A stretch of DNA of 64,000 bases, taken from IMG/VR virus record IMGVR_UViG_3300025138_000016, one strand, 5' to 3'. This document shows positions 1-64,000 of the stretch, piece by piece; the stretch's first letter is position 1, and each line of letters starts with the position of its first letter. Origin of the DNA: a virus. Both the position numbers and the translations under genes were made by a program. The notes under the pieces were generated by a model. It was not told the origin of the DNA. It saw only the letters and a list, made by a program, of their open reading frames with translations, and made no database searches.

Positions 1-151
1 ATCCCAAAAGGTAATTGTCCACTAAAGCACAAAGGCCGAAAACAATTATGGCATATAATGTAAACCACCAGTATTCTGGTCTGTCACTTCTGCCGTTAAA
101 ATCTGTTGCTTTTTCCCACAACACCGTCTTCATAACATTAATAAAATGCAT
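1..151 (-). CDS. DUF805 (YhaH/YhaI-like) inner-membrane protein, 3' end outside window
   Basis: Not in the ORF track. Translated by hand: MHFINVMKTVLWEKATDFNGRSDRPEYWWFTLYAIIVFGLCALVDNYLLG, with the F-x-GR-x-x-R-x-E-Y-W signature followed by a TM helix. Confidence 0.8.
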   Translation of the reverse strand, partial: MHFINVMKTVLWEKATDFNGRSDRPEYWWFTLYAIIVFGLCALVDNYLLG

Positions 152-161
152 AATATATATC

Positions 162-380
162 CTATAATTTAGCCGCTAAGGAATCATAGCCGCCGATTGC
201 TTCACCGTCGATTCGTATCTGTGGGAATGTTCTTGCTGTAGGAAACTCTTCGAAGAGCTCCTCACGAGTAAAGTCTGTATCAAGTTGCTTGTATACATAC
301 TCAAGTCCTTTCTGCTCGCAAAGTGCTTTTGCTTTATCACAAAAAGGACAGTTAGTTTTACCAAATATTTCTATCATCAT
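162..380 (-). CDS. Glutaredoxin (NrdC/Grx-like)
   Basis: CPFC active site, ARTFPQI and IGGY motifs. GGAG RBS supports a start at 380 or 377 rather than 401. Confidence 0.93.
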   Translation of the reverse strand: MMIEIFGKTNCPFCDKAKALCEQKGLEYVYKQLDTDFTREELFEEFPTARTFPQIRIDGEAIGGYDSLAAKL

Positions 381-386
381 AACTCC

Positions 387-415
387 ATTATATAAGGCCA
401 TAGGCCGGGATTCAA
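387..415 (-). promoter_or_regulatory. Sigma70-type promoter upstream of glutaredoxin
   Basis: Minus strand TTGAAT-17 nt-TATAAT; the spacer contains GGCC-N3-GGCC. Confidence 0.7.
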
Positions 416-416
416 A

Positions 417-770
417 TTAAGTGTCTATTGACTCACCATCGAAAAAGAAATCAGCTCCAATTAGATAGTCTCTCCATTGGATCATGTCTGCTCCATATTC
501 ATGACTATTCATAATGAACTGCTCTCTTGATATTGCACTATCAAATTCATATAGTGCTGTGCAAACAGGTCTAGTATCATCTGCGCCTGTTCCATTTACT
601 GTTACTTCTAAAGCAGGATAGGCGACTATTTTACCTGATTGATATAAATTTTTAACTGCTGGGCTTCCTAAGCTGCCTGTATAATCACTAAACCATATTC
701 TGAAGTCGTTAGGCTCATTTGCTACTGCATTCTTAGGGCCTGTGATTGTTACTTTGTATTGTAATGCCAT
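417..770 (-). CDS. Hypothetical protein
   Basis: 117-aa ORF tiling with its neighbours; no recognised motif. Confidence 0.7.
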   Translation of the reverse strand: MALQYKVTITGPKNAVANEPNDFRIWFSDYTGSLGSPAVKNLYQSGKIVAYPALEVTVNGTGADDTRPVCTALYEFDSAISREQFIMNSHEYGADMIQWRDYLIGADFFFDGESIDT

Positions 771-773
771 TTA

Positions 774-1016
774 TTAATCCTCCAGATCAACTATATCGCT
801 TAACTTATCTATTCTTTTTTCCATGCTATCTATCTTAGCAGATAGGAGAGGGAATTTATTACGCCAGGTAGTTTCCTGCTTAATAAGATCAATACCAATC
901 TTGTCTTCACACCATTTATCCATTCTTAACATTGGTCCGTGTAACCATTTAAGTATCTTAGTTTTAAGAATACCAACAACTATTGCTTTAATAACTGCTA
1001 CGAGTAACATCCACAT
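774..1016 (-). CDS. Hypothetical protein with N-terminal hydrophobic segment
   Basis: 80-aa ORF coupled to the upstream stop (TAATG). Confidence 0.7.
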   Translation of the reverse strand: MWMLLVAVIKAIVVGILKTKILKWLHGPMLRMDKWCEDKIGIDLIKQETTWRNKFPLLSAKIDSMEKRIDKLSDIVDLED

Positions 1017-1534
1017 TATCTTTTCTCCCAGACTGCATAGATTCTATCGTTGTCCCATCTCATCTCACGAACTCTACAGTTAACTTCGTCAGCTAACGTA
1101 CAGTTATAGTTGAAACTCCACGGGAAGAAATCTATATTTTCTATACCATTGAATGGTCGATCTCTTTGACCTGGATTCTGTCTCCAGTAGATCTTACCAT
1201 CATCATTGATACATTGTACTATCTTATTTATCTGACTTCGAATGGTAAACACATCACCAAAGTTAATAGATCCTAGGCATAATGCAACATCGTATCGCCC
1301 TTCTGGTTTAAACTCTTCTATAGATACAACTTCATCAGCATGCTCATTAGCTGGATCGATACCATGTAGGAGATCACCGAAGTGAGGTTTAAGAGTGTTA
1401 TAGCCACATCCTACATCTAATATTGATGCGCCTGCACTTATCTCTTTTATTAAAAAATCATCTCCTGACCAATGGAAGTCTGTATTAGCTGTCCAGTTAT
1501 CAGGGTGGAAATACTTATTTAGTTTTTCTTGCAT
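1016..1534 (-). CDS. Class I SAM-dependent methyltransferase
   Basis: ILDVGCG motif I, acidic GID motif and YDVALCLGS. Likely start MQEKL at 1534 (ORF track start 1606). Confidence 0.8.
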   Translation of the reverse strand: MQEKLNKYFHPDNWTANTDFHWSGDDFLIKEISAGASILDVGCGYNTLKPHFGDLLHGIDPANEHADEVVSIEEFKPEGRYDVALCLGSINFGDVFTIRSQINKIVQCINDDGKIYWRQNPGQRDRPFNGIENIDFFPWSFNYNCTLADEVNCRVREMRWDNDRIYAVWEKR

Positions 1535-2438
1535 TCTTCGCTGCTTTATCCTTCGCGCGTTTATTTTTAGCACGAGTCGCTGCAGCTTTTTTAGCTCTAA
1601 CGGCATTCTTTTCCTTCTTAAGAACAGCTGCTTCTTCTTCAGCTACTCTTGCAAGTCTAGCTTCTCTTCTCTTATCAGCTTCTTGACGTGCTTTAGTTGG
1701 TTTAGGCTTTTCGGCTTCGTGTAATTTTTTAAGCTCTTTCTTGCTAGGTCCTTTTGACTCTACTAATGTAGGAGTACTAGGTGCAGTCTCGACTTCATAT
1801 AACTTAGTAAAGTCTATCTTAGATTCAGCAATAGCTAATTTTACTAATCTATCTGTATCAGTAACTTCATCATGTGATACGATATACTTGGCATTTGTAT
1901 CTTCTTGTATATGCTCAATAGCTTTACCAATATCAATAGGGAAGTCTAAATTATATGCAACAGTTTCAATATACTTAGCACCATACAATTGTAATAGCTC
2001 ATAGGACAAGAAGAAATCAGCTTCTGGAAATGACTCAAGATCTAATGTTATCTTCTTTCTTAATCTAGTTTGCTGATGCTGTAAGATATTACCATCTCTA
2101 CCTATTTGTAGTACTGAGTATTCAACACCTCTTGCATCTAATGCTTTAAACACTTGATCATACTTAGGGACCCTGTGTCTGCCCTTAGCTACATAGGGAT
2201 TACTTATACTAGTAACGTTATACTGCTTATAGTCATATGTCTTAAATAGCGCAGGCTTATTCCAGCATTCAGCGAAAGGCTCTCTATGATGCCCTTGCCA
2301 ATACTTGCCTTTCATATCCCATCCGTTAACAGATGTATGTGAGTTAAAGATCTTAGACCATAAATGGTTACCGGCCCCTTGGGGGCCAGTAAGTATAATT
2401 AATCTAGGCGATTCTATTTGATAGTTTTGAGCTGCCAT
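1515..2438 (-). CDS. P-loop/sulfotransferase-like protein with Lys/Ala-rich C-terminal tail
   Basis: IILTGPQGAGNHL resembles a PAPS-binding or P-loop; the last ~90 aa are low-complexity and basic. Confidence 0.55.
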   Translation of the reverse strand: MAAQNYQIESPRLIILTGPQGAGNHLWSKIFNSHTSVNGWDMKGKYWQGHHREPFAECWNKPALFKTYDYKQYNVTSISNPYVAKGRHRVPKYDQVFKALDARGVEYSVLQIGRDGNILQHQQTRLRKKITLDLESFPEADFFLSYELLQLYGAKYIETVAYNLDFPIDIGKAIEHIQEDTNAKYIVSHDEVTDTDRLVKLAIAESKIDFTKLYEVETAPSTPTLVESKGPSKKELKKLHEAEKPKPTKARQEADKRREARLARVAEEEAAVLKKEKNAVRAKKAAATRAKNKRAKDKAAKNARKTK

Positions 2439-3825
2439 ATGCTAATGCCGGTGTTGCGAATACTGCGGTTAATGTCGCGTAGAATGTAAAGCCTGTGAAG
2501 TATAAACTCATGGCTCCTATAAAACATGCTACAAATGAATAGAAGAGCGCATTGCCTTCTAGTAAATCAGGTTTAAGTACAATCATCATACTTGGTATGA
2601 ATAACGTAGCACCCATGATACTAAAGAAGATAAACAAGTTACCTAATGTTATACCTGGTATATTAGCTACACATACACCAACGATTGCTAATACTATCAT
2701 AGCTCTTCTTGACCAGGAGATTGCATTCTCTGGTTTAGCTAAGTCATTACCAACTAGGTTAGTTAATGAAGCCATTTGACTATCTAAGATAGCTATCAGT
2801 CCAGCGAATACCATAAAGGTAAAGAACGCTGCTGCCATAGGTCCAAGTAATGAGGCAATAGTAATAATGTTAGTATTAAAGATCTTATCACCAGGAATAT
2901 CATATCCTAGTCCTGCAGCTGTAAATCCTAGTATACCCATTCCAATAGGAATAACAATAAACAAGAATGATGCTAATGTAAATGCAGGTATAATAGATGC
3001 AGGTTTAATCGCGAATGCTCTTTGATAGAAAGAATTATCTCTCCAAGTACCACCCATGTGACCTAAAAAGGCAGCGATTCCAAAGCTAGTAAAAACACCC
3101 CAAGCGAAAGAAGTACCAACGATAGAGCCACCAAGACCTTTAGTACCCACCAGGCCGGCTTTAACAACATCAAGACCACCAGCAGCACTAACAGCCATGG
3201 GAACGAGAACCAGAACACCAATCCAAACAACAGATATTTTGATAATCTCGGTAACGACAGTAGCTTTGAGTCCATTTCTGAATGCATATAATAGGGCGAC
3301 CATGCTCATTAATATTGTACTTAAAGTATAGTCCATTCCAGTTAGTAGTGCAACTGTAGTACCACCAGCAATAAGGTTAATAGCAAAGGCACATACAGCT
3401 AAGACTATCATCTCTACTCTATAGAACCAATAAGCATTACCGCTAAATCTATTCTTAACATACTCAGTAAAGGTAAAGCCATCAGGCTCTTGATCTCTAA
3501 TCTTTTTAGCAAAGAATCCAAAGAATGTAAGAGTAATAAAGTTACCTAAGCAGAACCAGAATAGTCCTACTAAACCGTTAACATAAGCTTGTTGAGCTGA
3601 TATGAATAGACCTGGAGCCCATAACCATGCAGCTGAGATAGACATAGCACCTTGCCATGTATTAAGTTCTCTACGAGCTAATAAGAAGCTCTCTTTACTA
3701 TCAGTATAACCTGAAGCGAATTTAGTTGTTAGAGTATAAGCTATTAAAGCATATGTACCTAACAGTGCGAAACCTACCCAAGGATCAAGGATAGGGAATA
3801 TTAAATGACCGTGCTCACTAAACAT
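2404..3825 (-). CDS. Sodium:solute symporter (SSS family; PutP/DUR3-like)
   Basis: 473 aa with ~13 hydrophobic segments; ESFLLARR, SISAAWLW, GLKATVVTE and FYQRAFA match SSS motifs. Confidence 0.85.
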   Translation of the reverse strand: MFSEHGHLIFPILDPWVGFALLGTYALIAYTLTTKFASGYTDSKESFLLARRELNTWQGAMSISAAWLWAPGLFISAQQAYVNGLVGLFWFCLGNFITLTFFGFFAKKIRDQEPDGFTFTEYVKNRFSGNAYWFYRVEMIVLAVCAFAINLIAGGTTVALLTGMDYTLSTILMSMVALLYAFRNGLKATVVTEIIKISVVWIGVLVLVPMAVSAAGGLDVVKAGLVGTKGLGGSIVGTSFAWGVFTSFGIAAFLGHMGGTWRDNSFYQRAFAIKPASIIPAFTLASFLFIVIPIGMGILGFTAAGLGYDIPGDKIFNTNIITIASLLGPMAAAFFTFMVFAGLIAILDSQMASLTNLVGNDLAKPENAISWSRRAMIVLAIVGVCVANIPGITLGNLFIFFSIMGATLFIPSMMIVLKPDLLEGNALFYSFVACFIGAMSLYFTGFTFYATLTAVFATPALAYGSSKLSNRIA

Positions 3826-3834
3826 AATATATTC

Positions 3835-4461
3835 CTAAAATTTAAATGTATACATTACTACATACTCAGTCTTAGCATCAAACTTAGACGTAGCATTACC
3901 ATATGTTAGCATTCCAACATGCAGTGTAGTTTTACCAATATCTTTATCAAGAGTCATTCTGCTCTTACTACCTAAAAAGCCGAACCCATCAGATAGCTGC
4001 TGCCATCTTGGCTCTACAAATGTAGTTAGTCTTAGACCATCAGCAATAACAATCTGATTCCAAAATCGATTATGAAAGCCAAAGCCTTCTTGATTCTCAG
4101 CACCATGACCCATAACGGTATCACTAGGTACGTAATTTAGTTTAGCGGTAATCCAGAATTTAACTCTGTTATCAGCATATGTAAGTTTAGGAGACTTCCA
4201 GTTAATCTGATGCCAGGTTAAGTTTTGTACTGCTCTATCTTGATAGATTATTCCATACTCTACTGTTCCACCGCCTACATCAAATAGATCGGTATAGAAC
4301 TCACCATGCCAATCATGGGGACCCATGCCTGCGCGTAAGTGTAGTAAAGAGTTGGAGTTCTTGAAGTTTATATCATACTCTGTATCGTAAGATTCAGCAG
4401 CTAGCGGATTAGTTAGACTTATTGCTAAGATAAGAGTCAATAATAGACTGATTCTTTTCAT
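3835..4461 (-). CDS. Putative outer-membrane beta-barrel (porin-like) protein
   Basis: Sec signal peptide (MKRISLLLTLILAISLTNPLAA), amphipathic beta-strand pattern and C-terminal YTFKF (BAM beta-signal). Confidence 0.65.
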   Translation of the reverse strand: MKRISLLLTLILAISLTNPLAAESYDTEYDINFKNSNSLLHLRAGMGPHDWHGEFYTDLFDVGGGTVEYGIIYQDRAVQNLTWHQINWKSPKLTYADNRVKFWITAKLNYVPSDTVMGHGAENQEGFGFHNRFWNQIVIADGLRLTTFVEPRWQQLSDGFGFLGSKSRMTLDKDIGKTTLHVGMLTYGNATSKFDAKTEYVVMYTFKF

Positions 4462-5092
4462 AATATTTCCTTATTAGTTCATAATGGGTTTCATCAATTT
4501 CCACATTACAAAAGTTACTTATTAACGTTTTCGTTTCCTCAAACGTACTATTATATAGGCACTCATATGTTACAGTTGTAACGTTAAATGCCTGCTTTGC
4601 ATAGGTATATAAACCTTCTCGCTCTGAGTGATCAGACATCTTATCATATAGATAAGCATCCCAATCTTTCTCAGTCATATCACTAGTTACACCAACTAAG
4701 GTACCTAGCTTTGCTTTAGCGAGATGCTTACATCTCCCATCCTCGTCTTCGATAACTAATACATTATCGAAATTCCTGTATTGCATCTCCGCTAATATAT
4801 TTAGCGACCATTGATGCAATGTTATTCTGTCATAGTGTTTGAATATATTATCTTTCTCGATAAAACTATTCTTACCAGCACTATCTTCAACTAAAGCTGA
4901 ATAGTCTGGTCTATCTGTTAGGTGAACTTGTTTAAAGAACTTAGCTAGTCCTTGATGTCCACATCCATATTCAGTAGCATGGTAGTGGTTAGCCTCATTA
5001 AGTTCAAAAGGCTTATTATCTATTATAGACGATATCAGGCTGAGAATAAACTCTCCGCCGCATCCTGGTAAATATTTAACTGCTAATTTCAT
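4409..5092 (-). CDS. Hypothetical protein, weakly sulfotransferase-fold-like
   Basis: N-terminal YLPGCGGEF loop and C-terminal VTYECL, reminiscent of the sulfotransferase xYEDL motif. Confidence 0.5.
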   Translation of the reverse strand: MKLAVKYLPGCGGEFILSLISSIIDNKPFELNEANHYHATEYGCGHQGLAKFFKQVHLTDRPDYSALVEDSAGKNSFIEKDNIFKHYDRITLHQWSLNILAEMQYRNFDNVLVIEDEDGRCKHLAKAKLGTLVGVTSDMTEKDWDAYLYDKMSDHSEREGLYTYAKQAFNVTTVTYECLYNSTFEETKTLISNFCNVEIDETHYELIRKYYEKNQSIIDSYLSNKSN

Positions 5093-5519
5093 CTATAATT
5101 CTCAATGCTTCTTGTAGATTATCTGATTGTCCAATACGTACATTAATGATACCGTTATAGTATTCATCTGATGATAGTACATTCCTATCAAATTGCTCAC
5201 GTGCCTCAAGATAGCCAGCGCTACCTTTACTAGGGCAATAATATAGTATCTCTCTTTTAAATTTATCTTCACCAAATTCAGCTACATCGTTCTTAAGATG
5301 CTCTGATGATCCCCAATAGGTACGCCAATCACTTTCTTTAGTTGATTTTCGTTTTCTTTTTTTACCTTTGAGAGGGGGTCTAGTTACTTTAAATTTAGCA
5401 AGCTTTTTTCCAACATACTTTTTATCGTTAACTGTATTAGTGATAAGATATACAAATGCTTCACAATCTTCAGGAAGCTCTTCTACATCCTTACTATTGT
5501 AGGTCCATGCTGTCATCAT
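5076..5519 (-). CDS. Short GIY-YIG endonuclease
   Basis: FVYLITN-x5-KYVGKK, YWGSS, a conserved E and YYNG; catalytic domain only. Confidence 0.85.
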   Translation of the reverse strand: MMTAWTYNSKDVEELPEDCEAFVYLITNTVNDKKYVGKKLAKFKVTRPPLKGKKRKRKSTKESDWRTYWGSSEHLKNDVAEFGEDKFKREILYYCPSKGSAGYLEAREQFDRNVLSSDEYYNGIINVRIGQSDNLQEALRIIDEISS

Positions 5520-5655
5520 TAAATTCCTCACCATCATCATACTCTAGCTCATCACCACATGCAGGGCAATGAGTTATATTAAATATAGGATCATGAAAGG
5601 TTACCTTACCTTCGAAGTCACACACCATACAAAGTATCTTCTTACCATTACTCAT
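5494..5655 (-). CDS. Small zinc-ribbon protein (53 aa)
   Basis: Not in the ORF track. MSNGKKILCMVCDFEGKVTFHDPIFNITHCPACGDELEYDD...; CxxC...CPxCG plus an acidic tail; ATGA overlap with the nrdB stop. Confidence 0.8.
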   Translation of the reverse strand: MSNGKKILCMVCDFEGKVTFHDPIFNITHCPACGDELEYDDGEEFNDDSMDLQ

Positions 5656-6728
5656 AGTTTAAATCCTGTAAATGTATCTGCTGATACATCTTTTTTCACT
5701 CCACCTGTTATATAAGAGGAGATTTCTGTTTCTTGGGGTGCAACTTGAACACTACTACCAACGATCCATTTCTGCGTCCATGGTAGTGGATTAGTTCCAC
5801 CAGTAAAATTATGTTCAATGCCTAATGCTGAAGCTCTCTTAGCTGCAATCCATTCGACATAACTCTTTAATACATTAGCATTTAAGCCTATCATAGAGCC
5901 GTCTTTAAATAAGTAATCGGCCCATTCTTTCTCTTGCTCAACTACCTCAGTAAATATATTTAGTACATCTTCTTTACACTCTTCTTGAATCTTAAGGAAG
6001 TCTTTATCGTCTTTAGGTAGTAGTTTAATTAGATGCATAGTAGAAGCAAGATGAACGTTCTCATCTCTTGCTATAAACTTAATAATCTTAGCATTGCCTT
6101 CCATCTTTTTAAGTTCAGCGAATGCCCAGCTACATGCAAATGATACATAGAATCTAACTCCCTCTAAAGCATTAACAGCATTCAATGCTAACCATAGAGC
6201 TTTCTTATGTCCATATGATCCATAGCCAGCTGATATCTGATTACGATTAACTAGATCATCATAGTAAGTAGATATTGAATTAGCACATTCAACTATCTCT
6301 TTTATATCTAGCATAGTATCAAATACTTCAGAAGGCTGAGTGTATATATTTCTAATGATATGAGTATAAGATCTTGAATGAATAGTCTCACTAAAGCTCC
6401 ATGTCTCTATCCAAGTCTCTAATTCTGGTAATGATGATATAGGAAGGAAAGCTAGGTTAGGAGCTCTTCCTTGAATACTATCTAATAGTATCTGTCTTTT
6501 AAGATTAGAAGTAAATATATGCTTCTCTGAATCAGTAAGATCTTTAAAGTCTTTTGAATCCTTTAAGATATCTACTTCCTCTGGTCGCCAGAAGAATCCT
6601 AACTGCTTATCAGTAAGCTTATCTATTTGCGGGTATTTAATTTCATCATAACGAGCAATATCCACTCCTCCATCGAAGAATAGATTTCTAGATTTTGAAC
6701 TTTTTTTATTCACTTTAAATACTGACAT
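5652..6728 (-). CDS. nrdB: Ribonucleotide reductase class Ia beta subunit
   Basis: FFWRPEE, DSIQ, ETIHSRSY (radical Tyr), LEGVRFYVSF, RDENVH and APQETEISSY motifs. Confidence 0.97.
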   Translation of the reverse strand: MSVFKVNKKSSKSRNLFFDGGVDIARYDEIKYPQIDKLTDKQLGFFWRPEEVDILKDSKDFKDLTDSEKHIFTSNLKRQILLDSIQGRAPNLAFLPISSLPELETWIETWSFSETIHSRSYTHIIRNIYTQPSEVFDTMLDIKEIVECANSISTYYDDLVNRNQISAGYGSYGHKKALWLALNAVNALEGVRFYVSFACSWAFAELKKMEGNAKIIKFIARDENVHLASTMHLIKLLPKDDKDFLKIQEECKEDVLNIFTEVVEQEKEWADYLFKDGSMIGLNANVLKSYVEWIAAKRASALGIEHNFTGGTNPLPWTQKWIVGSSVQVAPQETEISSYITGGVKKDVSADTFTGFKL

Positions 6729-7641
6729 GTGGGTTAATGTTATCTCCAAATCGAATTGATTCAATAAATCGTTTATGGCTTCCGCCTGGTCCTGGCATAT
6801 AGCCCCAGTTACATAGTTGACGGCCGCCGCCTCTATAATGCTCTTGTTCTGTGTCGTCGAAGTAACATTTCCAACTAAAGAAATAGCCCTTATTAGTGTA
6901 GTCCTGATTAGATTTAATCTCTTCTAAACTTTTAGGTACATATCTCATGAGATCCATATTATCTAATCTCGTTCTACCTAAATTAAGCCATTCTGCACTT
7001 TCATGATCACCTTCTAAGCAAGGCATCGTATTATGAATAACGTCAATACTTTCTATACGCTTACTATGTAGCTCATGGAAGTCTGCTACGACGTCAGGGT
7101 AGTTACTTTTAAAATACTTAACAGCTTTTTTAGATGCTGGCTTCGTTGAATCGTTAACTCTATACCAATCTATTAGCTTAGGATACAACTTATCTAGGAG
7201 ACCAAATCTTAATAGGTTCATGCTTATTTTAGTAATATATTCATCATGTACGTTATGTCCAAATATCTCATGTACAACTATATCAGCATCTTGTATAAAC
7301 TCTAATGAATCATTTATAGCATTAACATGATGAACTTCAACTCTACCATCATCGATATATTCTTGGAGATTAGTTTTAACAACTTGAGTATAAGCTTTAT
7401 TATAATCTATACAATAAACTTTTTTAGCTCCATACTGTAAGGCTATGTAAGCCATTACACCATTACCAGAGCCAAGATCAACTATTACTTTATCTTTTGA
7501 TACTCTCTTTAAGAAATCGTGATAAGCTTTCATCTTCTCAGGATCAAGACAGCATCTGAACTCCCAGTTCTTAGCCGTATTCATAAGATCAGTAATATCT
7601 CTGATTCTATCTTTATCGCTTAGCTCTATTTTAACTTTCAT
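6715..7641 (-). CDS. SAM-dependent methyltransferase, PRMT-like
   Basis: KDKVIVDLGSGNG, GAKKVYCID, and DIVVHEIFGHNVHDE (E-x8-E double-E loop). Confidence 0.8.
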   Translation of the reverse strand: MKVKIELSDKDRIRDITDLMNTAKNWEFRCCLDPEKMKAYHDFLKRVSKDKVIVDLGSGNGVMAYIALQYGAKKVYCIDYNKAYTQVVKTNLQEYIDDGRVEVHHVNAINDSLEFIQDADIVVHEIFGHNVHDEYITKISMNLLRFGLLDKLYPKLIDWYRVNDSTKPASKKAVKYFKSNYPDVVADFHELHSKRIESIDVIHNTMPCLEGDHESAEWLNLGRTRLDNMDLMRYVPKSLEEIKSNQDYTNKGYFFSWKCYFDDTEQEHYRGGGRQLCNWGYMPGPGGSHKRFIESIRFGDNINPHVSI

Positions 7642-7792
7642 CTTTATCTATTTTATTACCATAATAATCATGTGTACCATCTCTATAAGCTTTCTTTCTA
7701 GCTGATAGTATAAGCGTTGATACCCAGATACCATACCCCATAAAGGTTAGTATAATTATACCTGCTATTATATTTAATATTTCTAAGATCAT
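7631..7792 (-). CDS. Small membrane protein (53 aa)
   Basis: Not in the ORF track. MILEILNIIAGIIILTFMGYGIWVSTLILSARKKAYRDGTHDYYGNKIDKDES; ATGA overlap with the nrdA stop. Confidence 0.7.
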   Translation of the reverse strand: MILEILNIIAGIIILTFMGYGIWVSTLILSARKKAYRDGTHDYYGNKIDKDES

Positions 7793-10029
7793 ATCTTACA
7801 GCTCTCGCAATCGTCTTCTTCGTCAGTAGCGCCATCATTCGTATTTAAATAATACAATTGTTTACCGCCATACTTATAAAACATTAATAGGTCTTGTAAC
7901 ATAGTACTTAATGGTATCTTATCATCCTCATAGTTCTTAGGATTATATGATGTATTAACACTTATACCTTGATCGATATATTTCTGTAGCACTGCACATA
8001 TTTTAAGATATCCTTCGGGCGATGGCAAGTCCCAAAGCAACTCATATTTATTTCTCATATGAAACATGCTAGGAACTACTTGCTTAAGTATACCGTCTTT
8101 TGATTGTTTAACAGATACTAACGCTCTAGGAGGTTCTATACCATTAGTAGCATTACTGATCTGTGATGATGTCTCAGATGGCATAAGAGCCATAAGAGTA
8201 CTATTTCTTATACCAGTTAATTTTAATTGAGCCTTAAGATCATCCCATGGCATTTTATAATTAGGTTTAACTAATTCATCTACGTCTTTTTTATATGTAT
8301 CAATAGGTAATATACCTTGACAATAAAGAGACTCTTCATGTAGATTTATCATGCCTTTTTCTTCAGCTAAATCAGCTGATGCTTTAATAAGATGATATGA
8401 CCAGGCTTCAGTCCATTCATCTATCATTTCTAAATTAGGATTAGAATAGTTTGAATTATTTTTAGCTAACCAATAAGCAAAGTTAACAATACCTATACCT
8501 AAAGGCCTTCTATTCTTAGTACTATTCTCAGCTGCTTTTACAGGATACATTTGATAAGATAGCAGCTCATCAAGAGCTCTTACTAATAGGTTAGCTGGAC
8601 GTTTAAAGTCTTTAGGAGACTTCATATTACCCCAGTTAATAGCACCTAATGTACATAGAGATATCTCTCCATTCTCATCGTTTATATCGTTAAGTGGTTT
8701 AGTTGGTAAGTCAATCTCACAGCAGAGATTACTCATTCTGATTGGTGCTTTGTCTGTTACGAAAGGACTATGATCATTAGCATGATCAACATTCATTAAA
8801 TATATACGTCCAGTATCTTTCCTTTCTTGCATAAAGGATGAGAATATTTCGATCGCAGGTACCTTTCTCTTCCTGATTGATGTCTTCCGTTCGGCAGCTT
8901 CGTAGAGCTCACGGAATCTTTCGATGTCCGAGAAGAAAGGTTCGTATAGTTCTGGTACGTCCGATGGACTGAAAAGGGTAATATCGTCACCATTTAGGAG
9001 ACGCTCATAAAACACCTTATTAAACTGTACGCCATAGTCTAAGTGTCTGATTCTATTATCTTCCGTACCCTTATTATTTTTAAGTACAAGAAGATCTTCA
9101 ACCTCAGCATGCCATATAGGATAGTAAAGAGTAGCAGCGCCACCCCGTACCCCACCTTGGCTACAAGACCTAACAGCGGATTGGAAGTGTTTAAAGAAAG
9201 GAATAGTGCCCGTGTGAGTAGCGTGGCCACCGTTAATAGGACTTCCGAGCGCTCTAATGCGTCCTGCACCGATTCCGATGCCTGCTCTTTTTGAAACATA
9301 TCTTACTATCGCCGCCGATGTTGCTGAAATTGAGTCAAGTGAGTCATCTGTCTCTATAAGGACACATGAACTAAATTGGCGTACTGATGTTCTGACGCCA
9401 GCCATCACAGGTGTTGGTAAAGAGATATCGAAACGACTTAAAGCGTCATAGAAATCTTTCACCATCATCATTCTTTTATCTGTATATTTATGAAAAAGTG
9501 TAGCGGCAATTAACATGAAAGCTATCTGAGGTGTTTCATATATCTTCTTATCGAATCTATTCTTAACTAGATACTTGCCTCTCATTTGCTCCATAGCAGC
9601 ATAGGTCATAGTCTCATCTCTACCATGATCTATCCATGAGTCCATAGTATCAAACTCATCTTCTGTATACCAGTTTAGCAACTCCTCTTCATAAAAGCCT
9701 TTCTTAATTATTCTTTTAACATGCTTATATAAACGAGGAGGCTCAAACTTATTAAATACTTCCTTTCTAAGGTCGTAACAAATAAGACGTCCAGCTACGA
9801 ATTGATAATTAGGAGATTCTTCTGATATAAGATCAGCAGCTGCTTTAATAACCGTTTCTTGAATCTCCTTAGTCGTCATTTTATCGTAAAACTGGATATG
9901 AGACTTAAGCTCTACTTCCGACACAGAAACACCTGCAAGGTTATCGCAGGCGTACTCTACTACTTTATGTAACTTCTCGATATCGAGACCCTCACGGGTC
10001 CCATCTCGTTTCACGATTGAAAAACTCAT
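7789..10029 (-). CDS. nrdA: Ribonucleotide reductase class Ia alpha subunit
   Basis: N-terminal ATP-cone (VKRDG), QFSSCVL, SQGGVRGG, SNLCCEI, LMPSETSSQ and C-terminal CESC. Confidence 0.98.
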   Translation of the reverse strand: MSFSIVKRDGTREGLDIEKLHKVVEYACDNLAGVSVSEVELKSHIQFYDKMTTKEIQETVIKAAADLISEESPNYQFVAGRLICYDLRKEVFNKFEPPRLYKHVKRIIKKGFYEEELLNWYTEDEFDTMDSWIDHGRDETMTYAAMEQMRGKYLVKNRFDKKIYETPQIAFMLIAATLFHKYTDKRMMMVKDFYDALSRFDISLPTPVMAGVRTSVRQFSSCVLIETDDSLDSISATSAAIVRYVSKRAGIGIGAGRIRALGSPINGGHATHTGTIPFFKHFQSAVRSCSQGGVRGGAATLYYPIWHAEVEDLLVLKNNKGTEDNRIRHLDYGVQFNKVFYERLLNGDDITLFSPSDVPELYEPFFSDIERFRELYEAAERKTSIRKRKVPAIEIFSSFMQERKDTGRIYLMNVDHANDHSPFVTDKAPIRMSNLCCEIDLPTKPLNDINDENGEISLCTLGAINWGNMKSPKDFKRPANLLVRALDELLSYQMYPVKAAENSTKNRRPLGIGIVNFAYWLAKNNSNYSNPNLEMIDEWTEAWSYHLIKASADLAEEKGMINLHEESLYCQGILPIDTYKKDVDELVKPNYKMPWDDLKAQLKLTGIRNSTLMALMPSETSSQISNATNGIEPPRALVSVKQSKDGILKQVVPSMFHMRNKYELLWDLPSPEGYLKICAVLQKYIDQGISVNTSYNPKNYEDDKIPLSTMLQDLLMFYKYGGKQLYYLNTNDGATDEEDDCESCKI

Positions 10030-10030
10030 A

Positions 10031-10429
10031 CTATACTTCTATAAATGTTCTGTTAATTAAATGCTCTTCAGCAATATCTTCTTTTGACTGACCCATGTAA
10101 GCAACTGCGTGATGATCAGTAATCATTTGTTGATTAACTGAACTCCATTCATCGTTTAACTCCATGAATAATTCACCTAAAATTCTACCAAACTTACCTT
10201 TATCATGGCAGACCATTCTGACCTTACCAGCTAATAAGCCTTTTAAATGAGCTTTAGCAGCTTTACCATATTTCTTCTCTACTAAATCTCTTGTTCTAGA
10301 TTCTGGTGTATCGATACCATGAAGCCTTACTCTCTGCTTCTTATATATCATTCCAAAACCTAAATCGATGTCTACATCCACTGTATCACCGTCTACTACT
10401 CTTGTGACCTTTACGTTATACTCGTACAT
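10031..10429 (-). CDS. Staphylococcal-nuclease-like (thermonuclease) protein
   Basis: RVVDGDTVD, RVRLHGIDTPE and GKFGRILG motifs. Confidence 0.9.
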   Translation of the reverse strand: MYEYNVKVTRVVDGDTVDVDIDLGFGMIYKKQRVRLHGIDTPESRTRDLVEKKYGKAAKAHLKGLLAGKVRMVCHDKGKFGRILGELFMELNDEWSSVNQQMITDHHAVAYMGQSKEDIAEEHLINRTFIEV

Positions 10430-10433
10430 TTTA

Positions 10434-11447
10434 CTATTTCCTATATGCTGTTAATGCTAATTTTGCATTTAATCCTTTATAGGTATTGACGTCGAGCATA
10501 AGCTTCAAGTTCGCTTCAGTCATGCCGTTCGTTATCATATCGTTAACGTCTTTCTGTACTACATTGCCAGGCCATATTACAACATTATAACCGCTATCAA
10601 TAGCAGTATCAATCTTTTTGTTTATTATGGATGATCTGGGCTCGTTATCATATACAATCACTATATTTTCTTTGATTAAATTATTTACACTTGATAAAGC
10701 CTGTATTATGTCTGAGCCACAAACAGCGAGTGAGTTGTCTACAAACATAGAATCGAACGGGCCTTCAAAGACGTAAATCTTCTTAGACTTATCTACGTTG
10801 TTTAAACCGAATACTTTCGGCCGACTTTCATCAAGTAGTATAGTTATATAGCGTAACTGACTATCGTAAAGTGCTCTTCCTTGGTAGCCAAATAAGTTAT
10901 TTTTCTCATCCATAAGTGGTATAACTATTCTCTTATCATTCTTAATATAAGCTAATTTATCTGGTATTAAATTGTTAGTAAACTTACTAAAATTATCAGT
11001 ATAAAACAACTGAGCATGATACTTATTAGGTATCTTTCTATCTACAATCCAGTTCTTAGCTAAGTGAGAATGATATAGCGAACTAACCTTAGTAATAACC
11101 TTCAGCTGCTTAGATCCATAAAGCGTTGACTTAGGAGTTACGGTCTTAGAATATAGTTCTCCCTTTGTCTCCCCTTCTCTAACAGTATCAACTAGGTACT
11201 CTTTATATTGTTGTGGGGTATGCTTTTTCATGAACGTAATGAGGGTAGCTGAGTAGCCACAATTATGACATTTATAGAACCATTTACCTTGTCTCTCGAA
11301 GAAGTATCCTCTTGCTTTCAGCTTGTTCTTCTGCGAATCACCACAATCGGGACAACGCACATTATAAAGCTTATCAGTTTTGCGTTTAAACACAGAGAAC
11401 TGATTCGATATAAGGTTTATATATTTAGTTTCTAACCATAGAGCCAT
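10434..11447 (-). CDS. 61: DNA primase (T4 gp61-like)
   Basis: CPDCGDS...YKCHNCG zinc finger, YQGR, VFEGPFDSMF and YDNEPR TOPRIM motifs. Confidence 0.96.
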   Translation of the reverse strand: MALWLETKYINLISNQFSVFKRKTDKLYNVRCPDCGDSQKNKLKARGYFFERQGKWFYKCHNCGYSATLITFMKKHTPQQYKEYLVDTVREGETKGELYSKTVTPKSTLYGSKQLKVITKVSSLYHSHLAKNWIVDRKIPNKYHAQLFYTDNFSKFTNNLIPDKLAYIKNDKRIVIPLMDEKNNLFGYQGRALYDSQLRYITILLDESRPKVFGLNNVDKSKKIYVFEGPFDSMFVDNSLAVCGSDIIQALSSVNNLIKENIVIVYDNEPRSSIINKKIDTAIDSGYNVVIWPGNVVQKDVNDMITNGMTEANLKLMLDVNTYKGLNAKLALTAYRK

Positions 11448-11452
11448 ACTTG

Positions 11453-11481
11453 ATTATAGTACGGAATAGGCTGTGGTTCAA
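11453..11481 (-). promoter_or_regulatory. Sigma70-type promoter upstream of primase
   Basis: Minus strand TTGAAC-17 nt-TATAAT. Confidence 0.7.
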
Positions 11482-11484
11482 GTT

Positions 11485-11853
11485 TTATTTGAAGAAGTTA
11501 AAGAGATCGATTTGATGAGACATAACAGATAGTACGGTTACAGCACCTACTAAATACCATTTCCATTTATCAAAAGATCGTATCTGTACTTGTAATTGTG
11601 TGAATTGTTTGATATTTTCTCTACGAAGAGATTCAATATCTTCATGATTATGCTTAAGATTCTCTAACATTTGCGTTATACGCTCGTCTTGGACTGCCTG
11701 TCTTGATTTCAATTCGTTGCTTAATCCTGCGACATCTGAGATAATTATCTCTGTCCTTGCCAATAGTGTCTCTTGAAAACGTACTTCACTCTCAAGTTGT
11801 CCAACTTTAGTATAAATTTCATTTATTCGAGCATCTGTTTGTTTCAGAGTCAT
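11485..11853 (-). CDS. Coiled-coil protein with C-terminal TM segment (possible lysis or membrane function)
   Basis: Heptad-rich body followed by KWKWYLVGAVTVLSV; lies just downstream of the spanin pair. Confidence 0.6.
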   Translation of the reverse strand: MTLKQTDARINEIYTKVGQLESEVRFQETLLARTEIIISDVAGLSNELKSRQAVQDERITQMLENLKHNHEDIESLRRENIKQFTQLQVQIRSFDKWKWYLVGAVTVLSVMSHQIDLFNFFK

Positions 11854-11905
11854 CAGGTATATGCCAAAAGGTTAGTGAATTAATAGGTATGTTAGTAATA
11901 TTTAT

Positions 11906-12421
11906 CTATTTTGTTGGCTCAGATTCAGGTTTTTTAACAGTTACTTCACGATAATATATCACAACTTCACCAAGCTGCTTAATATATCTCTTTAGTTCCT
12001 GCATATCTTCTGCCATAACCTTATAGTCTCCTACAGATGTAGCTACAAAAAGTACTTCACCGTTGTTTTGTGCTTTCATATCATCAAGGAATTGATCAAG
12101 ATATGTATATCCATCAGGCCACTCAGGGTTCTCTTTTTCAGACTTATCACATGCTCTAGGACGTTTAAGCTGTTCTACACCTTCACCATTATACTTCTTA
12201 GGCTCAAATGATAGAGATTTTTTGCATGGATTAACTATACGAGCTTCAGAAACAACAAACCATTTAGGTGCTGTTAGTTCAACTGGTCTAGGAAGATCAG
12301 GTTGCATGATCTCTATTTCAATAGGCTTAGAAACTATTTCAATAGTCTTAGTTGGTATTAATGAACAACCACTAGTTACTAGTAGCAGGCACAGTAAGCT
12401 TATAAAGTTCTTCTGTATCAT
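11906..12421 (-). CDS. Lipoprotein, putative o-spanin (Rz1-like)
   Basis: Lipobox LLLVTSG-C, Pro-rich segment and C-terminal coiled helix; overlaps the upstream i-spanin-like gene. Confidence 0.7.
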   Translation of the reverse strand: MIQKNFISLLCLLLVTSGCSLIPTKTIEIVSKPIEIEIMQPDLPRPVELTAPKWFVVSEARIVNPCKKSLSFEPKKYNGEGVEQLKRPRACDKSEKENPEWPDGYTYLDQFLDDMKAQNNGEVLFVATSVGDYKVMAEDMQELKRYIKQLGEVVIYYREVTVKKPESEPTK

Positions 12422-12755
12422 TTTCTAATCCCTCCATCACTTTCTCACTAGCATTATTCATTCTGGTAGTTATCATTCCAGGTTTCTTTAATGCAAGAAG
12501 ATCTAAATTATGTCTTGAGAATATTGATAAATATTCTGCTTTCTCGGCTTCTATCTCTGAGTTCTTACGAGACATATTTAACAAGGCTTTACCTTGCTTC
12601 TCGTATTGCTCTTTGATAGCTTCCATTGCTTGTTTTTGCTCTTCGACGGCTAATTCTAACTTAGAGTTATTAGCAGCGAGCGTTTGATTTTCTGTATACA
12701 GATAGTAGGAACCTAATCCTAATAGTATCAGCATACCGATTAATAATTGATTCAT
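12372..12755 (-). CDS. Putative i-spanin (Rz-like)
   Basis: N-terminal TM helix, long coiled coil and LALKKPGMI; paired with a lipoprotein. Confidence 0.7.
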   Translation of the reverse strand: MNQLLIGMLILLGLGSYYLYTENQTLAANNSKLELAVEEQKQAMEAIKEQYEKQGKALLNMSRKNSEIEAEKAEYLSIFSRHNLDLLALKKPGMITTRMNNASEKVMEGLENDTEELYKLTVPATSN

Positions 12756-13015
12756 CGGAGCTCCTTAATAATATAATTTAATCCAGCAGATGATCTATAC
12801 TCTACTATCTCTTTGTCTTCAGTTCTGAACTTAAGATGTTTTTCCTTTTGGACTATAATTTTTTTGGCTATATAGGTCGTATCATCTGCATCACCCCATT
12901 CTTTATTGAATGATACAGTTACCTTATACCTAGTTAAGAAAGAATAATACAGCCAATTAAAGATAGTCTTTAATGCGCATTTAATCCAGTTCCAAATTAG
13001 GTGTAAGTATTTCAT
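12752..13015 (-). CDS. Hypothetical protein
   Basis: 87-aa ORF tiling between its neighbours. Confidence 0.7.
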   Translation of the reverse strand: MKYLHLIWNWIKCALKTIFNWLYYSFLTRYKVTVSFNKEWGDADDTTYIAKKIIVQKEKHLKFRTEDKEIVEYRSSAGLNYIIKELR

Positions 13016-13270
13016 CTACTCGCCTATATTCTGAGTAGTGATTTTAACTTTAGGTGGTCTACCTCTTCGCTTGGGCGAGGAGTTCTTTGAAGGTGAGGAG
13101 GAGCTTGCGGCCGCCTTTTTCTTTGCTGCCGGCTTTGTATTTTTGCGCGGCTTTTTTGCTGACTTTGATGTCGTCTTCACCGTTGTATCCGCCGCCTGCG
13201 ATGGCTCCGGAGCCAACCACGTTAACATCTTCGTTAACCATGTTTTCAATTGGTTCATTATTTTCTCCAT
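13016..13270 (-). CDS. Basic low-complexity protein with AT-hook-like RRGRPPK
   Basis: Amphipathic N-terminal helix, K/A/S-rich body; stop abuts the next ATG. Confidence 0.5.
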   Translation of the reverse strand: MEKIMNQLKTWLTKMLTWLAPEPSQAADTTVKTTSKSAKKPRKNTKPAAKKKAAASSSSPSKNSSPKRRGRPPKVKITTQNIGE

Positions 13271-13283
13271 TATTTTTATTCAT
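13059..13283 (-). CDS. Small protein with VNEDVNVVGSGAIAG motif (possible head-associated peptide)
   Basis: Start overlaps the end of the upstream gene with an AGGAAAGG RBS; motif resembles small T4-like phage proteins. Confidence 0.55.
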   Translation of the reverse strand: MNKNNGENNEPIENMVNEDVNVVGSGAIAGGGYNGEDDIKVSKKAAQKYKAGSKEKGGRKLLLTFKELLAQAKR

Positions 13284-13686
13284 TTGCCTTTCCTATTTCG
13301 TTCATAAGAACCTCAGCGATTCTCTGATCTACCTTTATATTATCAGTGATAATAGTCTCTGTAGGAAGACCTATCTGCTCTACCCTTTCTGGACACCTAT
13401 TCAATATTGTTAGAAATGGTATCAGCTGCGGATAGTAACCATGCAGCTTTAAAAACAGTAATCTAGTTCCGCCTTCTTGACCGAACTGATTGTAGATAAC
13501 TATTATATGATTGAGTATCAATCTATACTTTAAGTTACCTGACTCTTTATATTTATTAAACAGACGCTTTATATACTTAAATCGTTTTAAATCATCGTAA
13601 AATTCTAACGTGTCTGTACAGCCTGGATTATCATAGTTCTTAGCTGCATATAAGGACGCGTTACCACTGTGTAGTATATCAATCAT
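13276..13686 (-). CDS. Conserved T4-like phage hypothetical protein
   Basis: YAAKNYDNP...EFYDDLKRFKYIKRLF...LILNHIIVIYN, a pattern recalled from marine T4-like phages. Confidence 0.8.
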   Translation of the reverse strand: MIDILHSGNASLYAAKNYDNPGCTDTLEFYDDLKRFKYIKRLFNKYKESGNLKYRLILNHIIVIYNQFGQEGGTRLLFLKLHGYYPQLIPFLTILNRCPERVEQIGLPTETIITDNIKVDQRIAEVLMNEIGKANE

Positions 13687-13718
13687 ATAGTTCCTAGTTT
13701 ATAGATATATTTATCTTG

Positions 13719-14333
13719 CTAGAAAGCACTGATTGCGATTCTTTTAATCTCGGTATTTGATACTGCAACATAGATAAAGTTATTGTCATAGAACTGATCA
13801 CCAGCTACGACTTCAAAAGTAGAATTGACGTAAGAGTTATTCGCCGGAGTGGCTTGGCCTGTTATATTAAGCTTTGTGGCTCTTACGGTGTTGTAAAGAG
13901 GATTCTGTAAAATATCCTCCGATGAGGTAATAGTAACAGTTGGTACACCGTCACTATCGTTTGCTATTGAACCTTGAATAGATCCACCAAATACAAACTT
14001 CATGTTGTGAGCATTAGCAGTCGTAGCTACATTAGATGCAACTGTCGATAGCGTGTTTGAATAAGGAGCTGAATTTGATTGAGATGTTACTCTCGCGTCA
14101 GTAAATATATAGTTATTAACTATCATTCCTGAAGTACCAATTGATAGAGTATTACCGCTATGCGTGACTGTAGCACTTTGCGTAGCGGAAATACCCAAAC
14201 TATCAAAAAAGTTATTTACTGTAACTTTCTTTGTTTCAATTGATGCACTATTAGCGACCTCATCTACGACTACAAGCAAATCGCCGCCTGCAACCGTGAC
14301 AAGATTGGTTAGATCACTGATCTTTGTCGCCAT
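13719..14333 (-). CDS. Putative virion structural protein
   Basis: MATKISDLTNL...DLLVVVD...TKKVTV N-terminus typical of fibre/baseplate proteins; S/T/N-rich. Confidence 0.65.
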   Translation of the reverse strand: MATKISDLTNLVTVAGGDLLVVVDEVANSASIETKKVTVNNFFDSLGISATQSATVTHSGNTLSIGTSGMIVNNYIFTDARVTSQSNSAPYSNTLSTVASNVATTANAHNMKFVFGGSIQGSIANDSDGVPTVTITSSEDILQNPLYNTVRATKLNITGQATPANNSYVNSTFEVVAGDQFYDNNFIYVAVSNTEIKRIAISAF

Positions 14334-14352
14334 ATTATAGTCCTTTTATTAC

Positions 14353-14970
14353 TTAAGTAGTAATAGTCAATGCTGCATTACTAGATACAACTGCTGCGCC
14401 GCCAGTGACACTTACTGTACACTTGTATGAAGCATTAGATGTCTGCTGAGCAGATTTAATTACTAATGAAGCTGCTGTTGTAACACCTGTATTGGTACCA
14501 GCTGTAATCGCTGATCCATCTGCAAATGTCCAAGCAAATGTCTGACTTCCACCTGCTGGTGTAGTACTTGCTGCAACTGTAAATGTTGCTGACTCAGATG
14601 CTGTAGTATTAGCTGATGCTGCTGCAGGCTGTGATGTAATTAACGTTACAAAGTCTGGCATTACTGCGTCATCAGATCCATCAGAACTGATTCCTCCAGC
14701 AACTAAAACTTCGCTAGTAATTCTACCAGCTCTTCCGCCTGAACCAGTTGTTTGTAATACCCAACCAGTATGTGCTTGCTTTCCGCCTGAAGCTGCTATC
14801 TCATTAGTATCAACTGCGAATTGACCAATTGTAGCGCCTGTTACGAAAGCGTCAGCTGTAGTATTACCATACAGAGCTTGTCTATTAGCTGTGTTTGCTT
14901 CTACTTTAAATTGTTGTGGTGCGTATGATACTGAATTAGCATGATCGTCACCTGTTCCCCATTGTGCCAT
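14353..14970 (-). CDS. Putative virion protein with C-terminal Ig-like domain
   Basis: MAQWG, HTGWV and EVLVA motifs; ITSQP...ATFTV...YKCTVS...SNAALTI Ig-like pattern; AGGAG RBS. Confidence 0.75.
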   Translation of the reverse strand: MAQWGTGDDHANSVSYAPQQFKVEANTANRQALYGNTTADAFVTGATIGQFAVDTNEIAASGGKQAHTGWVLQTTGSGGRAGRITSEVLVAGGISSDGSDDAVMPDFVTLITSQPAAASANTTASESATFTVAASTTPAGGSQTFAWTFADGSAITAGTNTGVTTAASLVIKSAQQTSNASYKCTVSVTGGAAVVSSNAALTITT

Positions 14971-14987
14971 TTTTATCTCCTAAATAT

Positions 14988-16088
14988 TTATTTATCTAAG
15001 CTAGCTACTAGGTGTTTAAGTAACTGCTCTTTAGCTAATGACTTGGTTAAACCGCCATTATTTTCTTTTAATTTACCTGACTTCTCATCTTTACGACGAG
15101 AATCATAGTTTGTATCATGAAGCCTGTAATCACTTGCACCATGGTATCCTTTTCTTCTCAAAGCTCTATTTGCTGTTGACATACCTTTAGATGCTTTATC
15201 TTGCACCTTACGTTGTTGCTTTTGTAAGCCTCTAGCATTTTTCTCTGCAGCTTTAGATGTAGAATTCTGTGCGTCACTACCGTAACTATCAGCTTTATAG
15301 CTGCTATCGAATTCTTGCTTCTTCCTCTTAGTATGAGCAGATTTGATAGTATCTGTATCTAGCTCATGGAGTTTAGCTTGCATAATTTTATTAATTGTTT
15401 CTTGAACCTTCTTAGGTTCAGGCTTCTTAGGATTAGCTGCTGAATGGTCATCAGCTGCTTTATTAAGACCGGCGTGAGGTTTTAAACCACTCTTACCTGT
15501 TTCTTTATCTTTAGAATAATTGTGGAAGAATAAATGACTCTTAATAGGCTTCTTATGCTCATCTTTAGGATATATTCCTTTCTTGATTAAGTCATGCCTT
15601 TGCTTAATACCCATTTGGCCTTCTTCTGATACAGCAGGAACTTTACTTCTTTGCTTATCTAATGGATCTGATCTAAGCATTTTACCGCCGTCACCATCTT
15701 GTCCTGCATCACCTTTCTTTAATTTACCTGATCTAGTAAAATGATGTCCGTCAGGAGCTTCTTTAGTTTCTTTCTTAGGACCGTATCCTAAGTCAGATGT
15801 TACTTTATTAAACTTACTAAAGCCAGATGTTTTTTTCTTATCACCTGATGGTGGGGCTTTTTTGAATGTCTTATCTTCTTGCTTTTTAAGCATATCATCT
15901 TTAAGTCTGCCTTCAAGAATATATCCCTGAGGCTCAAAAGACTCTTCAGTAGTTGAAATACTACCGTGTCCTCTTTTTCTTAGGATTTGTATCTTCTTCT
16001 GAGCATCTTGCATATCAGCTGCATAGCGATATGTCTTCCTGCCTGAAGGAGTTACTGCACCTATTTTTATTCTCTCAATAAGTTCCAT
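14988..16088 (-). CDS. Lys-rich modular protein, putative internal head protein
   Basis: Basic modules separated by (L/I/V)-x-E sites; LHELDTDTIKS module. Confidence 0.6.
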   Translation of the reverse strand: MELIERIKIGAVTPSGRKTYRYAADMQDAQKKIQILRKRGHGSISTTEESFEPQGYILEGRLKDDMLKKQEDKTFKKAPPSGDKKKTSGFSKFNKVTSDLGYGPKKETKEAPDGHHFTRSGKLKKGDAGQDGDGGKMLRSDPLDKQRSKVPAVSEEGQMGIKQRHDLIKKGIYPKDEHKKPIKSHLFFHNYSKDKETGKSGLKPHAGLNKAADDHSAANPKKPEPKKVQETINKIMQAKLHELDTDTIKSAHTKRKKQEFDSSYKADSYGSDAQNSTSKAAEKNARGLQKQQRKVQDKASKGMSTANRALRRKGYHGASDYRLHDTNYDSRRKDEKSGKLKENNGGLTKSLAKEQLLKHLVASLDK

Positions 16089-16091
16089 AAG

Positions 16092-17303
16092 TTACTTCTT
16101 TTTCTTTTTCTTATGACCGTGATGCATCTCTTTAACGATTTTTAACTCTTCAACTCTCATCATTTCTTTAACAACGTGTTGATCGTCGATTTTAAACATA
16201 ACATCGTAATGAGTTACAACGCCTTCGCCTTCAGAAGTTTCTTCTAAAGTATGCATTCCTGGAATACATTCTCCGGATCCAAACACTGCATGCTCTACGT
16301 GAGTAGCGCAGTTATGGCCGATTGTTTTTTCTGGATCAGTTGATGATTGATCAATAGCTTCTTCCATGTCTTTTTGATCTTTCTTCTTCTTACCCATGGA
16401 CATTTTAATAGCTTTATCTTTATTGTCCATATATTCTTTATCATCGGATTCATGTTTGCCATCGCCGTCCATGTCTCCTTTGTCTTTTTTGCCTTTGCCA
16501 GCCATCATATCTTTGAATTCTGCTTTAGACATTTTCTTTTCTTGAATGTCTTTTTTAACACCCATCATTGATGTACCATCAGCTGATTGTACTTTAGTTT
16601 GTGCGCTGATAAAACCAGCTAATCTTTCCATATTTGTCATTGGGGTCTCCACTTGCGTTTCTATTTCATTGTCTGTATCGTCGACGTTTTCTTTTTGTAA
16701 ATCTTGGTTCTTCTTGAGCGATTTAGCAACAGTACTTGCTACTGCTACTTTAACTGCTTTCTTAGCAGCTGCTTCTTGACCTTGTCTTCTTGAAGCTGCA
16801 TTTCTCTCTGGTCTGGAAGGATGTAATTTAGACTTGATAGCATCTACCATTCCTTCTTTTACTTCAGGCTTATCATGTCCCCAGCCCTTTTTCTTCATAT
16901 CTAAATGGTCTTGCTTTACTTTTGCCATTTTGCCTTCACCTGTATCAGGATCATACATCATGTGAGGCTTAAACTTTTCAGTCTGCTCTTTTATATCTTT
17001 TTCCATTTTAGGTTTGCCGCATGATTCGCATATTGCTTTACCACAATCACATGAGCACTCACACATTTCAGGATCTTCTTTCTCTTCCCAAACGAAGCCT
17101 TCAGCATTTAATTTTGAATAATTCTGGGCTAGGAAAACCTCAGCTGATTTTCTATATTTCTCACCTAAGTCTTTTTGTTTAAAAGATCTTACGCAATTTC
17201 CACCTTTGTCAAGGACATCACAACCATCATTATTAAAAGATAAGCGAGGCTTAGCTTCTAGTAATTGATTGATTTTTCCTTTCAAGTCATCTGACATGTT
17301 CAT
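16092..17303 (-). CDS. Charged modular protein, putative internal head protein
   Basis: Cys-rich module, FKPHMMYDP module, DxDxDG motif and HNCATHVEH module; preceded by TATAAATA. Confidence 0.65.
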   Translation of the reverse strand: MNMSDDLKGKINQLLEAKPRLSFNNDGCDVLDKGGNCVRSFKQKDLGEKYRKSAEVFLAQNYSKLNAEGFVWEEKEDPEMCECSCDCGKAICESCGKPKMEKDIKEQTEKFKPHMMYDPDTGEGKMAKVKQDHLDMKKKGWGHDKPEVKEGMVDAIKSKLHPSRPERNAASRRQGQEAAAKKAVKVAVASTVAKSLKKNQDLQKENVDDTDNEIETQVETPMTNMERLAGFISAQTKVQSADGTSMMGVKKDIQEKKMSKAEFKDMMAGKGKKDKGDMDGDGKHESDDKEYMDNKDKAIKMSMGKKKKDQKDMEEAIDQSSTDPEKTIGHNCATHVEHAVFGSGECIPGMHTLEETSEGEGVVTHYDVMFKIDDQHVVKEMMRVEELKIVKEMHHGHKKKKKK

Positions 17304-17322
17304 AGTTAGTTCCCTACCAATT

Positions 17323-17330
17323 TATTTATA
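17323..17330 (-). promoter_or_regulatory. T4-type late promoter
   Basis: TATAAATA on the minus strand 20 nt upstream of ORF 16092-17303; gp55 is encoded in the window. Confidence 0.7.
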
Positions 17331-17331
17331 T

Positions 17332-18069
17332 CTATTTATCATAACGAATGCTTTCAAGGTCTTGTTGTCCGCCAAGAGACCCAATGAGATAACGTCTATC
17401 TTGAGTTCCTTTGTGATAAACAGCATGAGTATATCCTATATTTAGGAAGTATACTTTACCGTGCTCTAGATTAAAGGTATTTTCTTCTTTCTTTAACCAA
17501 AATTTATTCTCAACTCCCTCGTTTCCGTCGATAGGAATAATGAATCTAATAGCATATGTTGTATTATAATCTATATGAGGTGTTATTTGTGCACCAGGTT
17601 TCATCTTAGAATATCTTATTCTTATTACTGGTGCTTCAAATAATTCTGTTATATGTTTATGTAGCTCTGAGTCTTTATAGAACTCAGCTGGCTCACCCCA
17701 GTTATATTCATTTAATAAATGCCCAGCTTTACCTGATAACTTATCTTTTGTTCTTATTTTATTACCTAAACTAGCTGTTAGTTTAGCTCTGCCTTCAGCA
17801 TCTTCTGGTACGTCACTAATAATATCTAATTGTGAGTTAATTATTTGTGGTTCACTTGGTCCTGTTAATGCTATATGATCTATTAGATGAAATGTATCAA
17901 CAGCTACTTGTGCATTAGATAATGTAATACCTGGATGAGCTGTAAAGTTATCAAGCCACTGATCATTATTCTCATTCATAAAACGAGTTATAAGTTCCAT
18001 ATCTGGTTTAAGCTGAGGTATCTCAGCACAGAGAGGATAATCAAACTTTTTGTATTTAAGCTTTTCCAT
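17332..18069 (-). CDS. Asp/Asn beta-hydroxylase-like 2OG-Fe(II) oxygenase
   Basis: RIRYSKMKPGAQITPHID (HxD), R-x-x-IP and THAVYH...RRYL. Confidence 0.8.
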   Translation of the reverse strand: MEKLKYKKFDYPLCAEIPQLKPDMELITRFMNENNDQWLDNFTAHPGITLSNAQVAVDTFHLIDHIALTGPSEPQIINSQLDIISDVPEDAEGRAKLTASLGNKIRTKDKLSGKAGHLLNEYNWGEPAEFYKDSELHKHITELFEAPVIRIRYSKMKPGAQITPHIDYNTTYAIRFIIPIDGNEGVENKFWLKKEENTFNLEHGKVYFLNIGYTHAVYHKGTQDRRYLIGSLGGQQDLESIRYDK

Positions 18070-18817
18070 TAAATGCCCTTTCTATAAAGAGGCCTCCGAT
18101 ATCATATTTATGCCACCTATATGATCTTTTATTTGCATCATGATGAGGTTCATGAAAGCCTTCTCCGCCTGATACTAACCCGACCCATACATCAGAATGA
18201 GGCTTGCCTCCTCTATGTGAATAAGAGTATACTAGCGATCCGAATATTTTAGATATACCTGCTGGAGCTAGCCATAGATATATAACTGCAAATGGATCAA
18301 TGGCTAATAATAATAGCATCCATACTATATTAATTTCCCAGAAATACTTATGCTGTAATTTAAATTTGTTATCTCTCAGGAGATCAGTCATAAACTTAAT
18401 CTTAGGAGATGTGAATACTTGTAAGAAGTGAGCATAAAAATATCCTTTATGCGATGGTGAATGTGGGTCTTTATCTGTATCAGTATACTTATGATGCTCT
18501 CTATGATTAGCTACCCATAATGTTGCTGGTCCAACCATCATTATATTAGCAAAGAATAGCATTACATATTCAAACCAAATAGGGCATTTAAACATTCTAT
18601 GTGAGAAATACCTATGATAGCCCACGCTGATACCTATTGTAACAATAAGTTGGTACATTAGTATACATAAACCCCACTGCCATAAGTTGGCATACAGAGC
18701 CATAGGTATAATAGATAGCATAGCTACTACTTGCCCTATGAATAGGGTAACAGGCATTACTGTTTTACCTAACTGCACATTTCCTCTTCTATTTGTTTTA
18801 ATATTGGACATGGCCAT
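18056..18817 (-). CDS. Membrane fatty-acid (delta-9-type) desaturase
   Basis: Three His boxes (HRYFSH, HREHH, GEGFHEPHH), TDKDPHSP and TM helices. Confidence 0.93.
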   Translation of the reverse strand: MAMSNIKTNRRGNVQLGKTVMPVTLFIGQVVAMLSIIPMALYANLWQWGLCILMYQLIVTIGISVGYHRYFSHRMFKCPIWFEYVMLFFANIMMVGPATLWVANHREHHKYTDTDKDPHSPSHKGYFYAHFLQVFTSPKIKFMTDLLRDNKFKLQHKYFWEINIVWMLLLLAIDPFAVIYLWLAPAGISKIFGSLVYSYSHRGGKPHSDVWVGLVSGGEGFHEPHHDANKRSYRWHKYDIGGLFIERAFNGKA

Positions 18818-19641
18818 TCATATTGACCAAATGAATCACATTCAATTACACCTGGCTGCTTATAAGTATGCAACCATTCATCTATATATTTATGTACCGC
18901 GTCATGGGCTTGAGGCGGATTATGATTAAAATGTTTATGAAAAAGTCTTCGAAAATGATCATTATTAGGAGACCATTCTTTACCAGGATGTCGTTCTTTA
19001 AATCCTTTTAAATACTCTTGTCTCTCTTTACCCATTGTACCAGTTTTCATCTTCCATTCAATCATATACATTTTTGGCTTAAGTATTTCAGTTTGCCAAT
19101 GGCTTTCTAAAAATAGATAATTATTTCTTATGAGAAGTCTATCCTGCTCTGATGGTATAACTAATACTGCATGCTTATCATAAGTCCAATTGAAATGATA
19201 TGTTTTCCACATATCTATTCTTTGCTCTTGTGAGGTATATTGTAAGTATAAGTCTTTAAAGTATATAGAAGGATGAGGAGTATCTTTATAATTACTAAAT
19301 GCAGGTCCAAGGTCATTCCATAAGTCACTATGCCATTGATTAAATTTTTCATCTGGAACATTATAAGGTATAGCGTCTACAGGTGCTGGTCTTATTATAA
19401 ACCTATCATATTTGTCTTTACCCTGTGCTTCGTTCTGGCGATATAGTTTTTGCCATACTTTATTAATCCAGCCATTATCACATGACATTCTTGAATATAC
19501 ATCCACAGTATGCCCGTCTTGTCTTAATTTATTAATCCAAGTCTTTTGTTTATCTTGTTCAGTGTATGATGGGTTATACTTAAGAGTTAAGTCCCATTGT
19601 TCTTCATTCACTTTGCTATCACCAAAAACAGCAATTCTCAT
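18769..19641 (-). CDS. Hypothetical protein, SGNH/GDSL-like
   Basis: N-terminal IAVFGDS and C-terminal NHNPPQAH. Confidence 0.55.
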   Translation of the reverse strand: MRIAVFGDSKVNEEQWDLTLKYNPSYTEQDKQKTWINKLRQDGHTVDVYSRMSCDNGWINKVWQKLYRQNEAQGKDKYDRFIIRPAPVDAIPYNVPDEKFNQWHSDLWNDLGPAFSNYKDTPHPSIYFKDLYLQYTSQEQRIDMWKTYHFNWTYDKHAVLVIPSEQDRLLIRNNYLFLESHWQTEILKPKMYMIEWKMKTGTMGKERQEYLKGFKERHPGKEWSPNNDHFRRLFHKHFNHNPPQAHDAVHKYIDEWLHTYKQPGVIECDSFGQYEWPCPILKQIEEEMCS

Positions 19642-19653
19642 AATTTTCCTTTG

Positions 19654-19959
19654 TTAGCAGTTCCACCTTGCTCGTGCTGCTTTACCTCTTTCACCGTTCC
19701 ATCCTTTACTACGTGCGCAAAATGATTTACGTCTTCCAGCTGCCTTACTGCCTTTCTTCAGTTTACTAGGAGCTGTTGTTACAGCTGTCTTAAGATTACC
19801 GCCTGTACGTCTATTATACTTAGCGACACCTTTAGCTGTCATTCCTGCACCGCTCTTGGTACTTCTTTTATCACCTGATTTTTGAGACATGCCTGACATG
19901 TCCTCAATGTTAAGGGACACCCTTGCTTGCTCAGAAAGATATCCCTTAAACGTAAGCAT
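19654..19959 (-). CDS. Basic conserved phage protein with capsid-targeting-like N-terminus
   Basis: Likely start MLTFKGYLSE, coupled to the upstream stop; GMTAKGVAKY...RRKSFCAR...RWNC domain. Confidence 0.75.
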   Translation of the reverse strand: MLTFKGYLSEQARVSLNIEDMSGMSQKSGDKRSTKSGAGMTAKGVAKYNRRTGGNLKTAVTTAPSKLKKGSKAAGRRKSFCARSKGWNGERGKAARARWNC

Positions 19960-20150
19960 TACTTCTTCCAGCTCTCTTCTTTCCAGAAAGTGAAAATACC
20001 ATATGCTAATGCGACCCAAGCCATCCAGTCAATCATCCCGCCGAATATAATCCATGCAAGTGACATCCCGATAATAACTCCACCGTCCCAAGTAGTCCTT
20101 TCAGACCATCTAGCCATAATCCAGCTCTTTGCGATATTTAATAAATCCAT
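19959..20150 (-). CDS. Small two-TM membrane protein
   Basis: ERTTWDG followed by two hydrophobic helices; GGAGGA RBS. Confidence 0.75.
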   Translation of the reverse strand: MDLLNIAKSWIMARWSERTTWDGGVIIGMSLAWIIFGGMIDWMAWVALAYGIFTFWKEESWKK

Positions 20151-20178
20151 ATCGTCCTCCGTTTTATTTATTTAGCTG

Positions 20179-21126
20179 TTAATCCTCATAGATATATTCA
20201 GCATTGGGCATAATAGTCATATTAATAAGGAGAAACCTAAGATCCTCTTCTACCCAATGAGTTGTTCTCGTCAACGCTCCGCCTTTTAATTCATCCACCC
20301 ATGCCTGTAAGTCATAGAAGAATTCTTTATTAACGGGTTTGACGTCTTCATCAATCCAATAAGATAGATCTTTATTTCTATCCTTATAAAAATCATGAAC
20401 TTGTTGACCAAATCTTAGTCTAGCCTCATCGCCTAAGTGCTTCATATCTTCTGCTATAGGAAGACCGAAACCTTTACACCATGATATAGGTAAACTTGTA
20501 CAACCCCAAGTAAGTAATGCATCAGCTCTATCATTTAACTCTTTTGGAAAGTTCTGTAGCTTTCTTAAAGGCCAATTAAATATATCACGACTGTTTATTT
20601 TATCTAAATCGTTACTGTACTTAGCGTCATTATGTTTTCTACCCAGCTCAAATATTTCAGGATGTTCAGTTGTTATTGCAACATATTCGAGTCCATGCTC
20701 TTTACATTTCTCTTGTACATCAAGCATAAATGGTACTGTTCTAGCTAGTCCTTTCCACCATTCTTTTATTACTTCGTCAAAATTTGCACAATCACGAGTA
20801 ATAAAGGCTTGGTTCTTTTCTTTTGCTTTTCTTTCTGAATGTGACCAATGTATAAAAACTTTTACATTATTGGCTTTAATTAAATTAGGTAGAGTGTCTA
20901 TGAAATCTTGATATATCTCTTCATTGCTCTTAGCAACAGTTGCCATATTATAGAAAGGATATTTGCGTGCATCTAAGCAACCATTGAAAGGTTCGTTCTT
21001 ATCTATGTTACCGTCTTTACCGACGTATGGATTAATAGTATTAACCCACATAGTTTTTCGGGATAGATGACAATGACCTGCCATGTAGGAGCAACCATCG
21101 AAATAATATAGCTCGTCATACATCAT
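20179..21126 (-). CDS. Hypothetical protein, SGNH-like
   Basis: FDGCSY N-terminal block, SNEEI, IHWS-x-x-ER and D-x-x-H (DMKHLG). Confidence 0.55.
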   Translation of the reverse strand: MMYDELYYFDGCSYMAGHCHLSRKTMWVNTINPYVGKDGNIDKNEPFNGCLDARKYPFYNMATVAKSNEEIYQDFIDTLPNLIKANNVKVFIHWSHSERKAKEKNQAFITRDCANFDEVIKEWWKGLARTVPFMLDVQEKCKEHGLEYVAITTEHPEIFELGRKHNDAKYSNDLDKINSRDIFNWPLRKLQNFPKELNDRADALLTWGCTSLPISWCKGFGLPIAEDMKHLGDEARLRFGQQVHDFYKDRNKDLSYWIDEDVKPVNKEFFYDLQAWVDELKGGALTRTTHWVEEDLRFLLINMTIMPNAEYIYED

Positions 21127-21135
21127 AAAGATATA

Positions 21136-23997
21136 TTAGTGCTTTGTTATCGGGTGATTGTCGCCGCCATACTTATCTGATCTTTCACCATCTGATTTGT
21201 AAGCGTTTTTCTTAGTAGGTTGACGTGTAGGAGTACCGTCAGTAGTTTTTTTAGTTTTAGACTTTTTATAAACCCATTCTGGATAACGTCTATCACCTTC
21301 TGATTTCTTTTCTTTAGAAGCTTGATCGTCGTCTTTCTTATAGAGGTCTTGTTTCTGTCTTAGTCTATAAACTTTAGGCTTACTTGATTTGAAGCTTAAG
21401 TGTTGTCTAGTTTTTTGAATACCTTTTCTTGGAGTTTCAGCATCAAATACAGCTTCTTTAAAAGTAGATATATTTGGTTTATGAATGCCGTCTTTATATG
21501 GAGTACCATCAACAGCTACTTCATACTTGCCGCCTTGACCTGGTGTACCCATTTCGTATCTTTTTCTTAATGCATCAGTACCCATAAGACCAGCTGTCTC
21601 ACTCATTTCTTTTTTACGTGACTTAACTAGCTTTGCTATCTCAGCTTTAGACATATTACCGCCTTTAACTTCAATATAGTCTTTAACATCTCCGCCTTCT
21701 TTAATAGACATGTTTGGGTTAGGTCTTACGTTAGGATTAAGAGGTGCTTTTTTCTTATCTTTCATACCTTTTAATCTTTTGCTTCTATCGTCTTCTTGAT
21801 CTCTTTTAGCTTGCTGAATAATATGCTCTGGCTCGCCTGAATAAGACTCTTTCTCAAATTTTGGATTTTGCTTGCCTTTATATTTTGGATTACCTGGTAT
21901 TGGTTTAACTGCATACTTCTTAGAAGCGTTGTTAATATCTGCTGCAGATACATGAGATGGTCCTTTGACTCTCATTCTACCTGTAATCTCATCTTTCTTT
22001 AATTCTTCTGAAACTTTGGCTTTTTGGTCACGCTTTGCATTCAGTTTATCAGTAGCTTGATTCATACTCTTAACACGCTTCTTAGAGGCTTGTAATTTTG
22101 AATCAGCTCTATTGTAATTGCCACCATCATATGCTCGCTGAGCATCTCTATGTTTGGTGCTAGCATCTTTTAATGCTTTATCTCTATATGAGTTTAATGT
22201 ATCACTAGATAGCTCATCTAACTGATCTTGAAGATCAGGAGAGGAGACTTTTAATTCTTCGTTATGATGCATGTTTAGTTTCCAATGGGCTAGTTTCTTA
22301 GCTCCTGGAGAACCTGTAGAACGAATCTTTTTAAGTTCTGCTTTTGTTGCATCTTTTGGAACACCATGTCTATTTAATTCAAATAGAGCGTCAGCGTCAG
22401 TTTTACCTTTAGCAATAGCTTCATTTACTCTTTTAAAGCCTGCTTGCTCAGCTGAGCCTTCACCGTCATAACTAATATGACCGTCTGTATAGTATTCAAT
22501 AATTGATTTAATTGATAGGTTAGACTTCTCAGCTTTCTCTATTAAAGAGTTTAAAGCTTTATCACTTAACTGATATGACTCATGAGTGATTATTTCACCG
22601 TGCTCTAATTGATCGCCATGAGATTGAGCAGTTGAGTTATCTTTCTTAGCTTTTTTAGCTGCTAATTCTGCTTTTTTCTTTTTAGCATAAGCCATGTATT
22701 CTTTGTAACCTTGCTGACCATGGACTATTTTATCACCAGTATAGCCTCCAGAAGGTCTTCCATATGCAGGTCCACTTAAACCATCATTATTATTCTTTAT
22801 TACTGACTCTGCTGCATCTTTAAAATCTTGCTTAGTTGGTGCACCTTTAGAACCAGGCTTACGCATTGGTCTGCCTTCTTTTCTTTTCTTATGGATATTA
22901 TGCCAAAGACCAGCACCTTCAGATAGCATTGTTTCAAAATTTGAATTAATATTCTCTGCAGCTTCTCTAAATGATTTAAATCTTGAAAATTCTTTTCTTC
23001 TTGTTTGTGGAAGTAATCTTGATGATAGCTTAGAGATAATGTTCTTACGAGCTCTTACTCTGCGATCAATACTTGACTTCTCTTGAGCTGATAATTTAGA
23101 GTATGATTTTCCTCTACCACCAGCCAAACGATTTCTCATGATTCTAATTGAAGCACGAGCCGTTCTTTTCTTTAACCTAGGATTAAGAGCTATACGTCTT
23201 TGTACTCTCTTTCTTGCGATCTTCAGCCTGGATTTATATTTCCTGGCTGCTACGGCCTTTTTTCTTCGGCCCGCCACGGACAATACGCCCGCTTCATCTA
23301 GGTAAGTTTCGAATATTTTGTTTAGTTCTTCTGACAAGTTCATTCCCTCTCTTATCATATTTATAATAACTTCAGCTGAGGCATGAAGTTGCGAAGGAAG
23401 ACCTTCTCTAAATTCTGTTAAATTGCCTTCTACAGCCAGCTCACGCATCTTAGATGCTGACATACCTTCTATGCCATCTGAGTCTGGATCACGTAGACCA
23501 GCATTGACTACTTGCATACTTTCGTAATGAAAGTCTTTACCATTATAGGTAGATGTTATTCGTTCTAGGTCTTTAATTCTATCTTCGCCTACAACAACAA
23601 TAACGTTTTTAAAATTCTTATTAACTTCGATAAGCATATCGAACATATTCTTAGCATTCGATTCAGCTACAAATTCTTCACCAAAGGCTTTCTTAACTAG
23701 CGATAGTTTTTCTTCGTAAGCGAGTGGATTCTTTTTAGGATCGTAAGAGTGAGACAGGAAGATTAACGGCTGCGCCCTTTCATCTAGGGATATGGAGAGC
23801 ATTTTTTCAACTAAGGCTAAATGTCCCACGGTGGGTGGATTCATTCGCCCGAAGGTTACGACTGCGGTATCGGTAATTGCTTCAGAAAAATTCATGCCAG
23901 ACTTTTTTTCACGTGTATGTGCAGGGTTGAGAACAATTTCGTCTTTTGGCTTGCCTGATGCAGTAGTTGAAACTTTACTTTTTAATGCTTTTTTCAT
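21136..23997 (-). CDS. HxGH-type nucleotidyltransferase (cytidylyltransferase/NadD-like) fused to a long basic modular tail
   Basis: TFGRMNPPTVGH, KKNPL, VVGEDR and MSASKMRE in the first ~220 aa, then ~730 aa of basic modules. Confidence 0.85.
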   Translation of the reverse strand: MKKALKSKVSTTASGKPKDEIVLNPAHTREKKSGMNFSEAITDTAVVTFGRMNPPTVGHLALVEKMLSISLDERAQPLIFLSHSYDPKKNPLAYEEKLSLVKKAFGEEFVAESNAKNMFDMLIEVNKNFKNVIVVVGEDRIKDLERITSTYNGKDFHYESMQVVNAGLRDPDSDGIEGMSASKMRELAVEGNLTEFREGLPSQLHASAEVIINMIREGMNLSEELNKIFETYLDEAGVLSVAGRRKKAVAARKYKSRLKIARKRVQRRIALNPRLKKRTARASIRIMRNRLAGGRGKSYSKLSAQEKSSIDRRVRARKNIISKLSSRLLPQTRRKEFSRFKSFREAAENINSNFETMLSEGAGLWHNIHKKRKEGRPMRKPGSKGAPTKQDFKDAAESVIKNNNDGLSGPAYGRPSGGYTGDKIVHGQQGYKEYMAYAKKKKAELAAKKAKKDNSTAQSHGDQLEHGEIITHESYQLSDKALNSLIEKAEKSNLSIKSIIEYYTDGHISYDGEGSAEQAGFKRVNEAIAKGKTDADALFELNRHGVPKDATKAELKKIRSTGSPGAKKLAHWKLNMHHNEELKVSSPDLQDQLDELSSDTLNSYRDKALKDASTKHRDAQRAYDGGNYNRADSKLQASKKRVKSMNQATDKLNAKRDQKAKVSEELKKDEITGRMRVKGPSHVSAADINNASKKYAVKPIPGNPKYKGKQNPKFEKESYSGEPEHIIQQAKRDQEDDRSKRLKGMKDKKKAPLNPNVRPNPNMSIKEGGDVKDYIEVKGGNMSKAEIAKLVKSRKKEMSETAGLMGTDALRKRYEMGTPGQGGKYEVAVDGTPYKDGIHKPNISTFKEAVFDAETPRKGIQKTRQHLSFKSSKPKVYRLRQKQDLYKKDDDQASKEKKSEGDRRYPEWVYKKSKTKKTTDGTPTRQPTKKNAYKSDGERSDKYGGDNHPITKH

Positions 23998-24072
23998 AAT
24001 TTTGTTTCCAGGGTTTGTATTTAACCTTACCTGTCTCGAGTATATTTAGCTTTATTATAGCGTCAAACACAG

Positions 24073-24432
24073 TTAAAGTCCAGTTATTTGTTCCCAATCT
24101 TCTGACTCTTCTTTTGCTTCTTCTATCTGCTTGAGCTGCAGTTTAGTTAGTTTAAGTCCATTACTAATCATCTCGTCAGCACTGCTTATACCACAGTCTA
24201 ACATCTTCTCTAAGTTGATACGTATACCTCTATGACTAATAGACCTATTAACACCTCTTTTAAACACAAGCTCTGAGTCTATAGAGTAATCGAATACCAT
24301 TTCTTCAGCATCGCTATACCCAAGTTTCTTAACCCATTTCTCTACAACAGACCAATTTATAGTAGTAGCCATGATAGCTTTCTTAACGAAGTCTACCGAT
24401 GATTGGTCATTAAAGTTAATTTCTTGTGTCAT
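24073..24432 (-). CDS. Hypothetical protein
   Basis: 119-aa ORF overlapping the end of the upstream gene. Confidence 0.65.
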   Translation of the reverse strand: MTQEINFNDQSSVDFVKKAIMATTINWSVVEKWVKKLGYSDAEEMVFDYSIDSELVFKRGVNRSISHRGIRINLEKMLDCGISSADEMISNGLKLTKLQLKQIEEAKEESEDWEQITGL

Positions 24433-25618
24433 TATTCCATCCTTTAATAATAGTATCAGAGAAGTTAGCGTAACTAAACTCTAATCTATCTACTAATTTA
24501 ACAGCGTTACCATTACTAATAGCAACGTATCCTTCTTCTCCAGTTAGTTTATATCCTTTAGAAGTCTTAAGAAACGTTTTAAGCTTAGCAGCATTATTCA
24601 GCTTCTTAATAATAAGTAACTTAGCATCAACTAAGAGTTTTTGCAACTCGAAGATAGGCTGTAACTTCATAGGAGAACAAGAAGCAAGAAACAGAACGTT
24701 CGCTAAGGTATCTTCTTTCTTCTCTTTACCCTTATCGGTTTTAAGAGCATCGATTTCTTTCGCAGCTCTATCTTTTAAAAACCTTTGCAAGGAGTTAACA
24801 TGCTTACGACTATCGGTTACAATATTACCATCACGTACCATTAAGTTATAATGTATCTTTATCATACTTACGCAATGCTTATCTAAAGCTATATTATTAA
24901 GTAACCTAGAGTCTATCTTTTTAAACACTTTACCAGCATTAGAGAGTATCTCAGTTACTTCTTTATTTTCATTCTTAGTGAATGTAGCCGTACCTGATAC
25001 ATCATGATAGTTAGCATCTATCATAAAGACGTTTTTAAGTTTATTAACCATGTTAATATTGAAATCGTAATCAGCATTATTATCATCGTATACAGTATGC
25101 CAAACTATACCTAGAGCACTCTTTAATATACTTTGACCTAGAGCAGATTTTTTAGGTACTGCGTACACAATAGTATTAGGGTGAAATAATATCATCTCTT
25201 CACCATCGATAGTAGTAATATGCAAGTCCTTATTAGTAAATAATAGATCACCTTGAATTACTTTATCGCATTTAAGATCTTTAAGATAGTATAAGCATGC
25301 ATTAAGTTTATATTTTAAGTCCTCAGGAATATCAGCTTTATTAATATCTGATACAGATTGATAATACTTAGAATCTTTACTAAAGTATGATTTAGTAGCT
25401 ACAAAGAGCTTACCTTCTTTTCTACCTACAATAACAGCTGGTGCACCATCCCACTTAACAGTAGTATTGACTGCTTGAGTAGAATCACCGCTTAGCATAT
25501 TACGTAATGATTGCAGAAACTTAATAGAGTCACGAGCGCCGACTACGCCATTATTAATAACGTTATCTTCTAAATGCTCCATATGTTTATTCGGACTTGA
25601 AATCATATTTAAATTCAC
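24416..25618 (-). CDS. Conserved phage protein with ligase-type KxDG motif
   Basis: HMEHLED, TVKWDGAPA, IQGDLLF, FHPNTIVY, EEGYV and VKLVDRLEFS line up with covalent nucleotidyltransferase motifs I, III, IV and V. Confidence 0.7.
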   Translation of the reverse strand: MNLNMISSPNKHMEHLEDNVINNGVVGARDSIKFLQSLRNMLSGDSTQAVNTTVKWDGAPAVIVGRKEGKLFVATKSYFSKDSKYYQSVSDINKADIPEDLKYKLNACLYYLKDLKCDKVIQGDLLFTNKDLHITTIDGEEMILFHPNTIVYAVPKKSALGQSILKSALGIVWHTVYDDNNADYDFNINMVNKLKNVFMIDANYHDVSGTATFTKNENKEVTEILSNAGKVFKKIDSRLLNNIALDKHCVSMIKIHYNLMVRDGNIVTDSRKHVNSLQRFLKDRAAKEIDALKTDKGKEKKEDTLANVLFLASCSPMKLQPIFELQKLLVDAKLLIIKKLNNAAKLKTFLKTSKGYKLTGEEGYVAISNGNAVKLVDRLEFSYANFSDTIIKGWNNDTRN

Positions 25619-26198
25619 TCCATGTTGGCCACTTAATTGACCTGCTTCTATTTACAACCGTAGTAGATGAGCACTTATGCTTCTTTGCTGCTTCATGCTT
25701 ATCTGAATACATTATAGTATCTATTTCATAATAGTACAACTTATGCCCGAACATACCTGGATCTTCTACCAGCTCAATACCAGCATTAGCATACTCAATT
25801 TCCCATTCCTCAATTGACTCGTCTTGCTGATAAGGTCTTAATATAATATTCTCATATTCTTCTACGTAATGTACTTTACGACCTTCTTCGATAATATCAT
25901 TTAAAGCTTCTTGAGTTAATTCATCTCTTAAATATACACCAACGATCTCTCTACAGGTTTTAGTTCTAGTTTTAAAATGCTCATGCGTTACTTTAGACTT
26001 TCTATATGTACGTCCAGTCGGCTCATGAGTCCATAATAACTTCTTTGATACTAATCCAGAAGGAATAGACGCAAGATCACCAAAAGCAAGCATTGCAGCT
26101 CTAGCCCATTCTTTATCACCTATATGCCCATCTTTGACGGCTGGTAATAGATAATTACAAAAGGCAATAAAACCTTTTTTAGTTACCGTCTTTGACAT
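25587..26198 (-). CDS. Hypothetical protein with C-terminal NUMOD1-like HTH
   Basis: C-terminal IDTIMYSDKHEAAKKHKCSSTTVVNR resembles homing-endonuclease DNA-binding modules; THEH motif upstream. Confidence 0.55.
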   Translation of the reverse strand: MSKTVTKKGFIAFCNYLLPAVKDGHIGDKEWARAAMLAFGDLASIPSGLVSKKLLWTHEPTGRTYRKSKVTHEHFKTRTKTCREIVGVYLRDELTQEALNDIIEEGRKVHYVEEYENIILRPYQQDESIEEWEIEYANAGIELVEDPGMFGHKLYYYEIDTIMYSDKHEAAKKHKCSSTTVVNRSRSIKWPTWSEFKYDFKSE

Positions 26199-26349
26199 TT
26201 AAAATATCCTTGACTTGATCTAGAGTATACCATAAGGAATTAAATACTCTAGTACTAGATTGATCTTCAATAACATACCTTTTTATCCCATCGGGAGATC
26301 TATCCAGTAATATTATTCCATTTTCATTCGAAAACTCAACTAAGCGCAT
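26179..26349 (-). CDS. Small hypothetical protein (56 aa)
   Basis: Not in the ORF track. MRLVEFSNENGIILLDRSPDGIKRYVIEDQSSTRVFNSLWYTLDQVKDILNVKDGN fills the gap and overlaps both neighbours. Confidence 0.6.
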   Translation of the reverse strand: MRLVEFSNENGIILLDRSPDGIKRYVIEDQSSTRVFNSLWYTLDQVKDILNVKDGN

Positions 26350-26539
26350 TTTCCCAAAGCTCTATCTCTTCTTCGCCGATACCTTGGATAATAGTATCCC
26401 TATCGTCATCAGCATGAAGGTTATGCTCTATACCGTATTCATTTATTCTTTGATCCAGCTTTAGATCACCAGCATTATCGAGATCATATAGTTCATCTAT
26501 AATACCTTCTTCCATTACGTCTTTCATTAGTACGCTCAT
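26336..26539 (-). CDS. Small acidic hypothetical protein
   Basis: 67 aa, strongly D/E-rich; GGAG RBS. Confidence 0.7.
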   Translation of the reverse strand: MSVLMKDVMEEGIIDELYDLDNAGDLKLDQRINEYGIEHNLHADDDRDTIIQGIGEEEIELWENALS

Positions 26540-26540
26540 A

Positions 26541-28151
26541 TTATTCTCCGTAAAAATTAGTTATAAACTCTCTACAATTATTGTAAGCGTTCGTAGTCCC
26601 TGAGTCAACAGTAGTCCAGGCTGACCCATCATATGTTCTATGTATGCATTGTGTATAAGTAGGATATACAAAGTATAGCTTCTCAGTAATATTACTACCG
26701 TCTACTAATGTACGTGCTACAGACATATACTCATTAGGTTGTAGTAAAGTCTGATAACCATCTATTTCATCGTACGTAAGTACTATGCCTTGTATTGTAC
26801 CAAGTGTACCGTTATAGTCTATATCCGAATAAACAACGGGTACGTTAGGGAGAATCTGGGAGACCCCAGGGTCTACACTAAAAGTATAACTATAGTGATC
26901 ATTTCTATTATCTTTTTTCTGAGTGAACTCTACATTAACGTTAGTAGGAAGATCAGCTACATTACAATAAGCTTCATAACTTAAGCCGTTATGATGAGAT
27001 ATATTATACTCAGTTACATACGTAGCATCTTCTTTAAAATATTTAAGAGTATAATCATTAGCACAAATACCATCTTTTATTTCCTCTCTTATAACATAGC
27101 TAGTTATATAGTCAACTACACTAGTAGTACTTACACCACCAATATCAGCTCTATAAGAAGCAGCATGCTGCTTTAAATTATTATATGTGGGAGTATATCC
27201 AGATCCTAAAGTACCATCACTTCTATTCAAAGTAGTTTCAGAAGTATTAAGAAGAAAATAGTTAGACCATCCACCTATATCTGCTCCTGTGAAGTGAGCG
27301 CGCATATTAAAGGCCAGCGCGTTTAGCTCCGCGTTATCTATAACCTGACCTATTGCAGTATCTGAGATATATAATGAACTTGGCATAGCTTCACCGACCA
27401 TATTTTCTAATACAGTATCAAGGTCAGTTCGTAAGGGTTCTAAGAGTTGGAGGAAGTCAACGATAGTTTCAGCGCGGCTAATCCATTCAGCATTATCACT
27501 AGCAATGAAATCAGAATAAAGGTCATCGAAAGTAATACCATAATTGTTATAGAGGTCAGACTCGAAAGCAGCCGTTTTAGAAAATACATAACTTGCGATG
27601 TTGTCGGCATCAGACCCACAACCTTCTGCCACACTGACTGAAACGTTATTGTAGGCACTTTTAGCTTCATTTATATACTCCAGAAATATTCCAGTGAATG
27701 GTGATATATTACCACGTGAGGGTATGTTAGTTAGAACATCACTTCCTCTTTCAGTAGGTATAAGATACATATCAAAAGCAGTATCGATATATCCTCGTGT
27801 CGTATCAACAGCACCAACAGGAACATTTACAACAACAGGTCTTGATCTAGCACAAGCGACTGTTATATTATTTATACCACCGAATTGATTACTATCATTC
27901 GTGAAGTAATATGTACCTTCAGCATCAGTTAATGCAGTTGGCTCTCCAGCATCTTGAACTAGGTTCCAATTAAAGTCAATAAAGACATTAGCACCGTCAA
28001 TATAACCATCAATAGCTTTACCATAAAGCCAATAGCTAGTAGAAGGAGGACTAGTTTGAGGGGCAACTTCTAATACTGCTAAAGATGCACCGCCTCCACC
28101 TCCGCAAGCCGTAATTAAAAGGCAGAGTAGTATCGTATATAATTTGTTCAT
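26541..28151 (-). CDS. Large lipoprotein
   Basis: Lipobox LITA-C followed by GGGGG; GKAIDGYIDGANVFIDFNWN...EP motif seen in proteobacterial surface lipoproteins. Confidence 0.8.
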   Translation of the reverse strand: MNKLYTILLCLLITACGGGGGASLAVLEVAPQTSPPSTSYWLYGKAIDGYIDGANVFIDFNWNLVQDAGEPTALTDAEGTYYFTNDSNQFGGINNITVACARSRPVVVNVPVGAVDTTRGYIDTAFDMYLIPTERGSDVLTNIPSRGNISPFTGIFLEYINEAKSAYNNVSVSVAEGCGSDADNIASYVFSKTAAFESDLYNNYGITFDDLYSDFIASDNAEWISRAETIVDFLQLLEPLRTDLDTVLENMVGEAMPSSLYISDTAIGQVIDNAELNALAFNMRAHFTGADIGGWSNYFLLNTSETTLNRSDGTLGSGYTPTYNNLKQHAASYRADIGGVSTTSVVDYITSYVIREEIKDGICANDYTLKYFKEDATYVTEYNISHHNGLSYEAYCNVADLPTNVNVEFTQKKDNRNDHYSYTFSVDPGVSQILPNVPVVYSDIDYNGTLGTIQGIVLTYDEIDGYQTLLQPNEYMSVARTLVDGSNITEKLYFVYPTYTQCIHRTYDGSAWTTVDSGTTNAYNNCREFITNFYGE

Positions 28152-28190
28152 AATATCACCGTAAAATTAATATACATTATTATATCTTAC

Positions 28191-28799
28191 TTAATCTCCA
28201 GATTGCAACTCTTTTCCAAAATGAAAGATCCTAGAATCAGAGCTATAACTAAACCATCCTGTAGCGATATACTTAACACTCTTTAAGTCAGGTGTACTAG
28301 CATGGTAGTGTGTATAGGCTGCTGGCCAATAAATTAATGAGCCGGCTTCAGGCTTAAATTCTATATCATGCTGAGGGAATATTGTCCTACCACCTTCAGG
28401 TACATCATTTAAATATATCATCCATACCATAAATCTTGAACTGGATAATTCTGAATTACCTTGCTCAGTATGTAAGCCTGTAAAACCTCCACCTGGGTTT
28501 GCTTTTTGAAACTTAATATGTTCTAAGTGATGCCAATGCTCATTATTACCTTCCCAGTCATCAGGCTTATTAGCCTTAATAGCATCACATATTAAATCGG
28601 TTGCAGGCTCTAATGATTGAAAGTTAACAGGAAAGATACTTATATCATTTCTGTGATCATTATTATCAACAAATATTCCTTTTGGTCTTTCGACATCAGG
28701 TGCGAAGTATTCTGATTTTGTTTCAATCGCTGCTATAATATCCTTACAATCTTGTCTTGAGATTGCTTCAGGTATTATTTGTATAAAGTTCTTAGACAT
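28191..28799 (-). CDS. 2OG-Fe(II) oxygenase (prolyl-4-hydroxylase-like)
   Basis: HTE, WMIYLNDV..GG.T.F, WPAAYTHYH and KYIATGW motifs. Confidence 0.9.
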   Translation of the reverse strand: MSKNFIQIIPEAISRQDCKDIIAAIETKSEYFAPDVERPKGIFVDNNDHRNDISIFPVNFQSLEPATDLICDAIKANKPDDWEGNNEHWHHLEHIKFQKANPGGGFTGLHTEQGNSELSSSRFMVWMIYLNDVPEGGRTIFPQHDIEFKPEAGSLIYWPAAYTHYHASTPDLKSVKYIATGWFSYSSDSRIFHFGKELQSGD

Positions 28800-29436
28800 A
28801 ATATTGTAATTGTTCCTCAGTACATATTGCTTTTAGTTCATTACACTTTGAGCATTTCATACAATGCTTCTTATTACCTTCAAAGCATACGTAAATAAGC
28901 TTCTTTAATTGATCAGGTAACATTTGATATTGTTCTTGTTTACTAAGATGGGCAAGAGGTGCTTGAAAAGAGAGAGATAAATCAACTGTTGCAGCTGCTT
29001 TAACATAACCCTCGTACTGTGCTTCACCAAACTCATGGAAGCTATCTCCTGCTGTATCATTAGGTGTTAGTTTACCACCATTATGACCAAAGTAAACAGC
29101 TTGAACTATATTAGTAATAGCTAAGTTAAAAGCTATTGTTGCCCATTGCTGATGCATTGGAGGAAAGCCATTATAATTAAATGTCTTTTTATAATGCTCG
29201 TGTGACGCTTCCCTATTAAACAAATAGCCTGAAGCAGGATTATAATCAGTATGTATAGTTGTTACTTCAACTCCAAGCAGTTTAGCTTTTTGTTGTATAG
29301 TATTTATTTCTCCAGGATTAGATTTAATATGAAAGCAATAAGGTTCATATCCATTCTTCTTTAAATGATATACTAATGCTGTTGATTCAACTCCACCTGA
29401 AAATGGTACTATTATACTATAGTTACGCAGCATCAT
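28792..29436 (-). CDS. QueC-like PP-loop ATPase (second, divergent copy)
   Basis: FSGGVEST PP-loop, APLAHLSK and C-x6-HC-x2-C-x2-C zinc site. Confidence 0.75.
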   Translation of the reverse strand: MMLRNYSIIVPFSGGVESTALVYHLKKNGYEPYCFHIKSNPGEINTIQQKAKLLGVEVTTIHTDYNPASGYLFNREASHEHYKKTFNYNGFPPMHQQWATIAFNLAITNIVQAVYFGHNGGKLTPNDTAGDSFHEFGEAQYEGYVKAAATVDLSLSFQAPLAHLSKQEQYQMLPDQLKKLIYVCFEGNKKHCMKCSKCNELKAICTEEQLQYYV

Positions 29437-29593
29437 TTGATGTATCAGGATGTGAGACATTCATTTCGATATATGCTTTCATAAATCTTCTCACTTCGCG
29501 AGACACAGACGTATCGTTTGCTTTACATGCATGCTTGAAGTCTTTCTTAACTTCTGGGCATACTTTGATAAGCATCTGTACTTTCTCATCCAT
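29423..29593 (-). CDS. Ribbon-helix-helix (Arc/CopG-like) DNA-binding protein (56 aa)
   Basis: Not in the ORF track. MDEKVQMLIKVCPEVKKDFKHACKANDTSVSREVRRFMKAYIE...; beta-alpha-alpha pattern and GAGG RBS. Confidence 0.75.
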   Translation of the reverse strand: MDEKVQMLIKVCPEVKKDFKHACKANDTSVSREVRRFMKAYIEMNVSHPDTSNDAA

Positions 29594-29628
29594 CTTTAAT
29601 TCCTCGGTCTTATATATATTATATATAG

Positions 29629-29636
29629 TATTTATA
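29629..29636 (-). promoter_or_regulatory. T4-type late promoter
   Basis: TATAAATA on the minus strand upstream of the RHH gene. Confidence 0.6.
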
Positions 29637-29650
29637 TACTAGGAGCTACT

Positions 29651-29728
29651 ATGATACAGATTTGGAATTCATTTCACAAATTAATGAAGTCTGGTCGCTT
29701 AGATAAAGTCGTTAAACTTACTCACTAA
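29651..29728 (+). CDS. Putative 25-aa peptide on the + strand
   Basis: AGGAG-ctact-ATG, then MIQIWNSFHKLMKSGRLDKVVKLTH*; overlaps the gp41 3' end in antisense. Confidence 0.5.
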   Translation: MIQIWNSFHKLMKSGRLDKVVKLTH

Positions 29729-31063
29729 GCCCTTACCAGCGTCCGTCTTATCAAAGACGGGCGTATCTTCAACCAAATCATCCTGAGCAGTCTGCTCTAC
29801 ATCATAAAGCTTCATCTTCGCTCTATCCACCCCAACTACAAATCGTCTATTATAATTAGGATCTGAATATCTATTCTTTAACTGCTTAAATAATATCTGA
29901 GCTAAGTCTTCTAGTTCTTCAGTACTTATCATAGCAAACATAAAGTCAGCAGTAGCAGGTAGTCCAAACGATTCAGAAGTATCTTCTAGTCCAACATCAG
30001 ACGATGTATAACCAGATCTAGTTACCTGCGTAGCAGATACAATAGGTACATTAAACTCAACAGCTAAGCCTCTAAGCTCTTCAGCAATAGACTTAACAAT
30101 AGTATATGAGTTAGCACTTGCACCTTTAACTCTAGCACTCATACATATATTAAGATAATCAATATAGATTATATCAGGTATGAATTGCTTCTTAATTTTA
30201 AGCTCTTGAAGTAAATGTCTAAAGTGACCAGCATGAGCGCCTGCAGTAGGATACTCTTTAACAATAAGTTTACCGCTAGTCTTAGAAGATACTCTACCCA
30301 TCTTCTTCTGATAGGCTTCTCTAGGTAGCATTTTTAATTCATCAATAGTAGTATTAAGTAAGTTAGCATCTATACGCTCAGCTATTCGCTCTTCAGCCAT
30401 TTCCATAGTAATGTATAATACATTAAGGCCTTGCATTAGATTAGCAGCAGCACAGTGACACATAAAGAGAGACTTACCTACACCAGTACCAGCCATAGCT
30501 ATATTTAAAGTCTTTCTATTTAAACCGCCTTGAGTGATACGATTAAGATAATCTATATCAAAAGGTACCTTAACTTCTTTCTTCTGATAGAAGTCAAATC
30601 GCTCTTCAGCATCATCAATAAAGTCATGCCCGATATGATTATCAAACGATACAGATAAAGCATCGGATAGCATCTGAGGTAGAGCACCTTTATCTTCATT
30701 AGTAGTACCATCTAAAATTTGTATACCATCCATGATAGCATTATAGACTGCTTTCTCTTGACAGAACTTCTCAGTACTATCTACTACCCACTCAGTATCT
30801 TTCTCTTCAGAGGGTTTAAGTTCTTTAATATAGGTATCAGCTTCTAGAGCTATATCATCAGACATTCCGCCTGTATTAGACATCTCAATAGCTAAAGCGT
30901 CCTGACTAGGACATAGGTTATATTTTTCATGATACTCAGCAATACAATTAAAGAGTTTCTTCTCTACTATGTTACTAAAGTATTCAGCTTTAAGGAAAGG
31001 TATACACTTACGAGTATACTCATCGTTAAATACTAGGTTACTTATTATAGTTTTTTCTATCAT
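29699..31063 (-). CDS. 41: Replicative DNA helicase (T4 gp41-like)
   Basis: AGTGVGKS, YITMEMAEE, IDYLNI, ATQ, SESFGLPATAD and KQLKNRY motifs. Confidence 0.97.
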   Translation of the reverse strand: MIEKTIISNLVFNDEYTRKCIPFLKAEYFSNIVEKKLFNCIAEYHEKYNLCPSQDALAIEMSNTGGMSDDIALEADTYIKELKPSEEKDTEWVVDSTEKFCQEKAVYNAIMDGIQILDGTTNEDKGALPQMLSDALSVSFDNHIGHDFIDDAEERFDFYQKKEVKVPFDIDYLNRITQGGLNRKTLNIAMAGTGVGKSLFMCHCAAANLMQGLNVLYITMEMAEERIAERIDANLLNTTIDELKMLPREAYQKKMGRVSSKTSGKLIVKEYPTAGAHAGHFRHLLQELKIKKQFIPDIIYIDYLNICMSARVKGASANSYTIVKSIAEELRGLAVEFNVPIVSATQVTRSGYTSSDVGLEDTSESFGLPATADFMFAMISTEELEDLAQILFKQLKNRYSDPNYNRRFVVGVDRAKMKLYDVEQTAQDDLVEDTPVFDKTDAGKGLVSKFNDFI

Positions 31064-31653
31064 CGTTTAAAAGACGCATTAAATGAGATTGATATTCTCG
31101 GTTCATCGGTAGCTTTTTGCTCAGGAACACTATGCTCCAACCATCCAGGCCATATAAACAAGTCGCCGCTTTTAGGGTTAAACTTTTGCTCTTGCTCCCA
31201 TCTATTAAGGAAGCCTTCACCGCCTGCCCACCCTTTGATTATAGCGTAGAACGGGCTTCGGATCAAGAAAGGACTAGAATCACTATCAGTGTAGATATAA
31301 ACAGTACCCGAAAGTAAACTTCTACCGTGGTCGTGCCAACAGTGGTGAATACCTTCACTGTAGACATTATACCATGCCTGAATGCCATCAGCATCAAGTT
31401 TAGCAGCGAGGTCCGGGTTAGTATCGAGACAAGTCCCAACATACCCTTTCGCGAATTTGAGGATTTCATTTATTATATCTTCCTTATGTTTAACACCCAC
31501 TAATCCATCTTCATCATAGAATGAAGTATAGTTAGTCTTGTCAGGGGATTTACTATTACGTAATGATAAGATGCTTTGTCGAATTTCTTCTAAGTTAAGA
31601 CTCGACTGCTCCGTCAACATTGGTATCGGAAATAAGTCCTTCATCTTCTTCAC
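31060..31653 (-). CDS. 2OG-Fe(II) oxygenase (TIGR02466-like)
   Basis: WYNVY...HDH..S.LSGTVY, WPGWLEHSV and RISISFN motifs. Confidence 0.88.
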   Translation of the reverse strand: MKKMKDLFPIPMLTEQSSLNLEEIRQSILSLRNSKSPDKTNYTSFYDEDGLVGVKHKEDIINEILKFAKGYVGTCLDTNPDLAAKLDADGIQAWYNVYSEGIHHCWHDHGRSLLSGTVYIYTDSDSSPFLIRSPFYAIIKGWAGGEGFLNRWEQEQKFNPKSGDLFIWPGWLEHSVPEQKATDEPRISISFNASFKR

Positions 31654-32665
31654 TCCCGTATTGATATTCTTTTTTAGCTGCTAAGTCGAGCTGAGCTAAG
31701 AACTCTTCGGTAAAATATTTATCAGGGTTACTATATACTGCTTTAGCATATACTTTTGACCCATCAGGCATCTCAATTCTAGTAGATACCTTCTTAACTA
31801 ATCCATACTTCTCAGCAAGGTCTAATAGTCCATAGTATCTATCTAAGCCAGTTTCATATGAAAGCTTAACTTCTACTTTCTTATTCTCTTTTGATAGTCT
31901 TGACTTAAATGTAGTACACTTAATAATGTTACCAACTATGTCAGTACCTTCTTTATCTTTCTTCTTACCTAACATACAAATAGTAGAAGCAGCATACTTA
32001 AGACCACTACCACCGCCAATTGCTTTCATAGGTACATATGCTCCTACGACATCATAAACATGATTAGTAACTAGCATAGGAACTTTAACTTTAGCAAGCT
32101 TAAGAGTAAGTACTCTAAATGTAGCTTTAATAATCTGAGCCTTAGTCATATCCCTTGTCTCTTTACCCTCAGCAGTATCTTCCATCTCTTTAGTAGTAGA
32201 TAGTAAGCCTAATGAATCAAGTACGAACATCATAGGAGGTCGTTTATCAATAGGTTGTGAGCTATAAGCATCGATCATTTTAAGAGCATGATGTCTAAAT
32301 GATTGAATAGTATCTGGTTCGGCTAAGATTACTCTACTAGTATCTATACCTCTTGACTCCATCATATCTTTAGTAACAGCAGCCTCAGTATCATAAAATA
32401 CAACACCAGCATCCTGATTATCTTTTAAAAACTTTTGAATAATACCTAGTACAAAGAAAGTCTTACCAGTAGCTGACTCACCAGCAAAGGCACTAATTTT
32501 ATTATTAGGCACGCCGCCATATATAGATCCAGATAGGACAGCATTTAACATATAAGAACCGGTATCGATTGACCCAGTATACTCAGCACTTCCTAGACCG
32601 TCTGCTGCTATTACGGTATCTTCATCTTTAATATCTTCAACTAGGCCACGAAAAAAATCGCTCAT
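31595..32665 (-). CDS. uvsX: RecA-like recombinase
   Basis: AGESATGKT, YDTE, VLDSLG, DMTKAQ, TNHVY and GGGSGLKYAAS motifs. Confidence 0.96.
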   Translation of the reverse strand: MSDFFRGLVEDIKDEDTVIAADGLGSAEYTGSIDTGSYMLNAVLSGSIYGGVPNNKISAFAGESATGKTFFVLGIIQKFLKDNQDAGVVFYDTEAAVTKDMMESRGIDTSRVILAEPDTIQSFRHHALKMIDAYSSQPIDKRPPMMFVLDSLGLLSTTKEMEDTAEGKETRDMTKAQIIKATFRVLTLKLAKVKVPMLVTNHVYDVVGAYVPMKAIGGGSGLKYAASTICMLGKKKDKEGTDIVGNIIKCTTFKSRLSKENKKVEVKLSYETGLDRYYGLLDLAEKYGLVKKVSTRIEMPDGSKVYAKAVYSNPDKYFTEEFLAQLDLAAKKEYQYGSEEDEGLISDTNVDGAVES

Positions 32666-32697
32666 TATAAACTCCGAATGGTTTTCTATTATACTTT

Positions 32698-32726
32698 ATT
32701 ATAACTTATATTAGGATAAGAATCAA
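32698..32726 (-). promoter_or_regulatory. Sigma70-type promoter upstream of uvsX
   Basis: Minus strand TTGATT-17 nt-TATAAT. Confidence 0.7.
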
Positions 32727-32998
32727 CCCTTATATATTTTATCTAATGCATCAGAGAACTCTTCAATCTTACCTAACCTATCAGGCCAGTAAATATAATC
32801 CTTTGATGGGTTCTTTTTAAGGTTGTTTAGCAATGGTTGAACCATACCATATAATGCTTCTACTCTTTCTTCTAATTCAGATGATGAAGCTGTTGCTGTC
32901 TCTGCGCTTTGTTTAGCGGCTTGTACAACTTCTAATTCATCAGCATCCATAGCTGAAAAGCCGAAGTCAAAGCTGTATACGTTTGATGTGTTAGCCAA
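32723..32998 (-). CDS. Conserved phage hypothetical protein
   Basis: FDFGFSA...PLLNNLKKNP.KDYIYWPDR; lies between gp43 and uvsX. Confidence 0.8.
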   Translation of the reverse strand: MANTSNVYSFDFGFSAMDADELEVVQAAKQSAETATASSSELEERVEALYGMVQPLLNNLKKNPSKDYIYWPDRLGKIEEFSDALDKIYKG

Positions 32999-35489
32999 AA
33001 TAATCCTCCAATGTCGCTCTATGTTCTATTTCCCAACCAATAGCATCAAGAATAGTTTTCATAGGATCAACAAACGATTTCGTATATTGCATATCGTAGT
33101 CTATATATTGATTAAGACCTAACGCTGTCGGAAGCTGATTAGGACAAGCTATGACGTTCTCTCTCGATGGATTAGGTACCTTAAGGTAACAGAACTTAAC
33201 TTTATCGCCGTTCTGTACTGGCTGGAATCTATCTATCTTATTTTTATTTAGCATATGGTTATACATTAACGCACCACGAACATGAATAGGAGTACCTTTT
33301 CTATAGATCTGCGATGCATCAAAATACTTCTCAAGACCTTTACACCCTCTAGGGAACGCTACATCTTCAAAAGATAACTTTCTAAACTCTTCTCTATGCT
33401 TAGCAATGAAGTCAATAATAGCTGCTTCGTCTTTAGTTATAATAACATCAAGAGCATCTTTAATATACTTACGTACAACAGCAGGAGTAGAAGATCTAAC
33501 AGCTTCGATACCCATCATCTTCATCTTAGGCTTCTCGTAACGTACACCCTCTGAGTCAAAGACGTTCATGATATATCTTTTCTTAGCAGTCCATATAGCT
33601 TTATTACCTATATTTTCTCTAGCCATGACCATCTTATTTTCCATAGCATTTACATAGGTCGCAAGCTCTCCATAACTTTTTTCAATTTTCGGTTCAATAA
33701 TTTCAGCGCAGGACTTATCAAGAAAATCGATGATCTTTCCAGTTTCAGCGCCGTCTGGAAAGACTTTATGTACAAGCGGTGCCATATTAATGTATAGAGA
33801 GTCCGTGTCGATTGCGATGACGTAGTCTTCATTTTCACTTCCTAGAGTTTTATTTAAAAATTTATTGATAGCGTTCTCGGCCCAACGAATAGATAACTGA
33901 CCACCTTTAGTAATCGATTCAGTATTATCCATATCATGCCATCTAAAGTATTCATTACCTAACGCACCATAAGCTGAGTTAAGTTGAATCTTCTTAGCCA
34001 TCTGCATATTATAAGCTTGAGATATTTTATTAGAGAGTTCGTTAGAAGGATTCTTCTCATAATCTTTCTGATGCTGAATCATCTTCTTCTTCCATACAAC
34101 TCTATCGTCATACATCTTACGCATTAACTTAGGTAAGAAGCCTTCGAAGTCTCTAGTATACATATCACCATTAGCTGATATAGTACAGTTATTATCTTTA
34201 GCTTTTTGTATTACTTTACTATAAGCACCGTCTAGTATATCTTCCATACTAGGAGCATAACCAATCTTACCTTCATACGTTTCAGGAGATATATTATACT
34301 GCATAATTAAATGAGGGTATAGAGAGTTAAGATCGAATGATACAACCCAGTCATGCATACCTACTTGAGGGTCTTTAACATAAGCACCTTCAGCAGCTCT
34401 CTCTTTATCTTTATGCTTAAACTGAGGTACAACTATATTACGATTAAGTAGATAGTTATGTATAATAAGATCCCACATCCTTACAGACGTAAATGTATCT
34501 TGATAGTTAACTTTAGCATCATAAGCGATCGCTAATACTTGATCTATTAGTTTAAGTTTCTCATCTAGTCTTTTTACTAGTACAGTATCTTGAATATTGT
34601 AGTCAATAAACTTTTCCCAATCATGCTTATAAAGATCGAATAGACTATCATGCTCAGCATAATCCAGTTTACGTTCACCTAACTCAACGTGAGCAATATG
34701 ATCTAGTCTATATGACTCTTGCATTACAAAAGTAAACTTACGATACAATTGCATATAGTCTAAGATAGAAACGCCTAACGGATCAAATACTTGATTAGGA
34801 CGTCCTGCTATATGTACAGTCCTTTCCCTTAGAGCATTAAAGGGAGACAGCTTCTTAGCAAAGTCTTCACCTATGACATTAGTAACTCTATTAACAATAT
34901 AAGGTATATCAAAGAACTCAACATTCCATCCTGATACAACATCAGGGTCAATAGCACGCCAGCAATCTAAAAACTTCATCAGTAGATGAGCTTCATCGTT
35001 ACATTGAATATACTTAATGTTATCTTCTTTAGGTGTATAAGGTTGACATCCAATAGCAACAATATTGTTATTGAACTCTAAAGTAATAGCAGTAATCTCT
35101 TTATCTGCTTTCATTATATCAGGGAAGCCTTCATCAGCAGCAACCTCGATATCAATATAAACAGTCCTTACTTGCGTAGCATCATACTCAATAGTTTCTT
35201 CAGTATAGTTATCATTAATATAAGTATAAGCAAACATAGGTAAACCATAAACAGCTTTACCAGCTATGTCTTTATTTTCTTGAATATATTTTTGAGCGTA
35301 GTGAGGGTTATCGAACTCTTTCTTCATGACAGACTTACCGTCAAGAGTAGTATAACCAGTTTCTTGTCTTACCGGGCCGGTAAAAAGATAAGGACGGCAA
35401 GGTTCCTCGTAGCTGAATCGCTCGCCGTTCTCGTAGCCTCTATGAAGGATCTTCGATCCTCTAAGCTGAACATTAGTATAAAACTTCAC
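32991..35489 (-). CDS. 43: Family B DNA polymerase (T4 gp43-like)
   Basis: DIEV exonuclease, GWNVEFFD, DYNIQD, SFDLNSLYP, KIQLNSAYG, DTDS and KKRY motifs; GTG start; no interruption. Confidence 0.98.
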   Translation of the reverse strand: MKFYTNVQLRGSKILHRGYENGERFSYEEPCRPYLFTGPVRQETGYTTLDGKSVMKKEFDNPHYAQKYIQENKDIAGKAVYGLPMFAYTYINDNYTEETIEYDATQVRTVYIDIEVAADEGFPDIMKADKEITAITLEFNNNIVAIGCQPYTPKEDNIKYIQCNDEAHLLMKFLDCWRAIDPDVVSGWNVEFFDIPYIVNRVTNVIGEDFAKKLSPFNALRERTVHIAGRPNQVFDPLGVSILDYMQLYRKFTFVMQESYRLDHIAHVELGERKLDYAEHDSLFDLYKHDWEKFIDYNIQDTVLVKRLDEKLKLIDQVLAIAYDAKVNYQDTFTSVRMWDLIIHNYLLNRNIVVPQFKHKDKERAAEGAYVKDPQVGMHDWVVSFDLNSLYPHLIMQYNISPETYEGKIGYAPSMEDILDGAYSKVIQKAKDNNCTISANGDMYTRDFEGFLPKLMRKMYDDRVVWKKKMIQHQKDYEKNPSNELSNKISQAYNMQMAKKIQLNSAYGALGNEYFRWHDMDNTESITKGGQLSIRWAENAINKFLNKTLGSENEDYVIAIDTDSLYINMAPLVHKVFPDGAETGKIIDFLDKSCAEIIEPKIEKSYGELATYVNAMENKMVMARENIGNKAIWTAKKRYIMNVFDSEGVRYEKPKMKMMGIEAVRSSTPAVVRKYIKDALDVIITKDEAAIIDFIAKHREEFRKLSFEDVAFPRGCKGLEKYFDASQIYRKGTPIHVRGALMYNHMLNKNKIDRFQPVQNGDKVKFCYLKVPNPSRENVIACPNQLPTALGLNQYIDYDMQYTKSFVDPMKTILDAIGWEIEHRATLEDYFG

Positions 35490-35522
35490 AATAAGTTAAC
35501 CATAATAAATTAATACAATCGT

Positions 35523-35551
35523 ATTATACGCGATCCTAGGACCGCGTTCAA
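35523..35551 (-). promoter_or_regulatory. Sigma70-type promoter of gp43 with palindromic spacer
   Basis: Minus strand TTGAAC-GCGGTCCTAGGATCGCG-TATAAT. Confidence 0.7.
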
Positions 35552-35554
35552 GGT

Positions 35555-35890
35555 TTAACTATGTGAAATGTTATCTGCGAATTCGATTAATTCTAATCTG
35601 CCTTTAAGCTCTGCTTTCTGAGCGTCAGTAATTCCTGCGCCATGAGCTTCGATTGCTGAATACATTGCTGCATGATCGCTATCTACTGCTGCTGCAATTT
35701 CAGCTGCTGTTAAAGTATCAAAATGGGCTACACAACTAAGTGCATGCTGCCAGATTGATGGGACTGAAGCCCAATTAGATATTGCTGCGTCTGCTTCTGC
35801 GATAGCTGAATTTCTATCAGCTTCAGAGACAGCCACGTTGTCGTTAAGAGCCATAAGCTCTTGGTCTAAAATGTCGTTTATTATAGCCAT
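35555..35890 (-). CDS. Ala/acidic-rich hypothetical protein (probably late)
   Basis: AGGAG RBS; TATAAATA at 35922-35929. Confidence 0.75.
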   Translation of the reverse strand: MAIINDILDQELMALNDNVAVSEADRNSAIAEADAAISNWASVPSIWQHALSCVAHFDTLTAAEIAAAVDSDHAAMYSAIEAHGAGITDAQKAELKGRLELIEFADNISHS

Positions 35891-35947
35891 TAATTTCTCC
35901 TAATAGAAATATTTATGTGTGTATTTATATGTTTTGATATCGTGGGC

Positions 35948-36118
35948 CTATGTTAAAAAGCTAATTACTTTAAAAGATACTAACATAAAACCAAATACAA
36001 CTAACTGAATTATACTTGCCCAGAATATCTGTCTCATTGGATGGACTTCAACTAACTTCTCAACCCAGCTTTCACTGGGTGAGAGGTTAACAACTTGTAA
36101 TATTTTTTCTTGTTTCAT
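35948..36118 (-). CDS. Small membrane protein (56 aa)
   Basis: Not in the ORF track. MKQEKILQVVNLSPSESWVEKLVEVHPMRQIFWASIIQLVVFGFMLVSFKVISFLT. Confidence 0.7.
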   Translation of the reverse strand: MKQEKILQVVNLSPSESWVEKLVEVHPMRQIFWASIIQLVVFGFMLVSFKVISFLT

Positions 36119-36228
36119 AAAACAATAATTATTTTTGAGGTTTCGATTTGTCTAAGAGCTCTCAAAGCTCCATTGACATCGGCTATAACAGCCATCAAAA
36201 GCATAAATGATATTATTACATTTTTCAT
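36115..36228 (-). CDS. Small hydrophobic peptide (37 aa)
   Basis: Not in the ORF track. GAGGAG RBS, MKNVIISFMLLMAVIADVNGALRALRQIETSKIIIVL; ATGA-coupled to the next gene. Confidence 0.6.
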   Translation of the reverse strand: MKNVIISFMLLMAVIADVNGALRALRQIETSKIIIVL

Positions 36229-36239
36229 ACTATACTCCT

Positions 36240-36401
36240 CTATCTTGCAGAGGCAATTATAGTGAATACAGGCAAAGCGAACGGAAGAGCAAGCAGTAAA
36301 CTAATTTTTACGACTTCACAGACATGACATATGACATCATTATCTTTTAGGTTTTCAATTTTATTTACCATGCTCTTCGTAACTAATGTTACTGTGGTCA
36401 T
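36240..36401 (-). CDS. Small membrane protein with CxxC (53 aa)
   Basis: GGAG RBS before MTTVTLV; CHVC followed by the hydrophobic LLLALPFALPVF. Confidence 0.7.
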   Translation of the reverse strand: MTTVTLVTKSMVNKIENLKDNDVICHVCEVVKISLLLALPFALPVFTIIASAR

Positions 36402-36454
36402 GGTATCTCCAGTTTTTATATTAATAAACAAATGATATAATTAAATATCATGTA

Positions 36455-36462
36455 TATTTATA
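36455..36462 (-). promoter_or_regulatory. T4-type late promoter
   Basis: TATAAATA on the minus strand, directly after the hsp20 terminator. Confidence 0.65.
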
Positions 36463-36464
36463 AT

Positions 36465-36491
36465 AAAAAGGTGCACGTAAGCACACCTTTT
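36465..36491 (-). terminator. Intrinsic terminator after hsp20
   Basis: Minus strand GGTGTGC-TTAC-GTGCACC-TTTTT hairpin and U-tract. Confidence 0.8.
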
Positions 36492-36511
36492 CGCAAATGA
36501 TTTAAGTTATT

Positions 36512-36958
36512 TTACTCAGCTAAGAAGGTTTTTACAGAAACATCTTTACCAATTTCAATCGTACGAGGTTTAAGCTCTTCCGGTATCATATGAGTAAGTT
36601 GTATTTGTAAAACACCATTAATAATATCAGCTCTTTGCACAACTACATCTGTATTAAGAATAAAATCTTTATAGAATTCTCTACTAGATAATCCTTTATG
36701 TAAATATTCAGATGTTGATTTATCTTTAGTTTCAGCTGATACTGTTAGCTTATTTTCAGTGAGTGTAAGTGCTATATCTTCTTCTTTGAATCCAGCTACT
36801 GCTAGTTCAATAATATAGTTCTCATCATCAACCTTTATAATATTATAAGGTGGGTAATTAGAATTACTTACATGTTTTGCTCTTTCGAGCTCTGTGAATA
36901 GTTGATCGAAACCAACTGAGAAAGTCCCGAAACGGGACAATAGGTCTATGCTTGTCAT
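36512..36958 (-). CDS. Small heat-shock protein (Hsp20/IbpA-like)
   Basis: VGFDQLF, NYPPYNI, IELAVAGF, YLHKGLSSREF, NGVLQI and PRTIEI motifs. Confidence 0.96.
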   Translation of the reverse strand: MTSIDLLSRFGTFSVGFDQLFTELERAKHVSNSNYPPYNIIKVDDENYIIELAVAGFKEEDIALTLTENKLTVSAETKDKSTSEYLHKGLSSREFYKDFILNTDVVVQRADIINGVLQIQLTHMIPEELKPRTIEIGKDVSVKTFLAE

Positions 36959-37017
36959 TGTTATCTCCTTTAATTAAAGCAAGTTAAATACGAGCCCAGT
37001 ATTCTGGCACTCGTATT
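36959..37017 (-). promoter_or_regulatory. ROSE-like RNA thermometer in the hsp20 5' UTR
   Basis: Two hairpins; the 3' one pairs CUUGCUUU with AAAGGAG (SD) with a bulged G. Confidence 0.7.
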
Positions 37018-37042
37018 ATATATAGGCATCCTTTCGGAAAAG

Positions 37043-37507
37043 TCAAGCAGCTAATTCAGTCTTTAGCTGCTCTGATCTATGATCGAACCAACCATTGTCA
37101 ATCTTATATTGACATTCATAGTTGCATCTTTCACTCTGAGGTTGTAAGTCCCATTGCTCAGACTTAGCATGAATCTTAGAGTTCATCCATCCATCTGGAC
37201 CATTGAAAGTAAACTTAAGAGCTGACCATTTCTTATCAGAGTACTTAAGCATGATAGGTGTATCCCAGTCATCGCAGACCTTTTCAGAATTCTCACCAAC
37301 GTGATAGTCTGTAATATACTCTTCTGAGCCTGTACCATAATACTCTAACATACTAATTAGAGTTGGTATACCATCTCTCTCAATTCTGAGAGCTTGAGGA
37401 CCAGTGATATCTTCTACTACATAAGTAGAACCACCTTTGAATTTCCAATGAGGGTTCTGCTCATCGCCGTAGTTTTCTTTGTACTGGGTTTGAATAATAA
37501 GTTTCAT
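37043..37507 (-). CDS. Hypothetical protein (probably early)
   Basis: TQYKENYG...HWKFKGGSTY; AGGAG RBS and an upstream sigma70-like promoter. Confidence 0.8.
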   Translation of the reverse strand: MKLIIQTQYKENYGDEQNPHWKFKGGSTYVVEDITGPQALRIERDGIPTLISMLEYYGTGSEEYITDYHVGENSEKVCDDWDTPIMLKYSDKKWSALKFTFNGPDGWMNSKIHAKSEQWDLQPQSERCNYECQYKIDNGWFDHRSEQLKTELAA

Positions 37508-37537
37508 AATCTACTCCTTTTTTTAAATTATACAATT

Positions 37538-37565
37538 ATTATAACCTAACGAGAGAGAAAGTCAA
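37538..37565 (-). promoter_or_regulatory. Sigma70-type promoter
   Basis: Minus strand TTGACT-16 nt-TATAAT. Confidence 0.6.
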
Positions 37566-38401
37566 CTATTATTTTGATTTTTATTTCTTAAAGGTCTTAC
37601 CTTCTTTCCGTATGAACCATTATAGTCTAAGCATATTCTATAAAGCAATCGATCTCCTTTTACTTCATTACGTTTATGTAAACTATTCCATTGGTCCATA
37701 AAGACTAAGTCACCTGCTTCCCATTCATGATGATAAACATATCTATCTTGAAAGCACCACTCCATTAAGAAGTTATATGTGTCTTTATCTAAGCCGCCTT
37801 GTATGTAATGGTAAGAGAAGAATAGAGCTCTATCACCATTATAGGGATGAGTATGTACTAAAGGTTTCCATACTCCTTCTGGATATAACTTTTTAGTATC
37901 AAACATAACGAGTTCTTTATCGTCAGGATCTAAGTTATAAAATGTATTGTTTTTGAATTGATAATTACAGACTGTATTATCGAGACGATATTTAACCTCA
38001 GTAGGTAAATCGTCATAGGCTTGTCTCATGTCAACAAAACTAGTAATAGAATCATCACCAGGCTTAACACAATAGAGAGCTACACATGCCTCATCTCCGA
38101 TGAGCTTCCTGCCGTTACCGTTGGAATGCCACCCCAGCTCTTTATCAGCAAAGATGCCAATCTTTTCGCCTTCAACTCTCTTATTGGTAACTCTGAATAG
38201 ACCAGGATACTCTGGATGCATATAAAACCTTTTAGGGTTCATAACATTACCGATCGTATTTGTTATACGTACGATATCTGATTCGTGTAAGTCTTGATCA
38301 CGGAGTATAGTGATATTATAGTTAGGTAATTTCTTACCAAACTTTTTAATCATCTCACTATCATACTCCTTGATGTTTATATCAGGAGTGTATACTTGCA
38401 T
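37562..38401 (-). CDS. TauD/TfdA-family dioxygenase-like protein
   Basis: TSFVDMRQAYDDLP, KPLVHTHP, YHHEWEAGDLVFMD, LHKR and RLLYR; the first metal motif reads WHSN. Confidence 0.85.
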   Translation of the reverse strand: MQVYTPDINIKEYDSEMIKKFGKKLPNYNITILRDQDLHESDIVRITNTIGNVMNPKRFYMHPEYPGLFRVTNKRVEGEKIGIFADKELGWHSNGNGRKLIGDEACVALYCVKPGDDSITSFVDMRQAYDDLPTEVKYRLDNTVCNYQFKNNTFYNLDPDDKELVMFDTKKLYPEGVWKPLVHTHPYNGDRALFFSYHYIQGGLDKDTYNFLMEWCFQDRYVYHHEWEAGDLVFMDQWNSLHKRNEVKGDRLLYRICLDYNGSYGKKVRPLRNKNQNNS

Positions 38402-38404
38402 AAT

Positions 38405-38806
38405 TTAATTTATCTTTTTACCAATATTGTACTTAGCAACTAATTCCCATGAAGTCTTTTCTTTATGAGGAATGATTTTAATTTTAGAAACAGGTACCAT
38501 TGGCTCAACTATCTTAGCTGGATCGACTAGAGTTAATAGTCCCCATTCAGTTAATAGTTTAGCAATGCAGTTCCTTCTGCCTTCATCTTCCTTTGTAAAG
38601 TCATGTGGTTTATTGTCTAGTCCAAACAGCTCTTTAAAGTGCACAATATAGTATTTACCTTGCTTGTGCAATATATGGCATGATTGGTATAGTGTGTTTG
38701 TTTTTTTAGACGCCACACCTATGCGCGTCAATGTCTCTTTGATTTTAAGAAAATCATCATCTTTCTTAAGAAGGATTTCTACCATCTTCTCTACTTGATT
38801 GTTCAT
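38405..38806 (-). CDS. regA: Translational repressor RegA
   Basis: DFLKIKETLTRIG, LYQSCHILHKQG.YYIVHFKELF and KYNIG motifs. Confidence 0.97.
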   Translation of the reverse strand: MNNQVEKMVEILLKKDDDFLKIKETLTRIGVASKKTNTLYQSCHILHKQGKYYIVHFKELFGLDNKPHDFTKEDEGRRNCIAKLLTEWGLLTLVDPAKIVEPMVPVSKIKIIPHKEKTSWELVAKYNIGKKIN

Positions 38807-39176
38807 TCTGTCCCTTTGATACTGAATTACATATTATATCAAGCTGTGATTGCGATAGAATTTTTAGATACTCTTCAGCTTTGCTCTCACTGCAATTATA
38901 ATATTGTGTAATTAAACTCACCTCATTATTATTAGCGGCCTTGTGCCACTTGCTAAACCTCTTTCGAGGTCTGACAATATTTATGAGATAGTCATATGCG
39001 AGCTTGTTATCTATAGATGTTCTCATGTTCATCTCGTTCGCATGCAACACAGTATCAGGGTAGTATGATAATCCTCTGTTAGTTAAAAATGGTATATACT
39101 CTTTCTCTTCTACTTCAGAATGCATAATATAATTTTTCTTATAAGATATAGAATTTAAGAAGTCAAAAGGTTTCAT
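38766..39176 (-). CDS. 62: Clamp loader small subunit (gp62-like)
   Basis: PFDFLNSI, Y.PFLTNRGLSY, ANEMN and RKRFSKW motifs; position between gp44 and regA. Confidence 0.92.
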   Translation of the reverse strand: MKPFDFLNSISYKKNYIMHSEVEEKEYIPFLTNRGLSYYPDTVLHANEMNMRTSIDNKLAYDYLINIVRPRKRFSKWHKAANNNEVSLITQYYNCSESKAEEYLKILSQSQLDIICNSVSKGQNEQSSREDGRNPS

Positions 39177-39397
39177 AGGTTTAATTCTTCGCCGTCAATA
39201 GTTACTTCACATACAACACAAAACTCATCATCATCATGATAACATATGTCAGGAGAAGTAGCACGATCTAATTTGCGCTCAAGTAATGTTTTTTCTCTAA
39301 TGAGTGCTTCTATTCTTATATAAGCAGCACTTAACTGGCTTTGCAGCTCAGCTATATTTCTTTTAAGGAGTTCTTCGTTAGTTAGTTTCGGTGCCAT
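39173..39397 (-). CDS. Hypothetical coiled-coil protein with C-terminal Cys/His cluster
   Basis: 74 aa; CYH...CVVC. Confidence 0.65.
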   Translation of the reverse strand: MAPKLTNEELLKRNIAELQSQLSAAYIRIEALIREKTLLERKLDRATSPDICYHDDDEFCVVCEVTIDGEELNL

Positions 39398-39548
39398 GTT
39401 TCTTTATATACTCTAAAAATTGTCCTAACGTTGTATCAGGTGGACAGTTATGACCGAGTGACCTAGCTCTAAGCATTGCTTCTCTCCATGTACGGAAGTG
39501 CGATGAAACATACTTAACGCTATGTGTTGATGTACTTACTATACTCAT
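39378..39548 (-). CDS. Hypothetical protein
   Basis: Likely start MSIVSTS with AGGAG RBS (the ORF-track start overlaps the previous gene). Confidence 0.6.
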   Translation of the reverse strand: MSIVSTSTHSVKYVSSHFRTWREAMLRARSLGHNCPPDTTLGQFLEYIKKHGTETN

Positions 39549-39775
39549 TTCGGCTCCTTTAATAATCCAAGAAGCTGACGATGACCTAGTTCTGTTTTTA
39601 GCTTCTCTATATAAACAGTTGCGTCCATTAACTCTTCTTGTAAGTGTGTTAGCCACTCATCAAGAGTAAGATCAGTACGATCTAAGTTAGTATTATACTT
39701 CTTAAACCCTACCTCTTCTCTATGTAAATATTTATCGACTACAGCAGCCACTTGTGTATCTTTATTTGAGCTCAC
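39545..39775 (-). CDS. Small MazG-like all-alpha protein (putative nucleotide pyrophosphohydrolase)
   Basis: REEVGFKKY...LDR.DL...WL.HLQEELMDATVY contains an EExxD acidic cluster. Confidence 0.6.
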   Translation of the reverse strand: MSSNKDTQVAAVVDKYLHREEVGFKKYNTNLDRTDLTLDEWLTHLQEELMDATVYIEKLKTELGHRQLLGLLKEPK

Positions 39776-40706
39776 AGTTCACCATAATTTCAGCTAAGCA
39801 TGCTGACATATTTAATTCATGATCGGCTACGAAGGCAGCTTTATATTGATAGTCAGCTAGTATAAGAACTAATTGAGGTACACTACCCTTAGCAAATATA
39901 TCATTAGCTACATTATAAAACTTACGAAAGATTCTAGATGAGTCATTATTAATATTCTCAGCTACCCACTTACGTACACCAGTAAAGTTTTTATTCTTCA
40001 TATACTCAGTAAGCTCTTTAATAGATACTTCTTGTAAGTCAGCTAAGATACCAGAGTCTATTCTACCAGTAGCAGAGTACCTCTGAAGTTCATTCAGTAC
40101 ACGTCTCCAATCTGGGAAATGCTTTTGTATAAAAGCAGCAACTACTTTATCATCATAGATAATATTCTCAGTAGTAAGTATAAGTTTAACTCGTTCAAAG
40201 AACTCCATAGCTAAAGCAGGCTTCTCTTGTGACTTAATATCAAAGTCAATAACAGAACATCTACTATGCAAGGGAGCTATAATTCTATTCTTATAGTTAC
40301 AAGTTAAAATAAAGCCACAGTTCTTAGAGAACTCTTCCATAAAGTTTCTAAGAGCAGGCTGAGTAGAGTTAGCGTTTAAGTAATCAGCTTCATCTAGTAT
40401 AACATATTTACGACCACCAGAGAAACTAACACTAGATGCAAATTGCATTATATCGTTTCTTAATGTATCAATATTACCAGAAAGAGATCCGTTAATAACT
40501 ATAAAGTCTGAGTCTAATTGATTCAGCATAGCTTTAGCGATAGTAGTTTTACCTACGCCAGGACCACCTGAAAGGATTAGATTAGGAACATTATTTTGAT
40601 CTACAAACTGCTGGAACACAGTCTTTAGTTCGTAAGGGAGTACCGTATCAGCTACTTTCGCAGGACGGTACTTTTCAACCCAGAGAAAATTCTCACCATT
40701 TAACAT
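39762..40706 (-). CDS. 44: Clamp loader large subunit (gp44-like)
   Basis: LWVEKYRP, GGPGVGKTT, ILDEAD and LHSRC motifs. Confidence 0.97.
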   Translation of the reverse strand: MLNGENFLWVEKYRPAKVADTVLPYELKTVFQQFVDQNNVPNLILSGGPGVGKTTIAKAMLNQLDSDFIVINGSLSGNIDTLRNDIMQFASSVSFSGGRKYVILDEADYLNANSTQPALRNFMEEFSKNCGFILTCNYKNRIIAPLHSRCSVIDFDIKSQEKPALAMEFFERVKLILTTENIIYDDKVVAAFIQKHFPDWRRVLNELQRYSATGRIDSGILADLQEVSIKELTEYMKNKNFTGVRKWVAENINNDSSRIFRKFYNVANDIFAKGSVPQLVLILADYQYKAAFVADHELNMSACLAEIMVNCELK

Positions 40707-40722
40707 AATATAATATCTCCGA

Positions 40723-41229
40723 TTAGGAGTTAGTGCGTAAGTATTCTAAAACACTCTCAGCAGACGACACTTCAAATGGATCAGCAGGATGATCATCCTC
40801 TTGACCTTCTTCTTCTAGCATCTTTTCAAGCAAGCCGTTTTCAATAACAGCAGCATATCTCCAGCTTCTAATTCCGAAGCCGAGATTATCTTTAGCAACA
40901 GCCATACCCATTGAGTATGTAAAGTCACATGAACCGTCAGGTAACATCTTAACATTCTTAATACCAAGATGAGTAGCCCATGCTTTCATAACAAATGGAT
41001 CATTAACAGATAGGCAATACACCTCATCTACATAGTCCATCATATCTTCATACAGCTCATCAAAGCCTGGTAGCTGAAGATTAGAACAAGTAGGAGTAAA
41101 TGCGCCAGGTAGTGCAAATAATACTACTCTTTTATTAGCAAAGAGATCATAAGATGTCTTACTGACAAACTCACCCTCTTCTCTAAATTTGAAACTTACA
41201 GCTGGTACAGCATCACCTTCATATAACAT
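40723..41229 (-). CDS. Peroxiredoxin (Prx5/redoxin family)
   Basis: LPGAFTPTCS, SVNDPFVM.AW and GFGIRSWRYA motifs. Confidence 0.95.
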   Translation of the reverse strand: MLYEGDAVPAVSFKFREEGEFVSKTSYDLFANKRVVLFALPGAFTPTCSNLQLPGFDELYEDMMDYVDEVYCLSVNDPFVMKAWATHLGIKNVKMLPDGSCDFTYSMGMAVAKDNLGFGIRSWRYAAVIENGLLEKMLEEEGQEDDHPADPFEVSSAESVLEYLRTNS

Positions 41230-41911
41230 CTTCATCACCTTTATTAAAATTAGAATTCGTTTCAGTAGCTACGAAATATTCTAGCTTACATCCTTCAGTA
41301 TTAATAGACGTAAACTTAGCAATACCTTTAGCTGATACTTCAATAAGATAGCTTAGGTTTAATAGCTTTAAGTTCTCTACTTTAAATATAAAAGTAAACT
41401 CATCATCAGTCTCACCTATCTCAGATGAATAAACATCTGCAGTAGGGTTCTTAGAATCAATAGCACTTATATATACTTCACCTGAACTACCTATAAGAGC
41501 AATCTCAGGTAGCTGCATTACAGCAGCTGCTTTTAGTACTTGTGATATCTCAGACCACGATGCGGTTACAGATACTTCTGGATCAGGAAAAGATATATCC
41601 TTTTCAGGAGGAGTAACTATCATCTGCGGATCAGCGAATGTATAATTAATCTTTCTCTTCTCTTTCTCTACAGTTACTTTACTGTTATGGAATACTAGAT
41701 TAGGAGCTTCGAATAGAGATAGCACACCCATAAACCTATTCAGATCATAGATAGCACCATCACTAGGAATAGCTTCATCAATAGTAGCTTTCGCCATTAC
41801 AGTCTTTTGAGGACTTACCGTTCTTAATTCATGACCAGCTTTAAACTGAATCGATGGATTAATCTGCGAGAAGTTTTTTAATACGTTAGCCGTCGCTTCA
41901 CTTAATTGCAT
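41219..41911 (-). CDS. 45: Sliding clamp (gp45-like)
   Basis: LKNFSQINPSI, IYDLNRFMG, FKVENLK and YFVATE motifs. Confidence 0.96.
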   Translation of the reverse strand: MQLSEATANVLKNFSQINPSIQFKAGHELRTVSPQKTVMAKATIDEAIPSDGAIYDLNRFMGVLSLFEAPNLVFHNSKVTVEKEKRKINYTFADPQMIVTPPEKDISFPDPEVSVTASWSEISQVLKAAAVMQLPEIALIGSSGEVYISAIDSKNPTADVYSSEIGETDDEFTFIFKVENLKLLNLSYLIEVSAKGIAKFTSINTEGCKLEYFVATETNSNFNKGDEDVI

Positions 41912-41926
41912 AATATAATTATAACC

Positions 41927-42931
41927 TTACTTAGGATTCGTTGCAACTTTCTTTTTCTTTAACTTCTTTTCATCAGCGGTTGCACTAGCGCCAATAGAAG
42001 CCAGATCAGCTAGTGATCCACCGAATACATATGAACCTACATGCTGTAATTGCATCCAAGGACATAGCCATATATTCATATCTAAATTATTAACCCATTG
42101 ACAGAACATATAATCTTCTGAAAGGTATCTATTAGTATAGGTCTCTCTTGCGATACCAGTACGTTTTTGATCAGCAGATAAGAATGACTTAACTTCGTCA
42201 GGAGTAGCTTCTGGATTAGCTTCAAAGAAAGCTTCCATCTCTTGTTCTAAGTTTTGATACTTATCATCAATAAGAGCATCAAAGTAGGCCATGATCTCTC
42301 TACTGCCATCGAACTCAGCTGTTCTTACATGGTCAGGCTTATACATAAGGTTAGGATAAGCTTCGTTATATCTCTCAAATGTCTCTCTACGAATCATCAT
42401 GAAGCCAGTTCCACCTTCTAATACCTTAGCAGGCATATCTAGTTTAATCTGGTTACCACCCTCTTTAGGATTGAATACATAGTCACCTACATACTTACCT
42501 AACACTTCTGGGTCTTCATCAGCTACACCTTTATCAACAGCATGCTTAATTTTTTCCCATGAAATACATTTCTTAGGATATGGTCCGCACATTACATCAT
42601 GAGGGTTACCATCATTCAGTTCATCATGTCCGTCTATCATTGCTAGCATAGCAATAACATCATTAGCGTTAAAGCCAATATCACTATCAATAAACATCAA
42701 GTGAGTACAATCAGATCTCATAAACTCATCTGCACAATAGTTACGTGCTCTTGTGATAAGAGATTCATTAAAAAGATAGTAGAATTTTATCTCAATGCCG
42801 TAAGCTTTAGCTAGCGCTGATAAGTCGTTAGTCGACTTACAGAACATTCCTGCACATTGACCACCGTACATCGGTGCTGCAACGAAGAGCTTTTTAGTTC
42901 TAAGTTCTTCTATTTGAATTTGTATATTCAT
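41927..42931 (-). CDS. GT-A-fold (GT2-like) glycosyltransferase
   Basis: PMYGG, ESLITRARN, HLMFIDSDI (DxD), GTGFMMI and YLSEDYMFC motifs. Confidence 0.85.
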   Translation of the reverse strand: MNIQIQIEELRTKKLFVAAPMYGGQCAGMFCKSTNDLSALAKAYGIEIKFYYLFNESLITRARNYCADEFMRSDCTHLMFIDSDIGFNANDVIAMLAMIDGHDELNDGNPHDVMCGPYPKKCISWEKIKHAVDKGVADEDPEVLGKYVGDYVFNPKEGGNQIKLDMPAKVLEGGTGFMMIRRETFERYNEAYPNLMYKPDHVRTAEFDGSREIMAYFDALIDDKYQNLEQEMEAFFEANPEATPDEVKSFLSADQKRTGIARETYTNRYLSEDYMFCQWVNNLDMNIWLCPWMQLQHVGSYVFGGSLADLASIGASATADEKKLKKKKVATNPK

Positions 42932-42933
42932 TC

Positions 42934-43374
42934 TTAGCTTTCTACCTTCATTACGATTAAGTCAGCAACGTTAGTTCCAGGTTGGAAGAAACACTCACCG
43001 CCGTTAGCAATTAACTGACCGGAAATAAGACCTTTAAAGCCGGGCTCTAACATGGTAGTAGGTATACTACAACCACCAGCTTGTAATTGCTTATTAACAA
43101 TCATCATTCCGACATGACCTTCTGGTATATTAGCATATACATCAGATGTAAACTCGTACGTTCCTGGGAACATATGATAGATCTCTCTTTCTTTATCAGG
43201 GTCACCTGGGTCAATCATAGTTTGAAGCTCATAAGTCTCTCTAGCGAGCTCTTGATCGTCATTAATAACAAATGGGTTACCTTGATAACCTTTAATTGTC
43301 TTTGCGCTAATTGGTACTGAGTAACTTGTACCTTCGTCTGCACCATTTACTAGTGCTGTTGGATCTACTAACAT
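42934..43374 (-). CDS. Degenerate dCTP deaminase/dUTPase-fold paralogue
   Basis: PGTYEFT, EPGFKG and VADLIV align with the neighbouring dcd-like gene, but the RS and D motifs are lost. Confidence 0.65.
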   Translation of the reverse strand: MLVDPTALVNGADEGTSYSVPISAKTIKGYQGNPFVINDDQELARETYELQTMIDPGDPDKEREIYHMFPGTYEFTSDVYANIPEGHVGMMIVNKQLQAGGCSIPTTMLEPGFKGLISGQLIANGGECFFQPGTNVADLIVMKVES

Positions 43375-43875
43375 TTATTTCTCCTGTTTATATTTTTTAT
43401 CATGCTCTTTGCCTAAACCATAATCACCATCATACATTGAGAGTGATTCAGCCTCGAATAATAAGAACTGACCGAGTCGAGTTCCTTCTTTAGTTTTAAA
43501 TGGTCCAGAAGTGACATGTAGAGCCCCTGCCATTATACCCTGATAACCAGAGTCGTAAAGTCCTGAAGTTAAATAGACACCATTTCTATTCAACGTTGAT
43601 CTAGTAATAACAAAGCCCGCTTCACCTTCAGCTATGCTGACGATATTCTTAAACGTAACTTCGTAAGTACCAATCGGTAAATTGTAGTATCCATCTGCGC
43701 CTGACGCGACTTCAACTGAACCTCTATGCTGCTTCTTATCTTCATCAATAAGAAACTCAGAGTCATTTATAGAAAATATTTTATCTAATCTTAGATCTAC
43801 TGCATTAGGTTGAATGTCTTTAGGTTCGACATTAGTAAGGGAGGATGTATTTTTTTCACTTGCGATATTAATCAT
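43375..43875 (-). CDS. dCTP deaminase/dUTPase family protein
   Basis: IQPNAVDLRL, TRSTLNRNG, YDSGYQG, RLGQF and YDGDYG motifs. Confidence 0.88.
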   Translation of the reverse strand: MINIASEKNTSSLTNVEPKDIQPNAVDLRLDKIFSINDSEFLIDEDKKQHRGSVEVASGADGYYNLPIGTYEVTFKNIVSIAEGEAGFVITRSTLNRNGVYLTSGLYDSGYQGIMAGALHVTSGPFKTKEGTRLGQFLLFEAESLSMYDGDYGLGKEHDKKYKQEK

Positions 43876-44510
43876 TATATACTACCAAAATAATAAGGGT
43901 TTTCTTTAGTACTAAAACTACTTATATGATATAGTTCATTCCTCTCAAAGTCAATCCTGAAAGCCTTATTAGGTTCAGTAGGACTACTTCCTGGGAACTT
44001 AGTACTGGATATATTTAGCTGATCATCTATGAACATAGGTGATATTTCATTACGAAAAATAAATATTTCACCTTCGTCATATTGAAGACAACTATAAGTA
44101 CCATCAACATTATCCAATTGTCGATAGCCATGAGAAATAGCTTCATGTATTAAAGCTGTATCCCATTCAAGGTCAGATTCATATGTCTTCTTTAGAGACT
44201 TAATACAATCTTCCTTTATAATACCGTTGTGCCATAGAAGATCTGCTCCTTCCCTTCGTACGCTAGGGTGGATACTTTCTATGGCCGAAGCTGCGGTAGT
44301 AGGTGCCTGGATGTGTGCTACATAATACATCCCTCGTTCGGTCTCCAGACCGTCTAATGAGAATGGCCCCATACATTTTCGCTTCGTAACCAATTCTTTC
44401 GTTTTCAGACTATATTCCGATAACGAATGTGAGTGCTGACCTCTGTAAGCATTAAGTTCAGCTAACTCTAATAGTTTATCTAATTCTCTACTGCCAAATA
44501 TTGCGCACAT
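43875..44510 (-). CDS. Stand-alone class II (Ntn) glutamine amidotransferase
   Basis: MCAIFG (N-terminal Cys nucleophile), YRG, AHIQAPT, HP, WHNGII and DT motifs; directly downstream of queC. Confidence 0.88.
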   Translation of the reverse strand: MCAIFGSRELDKLLELAELNAYRGQHSHSLSEYSLKTKELVTKRKCMGPFSLDGLETERGMYYVAHIQAPTTAASAIESIHPSVRREGADLLWHNGIIKEDCIKSLKKTYESDLEWDTALIHEAISHGYRQLDNVDGTYSCLQYDEGEIFIFRNEISPMFIDDQLNISSTKFPGSSPTEPNKAFRIDFERNELYHISSFSTKENPYYFGSI

Positions 44511-44513
44511 AAT

Positions 44514-45272
44514 TTAAATATATTGTTGAGTTATTTTAATCCAATCAAAGCCTTCTACATATTCAATAGGATCGGCTCGATCAGCTTTTACAAAGTTCAT
44601 GATTCTTTCGGCACAAGTTGGACAGGTACCGCACGATTTACCATCTACTGGATTATAACATGAAATCGTATTAGAAAGCAACTCGAATTGTTCCATTTCA
44701 ATCGCAAGATCAATCTCTTGCTTTTTACTTAACTGGCTAAATGGAGCTACTATCTCAACACTATGCGTTCTATTTTGTTCAGCAACGTTATTTAGGCTAT
44801 CTACAAAGCGCTGAGACGTATCCCAATACCCATACTCGTCATGAACTTGAAGTCCAGTAAACACATGAGAGGCTTTCTTTACTTCAGCTAAAGACATAGT
44901 CATCGATAACATAATTAAATTCCTAAAAGGTACGTAAGTAGGTGGTTGCGGATCACCTAATACATCTTGTATAGTAGGCATAGTGATATCAGTACCACCA
45001 ATATTAGCTGACATCGGTCTAGCTATATCACCTAGTACATTTAAGTCTAATATCCTATGACGTATACCTAACTTATTACATAAAGCAAAAGCTCTTTCTA
45101 ACTCTACTCTCTGCTTCTGACCATAGTCATAGCTTACAGCAGACACTCGCTCTGCACCGTACTTGGCGACCAGTAACATAGTTACTACAGATGAATCTAA
45201 ACCACCTGAGAGCACAGCTAATACATTCTTATCTGTATTCGGTAGACTATCTAATGCTTCTTGTAATGTCAT
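44514..45272 (-). CDS. queC: 7-cyano-7-deazaguanine (preQ0) synthase
   Basis: LSGGLDSS, YDYGQKQ, TYVPFRN, YWD and SCY...CGTCPTCAER motifs. Confidence 0.96.
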   Translation of the reverse strand: MTLQEALDSLPNTDKNVLAVLSGGLDSSVVTMLLVAKYGAERVSAVSYDYGQKQRVELERAFALCNKLGIRHRILDLNVLGDIARPMSANIGGTDITMPTIQDVLGDPQPPTYVPFRNLIMLSMTMSLAEVKKASHVFTGLQVHDEYGYWDTSQRFVDSLNNVAEQNRTHSVEIVAPFSQLSKKQEIDLAIEMEQFELLSNTISCYNPVDGKSCGTCPTCAERIMNFVKADRADPIEYVEGFDWIKITQQYI

Positions 45273-45463
45273 GTTAGTAATTGTTTCACTCCGAGTACGT
45301 AATTCTCTGCCGCATCTTCTGCCCATGCTTCTGATTTGCCAGGATACATTTCTTGTTTAACTTCAGCACCATCTACAAAGAAGGTACACCCATATACTCC
45401 GCCTTCAAAGATAACTCTCGCCATCTTATTAGCATCAACGTATTCGCTTAAAAATTGAGCCAT
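45269..45463 (-). CDS. Small conserved phage protein
   Basis: KSEAWAEDAAENYVLG motif; coupled to its neighbours on both sides. Confidence 0.75.
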   Translation of the reverse strand: MAQFLSEYVDANKMARVIFEGGVYGCTFFVDGAEVKQEMYPGKSEAWAEDAAENYVLGVKQLLT

Positions 45464-46395
45464 TATTGCCTCGCTGTTTTTCTATGAGGCTCATCGCTAT
45501 CAACTAAACCTAATGCATAAGCATCTATAAGGTCTTGCGACGTCGCTCTAATAGGGTTAATATCAATACCACCACGTCTAGTATATAGACATGCTACTAA
45601 AATTTCTGTATCGTCAGCAAGCATATCTTTTAATCTCTTAAATACACACTCACAAATCTCTTCATGGAAGTGATTCTCTTTTCTCATACTAACAATATAA
45701 CGCATTAACGATTCAGGCGTTACACAATCTTCACCACTAATGTGGATATAGATATCACCCCAATCAGGCTGGTTAGTAATCCTACAGTTAGATCTTAGAG
45801 CACTAGAGGTAACTTGGAAAGGCATAAAGCCTAACATAGGAGCTCTATCTAAAGTATCAGGGCTCTCTTCGTACTCAATGAACTCAATATCTTCTACTTC
45901 AATAAGAGATTCTAATCTTACAAAGTGACCAGTAATAGGAGCTACAGGTAGCTCGTTCTGCTCATCATAATGAAACGATACATCTATCTCACATTCCAAA
46001 GCTTCAGTTAAGTCTGTAGTAATCTTTCTCTCTACATTTCGTATAGCATTAGTAATGGTACTACCCATCTTATGCATATTGTATGAGTTCATATATAACT
46101 TAAGTGACTTAGACTCAACAATACATTCACTATCAGAAGGGTATACTAATTTAACTACACCGCTAACAGGAAAGCCATTCTCTAATAGGAATGATACTTC
46201 ATAACAATTCCAAGAGTCAAAGCCTACGAATGGTAAGTCATCGTCATCTATCTTATATTCTGTTCTATTAAGTACTCTAGGTACAGGTACAAGTAAACTA
46301 CTATCAGCTCTATCAGGAGTAACATAAGGGTTAACTATGCTCCCGTCACCAGCTTTACCTAAGTGCTTACTTACAATTCTATCTAATTCTTTCAT
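45463..46395 (-). CDS. queF: NADPH-dependent preQ0 reductase, bimodular YqcD type
   Basis: WNCYEVS, VESKSLKLY QueF motif, LRSNCRITNQPDWG (catalytic Cys/Asp), HFHEE and YTRRGGIDINP. Confidence 0.95.
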   Translation of the reverse strand: MKELDRIVSKHLGKAGDGSIVNPYVTPDRADSSLLVPVPRVLNRTEYKIDDDDLPFVGFDSWNCYEVSFLLENGFPVSGVVKLVYPSDSECIVESKSLKLYMNSYNMHKMGSTITNAIRNVERKITTDLTEALECEIDVSFHYDEQNELPVAPITGHFVRLESLIEVEDIEFIEYEESPDTLDRAPMLGFMPFQVTSSALRSNCRITNQPDWGDIYIHISGEDCVTPESLMRYIVSMRKENHFHEEICECVFKRLKDMLADDTEILVACLYTRRGGIDINPIRATSQDLIDAYALGLVDSDEPHRKTARQ

Positions 46396-46923
46396 TTAAC
46401 TAATTACCTTTAAAACTTGATCTACTCTTTCTCTTACTGAGCCTGATACCGTAATATGTTCTCTAGGTAACTCAGTAATAAAGCCTTCAAATAGATCGCT
46501 TATTTCATCTCTGAAGTCAAGACTTATAGATCTTACTCCGTCATCAACTATATCAAACTCAGGTCTAATATAAAAAATATAATCATAACTACTAACTAAT
46601 CTATCATAGATAGCTTTAACCTTATCTAAAGTCTTCTTACTTACTTTATTATGATTATGTAAGTATGCAGTATAAACTAATCCATCTAAAGCAGTACGAT
46701 CAGTTAACATATGATCATACATAAACACATTAGCGATATGCTTCTGCATAATAAGTATCTGAGTTAGATCAGAACCAGCTTCATTTATATCAAAGCCCAT
46801 CTCTTTAATCTCTCTCGTCACTTCGTCACAAACAGTATACTGACTTAGCATCCTCTCAGATCTAAGAGCATTAAGTAAAGTAGTCTTACCTACTGATTGC
46901 GCTCCAGTAATACCTATTCTCAT
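46396..46923 (-). CDS. P-loop nucleotide-kinase-like protein (AAA_28/NadR-like)
   Basis: ITGAQSVGKTT, TDRTALD, DDGVRS and SGSVRER motifs. Confidence 0.85.
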   Translation of the reverse strand: MRIGITGAQSVGKTTLLNALRSERMLSQYTVCDEVTREIKEMGFDINEAGSDLTQILIMQKHIANVFMYDHMLTDRTALDGLVYTAYLHNHNKVSKKTLDKVKAIYDRLVSSYDYIFYIRPEFDIVDDGVRSISLDFRDEISDLFEGFITELPREHITVSGSVRERVDQVLKVIS

Positions 46924-47429
46924 AATTTACCTACAAAAAATATTTGCCATAACTTAACAGCCTCATGCCTTAAGTCTTCAGTTAATTCATCTACAGTAGT
47001 ACCTTTATGAATAATATAATCACTAAACAGTTCAGGAGTACCACCGTCAACAGTATCATCTACTCTATGAATAAGTACACCAGTACTTTCTAATCCAAGC
47101 TCAATAGCTTTCTTCTGAGGATGAATACCTTTTAATTCAGGATACTTAAATATGTCACCAGGATGCACATTATAAATCTTAGCTTTAATCTCAGAAGCTT
47201 TAAGAAGTCTCCAATACCCATGTAAGGTAACTAGAGTATCTTCATGAAGGTTCTTTAATAAGCATTCTATTTCTTTAGCAGGAGATATCTGAACAGAGCT
47301 CAGTCTTTTATCCCAATCAGTACGTACTTCATCACAAAGAACGAGATCAGGCTCAATGCCTATTTTATCTATAACCTCAGCTAACTCTTTACCCGAGTTG
47401 CTGAACAACGCTACCCATTTCTTCATCAA
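46920..47429 (-). CDS. PurN-like formyltransferase (DpdN-like)
   Basis: ALFSNSG, LHGYWRL, YNVHPG, YPELKG and STGVLIHRVDDTVDGG motifs. Confidence 0.88.
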   Translation of the reverse strand: MMKKWVALFSNSGKELAEVIDKIGIEPDLVLCDEVRTDWDKRLSSVQISPAKEIECLLKNLHEDTLVTLHGYWRLLKASEIKAKIYNVHPGDIFKYPELKGIHPQKKAIELGLESTGVLIHRVDDTVDGGTPELFSDYIIHKGTTVDELTEDLRHEAVKLWQIFFVGKL

Positions 47430-48216
47430 TATTTGCCCTGAATTTCATTATATTATAGAAGACTTTCGCTGCATTTTCAACAGGTTCTTCCATTAGTTCA
47501 AATAGCTTAACAGACTCTTTATCTTCTAGTCCGAATACACCATCAGTTTCAACATAATCTATACCCATCATACCATGTATAACAGGATTAGACGTATCAA
47601 TAGTATCGATGAAGTCATAGTCTTTACCTTTATAGAGAGCAAACTCCTGAGGTAAACCACAACCTAATAAATGATGAGGCTTATTATAATTAATAGCCTT
47701 CTCTTTAATAAGTAGATCAATTAAATGCTTTCTACCTTTCATCCAGCTATGATACTTAGTCGGCTCATCAGGATATATTTCCTCGAACCAACTATAATCA
47801 AATGAGATAGCAATAATGTCTGCCTCACTAGCCATAAACTTATAACAGTCAACAATCTCTTGCTCTGTCTTACCTTGAACAACTCCAATCTTAGACCCTT
47901 TTAAGTCTTCGTACTTAGACATCCAGCTGTTCCAATTAGCGATAGTACCATCAATGTCTTCTAATACATCTGGTACTATATAAGCAGAAGGTTTGAGCTG
48001 CTTACACCATGCCGCAAAGTCATCAGCATCGAATGCTGTACCTAGTTCAAAGATACTATTATCTAATATAATATATCTACCAGCTTTCTTCGCATCAATA
48101 AAATGATTATAGTAAGTTCTATTCTCTTCAAACAGATGAACTAAAGCATAATCGTAATCAGTTACTTTTGATACTTGCTTTATAATCTCTAAAGGTGCTT
48201 CGTGGGCTACTCTCAT
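47389..48216 (-). CDS. TGT-fold 7-deazaguanine transglycosylase-like protein (divergent DpdA-like)
   Basis: ILDNSIFE, VPDVL, GVVQG, HHLLG and IDTSNP map onto TGT catalytic motifs; no CxCxxC zinc site; embedded among que genes. Confidence 0.75.
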   Translation of the reverse strand: MRVAHEAPLEIIKQVSKVTDYDYALVHLFEENRTYYNHFIDAKKAGRYIILDNSIFELGTAFDADDFAAWCKQLKPSAYIVPDVLEDIDGTIANWNSWMSKYEDLKGSKIGVVQGKTEQEIVDCYKFMASEADIIAISFDYSWFEEIYPDEPTKYHSWMKGRKHLIDLLIKEKAINYNKPHHLLGCGLPQEFALYKGKDYDFIDTIDTSNPVIHGMMGIDYVETDGVFGLEDKESVKLFELMEEPVENAAKVFYNIMKFRANIDEEMGSVVQQLG

Positions 48217-48428
48217 TCAAAATATCCTTCTAATACCTCGATCTTATCATGCAGCTCTGCAATCTTACCGAGTTCGCCGTCTATTGTTTCTAGTAAGTCA
48301 GGATGCTCAGCAACACCGACTCCTTTCTGCATTAAATTTTCAACATTAATAATATGTTGACCGATAACAGAAGTATAATATTGCTTCTGTACACTAATAA
48401 TTTTATCTCTCATGTCCTTATCTAACAT
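48213..48428 (-). CDS. Conserved phage hypothetical protein
   Basis: H..NVE.L....VGVAEHPD...TI..EL pattern. Confidence 0.8.
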   Translation of the reverse strand: MLDKDMRDKIISVQKQYYTSVIGQHIINVENLMQKGVGVAEHPDLLETIDGELGKIAELHDKIEVLEGYFE

Positions 48429-49183
48429 TATTTACTCGCAAATTGTTGCTGTATCATAATGTCGTCAAAGAACTCTTTCTTAACATCAGGCTCGTTAAAT
48501 CTACCTTTAAGTACAGTAGTCTGCGTTAAAGATGAATGAGCCATAATGCCTCTGTTCTCACAACAACCATGCGTAGCGTGAATATATACAGCTAGGTCTT
48601 CAGTACCAGTAGCTGCATGCAGCTCTTTAACGATAGCATTACATAGTTCTTCTTGTAATGTACCTCTACGAGCTACCCATTGAGCGATTCTTGTATACTT
48701 AGATAAACCAATAACTTTACCATTAGGTATAATACCAATATAGGCAGTTCCTACAACAGGTTGATGATGATGAGAGCAAACAGATCTTAGTTCAGATCTT
48801 ACTACTAACATACCTTCATACTTGTCAGGTCCATCATTAGGGAATGCAGTCGCAGCAGGCTTATCAGTATACCTACCAGCCATAAGCTCATTGATATACA
48901 TCTTAGCTAGACGTCTAGGAGTACCCATCGCGTTAGGATCGTTCCTCCAATCAATTAAAAGTCTATGCAGTACTTCTTCGAAAGCTTCTGCTACTTCATC
49001 AATAAGATTCTCTCTTCCAGCGTCAGTCATTATCTGAGCTATATTATCATTAGACCAGGCACGTAGACCGTCTTTATGTATTAGGTTCCAATACAATTCA
49101 TGCACTTTATTCTCGCTTGAATCATGTTGATGATAAGTATCGTTTTTTATTACAGGAGCAGTTCTTGCTTTAATATTTTCCAT
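48428..49183 (-). CDS. folE: GTP cyclohydrolase I
   Basis: TPRRLAKMY, SVCSHHHQP, VIGLSKYTR, LQEEL and HGCCENRG motifs. Confidence 0.96.
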   Translation of the reverse strand: MENIKARTAPVIKNDTYHQHDSSENKVHELYWNLIHKDGLRAWSNDNIAQIMTDAGRENLIDEVAEAFEEVLHRLLIDWRNDPNAMGTPRRLAKMYINELMAGRYTDKPAATAFPNDGPDKYEGMLVVRSELRSVCSHHHQPVVGTAYIGIIPNGKVIGLSKYTRIAQWVARRGTLQEELCNAIVKELHAATGTEDLAVYIHATHGCCENRGIMAHSSLTQTTVLKGRFNEPDVKKEFFDDIMIQQQFASK

Positions 49184-49206
49184 ATGTATATTATATCCTA
49201 TTTTAC

Positions 49207-49662
49207 TTATGAATTCAAGTCTCTTTGATAGATAGCGCTATTAGCTCCGTGCTCAGCTACCTCGCAGGATTCAACCCAGCATCTACCATCTGACTTATCG
49301 TTAATTAATTTCTGAGCAAAGTTAAAAGCATGCTCAGCAAACTTCTCGGCACCTACGCCATCGAATATTCTAATCTCAGCTAGACCTATCTCTTCTAGAT
49401 GCTCTAACTCGCTTCGCATAGGGTCAGCTTTATCGACAACAGTCTTATGATCAAAGCTATCTTCGAGCCATCTCTTTAGGTCTTTTAGACCGCCAAAGTC
49501 AACTGCCCAGTTCTTATTATCAAGCTCATGACAACCGAATTTAAAAGTAAAGGCAAGGCTATAACCGTGCAGTAAATGACAATGCGAATGATCAGCATTA
49601 GGTTGACGGAACACTGCGCTTAAGCCAATGTTATGTCCGTAGTGTTTAGTACTATAGTACAT
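49207..49662 (-). CDS. queD: 6-carboxy-5,6,7,8-tetrahydropterin synthase
   Basis: SHCHLLHGY, VDFGGLK, FDH, AE and VAEHGANSAIY motifs. Confidence 0.93.
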   Translation of the reverse strand: MYYSTKHYGHNIGLSAVFRQPNADHSHCHLLHGYSLAFTFKFGCHELDNKNWAVDFGGLKDLKRWLEDSFDHKTVVDKADPMRSELEHLEEIGLAEIRIFDGVGAEKFAEHAFNFAQKLINDKSDGRCWVESCEVAEHGANSAIYQRDLNS

Positions 49663-50125
49663 CTTTATCCTCCCACCAGAAGTTTATCCATCTCTCGTCT
49701 TCATTACGAGAAATAGTTTTATGAAAAAAATCAGGCATAATATCCTGATCCGTATTTAAATATAGACAAGCAATGGATAAGTTCTCTTTAGGAAAGTCTC
49801 CAAACGTTTCTATAACTTGCGACAGAGTAGTCCCTGTATCAATTAGGTCATCAACTAATAATATATTTTGCCCTGCATTCATATCAGCAGGTATAGTTTC
49901 ATTGATCTCTTTATCCTCAAAGTCTCTTGTTGACCAAGTTAATGGTACAAGAGGTATCTCAAGAATGTATGATAGTCTAACCGCGAGTGGAAGTCCACCT
50001 CTTGCTAATCCAACTATCTTATCGTAATTAGTTCCTACAGCATTTATATTATTTACTAACGAAGTTATACCTTCATCGAAATCCTTTTTACTGTACTCTA
50101 TTTCTTTATTATCTTTTCCAAACAT
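49652..50125 (-). CDS. Type I phosphoribosyltransferase (xanthine/guanine PRTase-like)
   Basis: VGLARGGL, LLVDDLIDTGTT (PRPP motif), PDF and WINFWWE. Confidence 0.92.
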   Translation of the reverse strand: MFGKDNKEIEYSKKDFDEGITSLVNNINAVGTNYDKIVGLARGGLPLAVRLSYILEIPLVPLTWSTRDFEDKEINETIPADMNAGQNILLVDDLIDTGTTLSQVIETFGDFPKENLSIACLYLNTDQDIMPDFFHKTISRNEDERWINFWWEDKDVL

Positions 50126-50649
50126 TATTCATACCAAGTTACTAGCACGACTCTATTACCCTTTAGAACCTTACTGACTGAATGCTGAACATTCGGTCCG
50201 TATGCTATAGTTTCACCAACCTTCTGCTTAACGATGACGGGTATAATCTCATCGCCTGGCTTATAATCTTTCTCGTTATATCTGTTTAAGACAGAGCCAT
50301 CTTCGGGGACTTGCATATCAGATTTATAGTGAGGTTCATATACTATAATATCTCCACCATCAAGATCATTTGCCTCGACGAGTGTTATTGCAGTCTTCTT
50401 AACTACATCGTTATTATCAGAATGCTTACGAGTAAACGCTCCTTCGATATAGTCTAAGAAATATTGAGAATGAATCTTAAGTTCATCAGTCTCTAATTCC
50501 ATTATAAATTTATCACTTGGTACAATACGTTGAGTAAGATAGTGCAAGTTATAAAATCTCTTTATAGTAACTATTGGTAGAGAGTAATACAACTCTTTCA
50601 TCTTATTATGTACGCTCTCTTCAAGCATACCTTCGCTTTTATACACCAA
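50125..50649 (-). CDS. 2OG-Fe(II) oxygenase-like protein
   Basis: FTRKHSD (HxD), LDGG and QHSVSKV.KGNRVVLVTW. Confidence 0.8.
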   Translation of the reverse strand: MVYKSEGMLEESVHNKMKELYYSLPIVTIKRFYNLHYLTQRIVPSDKFIMELETDELKIHSQYFLDYIEGAFTRKHSDNNDVVKKTAITLVEANDLDGGDIIVYEPHYKSDMQVPEDGSVLNRYNEKDYKPGDEIIPVIVKQKVGETIAYGPNVQHSVSKVLKGNRVVLVTWYE

Positions 50650-51526
50650 TTAAATTACCCCATAAGTAAGTATGAACTCTAGCAGCTACATTATAGCCTC
50701 TCTTAAAGGCTTCAGCAGCAACGTCTCCATCTACTAGCTTCTGACCTTCTACAGTAGCACCAACAGGCATTATCCAAATAGGCCAATGCACGTGATGGTC
50801 TCTGAAAGCTTCAATAGTATCTTCGAGCTCTTTCCATGTCTCAGGCTTACCATCTACAACAAACTTAAGTTGCCCTGTGTTAGTAAACATCTGATACTTC
50901 TCTACAACTTCAGGACGAATAGCTCTCTTAGTCGTTTCTCCTGATACGTTAAATAATTTAGGGCTACATGATATAAATAATTCACTGCCCCATACATCTC
51001 TATACTCTTGCCAGAACTCTACTACCTCTGGTCTTATTGTTTGAGTACCATTAGTTTCATACGTTACAAACCTAGGATAGTCTCTTTCGTTTATCCAATG
51101 CTTCATCATATTCATACTACATATCTGAGCATGCTTCATAAAAGGCTCACCGCCAGTAAAGCACATATGTCTATCATTCCATTTACCATTATTCCATTTA
51201 TTAGTAAATCTTTCTCTTACCTTATCAGCTATCTCTACAGCTGTACCATTACGTTGTAAGTGCTTAAACTTCTTAGACCATGAATAAGAACTATCACATC
51301 CGAATTCAAATACAGGAAGCTCTTCCATATTCTTAATACCTATAAGATCAATATCTTTATAAGGTAGTTGATAGGTGTCTGGGTTAGTAGGATCTTCTTG
51401 ACCGAATCCATTACATTGTAAGTTACATAGAAAGAATCTCATCCATGCAGTCGGTCGTCCAGTATATTGACCTTCACCTTGAATAGAGTCGAATATCTCT
51501 GAGTAGTTATAAGTCTGCTCTGTCAT
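50639..51526 (-). CDS. queE: 7-carboxy-7-deazaguanine synthase (radical SAM)
   Basis: SEIFDSIQGEG, CNLQC...CDS (expanded Cys motif), FTGGEP, ETNG, SPKL and RVHTYLWG. Confidence 0.95.
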   Translation of the reverse strand: MTEQTYNYSEIFDSIQGEGQYTGRPTAWMRFFLCNLQCNGFGQEDPTNPDTYQLPYKDIDLIGIKNMEELPVFEFGCDSSYSWSKKFKHLQRNGTAVEIADKVRERFTNKWNNGKWNDRHMCFTGGEPFMKHAQICSMNMMKHWINERDYPRFVTYETNGTQTIRPEVVEFWQEYRDVWGSELFISCSPKLFNVSGETTKRAIRPEVVEKYQMFTNTGQLKFVVDGKPETWKELEDTIEAFRDHHVHWPIWIMPVGATVEGQKLVDGDVAAEAFKRGYNVAARVHTYLWGNLIGV

Positions 51527-52053
51527 AATTCGTCCATTACTTGCTGAACCCATTTTATTACTCTAGGGTAAGTTAATGTAGGTTCATTATCTTCATCAAT
51601 AGGTAGACCGAAGAAGGTTGATTCATCAGCTAAGCCGTTAGATTGCTCCCAACGATAGCCATCCGTAGATGTTAGTCCTATTAGCCTTCCACCATTCTGT
51701 ACAACAACACCAGCTAACATACCAAGACCATCTACAAAGTTATTAGCATAGCCAACTTGATCACCTAGCCCATATAGCGCTACAGTCTGACCAGTAAAGT
51801 CAATTGCTTCAAATTTAGATATAGAGTTGTTCCAGTCGTCTGAGTATTCACCATAGGTATCTAATCTAGGTTCACACCAAGTAGGTATTCCGAGTATAAG
51901 GAGATCTGCTTTCCAGTCTTCTGGCTTAGCATCTTCGACGTTTATTATGTCTTTTGAATGAAAGGCGTTTAGGATCACATCACCAACTAGTTTAGTGAAA
52001 CCAGTTTCGGTACCATAAATTAGCTTTACGCCTATCTCTGAGTTGAGACTCAT
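51523..52053 (-). CDS. Long-chain flavodoxin
   Basis: YGTETGFT, LGIPTW, YGLGDQVGY..NFVDG and F.GLPIDEDNE..LT..RV..W motifs. Confidence 0.93.
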   Translation of the reverse strand: MSLNSEIGVKLIYGTETGFTKLVGDVILNAFHSKDIINVEDAKPEDWKADLLILGIPTWCEPRLDTYGEYSDDWNNSISKFEAIDFTGQTVALYGLGDQVGYANNFVDGLGMLAGVVVQNGGRLIGLTSTDGYRWEQSNGLADESTFFGLPIDEDNEPTLTYPRVIKWVQQVMDEL

Positions 52054-52098
52054 ATTAACTCCTAGTTATATTAAAGATGTGGAAGGGCACATCTTATA

Positions 52099-52620
52099 TT
52101 ATTTAGCTTGCTTACTAACCTTTCTGAGAACTCTCTTCATCTTTTCCCATTTACGTTTGAACCTAGCCAAGTTAACAGCATGAGCTCTAGTAAAGTACTC
52201 AATGCCATCTAAGTGATCTATTTCATGTAAGCAAACTCTTGCAGCGTTACCACTATACTTTCTTGTCTGCATTTCACCGTGCAGGTTAAAATATCTTACT
52301 CTAATATCTTTTGCTCGTTTGACCTTAACAAAGACACCAGGATAAGATAAACACCCTTCATCCATATTCACCTGCTCTTCTGACTCATAAGTCACAACAG
52401 GATTAAATATTACTTCAGTAGGCTCGGTAGCAATAGCAAATACTCTTGCGGGTATGCCAATCTGATTAGCAGCAAGACCTATACCATTTCCCTTTTCCAT
52501 AGTATCTATTAATTCTTTAGATAGATCAGATGGGTCTTTAATAGGGTTACTAAAATCGAACTCAGGCATTACTTGTCTGAGCATATCGTTAAGATCGCCG
52601 ATCGGTATTATTCTTGCCAT
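52099..52620 (-). CDS. def: Peptide deformylase
   Basis: GIGLAANQ, EGCLS and HEIDHLDG motifs. Confidence 0.96.
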   Translation of the reverse strand: MARIIPIGDLNDMLRQVMPEFDFSNPIKDPSDLSKELIDTMEKGNGIGLAANQIGIPARVFAIATEPTEVIFNPVVTYESEEQVNMDEGCLSYPGVFVKVKRAKDIRVRYFNLHGEMQTRKYSGNAARVCLHEIDHLDGIEYFTRAHAVNLARFKRKWEKMKRVLRKVSKQAK

Positions 52621-52622
52621 TA

Positions 52623-54338
52623 CTAACTTGCCATTCTTGAGAAAGATTTAACTTTCTCGAATTTAATTATATGATGAAACTTATCTAATAAGGTATCACC
52701 CTTATGACTTATTATAAAGACGTTAGTGTCTGAAGTCAACTCATTTATTATTTTTAAGAATTCGTCTGTACCAGTTGAGTCAAGAGATGAATCGAACACT
52801 TCATCCATTACTAATAGGTTAGTAGAAGCTGAGTTTCTTATCTTAGAAATACTTCTCCATGTAAATAGTAATGCGAGATCTATTCTCATCTTCTCACCTT
52901 CAGAGAACGAAGCGTAACTAAAATCGTCTCTAAATCTAGACTTAATAGTCTCGTTAAAGCTCTCATCTAATTCAAACTGTACAAAGAAGTCCATAGCAGC
53001 GAGATACTTATTAATAAGTTTATTCATTATAGGAACATACTGCTTAATAATTTTAGTTTTAATACCTGTATCTTTTAATATAGTTGATACAACACTCAGT
53101 ACAGCTCTATTCATAACTGCTTCATTCTTAGATTGCTCTGATGTAACTAATTTAGTCTCAAAGCTAGTAAGTCTTTCTTGTTCTTTTGCTTTAGATCCTT
53201 TAGCGTCAGATAGCTGAGAGTTTTCTTCTTTAAGTTGTATATTAGTATCTACTAGAGTAGAGCTCTTCCATTGTACTTCACTTAACTCATTCTGCTTAAC
53301 TATTATATCTTCTTGTATTTGAGCTATCTCTTCTAGTCTAACTTCTATCTCTTGTAACTGAGTCTGTAATTGAACTGTACCTGACTCTACTTCAGTTATC
53401 TTAGCTGTATGATTGCATTTAGCATTCTCAACGAAGTCACCTTCTAGTGATTGATCGCATGTAGGACACTGATCGTTTGACTCATAGAAGTCTAATTGTG
53501 TCTGTAGATCGTTAATTTTACTATTAAGCTGCGTTCTTAATTCCTTAAGTTTCTCATAGCGAGCTTTAATAGTTTGTTTATCTTTAACTAACCCTTTAAG
53601 GCTTTCCAGTTCTTCTGTTAAAACACTAGTTGTCCCTTTCAGACCCTCGATCTGCGCGGTGTTATCTGCAACCTTTATCATATTACTACTGATGCGCTTT
53701 CTGTTGTCAGCCTCAAGCTCTGCTATATGCTCTTGGGTTAATGATATCTTCTCTTCTAGTAGATTAATACTATGATCTATCTCTAATATATCTTTATTAT
53801 TACTACTTACTCTATCCTTTAATAGGTTATTCATCACTGAGAATATTTGTAAGTCTAAGAGGTCTTCAATAACCTCTCTTCTATTCATACTACTTAATTG
53901 CATGAACGGAACGAATGAAGTAGATCCTAATACTACGACTTGAGAGAAAGCTTTATGAGATAACTTTAGTACTTGCTTCTCAAGATACTCTTGATAGTCT
54001 CTAGCAGCAGCATCCTGATTAATCATCTTACCGTTCTGCCATATCTCAAATACATTAGGTTTAGAACCTCTAATTATTTTATATGTATTCTGACCTACAG
54101 TAAATACTATTTCTACTTTTAGATCTTTCTTATTAATAGAGTTAATTAACTGAGGCTTAGATACTTTTCTGAAAGGCTTAGAGTAAAGAGCGTATGATAA
54201 AGCGTCTAAGAATGTAGACTTACCAGCTCCGTTATCACCAATAACTAAAGTAGATGGATTTCTATCTAAGTCTAGTTCAGTATAGACATTACCAGTACTT
54301 AAAAAGTTCTTCCATTTAAGAGTCTTAAATTTAATCAA
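52623..54338 (-). CDS. 46: Rad50/SbcC-like recombination endonuclease subunit (gp46)
   Basis: GDNGAGKST, CPTC zinc hook, FSEGE, MDEVFD and ISH motifs. Confidence 0.97.
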   Translation of the reverse strand: MIKFKTLKWKNFLSTGNVYTELDLDRNPSTLVIGDNGAGKSTFLDALSYALYSKPFRKVSKPQLINSINKKDLKVEIVFTVGQNTYKIIRGSKPNVFEIWQNGKMINQDAAARDYQEYLEKQVLKLSHKAFSQVVVLGSTSFVPFMQLSSMNRREVIEDLLDLQIFSVMNNLLKDRVSSNNKDILEIDHSINLLEEKISLTQEHIAELEADNRKRISSNMIKVADNTAQIEGLKGTTSVLTEELESLKGLVKDKQTIKARYEKLKELRTQLNSKINDLQTQLDFYESNDQCPTCDQSLEGDFVENAKCNHTAKITEVESGTVQLQTQLQEIEVRLEEIAQIQEDIIVKQNELSEVQWKSSTLVDTNIQLKEENSQLSDAKGSKAKEQERLTSFETKLVTSEQSKNEAVMNRAVLSVVSTILKDTGIKTKIIKQYVPIMNKLINKYLAAMDFFVQFELDESFNETIKSRFRDDFSYASFSEGEKMRIDLALLFTWRSISKIRNSASTNLLVMDEVFDSSLDSTGTDEFLKIINELTSDTNVFIISHKGDTLLDKFHHIIKFEKVKSFSRMAS

Positions 54339-55386
54339 TTGACATTGCCTCAGAGTGTAGATCGAGTACTATCTTTTTAACTGCTTCTTGATCAGCAATA
54401 TCATCTAGCGCATCGACATATTTAAATAATATAGATAATGTATCTTCTGCTTCTTGTATTATATCATCTTCATCTTCTAAGTCCAAGTTAAGATGATCTT
54501 CTACTATCTGAACATGTATTGGCTCTTGACGCTCAAGTCGCTCAATAAACATATCAAACCAATAAGGGTTAGTTTTATTTTTAACGATGAGTTTAATATA
54601 GCAGTCTTTATATATGGTCATATCTTGATCAATGATATCAGTTACTACTGCATCTTCATCGTTGTACCATATCTTTTTAAACTGAGTAAAAGGATTATGT
54701 ATAAACTCTATCTCTCTTTTATCAGTATCGTATACATGAAAGCCTTTCTGGTCGTCAGCATCTGCCCAAGTCATCTCAAAAGGACATCCTAAGTAGTTAA
54801 CATTACCTTGAGTAGATTTAGTATGATAGTGACCAGTACAAACTAGGTCAAATTTATCTAAGAAGTTATCTTTCATTCCATGGAACATGGATTGACCTTT
54901 ATACATTTGATATCCTGAGAGTTCAAGATGACCAAATAGTACTTGAGAGGTAGTGTCGTTAATGAGCTCCATACACTCATCATAGTTATCATCACATATC
55001 CAAGGTAGCATTACTATATCATTCCATACTGAGGGTTTACTGTATGGTATTATATTACTATATTCCTTAGTAAGTAAATCAACTGAGTTAACTTCAATAG
55101 TATTCTTAAAATATGCATCGTGATTACCAACCAATACATGACACTCTATATTCCTATCAAGCATAGGCTGAAGAAACATTTTCTTAGCTCTATCTAATGT
55201 ATTAAAGTTAACGAACTTTCTACGATCGAAAGTATCACCTAAGTCAACAACAGTATCGATTTTATGCTCATCGATATAAGGAAAGAATACTTCACTAAAA
55301 AATCTCTCTTGAAAGTCTGCTACTCTAGCATTATCATTACGAGCTCCGAAATGTATATCGGTCACTAAAGCAATCTTACTCATCAA
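54331..55386 (-). CDS. 47: Mre11/SbcD-like nuclease subunit (gp47)
   Basis: TDIHFG, LGDTFD, VGNHD, GHLE and GHYH motifs. Confidence 0.97.
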   Translation of the reverse strand: MMSKIALVTDIHFGARNDNARVADFQERFFSEVFFPYIDEHKIDTVVDLGDTFDRRKFVNFNTLDRAKKMFLQPMLDRNIECHVLVGNHDAYFKNTIEVNSVDLLTKEYSNIIPYSKPSVWNDIVMLPWICDDNYDECMELINDTTSQVLFGHLELSGYQMYKGQSMFHGMKDNFLDKFDLVCTGHYHTKSTQGNVNYLGCPFEMTWADADDQKGFHVYDTDKREIEFIHNPFTQFKKIWYNDEDAVVTDIIDQDMTIYKDCYIKLIVKNKTNPYWFDMFIERLERQEPIHVQIVEDHLNLDLEDEDDIIQEAEDTLSILFKYVDALDDIADQEAVKKIVLDLHSEAMSID

Positions 55387-55939
55387 TAAAGTTATCCAAA
55401 TTCTGAGTCTTCTTTTTCTCCTCTCGTCTTTCTTTTCTCTTCTCTATCTTTTCTTCGAAGTTAGATACAAAGTCTTTCATATAATCAGTCTCGAGGTTTA
55501 TTTTAACTGAACCAGTTTCAGAGGCATCATCAGCATGAGTAGCCATATCATCCATTATCATATGGTTCTCTAAAGTCTTATGCTTAATATATAATTGTCT
55601 CTTCTCTCTATCAATACGTCTTAAGAAAGCGTAGTATATTATTTGAGTGAAGTAAGCAAAAGGATTTTTACTCTTCTCTGGATCAAAGTTATTAAGATAG
55701 TTGATGCAGTTCTCTATACCATCACCTACCATCTCTTCTCTAAACATATAGTTAGAAAAATTAGGCTTATAAGATAGCCTGTTAGCTATCTGTAATAGAC
55801 ATTCGCCGACATAGTTAGGTATAGGTGGATATCCTTTATCCTTTTTCTTTAGTCCTTTCTCTTCAGCTTTAAGTCTTAAATGTTTATAATCAAGTAAGGT
55901 CTGATATAGTACCTTATTATCTACGTAGTGCTTTCCCAT
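55376..55939 (-). CDS. 55: Late transcription sigma factor (gp55)
   Basis: HYVDN, YKPNFSNY, DGIENC and NPFAYFTQIIYYAFLRRI motifs. Confidence 0.97.
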   Translation of the reverse strand: MGKHYVDNKVLYQTLLDYKHLRLKAEEKGLKKKDKGYPPIPNYVGECLLQIANRLSYKPNFSNYMFREEMVGDGIENCINYLNNFDPEKSKNPFAYFTQIIYYAFLRRIDREKRQLYIKHKTLENHMIMDDMATHADDASETGSVKINLETDYMKDFVSNFEEKIEKRKERREEKKKTQNLDNFIDE

Positions 55940-56379
55940 TAGTGTATCTCGTTGTTAGCGAGGCCTTGTCTTGTTAATATGGCCTCTAACATATCTAAAG
56001 AGTTATCTTCTGACAGCGGTTCTTCTGTAGTAAGGTTATCAATTTCTTGAGTACCTTTTTTGAGTGCACGTTCGTTTACTCGATTTCTTGTTGTGAACCA
56101 GTCTTCTACAAATCTCATGTATGCGGCTTCTAGTCCTGTATCTAAATCACTATGAATAGTGACGATCAGTTCCTTAGGTAGCTCTGTTAATATTTCAGCA
56201 GATATAGAGAAAGGTGAATACATTCCTCTAAAATAATATTGCTGCTCCATTCCGGCTAGATTGGATAAAGGTCTTGTGCCCATTTCAACTGCGTTGGTAA
56301 TCGTTAGGTAGTACTCATCATCGTTAGAGATACGACCACAAAGAATAGTCCTATCGGAAAGACGAATGAATACAAACAT
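55939..56379 (-). CDS. Hypothetical protein (Sm-like N-terminus possible)
   Basis: IRLSDRTILCGRI beta-rich start; lies between uvsW and gp55. Confidence 0.7.
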   Translation of the reverse strand: MFVFIRLSDRTILCGRISNDDEYYLTITNAVEMGTRPLSNLAGMEQQYYFRGMYSPFSISAEILTELPKELIVTIHSDLDTGLEAAYMRFVEDWFTTRNRVNERALKKGTQEIDNLTTEEPLSEDNSLDMLEAILTRQGLANNEIH

Positions 56380-56388
56380 AATTGTCCC

Positions 56389-57861
56389 TTATAGCTTTAC
56401 TTGATAGATCTTATAATCGAACTTCTCGTCGTTATAATATTTAACTCTTTCAGTAAAATGTTGAAGTGTATAATTCCTTTTCGAGCCCCATGAAAGGTCA
56501 TCAGCAATATCAAAAAGAGTACAAGCCTCTTTAGTATCTGATTTCCTTAAACCTCTGCCTATTGATTGTAAAACTCTAATCTTAGACTTAGAAGGTGAAG
56601 CAAATATAATATTATTTAGATTACGAATATTAATACCAGTAGAGAAGGTACCGTAAGAAGCTACAATAATAGCATCCTTTTCAGTCTCAACTACCGTTCT
56701 AATATTCTCTCTTATCTGAGCATCTATTTCACCAGAAACAAAAAAGACTTTACGGTCTGGATATAGACCATCTTTTATTTCTGATACTATACTATTATAT
56801 AATACTTTCCCATGCTTTTCAACTAATTGGTATAGTATTAACGTATTACCTTTAAGTGAATGAGCGAGGTTCTCAATGAATTTATTACGCTTCTCGTTAA
56901 GTATGATATGGTCTATTTCAGTTCTATAGTCTGCTTTCTTAAGTAGTTTACAATCCTCTTGTGGATGAGCTAGCTGTATACATTTTATCTTTAACTCAGC
57001 TAACGTACCTTCATCCATTAGTTCTTTAGATGTAGTAACCTTCTTAACAGTTCCGAATAGTCCTTCAAGGACAAGCTTATGTGTTTGTGTACCATCTAAG
57101 GTACCTGTGAATCCAAATCTATAAGGACAGTTTTCTAATTTAGTCATTATAGATGTGAGTGATTTAGATTTAAAGTTATGTGCCTCATCTCCCAGCACAC
57201 ACTTGAATTGATTGAACCATGGCTTAGGCATCTTATATATAGACTGCCATGTAGATATAACTATGTTCTCAGGTATGTCTACTCTCCAGCTCTTATCTTG
57301 AGTACCATCAATTACTCTTATATTATTCTCATAACCATATGACTCAAAATCAGTCTTCATTTGATATACCAACGAAGTTGTTGGAACGATAGTGAGAATT
57401 TTGATACCATCTTCTAGCATCTTTCTAGCTATGAAGTAAATAATTAATGACTTACCAGAAGCAGTAGGAGATAGTAATAAAGATCTTCTTGATCTCATTG
57501 CATGAGCGAAAGCTTCTATCTGATAGTCTCTTGGTTCTAGGTTAGATGCACCCTTACACCATTCAGTAGCTTCTTTAATAGAGTATTGTTCGTCCATGAG
57601 TTCATCATCAACGTCAACCTCATAGCCTCTTTCGTAAGCAAACTTTCTTATGTACGGTATTAATCCACCATATAGTAGCATAGTGGCCGGATTATATAAA
57701 CGTATCTTACCGTCCCAGAATTTATTTCTAACCTGAGGCATGAACTTAGCACCTGGAACTGTGAATGTAAAGAACTCAGAAAGCTCATAAGCTACACCAG
57801 GTTCACAGAATGCTTTGACGTAAGCGTCGTTATACTTTTCTACGTATAATTTCTCTGTCAT
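56389..57861 (-). CDS. uvsW: SF2 DNA helicase UvsW
   Basis: WDGKIRL, PRDYQ, SPTASGKS, DEAH, GFTGT and QSIGRGLR motifs. Confidence 0.97.
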   Translation of the reverse strand: MTEKLYVEKYNDAYVKAFCEPGVAYELSEFFTFTVPGAKFMPQVRNKFWDGKIRLYNPATMLLYGGLIPYIRKFAYERGYEVDVDDELMDEQYSIKEATEWCKGASNLEPRDYQIEAFAHAMRSRRSLLLSPTASGKSLIIYFIARKMLEDGIKILTIVPTTSLVYQMKTDFESYGYENNIRVIDGTQDKSWRVDIPENIVISTWQSIYKMPKPWFNQFKCVLGDEAHNFKSKSLTSIMTKLENCPYRFGFTGTLDGTQTHKLVLEGLFGTVKKVTTSKELMDEGTLAELKIKCIQLAHPQEDCKLLKKADYRTEIDHIILNEKRNKFIENLAHSLKGNTLILYQLVEKHGKVLYNSIVSEIKDGLYPDRKVFFVSGEIDAQIRENIRTVVETEKDAIIVASYGTFSTGINIRNLNNIIFASPSKSKIRVLQSIGRGLRKSDTKEACTLFDIADDLSWGSKRNYTLQHFTERVKYYNDEKFDYKIYQVKL

Positions 57862-58258
57862 ATACTTTGTGTCTAAGATTTGTTGTACTAAAGTTATGGT
57901 CTCTATTATTAAAGAATAACTCTATACCTCTTCTCTGGCAAATCTCTTTACCTGTAAAATCTTTTTGTCTATATTCCTCTCCGAGGATACGAACGTTGAT
58001 AGGAAGCATCATTAATATATCTAATAGATCAGATTCAGTCGCATAAGGAATAATCTCATCTACGTATTTAATAGCTTGTAGTTGTGTATATCGTTCAACG
58101 ATAGTTTGTGTTGGAGAGTTCTTTTCTGCTCTGTCGATAGTTGGATCTACCTGCAGTCCACATATAAGATAATCACAATGCGCTTTTGAGTCACGTAACA
58201 TACTCACATGACCAGCATGTAATAAATCAAATGACGAGCATGTAAAACCAATCTTCAT
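57830..58258 (-). CDS. Glycerol-3-phosphate cytidylyltransferase-like (TagD family)
   Basis: SFDLLHAGH (HxGH), ERY.QL, KYVDEI and RDHNFSTTNLR motifs. Confidence 0.9.
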   Translation of the reverse strand: MKIGFTCSSFDLLHAGHVSMLRDSKAHCDYLICGLQVDPTIDRAEKNSPTQTIVERYTQLQAIKYVDEIIPYATESDLLDILMMLPINVRILGEEYRQKDFTGKEICQRRGIELFFNNRDHNFSTTNLRHKVYDREIIRRKV

Positions 58259-58259
58259 A

Positions 58260-58985
58260 TTAATCTTCTCTATGACTAGTATTTAGCATCAGTATAATAC
58301 TGCTTAATACATCTTGACTTAACGTAGCATAGTGAGTAGTATCTTTAGGTAGACATTTACCACCAAAGCCAAACTTACCATCTGGACCAGGTACATCCCA
58401 ATGCGTAGCAGGGTCTAACGAAGGTTGTAGTAATGATTTAACAGCATCATAGTCTATATCTAACAGTAAACATTTCTTTCTTAATTCGTTAGCAAATGTA
58501 ACCTTAGTAGCTAAGAATGCATTCCTTGACATCTTAAACATAGCTGCTTCTTTAGGTGTTACAGCATCAACTGCTCTATGTTTACGTATAAGGTCATAGA
58601 ACATATTGCCTTCTATTTCTTTTATACCTATTACATCTCTAACTTGTGGTTGAGTAGCGTCTATATTAAACGTTACCTCTCTTAAGAACTCAGGCCATAT
58701 AGTAGCTTCTGGATACAAGCATACACTTTCAGGTGGTAGAGTAGAACGAATGATCTGATGACCTTTAAACTTATTATATACTTCATCTACTATATCTGTT
58801 TCAAGTTTACCATCTCTAAGATTAGTAGGAACGCATATGAATACGCAATCGAAATCCCATTTAACTTGAGCACTAAACCCAGCTTGTGGATCGTGAATAG
58901 TTACAGGATCGACGCCCATAGATCTAAGAGTAAGTTCAGTCGCTTTACCTACAAAGCCGTAACCAATTATAAGTGCTTGCATCAA
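58260..58985 (-). CDS. UDP-glucose/GDP-mannose dehydrogenase-family protein (compact)
   Basis: IGYGFVG, ICVPT, IRST, PEFLRE, NAFLATKV and GFGGKCLPKD motifs. Confidence 0.9.
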   Translation of the reverse strand: MMQALIIGYGFVGKATELTLRSMGVDPVTIHDPQAGFSAQVKWDFDCVFICVPTNLRDGKLETDIVDEVYNKFKGHQIIRSTLPPESVCLYPEATIWPEFLREVTFNIDATQPQVRDVIGIKEIEGNMFYDLIRKHRAVDAVTPKEAAMFKMSRNAFLATKVTFANELRKKCLLLDIDYDAVKSLLQPSLDPATHWDVPGPDGKFGFGGKCLPKDTTHYATLSQDVLSSIILMLNTSHRED

Positions 58986-59266
58986 TCGTCTAGTCCTGGG
59001 TAAAAGTTATCATGTTTAGCTTTATATCCATAGAACGATCCTTCTTTAACTTCTTCTTTAGGTTCGTTCTCTTCCACCCAATCATCTAATCCATAATAAG
59101 GTGGTACGTTCTCGAGAGCTTTTTCAGCTGCCCATTTGACTTGCATTATTTTTTTGAAGCATGCAAAGCCATTAAAGCCATCTATATTAGGATCGTGCAT
59201 AACACCTTCCCATAAACTAATTGCTTCTTTAACACTATTGACCGGTGTCTTATCTATATACGGCAT
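58982..59266 (-). CDS. Hypothetical protein
   Basis: Likely start MPYID, coupled to the uvsY stop. Confidence 0.7.
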   Translation of the reverse strand: MPYIDKTPVNSVKEAISLWEGVMHDPNIDGFNGFACFKKIMQVKWAAEKALENVPPYYGLDDWVEENEPKEEVKEGSFYGYKAKHDNFYPGLDD

Positions 59267-59700
59267 TATAAACCTACCTTGAATTTTTCCCACTCAACAG
59301 CTGCTTTAATATTAAAACCTCTACTATTAAGGGAACGGATTGCTGACTCTAAAAAGTCAACCTTCTCTTGTTGATATGCAATCTTAAGCGTTAGTTCAAT
59401 ATAGTCTTTATCACTATCGACATATTGAGGTATATCTGTCCTTAAGATTTTTAACGGATTAGGTTCCCAACCGAGTTCAGTTAACTCAGTATAGTCCAAA
59501 GAACCATTGTAGTATTCATATTTTTGTTTTTTCAGAACTTTAAGTTCAGCCTCGAGCTTACGACACTGTAATCTCTCACTGCTAAATATATTAAAGTATT
59601 TGGAATGAAGCCTTGAGATCTTCAAAGCTTCCTCACCCAGCTCAGTACGATCGATATCACTATCGACGGACCACTTATTCATAATATCTTCTAATGTCAT
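59266..59700 (-). CDS. uvsY: Recombination mediator UvsY
   Basis: W..DS.ID, LHSKY, YEYYNG and RGFNIK.A.EW.KF motifs. Confidence 0.93.
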   Translation of the reverse strand: MTLEDIMNKWSVDSDIDRTELGEEALKISRLHSKYFNIFSSERLQCRKLEAELKVLKKQKYEYYNGSLDYTELTELGWEPNPLKILRTDIPQYVDSDKDYIELTLKIAYQQEKVDFLESAIRSLNSRGFNIKAAVEWEKFKVGL

Positions 59701-59748
59701 AATATATAGTTATCTCCAATCTACTACATAGATTATTATAACGGCTTC

Positions 59749-60288
59749 TTACTTCGAAATCAACTCTATATCGAATCTTTCATACCTAAATGACGCAATG
59801 CACTCTATGTATGATATATCACCGCCTCTAAGGTCAAACATTAATTCTGATAACGTCGACGGAAACAATCCAATGAACTTAACTTTAAGGTTAGGCTGTG
59901 CAGCGCTATTGTGAATGATAAGAGTTGCATCACTCATTATATCACCAGAGCCTAATGGATTTTTTCTTCTATCGTCATCAGATAATAACTTGTACTCATC
60001 AAAGCTTTCAGGGAAACCTAATGCTCTTGTCCAGTTATATAACTCTAAATAACTTTGCATCTGCTCATCAACTCTAAACGAGATCTGAAATTCAGTAAAG
60101 TCAATATGTGTGCCTGGGTTAGGCATCTTAACGAATGGAGTAGGTACTTCAGCTGTACCTAAAGTAACAGCAGGAAGCAGGACCGATTGACAAAAGAAGT
60201 TGACATGAGGTAACTTATTAATCACAAAGTCAAACTTTAGTGGTGACAGGAAGTTAAGATTGTCAGGTTGTTGGGTCAATGCGGCCAT
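59749..60288 (-). CDS. 3: Tail tube terminator/completion protein (gp3-like)
   Basis: NFLSP.KF, FFCQSV.LP, F.VDE, Y.ELYNW, SDATL and FP..LS motifs. Likely start MAALTQQ after a CTAAATA late-promoter variant. Confidence 0.9.
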   Translation of the reverse strand: MAALTQQPDNLNFLSPLKFDFVINKLPHVNFFCQSVLLPAVTLGTAEVPTPFVKMPNPGTHIDFTEFQISFRVDEQMQSYLELYNWTRALGFPESFDEYKLLSDDDRRKNPLGSGDIMSDATLIIHNSAAQPNLKVKFIGLFPSTLSELMFDLRGGDISYIECIASFRYERFDIELISK

Positions 60289-60319
60289 ATAAGTATTTAG
60301 GCTAACTATCAGATAGGTG

Positions 60320-60502
60320 CTAAGACCCCTTCTGCATTGGTTTCCACAGTTCGTGGAACATACAATGACGTTGATAGCCTTCTGGCGTCTCATATACAAA
60401 CTGAGCGGCTAAGAGCTCTATAACCTTACCAGAGTGTTCTCTCTTAAAGTAAGGTTCCGTATGAGTAATCATATCACCTAATTGTGGTTTACGTCTTTTC
60501 AA
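60320..60502 (-). CDS. Small hypothetical protein
   Basis: 60-aa ORF; GKVIELLAAQFVY. Confidence 0.65.
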   Translation of the reverse strand: MKRRKPQLGDMITHTEPYFKREHSGKVIELLAAQFVYETPEGYQRHCMFHELWKPMQKGS

Positions 60503-60707
60503 TTACATCTCCATTCATTCTGTCTAATGATTCTAAGGCACGAGCAACTACTATAACAGGACCACGAGGATCGTCAGCATATAGTCTTGGTTTATAATGA
60601 CTACGCTCACGCATACCTTGCTTAGTCCAAGCTGCGTCTTCACGCACCTTGAACCTACTGCATAGCTCTCTACGTACTTCTTCAAAGAAGTCTAACTCAC
60701 TATTCAT
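60489..60707 (-). CDS. Hypothetical protein
   Basis: 72-aa ORF, ATGA-coupled to the upstream gene. Confidence 0.65.
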   Translation of the reverse strand: MNSELDFFEEVRRELCSRFKVREDAAWTKQGMRERSHYKPRLYADDPRGPVIVVARALESLDRMNGDVIEKT

Positions 60708-60919
60708 TTAACTGCCATTCCTTCTCCTGATAGAGCGAAGTTGTATGCATATTGCAATACTTTAGTTGGGTGCGATAACGTCTCAGCAATATATAATGCT
60801 TTACGTTTCGTCTCTGCTTTAGCATGCGATGCATTAATCATCTCTACTAAGGCTTCTTTCTTTGCATCTAGACTTGTAGCAGCGTCGATGTCTTTAAGAT
60901 ATTTATCAAGTTGTAACAT
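60704..60919 (-). CDS. Hypothetical protein (probably early)
   Basis: GAGG RBS; downstream of a sigma70-like promoter. Confidence 0.7.
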   Translation of the reverse strand: MLQLDKYLKDIDAATSLDAKKEALVEMINASHAKAETKRKALYIAETLSHPTKVLQYAYNFALSGEGMAVK

Positions 60920-60951
60920 AATTTCTATTCCTCTTTTTTGTTTATAACTAT

Positions 60952-60979
60952 ATTATATGAACTTATTCAAATAAATCAA
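60952..60979 (-). promoter_or_regulatory. Sigma70-type promoter
   Basis: Minus strand TTGATT-16 nt-TATAAT, just after the gp23 terminator. Confidence 0.55.
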
Positions 60980-60993
60980 CTGTTATTTTAAAC

Positions 60994-61020
60994 AAAAAAA
61001 GAGCGCCGAAGCGCTCTTTT
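60994..61020 (-). terminator. Intrinsic terminator after the major capsid gene
   Basis: Minus strand GAGCGC-TTCG-GCGCTC-TTTTTTT (cUUCGg tetraloop). Confidence 0.92.
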
Positions 61021-61039
61021 AATAGAATATAATCTGAGA

Positions 61040-62365
61040 TTACATAATGTTGTTAACAAGTACTCTTCTGTAGTATACGTTAGAATCTTTGTTCATCGCT
61101 CCAAGTCCTACGCCTGTTCCTTCTGCAAAAGGATTCGCAACTACGCCGTAACGAGTTTTAAAACCGATTTTAGGTTGGAAAGTCTGCTCACCAACGGCTC
61201 TCACCATTTGTAGCGGTACGTAAGGGCAGTAGAATATACCAGCATCAAATGCTGAAGATCCTTTATATCCTAATGTGTAATAGTTACCAGTAGTATATGG
61301 ATCGATATAAACTCTATATCTGCCGTTTAGAACACCAGCAAAAGTATTGCCAGTATCATCAACTTGTAGGTTGTTTGAGTTCAACGCAGGAGTGTAGTCC
61401 AATACGCCAGCCATTTGTAAAGCAGAAGCTACGTCTGAAGAAGTAATAAGAACATTACCTTTCCCTCTACGAGTATCTTTTGCAATTTGGTTAGCATCTC
61501 TTTCGATTTGGAACATTAATCCTTTGAACTTCTCAACTGACCATCTACCGTTTGAATCGGTATCAAGATCAAATGTACCAGCAGTAGTAGTGTCAGTCGT
61601 GGCACCTTGCTTAGCAACAATATTGATTGTTCTGATGATTTCTCTGTTAATTTCAGCTAAAATTTCTGTTGAAAGAATATTAGCTAATTCTGTTTCAGCG
61701 TCTAGACCATGGATAGCTCTTAAATCTTGAGCAAGTTCCATAGTATATTCAGCTTTCAGCGCTCTTGAACCAGCAGTAACTGATACTTTCTCAATTGAGA
61801 AAGCCATTTCTGGGAATGCAACGTTAGATGCATTACCTAAAGCTTCAGCTTGGTTAGTTGGCATACCGTCAGCAAAGTTATAAACACCCGCTTCAGCATT
61901 GTTTGCGCTTCCAGGAACACTACCAACGTTTTTGTCACCAAGTGTATTAGCATTGGCAGCAACAGTCGAGAATGCAGTATCAGCTTCGTTATAGAAAGCT
62001 TCAGTTGCAGAGTTAGACTGGTTAGTATACTTAGATCTCATCGCGAAGATAAGTCCAGTTGGTCCTGACATAGGCTGAACACCACACATGTCATAAGCTA
62101 CTAGGTTAGGCATTGCTCTTCTTACGAGGCTGATTAATACAGGATCGTAATTATCAATGTCTGCGCCAGTTGCGTTAGTCGGTGTATGAGTCGCCTCACT
62201 GAGAAGTGATTGACTAGAATATGTGCTTCCTTCTCTCAAAGCAATTTCTGTATTTTCTAAAAGTTGAGCTGTAACTGCACGCTTATGAGTATCTGTGATC
62301 GCTGTAAGATCGTCGTGCTCAAGAATTGGCTGCCACTTCTCAACTAAATTAGTTCTAAGGTCCAT
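61040..62365 (-). CDS. 23: Major capsid protein (gp23)
   Basis: LVEKWQPIL, DPVLISLVRR, GVQPMSGPTGLIFAMR, SRALKAEY, YCPYVPL and FQPKIGFKTRYG motifs. Confidence 0.99.
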   Translation of the reverse strand: MDLRTNLVEKWQPILEHDDLTAITDTHKRAVTAQLLENTEIALREGSTYSSQSLLSEATHTPTNATGADIDNYDPVLISLVRRAMPNLVAYDMCGVQPMSGPTGLIFAMRSKYTNQSNSATEAFYNEADTAFSTVAANANTLGDKNVGSVPGSANNAEAGVYNFADGMPTNQAEALGNASNVAFPEMAFSIEKVSVTAGSRALKAEYTMELAQDLRAIHGLDAETELANILSTEILAEINREIIRTINIVAKQGATTDTTTAGTFDLDTDSNGRWSVEKFKGLMFQIERDANQIAKDTRRGKGNVLITSSDVASALQMAGVLDYTPALNSNNLQVDDTGNTFAGVLNGRYRVYIDPYTTGNYYTLGYKGSSAFDAGIFYCPYVPLQMVRAVGEQTFQPKIGFKTRYGVVANPFAEGTGVGLGAMNKDSNVYYRRVLVNNIM

Positions 62366-62398
62366 AATAGTTCTCCTTTAAATTACCCTAAACATTAT

Positions 62399-63427
62399 TT
62401 ATTTATTTATAGTGCGTGAAATTGCACTTGCATAACGACTCATTAATGGGTCGATTGCAGCCTTTTCCTCTGCTACGTCGATAGGTGTATCTTCCGATAC
62501 CTCTTCCGCAATTACGCTCTTAGTAGCAAAGTACTGGTTTTTGATTACGCTTAGCTTAGCACCAAACTCGTCAACATCATTATATTCAATACCTTCAACT
62601 AGTGAAGATAGTTTCTCTTTCTGTGATACGCTAAGTCCATCTGATTGCTCAGATACTAAGTTCTTAACTCTCAAAGAATCAATCTCTTTTTGCAATTCGA
62701 TTTTTTCGTTTATAGAATCATCGAGTTTGCCTTCAAGCTCTTCCGACATAGCAATTGCATCAGCTGCTAAGTCTAGTTTGTCTTGTGGAACTTCAACATA
62801 GTTGTTTTCGAATAATTCTCTTAAACCAACCATGAAGTTTTCAGCTATATCAACCTTTAGGCTAGATTCAATAGCTACTTCGTTCTCTTCCATCCACTGT
62901 TCTGCGACATAAGAAAGATATCCATCGACTTTATCAGCCATCTCTTCCTTTAGTCCTAATGAAGCTTCGTCAAACTTAGCGTCAAACTCTTCTTGAATTC
63001 TAGCTGTTTCAGCAATAACTCTCGCTGATACAGATGCTTCAAAAATGATTGCTGCTTTGTCTAAAAACTCTTCTGCAAGATCCTGCCCGTCAAAGATTTC
63101 TTCTACGTCCTCTTTAAACTTGCTCTTACCTGCGATTGATGCCATGTTTTTGCCAGATGTGTTCTTTGCATCTTTACCAAAAATAGTACTATATGCATCG
63201 TTAACTCCACCTTTGCTAAATCCAGTTAATTTCTGGACCACAGCTCCGATCATGCCAGCTTTAGATAGAGTAGGCATAGCCTTCTCTCCACCTTCTTTGT
63301 CTGCTGGTCTTTTATTGCTCTTTGTAGAAACCGGGTCGGCCACCATAGAAGCATCGCCAGTAGCCTTGAATTCATCAAGCTGTGCTGCTTCGGTATCGAC
63401 TACCTGCTCTAATTCTTTATCAGCCAT
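62399..63427 (-). CDS. 22: Prohead core scaffold protein (gp22)
   Basis: Acidic coiled coil with IFEA, VDGYLSYV...WMEEN and MSRY; position between gp21 and gp23. Confidence 0.93.
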   Translation of the reverse strand: MADKELEQVVDTEAAQLDEFKATGDASMVADPVSTKSNKRPADKEGGEKAMPTLSKAGMIGAVVQKLTGFSKGGVNDAYSTIFGKDAKNTSGKNMASIAGKSKFKEDVEEIFDGQDLAEEFLDKAAIIFEASVSARVIAETARIQEEFDAKFDEASLGLKEEMADKVDGYLSYVAEQWMEENEVAIESSLKVDIAENFMVGLRELFENNYVEVPQDKLDLAADAIAMSEELEGKLDDSINEKIELQKEIDSLRVKNLVSEQSDGLSVSQKEKLSSLVEGIEYNDVDEFGAKLSVIKNQYFATKSVIAEEVSEDTPIDVAEEKAAIDPLMSRYASAISRTINK

Positions 63428-63467
63428 TTTAGCTCCTCTTAAATAAATAAAAAGTATTTCGTAGTAT

Positions 63468-63475
63468 TATTTATA
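63468..63475 (-). promoter_or_regulatory. T4-type late promoter upstream of gp22
   Basis: TATAAATA on the minus strand. Confidence 0.8.
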
Positions 63476-63481
63476 AGGACC

Positions 63482-64000
63482 CTATACTAGCGAGTTCAAG
63501 AACTTTTCGAATAGCTCTATCTTACGCTCGTGCAAGACCTTACTTGATTTAATACCTGTGTTTTTAATCTCATTTACAACTTGCTGAGTTCTCCATTGAG
63601 CCTCTGCTGCATCATAAACCCATTCACAACCTTCCATAACACCCTTAACAAACGCGTCGGGCGCGGACGGATCAGCTACAATATCAGCTGCAGTTGCTAG
63701 CATAAAATCACCTTGAACTTCCATAACACCGTTATTTGGTTTAAGTGATCCCATACCTCTTGAAGACACTCCTAATTGAGCACCCTCATCCATAAGATTC
63801 TTAACTATATTTCCCATCGGTGTATCCATTATTTTGGCTTTACCAATAAAATTATTGCCGTCCTCTTTAAGACTTGTTATCATATGAGAGACTCTATCTA
63901 AGTTGATAGTAGGTCCACTTGGGTGTCCTAGTTCTCCATATGCTCTTTTGTTCTCGACATTATCTTTCATATATCGATTAACCTCGTTTACCATAGTCTC
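63482..64000 (-). CDS. 21: Prohead protease (gp21), 5' end outside window
   Basis: GELGHP, NLDRVSH, GVSSRGMGS and DIVADPSAPDAFV motifs. Confidence 0.97.
   Translation of the reverse strand, partial: ETMVNEVNRYMKDNVENKRAYGELGHPSGPTINLDRVSHMITSLKEDGNNFIGKAKIMDTPMGNIVKNLMDEGAQLGVSSRGMGSLKPNNGVMEVQGDFMLATAADIVADPSAPDAFVKGVMEGCEWVYDAAEAQWRTQQVVNEIKNTGIKSSKVLHERKIELFEKFLNSLV

Follow-up and report, generated by a model that had tools for sequence, protein, structure and literature searches.

The gene at 47389..48216 of the window (a 64,000-nucleotide stretch of viral DNA, IMG/VR record IMGVR_UViG_3300025138_000016) very probably encodes a DpdA3-subfamily member of the TGT superfamily that serves as the base-exchange catalyst of its cluster. 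The whole reading, in which DpdA3 would exchange guanine for a phage-made 7-deazaguanine with phage DNA as the substrate, is given a probability of roughly 0.6. The DpdA3 family has already been named and published (Cui, Hutinet et al., NAR 2023), and the gene is a new member of it, not a new kind of enzyme. The initial annotation proposed a zinc-less TGT-fold protein as the likely base-insertion catalyst; this proposal is supported and agrees with the published role of a 55%-identical homolog. The DNA belongs to a T4-like marine phage that has not been cultured and whose gp43 polymerase is of family B.

The 275-aa ORF is present as initially annotated, and it lies on the minus strand, which that annotation left out. 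It runs from the ATG at 48216-48214 to the TAA at 47391-47389, and its start overlaps the stop of an upstream small ORF in an ATGA. The overlap with the downstream formyltransferase gene, also claimed initially, is real; it spans 38 nt if DpdN starts at the ATG at 47426 and 41 nt if it starts at the TTG. The DpdN frame begins with TTG-ATG, and the PurN-type N-terminus 'MKKWVALFSNSG' lies inside the DpdA3 overlap. DpdA3 is strongly acidic, with a pI of 4.7 (the family median is 5.4) and a net charge of about -20. The three genes are as follows:

48213..48428, minus strand: small ORF of 71 aa (phrog_1811), translationally coupled to DpdA3 by the ATGA; found in 9% of related loci
47389..48216, minus strand: DpdA3-family 7-deazaguanine transglycosylase (275 aa; ORF and translation; phrog_19058 at E 8e-52)
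46920..47426, minus strand: DpdN-type PurN-like formyltransferase (PF00551 at E 1e-10; TIGR00639 PurN; 38-nt overlap with the 3' end of DpdA3)

Family membership was established with the founding DpdA3 members phiST CGPG_00065, CP220 gp056 and immuto gp206. The closest of the compared proteins is YP_010114477 of immuto (annotated as DpdA), with 55% identity over 95% of the length (E 1e-81), followed by CP220 gp056 (42%, E 1e-46) and phiST CGPG_00065 (24%, E 1e-3). At 50% identity the family falls into about 3,400 clusters and at 90% into more than 4,300, none of which carries a Pfam domain. Weak Pfam matches were obtained among 66 diverse relatives (34-51% identity), namely to DUF6610 (PF20314) in 16 of them (best E 8e-4) and to TGT in three; the query itself has no PF20314 match. 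DUF6610 is equated with DpdA4, the archaeal-virus transglycosylases (Cui, Hutinet et al., NAR 2023), and the matches of the relatives suggest, at the sequence level, relatedness to DpdA4 and not membership in it. When E. coli TGT was run by tblastn against a phage collection, every match was a canonical TGT, most of them from unverified records, and DpdA was absent; the 8-kb cluster itself had no megablast match among phage genomes.

The AlphaFold (AF2) model of DpdA3 has a pLDDT of 93.5 and a pTM of 0.90. All top 50 matches of this model in a Foldseek search against the PDB are TGTs, and VIA gives Z scores of 17.0 for ArcTGT, 16.8 for DpdA (7ui4) and 16.7 for Z. mobilis TGT, with 230-233 residues aligned at an rmsd of 3.0-3.3 A. 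By both comparisons, the predicted fold is the TGT-type (beta/alpha)8 barrel on which the initial annotation depended. Within BFVD, Foldseek matched the model to phiST M4SLA5 (E 9e-17, TM 0.83/0.88). An HMM profile of 38 homologs retrieved no TGT or DpdA from the PDB sequences, giving chance matches only (E above 0.2). Many other TIM barrels also score Z above 8 against the model, and the protein has no match in Pfam and NCBIfam searches, as would be expected if DpdA3 were a TIM-barrel enzyme of another reaction with no more than a resemblance to TGT, such as a hydrolase or lyase of a pathway intermediate. Such an enzyme is extremely improbable here, since the TGT family takes every top structural rank, the TGT-specific residue set described below is invariant, and the pathway would otherwise have no insertion enzyme.

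The five motifs of the initial annotation are found in the order given there: LDNS (D52), VPDV (D83), GVVQG (Q114), HLLG (L184/G185) and IDTS (D207). Residues D52, D83, H182, L184, G185 and D207 are invariant in the 66 relatives, so the motifs are not chance matches. The codons of the proposed catalytic and base-binding residues are located as follows:

48061..48063, minus strand: D52 (LDNS), proposed general acid/base; invariant in 66/66
48049-48051, minus strand: F56, proposed base gate; F/Y at D52 +4 in 65/66
47968..47970, minus strand: D83 (VPDV), proposed base-recognition Asp; invariant in 66/66, just after model strand beta4
47875..47877, minus strand: Q114 (GVVQG), proposed base-recognition residue; aligned to GIIQG of E. 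coli TGT
47596..47598, minus strand: D207 (IDTS), proposed nucleophile; invariant in 66/66, aligned to D264 in 'DMFDC' of E. coli TGT

The alignment of the family profile to an eight-sequence TGT profile by hhalign (E 1.8e-5, probability 78%) pairs D207 with D264, GVVQG with GIIQG, and HHLLG with RYLMG. Significance was reached only with this eight-sequence profile; global hhalign modes gave no usable DpdA3-TGT alignment, and, aligned to E. coli TGT as a lone sequence, the family profile reached E 0.005-0.014 (probability 3-7%), too weak by itself. D52 and F56 pair with D89 and F93 of E. coli TGT in an N-terminal alignment that is not significant by itself (E 0.34). Among the 66 relatives, 52 have F and 13 have Y at position 56, the same alternatives that occupy the equivalent TGT and DpdA positions. 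It is proposed, from this weak alignment and the D-x3-[F/Y] gate motif, that D52 corresponds to the TGT acid/base Asp. The D83 region is offset by nine residues in hhalign, where a pairing of D83 with TGT D156/DpdA D130 is absent; strand topology alone suggests that D83 may be their equivalent. At position 114, 58 of the 66 relatives have Q and eight have H, which mirrors the Gln of TGT and His181 of DpdA. The initial annotation would have been contradicted by Asp residues lying off the TGT active site; D207 is placed there by profile alignment, D52 less firmly and D83 by topology. The derivation of the D52 and D83 equivalences from weak alignment and topology was counted against the main reading.

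The active site of bacterial DpdA comprises Asp95/Phe99, Asp130, His181, Leu236 and Asp256 (PMC10164549). The proposed corresponding query residues are D52/F56, D83, Q114, L184 and D207, and the counterparts in Z. mobilis TGT are the acid/base pair D102/Y106, the base-recognition D156 and the nucleophile D280 on beta8. In the TGTs of Z. mobilis, E. coli and P. horikoshii (ArcTGT) the motifs lie on strands beta3-beta8 in the same order as in the query, which shares 11-14% identity with these enzymes, is about 100 residues shorter, and has no counterpart of their N-terminal sheet, beta3/beta4 insertion or CxCxxC...H zinc site. DpdA of Salmonella Montevideo (7ui4) is likewise a TIM-barrel transglycosylase (Z 16.8 to the query). 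It has 413 residues, and a large beta8/alpha8 insertion forms about 30% of the protein (PMC10164549). Bacterial DpdA matches PF01702, whereas the query has neither this match nor the beta8/alpha8 insertion or other such DpdA features.

The canonical zinc site is absent from DpdA3, which has three Cys (71, 124 and 186), and no Cys is conserved across its relatives in the last 65 residues. The CxCxxC...H ligands of TGT align to a gap, to 'EDKESV' and to Y254. Neither PF01702 nor a zinc subdomain was found when the query was tested for both. The initial statement that the zinc subdomain is lacking holds for the four ligands and most of the subdomain, but not for the whole segment, because a shortened C-terminal remnant (a hairpin and the N255/F259 helix) is kept. 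This loss bears on the substrate, since TGTs use the zinc subdomain on tRNA. The fold and the catalytic residues are common to tRNA TGTs, and DpdA3 could accordingly be imagined to modify host or phage tRNA with preQ1 or a derivative, while the DNA would be modified otherwise or not at all. This is very unlikely: besides the missing subdomain, the window has no tRNA genes, the DNA of immuto is fully substituted with no other TGT-fold gene there, and the tight DpdN linkage fits the DNA base actually found in immuto. The complete immuto genome contains no canonical TGT (PF01702), so DpdA3 is its sole TGT-fold candidate.

DpdA3 sits in a FolE-QueD-QueE-QueC-QueF cluster, the other genes of which are as follows:

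44514..45326, minus strand: QueC, preQ0 synthase (PF06508 at E 2e-50)
45463..46395, minus strand: bimodular QueF, converting preQ0 to preQ1 (PF14819 and PF14489)
46396..46923, minus strand: AAA_28 P-loop kinase of the deoxynucleoside/dNMP-kinase fold (PF13521 at E 4e-19; AF2 pLDDT 89)
48428..49183, minus strand: FolE, GTP cyclohydrolase I (PF01227 at E 3e-38)
49207..49662, minus strand: QueD (PF01242 and phrog_2389)
49652..50125, minus strand: 6-oxopurine-type phosphoribosyltransferase, PRTase (PF00156; best matches xanthine/guanine PRTases; PDB 1vdm purine PRTase at E 7e-14)
50639..51553, minus strand: QueE, radical SAM (phrog_2076 at E 2e-56)
51523-52053: flavodoxin beside QueE (PF00258)

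In 80 related viral loci, DpdA3 is linked to QueF in 100% (of eligible loci), to QueE in 95%, to DpdN and FolE in 94% each, and to QueD in 91%; DpdN follows DpdA3 directly in 74 of the 80. Natural fusions join DpdA3 to the formyltransferase DpdN (P0176 and P0200) and to QueF (P0273-P0275). A search for longer DpdA3 proteins returned only the QueF fusions, and neither profile, kinase or DpdN, matches the extended parts of P0199 and P0125. Complex prediction for DpdA3 with DpdN scored 0.01 without controls and counts neither way on binding.

Flavobacterium phage immuto_2-6A (immuto) shares the order DpdA3, DpdN, AAA_28 kinase and QueF, with FolE, QueD, QueE and PRTase upstream. DpdA3 and DpdN were defined together with the finding that its DNA contains 100% fdPreQ1 (Cui, Hutinet et al., NAR 2023), which is also the predicted product of the query cluster. 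The phage backbones differ (family A polymerase in immuto, T4-like family B gp43 in the query phage), and a small ORF separates DpdA3 from DpdN in immuto, whereas the query pair overlaps. The query cluster additionally contains a 2OG oxygenase, the flavodoxin, an Ntn-amidotransferase-like gene and a dcd pair, and lacks the MazG-like PRA-PH gene of immuto. The DpdA3 proteins of Campylobacter phage CP220 and Cellulophaga phage phiST are the same minimal zinc-less barrel, and both phages have a P-loop kinase-type neighbour, as in the query. Their end-products are dADG (CP220) and dDG (phiST) (Cui, Hutinet et al., NAR 2023). The loop after beta6 reads ISFDYS in the query and ICFSGDY in CP220; it would occupy the position of the TGT preQ1/preQ0 specificity switch.

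In the proposed pathway, preQ1 would be made from GTP via FolE, QueD, QueE with flavodoxin, QueC and QueF. DpdN would formylate preQ1, and the formylated base would replace guanine in the phage genome through DpdA3, formylation before insertion being the order that we infer. The predicted product is 7-(formylamino)methyl-7-deazaguanine DNA like that of immuto_2-6A. By analogy with TGT and DpdA, D207 would attack C1' of deoxyguanosine and guanine would be expelled, with D52 acting as the acid/base. The base would be held between F56 and L184, its Watson-Crick edge read by D83 and Q114, and the covalent intermediate would be resolved by the entering 7-deazaguanine.

The initial annotation cautioned that the choice between DNA, free nucleotide and tRNA cannot be read from the sequence, and this caution stands. 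Phage DNA, which according to the published model is modified during replication or after it, is the most likely substrate, because the characterised superfamily members all act on a polynucleotide (Cui, Hutinet et al., NAR 2023; PMC10164549) and because 15 close relatives have compact clusters with only the base-synthesis genes, DpdA3 and DpdN. All 15 have adequate flanks, many lie at the same gp46-gp45 site, and a kinase, PRTase or additional P-loop gene is missing from each cluster. The acidic nature of the protein and its lack of the zinc subdomain and of the insertions that make up about 30% of DpdA were counted against DNA as the substrate, as were the dNK-fold kinase, other P-loop proteins and NTP hydrolases that recur beside DpdA3. 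DpdA3 activity has never been demonstrated, and attempts to reconstitute it in E. coli did not succeed (Cui, Hutinet et al., NAR 2023).

A nucleotide-level route is hinted at by the neighbours of DpdA3, among which a dNK-fold kinase and NTP hydrolases recur in distant phages. DpdA3 might, as a tentative alternative, be a TGT-fold 2'-deoxyribosyl base-exchange enzyme acting on free dG, dGMP or dGTP and not on DNA. The dNK-fold kinase and cellular kinases would then supply the triphosphate, NTP hydrolases would deplete dGTP, and the polymerase would incorporate the modified base, while the purine PRTase would salvage the released guanine, so that GMP and GTP are regained for FolE. Such a route, regarded as rather doubtful, would be pre-replicative and would contradict the post-replicative model published for all 7-deazaguanine DNA. 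Orthologous AAA_28 kinases lie at most one gene from DpdA3 in the window, in immuto (36% identity, E 6e-34) and in CP220 (35%, E 6e-32), despite the different final bases. The kinase occurs in 72% (of eligible loci) and the PRTase in 65% of related loci, and phiST and Chryseobacterium MA9V-3 carry AAA_18/AAA_33 P-loop proteins directly upstream of DpdA3. The nearby NTP hydrolases are of the HD (CP220), PRA-PH (immuto), MazG (phiST) and DCD/dUTPase-like (window and MA9V-3) types. DpdA3 itself is acidic, minimal and free of nucleic-acid-contacting insertions, which also fits a small substrate of this kind. A modified-dGTP route was proposed in 2019. ADG nucleoside has been reported in CP220-infected cells, which agrees with such a route, as does the failed reconstitution (Cui, Hutinet et al., NAR 2023).

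The top Foldseek matches of the kinase model are deoxyadenosine kinase, dCK, thymidylate kinase and NadR RNK, whereas DpdB is a ParB-like ATPase (PMC10164549). Bacterial DpdA needs DpdB and modifies under 0.1% of G at specific sites. The evidence disfavours a DpdB-like ATPase helper as the role of the P-loop neighbour, since the fold of this protein resembles that of small-molecule deoxynucleoside/dNMP kinases; the same resemblance speaks for the nucleotide-level route. The kinase is not exclusive to DpdA3 phages. Homologs with 26-30% identity occur in 89 Streptomyces phage records, and in Jay2Jay, the one such record examined, the homolog is not beside deazaguanine genes, which argues against the route, as do the 15 kinase-free clusters. 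No DpdA3-kinase fusion was found among the matches, and no dedicated dGTPase was identified within the window. No TGT-superfamily enzyme is known to use a mononucleotide; these three points likewise count against the route.

A gene so far called 'hypothetical', from a marine T4-like phage that has not been cultured, is now assigned to DpdA3. Complete replacement of G in virion DNA has been shown for cultured members only (Cui, Hutinet et al., NAR 2023), and DpdA3, never reconstituted, is the only 7-deazaguanine inserter tied to it. The data sharpen the substrate question, setting the dNK-fold kinase and NTP hydrolases against the kinase-free compact clusters and the QueF and DpdN fusions. The phage genome is predicted to carry formyl-preQ1 instead of G, which would affect restriction, CRISPR targeting and sequencing.

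The 275-aa protein belongs to the DpdA3 subfamily, published and named by Cui, Hutinet et al. (NAR 2023, PMC10516641), and enzymes of this kind have already been described. Pfam and NCBIfam searches with this query gave no match, and phrog_19058 was matched with E 8e-52. The DpdA3 family is large (4,351 clusters at 90% identity, 3,385 at 50%), with no Pfam domain among those listed. Replacement of 100% of G was reported for Campylobacter phage CP220 (dADG), Cellulophaga phage phiST (dDG) and Flavobacterium phage immuto_2-6A (fdPreQ1); in the same paper the neighbouring formyltransferase (PurN-like) was named DpdN, and the authors' attempts at testing DpdA3 in E. coli failed (PMC10516641).

The gene is a real ORF:
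47389-48216, minus strand: DpdA3-family transglycosylase ORF, 275 aa

The initial annotation of this ORF was confirmed, and its interpretation as the likely base-insertion catalyst is supported. All five TGT-like motifs that it had placed in order were found in the translation (codon coordinates checked), and the overlap with the formyltransferase gene, also claimed there, was observed: the last 38 nt of the DpdA3 gene cover the start of the latter. The formyltransferase frame begins TTG-ATG, and the conserved N-terminus 'MKKWVALFSNSG' is encoded within the overlap. On the other side, the DpdA3 ATG overlaps the stop codon of an upstream ORF of 71 aa (ATGA).

The AlphaFold model, for which 38 homologs were used, is confident (pLDDT 93.5, pTM 0.90) and comprises eight beta/alpha units. 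The predicted TGT fold is borne out by Foldseek, with all top 50 PDB matches being tRNA-guanine transglycosylases. VIA-align gave Z 17.0 for ArcTGT (1iq8), 16.8 for the bacterial DNA preQ0 insertase DpdA (7ui4) and 16.7 for Z. mobilis TGT, with ~230 residues aligned at 3.0-3.3 A. In the viral-model search rank 2 was taken by the phiST protein M4SLA5 (259 aa; TM 0.83/0.88, E 9e-17), equal in length to the founding DpdA3, CGPG_00065.

Alignment of a 66-sequence family profile with an 8-sequence TGT profile by hhalign (E 1.8e-5, probability 78%) pairs GVVQG with GIIQG, KPHHLLG with KPRYLMG and I-D207-T with F-D264-C. D264 is the established nucleophile of E. coli TGT. With the N-terminal half by itself the alignment falls short of significance (E 0.34), yet it pairs D52...FELG with D89...FSLG. 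In the hhalign results D83 does not fall on TGT D143; its position just after strand beta4 of the model makes the two tentatively equivalent. D52, D83, H182, L184, G185 and D207 are invariant in 66/66 relatives, with F or Y at position 56 (cf. DpdA Phe99, TGT Tyr106) and Q or H at position 114 (cf. TGT Gln, DpdA His181). This conservation supports the proposed residue mapping onto TGT and DpdA, whose way of working the enzyme probably shares. The loop that follows beta6 differs between end-products, with ISFDYS in fdPreQ1-type proteins and ICFSGDY in CP220; judging by topology, it may occupy the site of the TGT preQ1/preQ0 specificity switch.

The TGT zinc ligands (CxCxxC...H) align with a gap, 'EDKESV' and Y254, and no conserved Cys was found in the C-terminal part of the family; the canonical zinc site is thus absent from the enzyme. 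Absence of the zinc-binding subdomain had been proposed, but a shortened remnant of the segment is kept. Because of the missing Pfam match, zinc site and large insertion, the protein lies outside PF01702 proper. Weak but consistent sequence links exist: among the 66 diverse relatives DUF6610, equated with DpdA4 (PMC10516641), is matched by 16 and PF01702 by three.

All window genes lie on the minus strand, forming a T4-like replication and structural module (including gp43 family B polymerase, gp45 clamp, gp44/62 loader, RegA, UvsW, gp46/47, gp55 sigma factor, gp41, UvsX, gp23, gp22, gp19). GC content is ~36%, and no tRNA genes were found in the window. Since the polymerase is only ~50% identical to cyanomyophage gp43, the source is an uncultured marine myophage. 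The 7-deazaguanine cluster, located between gp46/def and gp45, runs flavodoxin, QueE, 2OG oxygenase, purine-type PRTase, QueD, FolE, small ORF, DpdA3, formyltransferase, AAA_28 (P-loop) kinase, QueF and QueC, followed by an Ntn-amidotransferase-like gene and a dcd/dUTPase-like pair. Further genes are:
50125-50649, 31060-31653 and 28191-28799, minus strand: three 2OG-Fe(II) oxygenase genes
43875-44510, minus strand: Ntn-amidotransferase-like gene after QueC (phrog_12378, weak PurF/GATase_6 match), in ~27% of related loci
42934-43875, minus strand: DCD/dUTPase-fold tandem pair, in ~31% of related loci
41927-42931, minus strand: phrog_1574 gene adjoining gp45, in ~36% of related loci
28792-29460, minus strand: divergent PP-loop gene, the second QueC-like one (222 aa; phrog_1550, E 5e-15)

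Of the DCD pair, the first gene most resembles archaeal-type dUTP pyrophosphatase, with a match (E 1e-27) that stays under the family cut-off; its partner is degenerate. The Ntn-amidotransferase-like and phrog_1574 genes could be candidates for extra tailoring steps. The oxygenase gene of the cluster overlaps the QueE stop, but just 15% of related loci have it. The second QueC-like gene, 15 kb outside the cluster and adjoining another oxygenase gene, could be a QueC paralog with other amidation or nitrile chemistry.

Linkage was assessed in 80 IMG/VR loci with relatives of at least 50% identity, the percentages allowing for contig ends. QueF (100%), QueE (95%), DpdN and FolE (94% each) and QueD (91%) are the usual companions; kinase (72%), QueC (68%) and PRTase (65%) are less frequent, and about a third of the loci have T4-like gp46/gp45 flanks. 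DpdN follows DpdA3 immediately in 74/80 loci, stop and start codons usually abutting or overlapping. Natural fusions from metagenomes join DpdA3 to the formyltransferase (P0176, P0200; 447 aa) and to QueF (P0273-P0275; 531-568 aa); thus DpdA3 is wired to a preQ1-making and to a formylating enzyme. In P0128 the DpdA3 domain is followed by a NUMOD3 homing-endonuclease motif, and P0270 carries DUF3310.

Post-replicative insertion into DNA was inferred in the 2023 paper (PMC10516641), and a 2019 paper on Campylobacter phages considered either a modified-dGTP route or a 2'-deoxyribosyltransferase that had escaped detection; no later paper settling the DpdA3 substrate was found in the literature. 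DNA is the probable substrate of the present enzyme (about 0.6). Action on a free nucleoside or nucleotide is less likely, and action on tRNA or another reaction is highly improbable. Several observations favour a nucleotide-level step. An orthologous AAA_28 kinase (35-36% identity, E about 1e-32) is always at most one gene from DpdA3 in the window, immuto_2-6A and CP220; the preQ genes of CP220 are elsewhere. Structural matches of the kinase model (pLDDT 89) are deoxyadenosine kinases, dCK, thymidylate kinases and NadR RNK; in phiST and Chryseobacterium phage MA9V-3 the gene immediately upstream of DpdA3 encodes an AAA_18/AAA_33 P-loop protein; NTP hydrolases of HD, PRA-PH, MazG and DCD types recur nearby, and the protein is acidic (pI 4.7). 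Against such a step, 15 close relatives with enough flank have compact clusters (def, QueE, QueD, FolE, DpdA3, DpdN, QueF, QueC) lacking kinase, PRTase or any other P-loop gene, many at the same T4-like site (in loci L014-L021, L033, L048, L070, L071 and L077 often the gp46/gp45 site). Within the cluster at least, kinase and PRTase can therefore be called accessories. Also against a nucleotide-level step, the 6-oxopurine-type PRTase is equally well explained by salvage of guanine freed in the exchange, all characterised superfamily members use polynucleotides, and kinase homologs also occur in 89 Streptomyces phage records, one of them being:
8986-9615 of locus L091 (Streptomyces phage Jay2Jay): AAA_28 kinase homolog

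These homologs (26-30% identity) belong to BE-cluster-type phages of about 131-135 kb; near that of Jay2Jay, the one record examined, no deazaguanine genes were found. A methyltransferase adjoins the homolog in some other records. The kinase was also considered as a ParB-like DpdB, which is disfavoured, its model matching deoxynucleoside/nucleotide kinases instead.

Distant DpdA3-like genes (23-28% identity) were found in three phages:
L092:4896-5684: Bacillus phage BSTP12
L094:5968-6762: Chryseobacterium phage MA9V-3
match H142: Weizmannia phage Youna2

Those of BSTP12 and MA9V-3 lie within deazaguanine clusters; in MA9V-3 a DCD-fold gene is three genes away. Public records name these genes 'NadR', 'polynucleotide kinase' or 'integrase', or call them hypothetical; they are probably unrecognised DpdA3-type systems of Firmicutes and Bacteroidota phages.

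The analysis adds, for this DpdA3 clade, a map of the catalytic set at residue level and the fate of the zinc ligands, together with the DpdN and QueF fusions of DpdA3, the finding that the kinase has a dNK-type fold, and the compact clusters without a kinase, which temper the idea of a nucleotide route.
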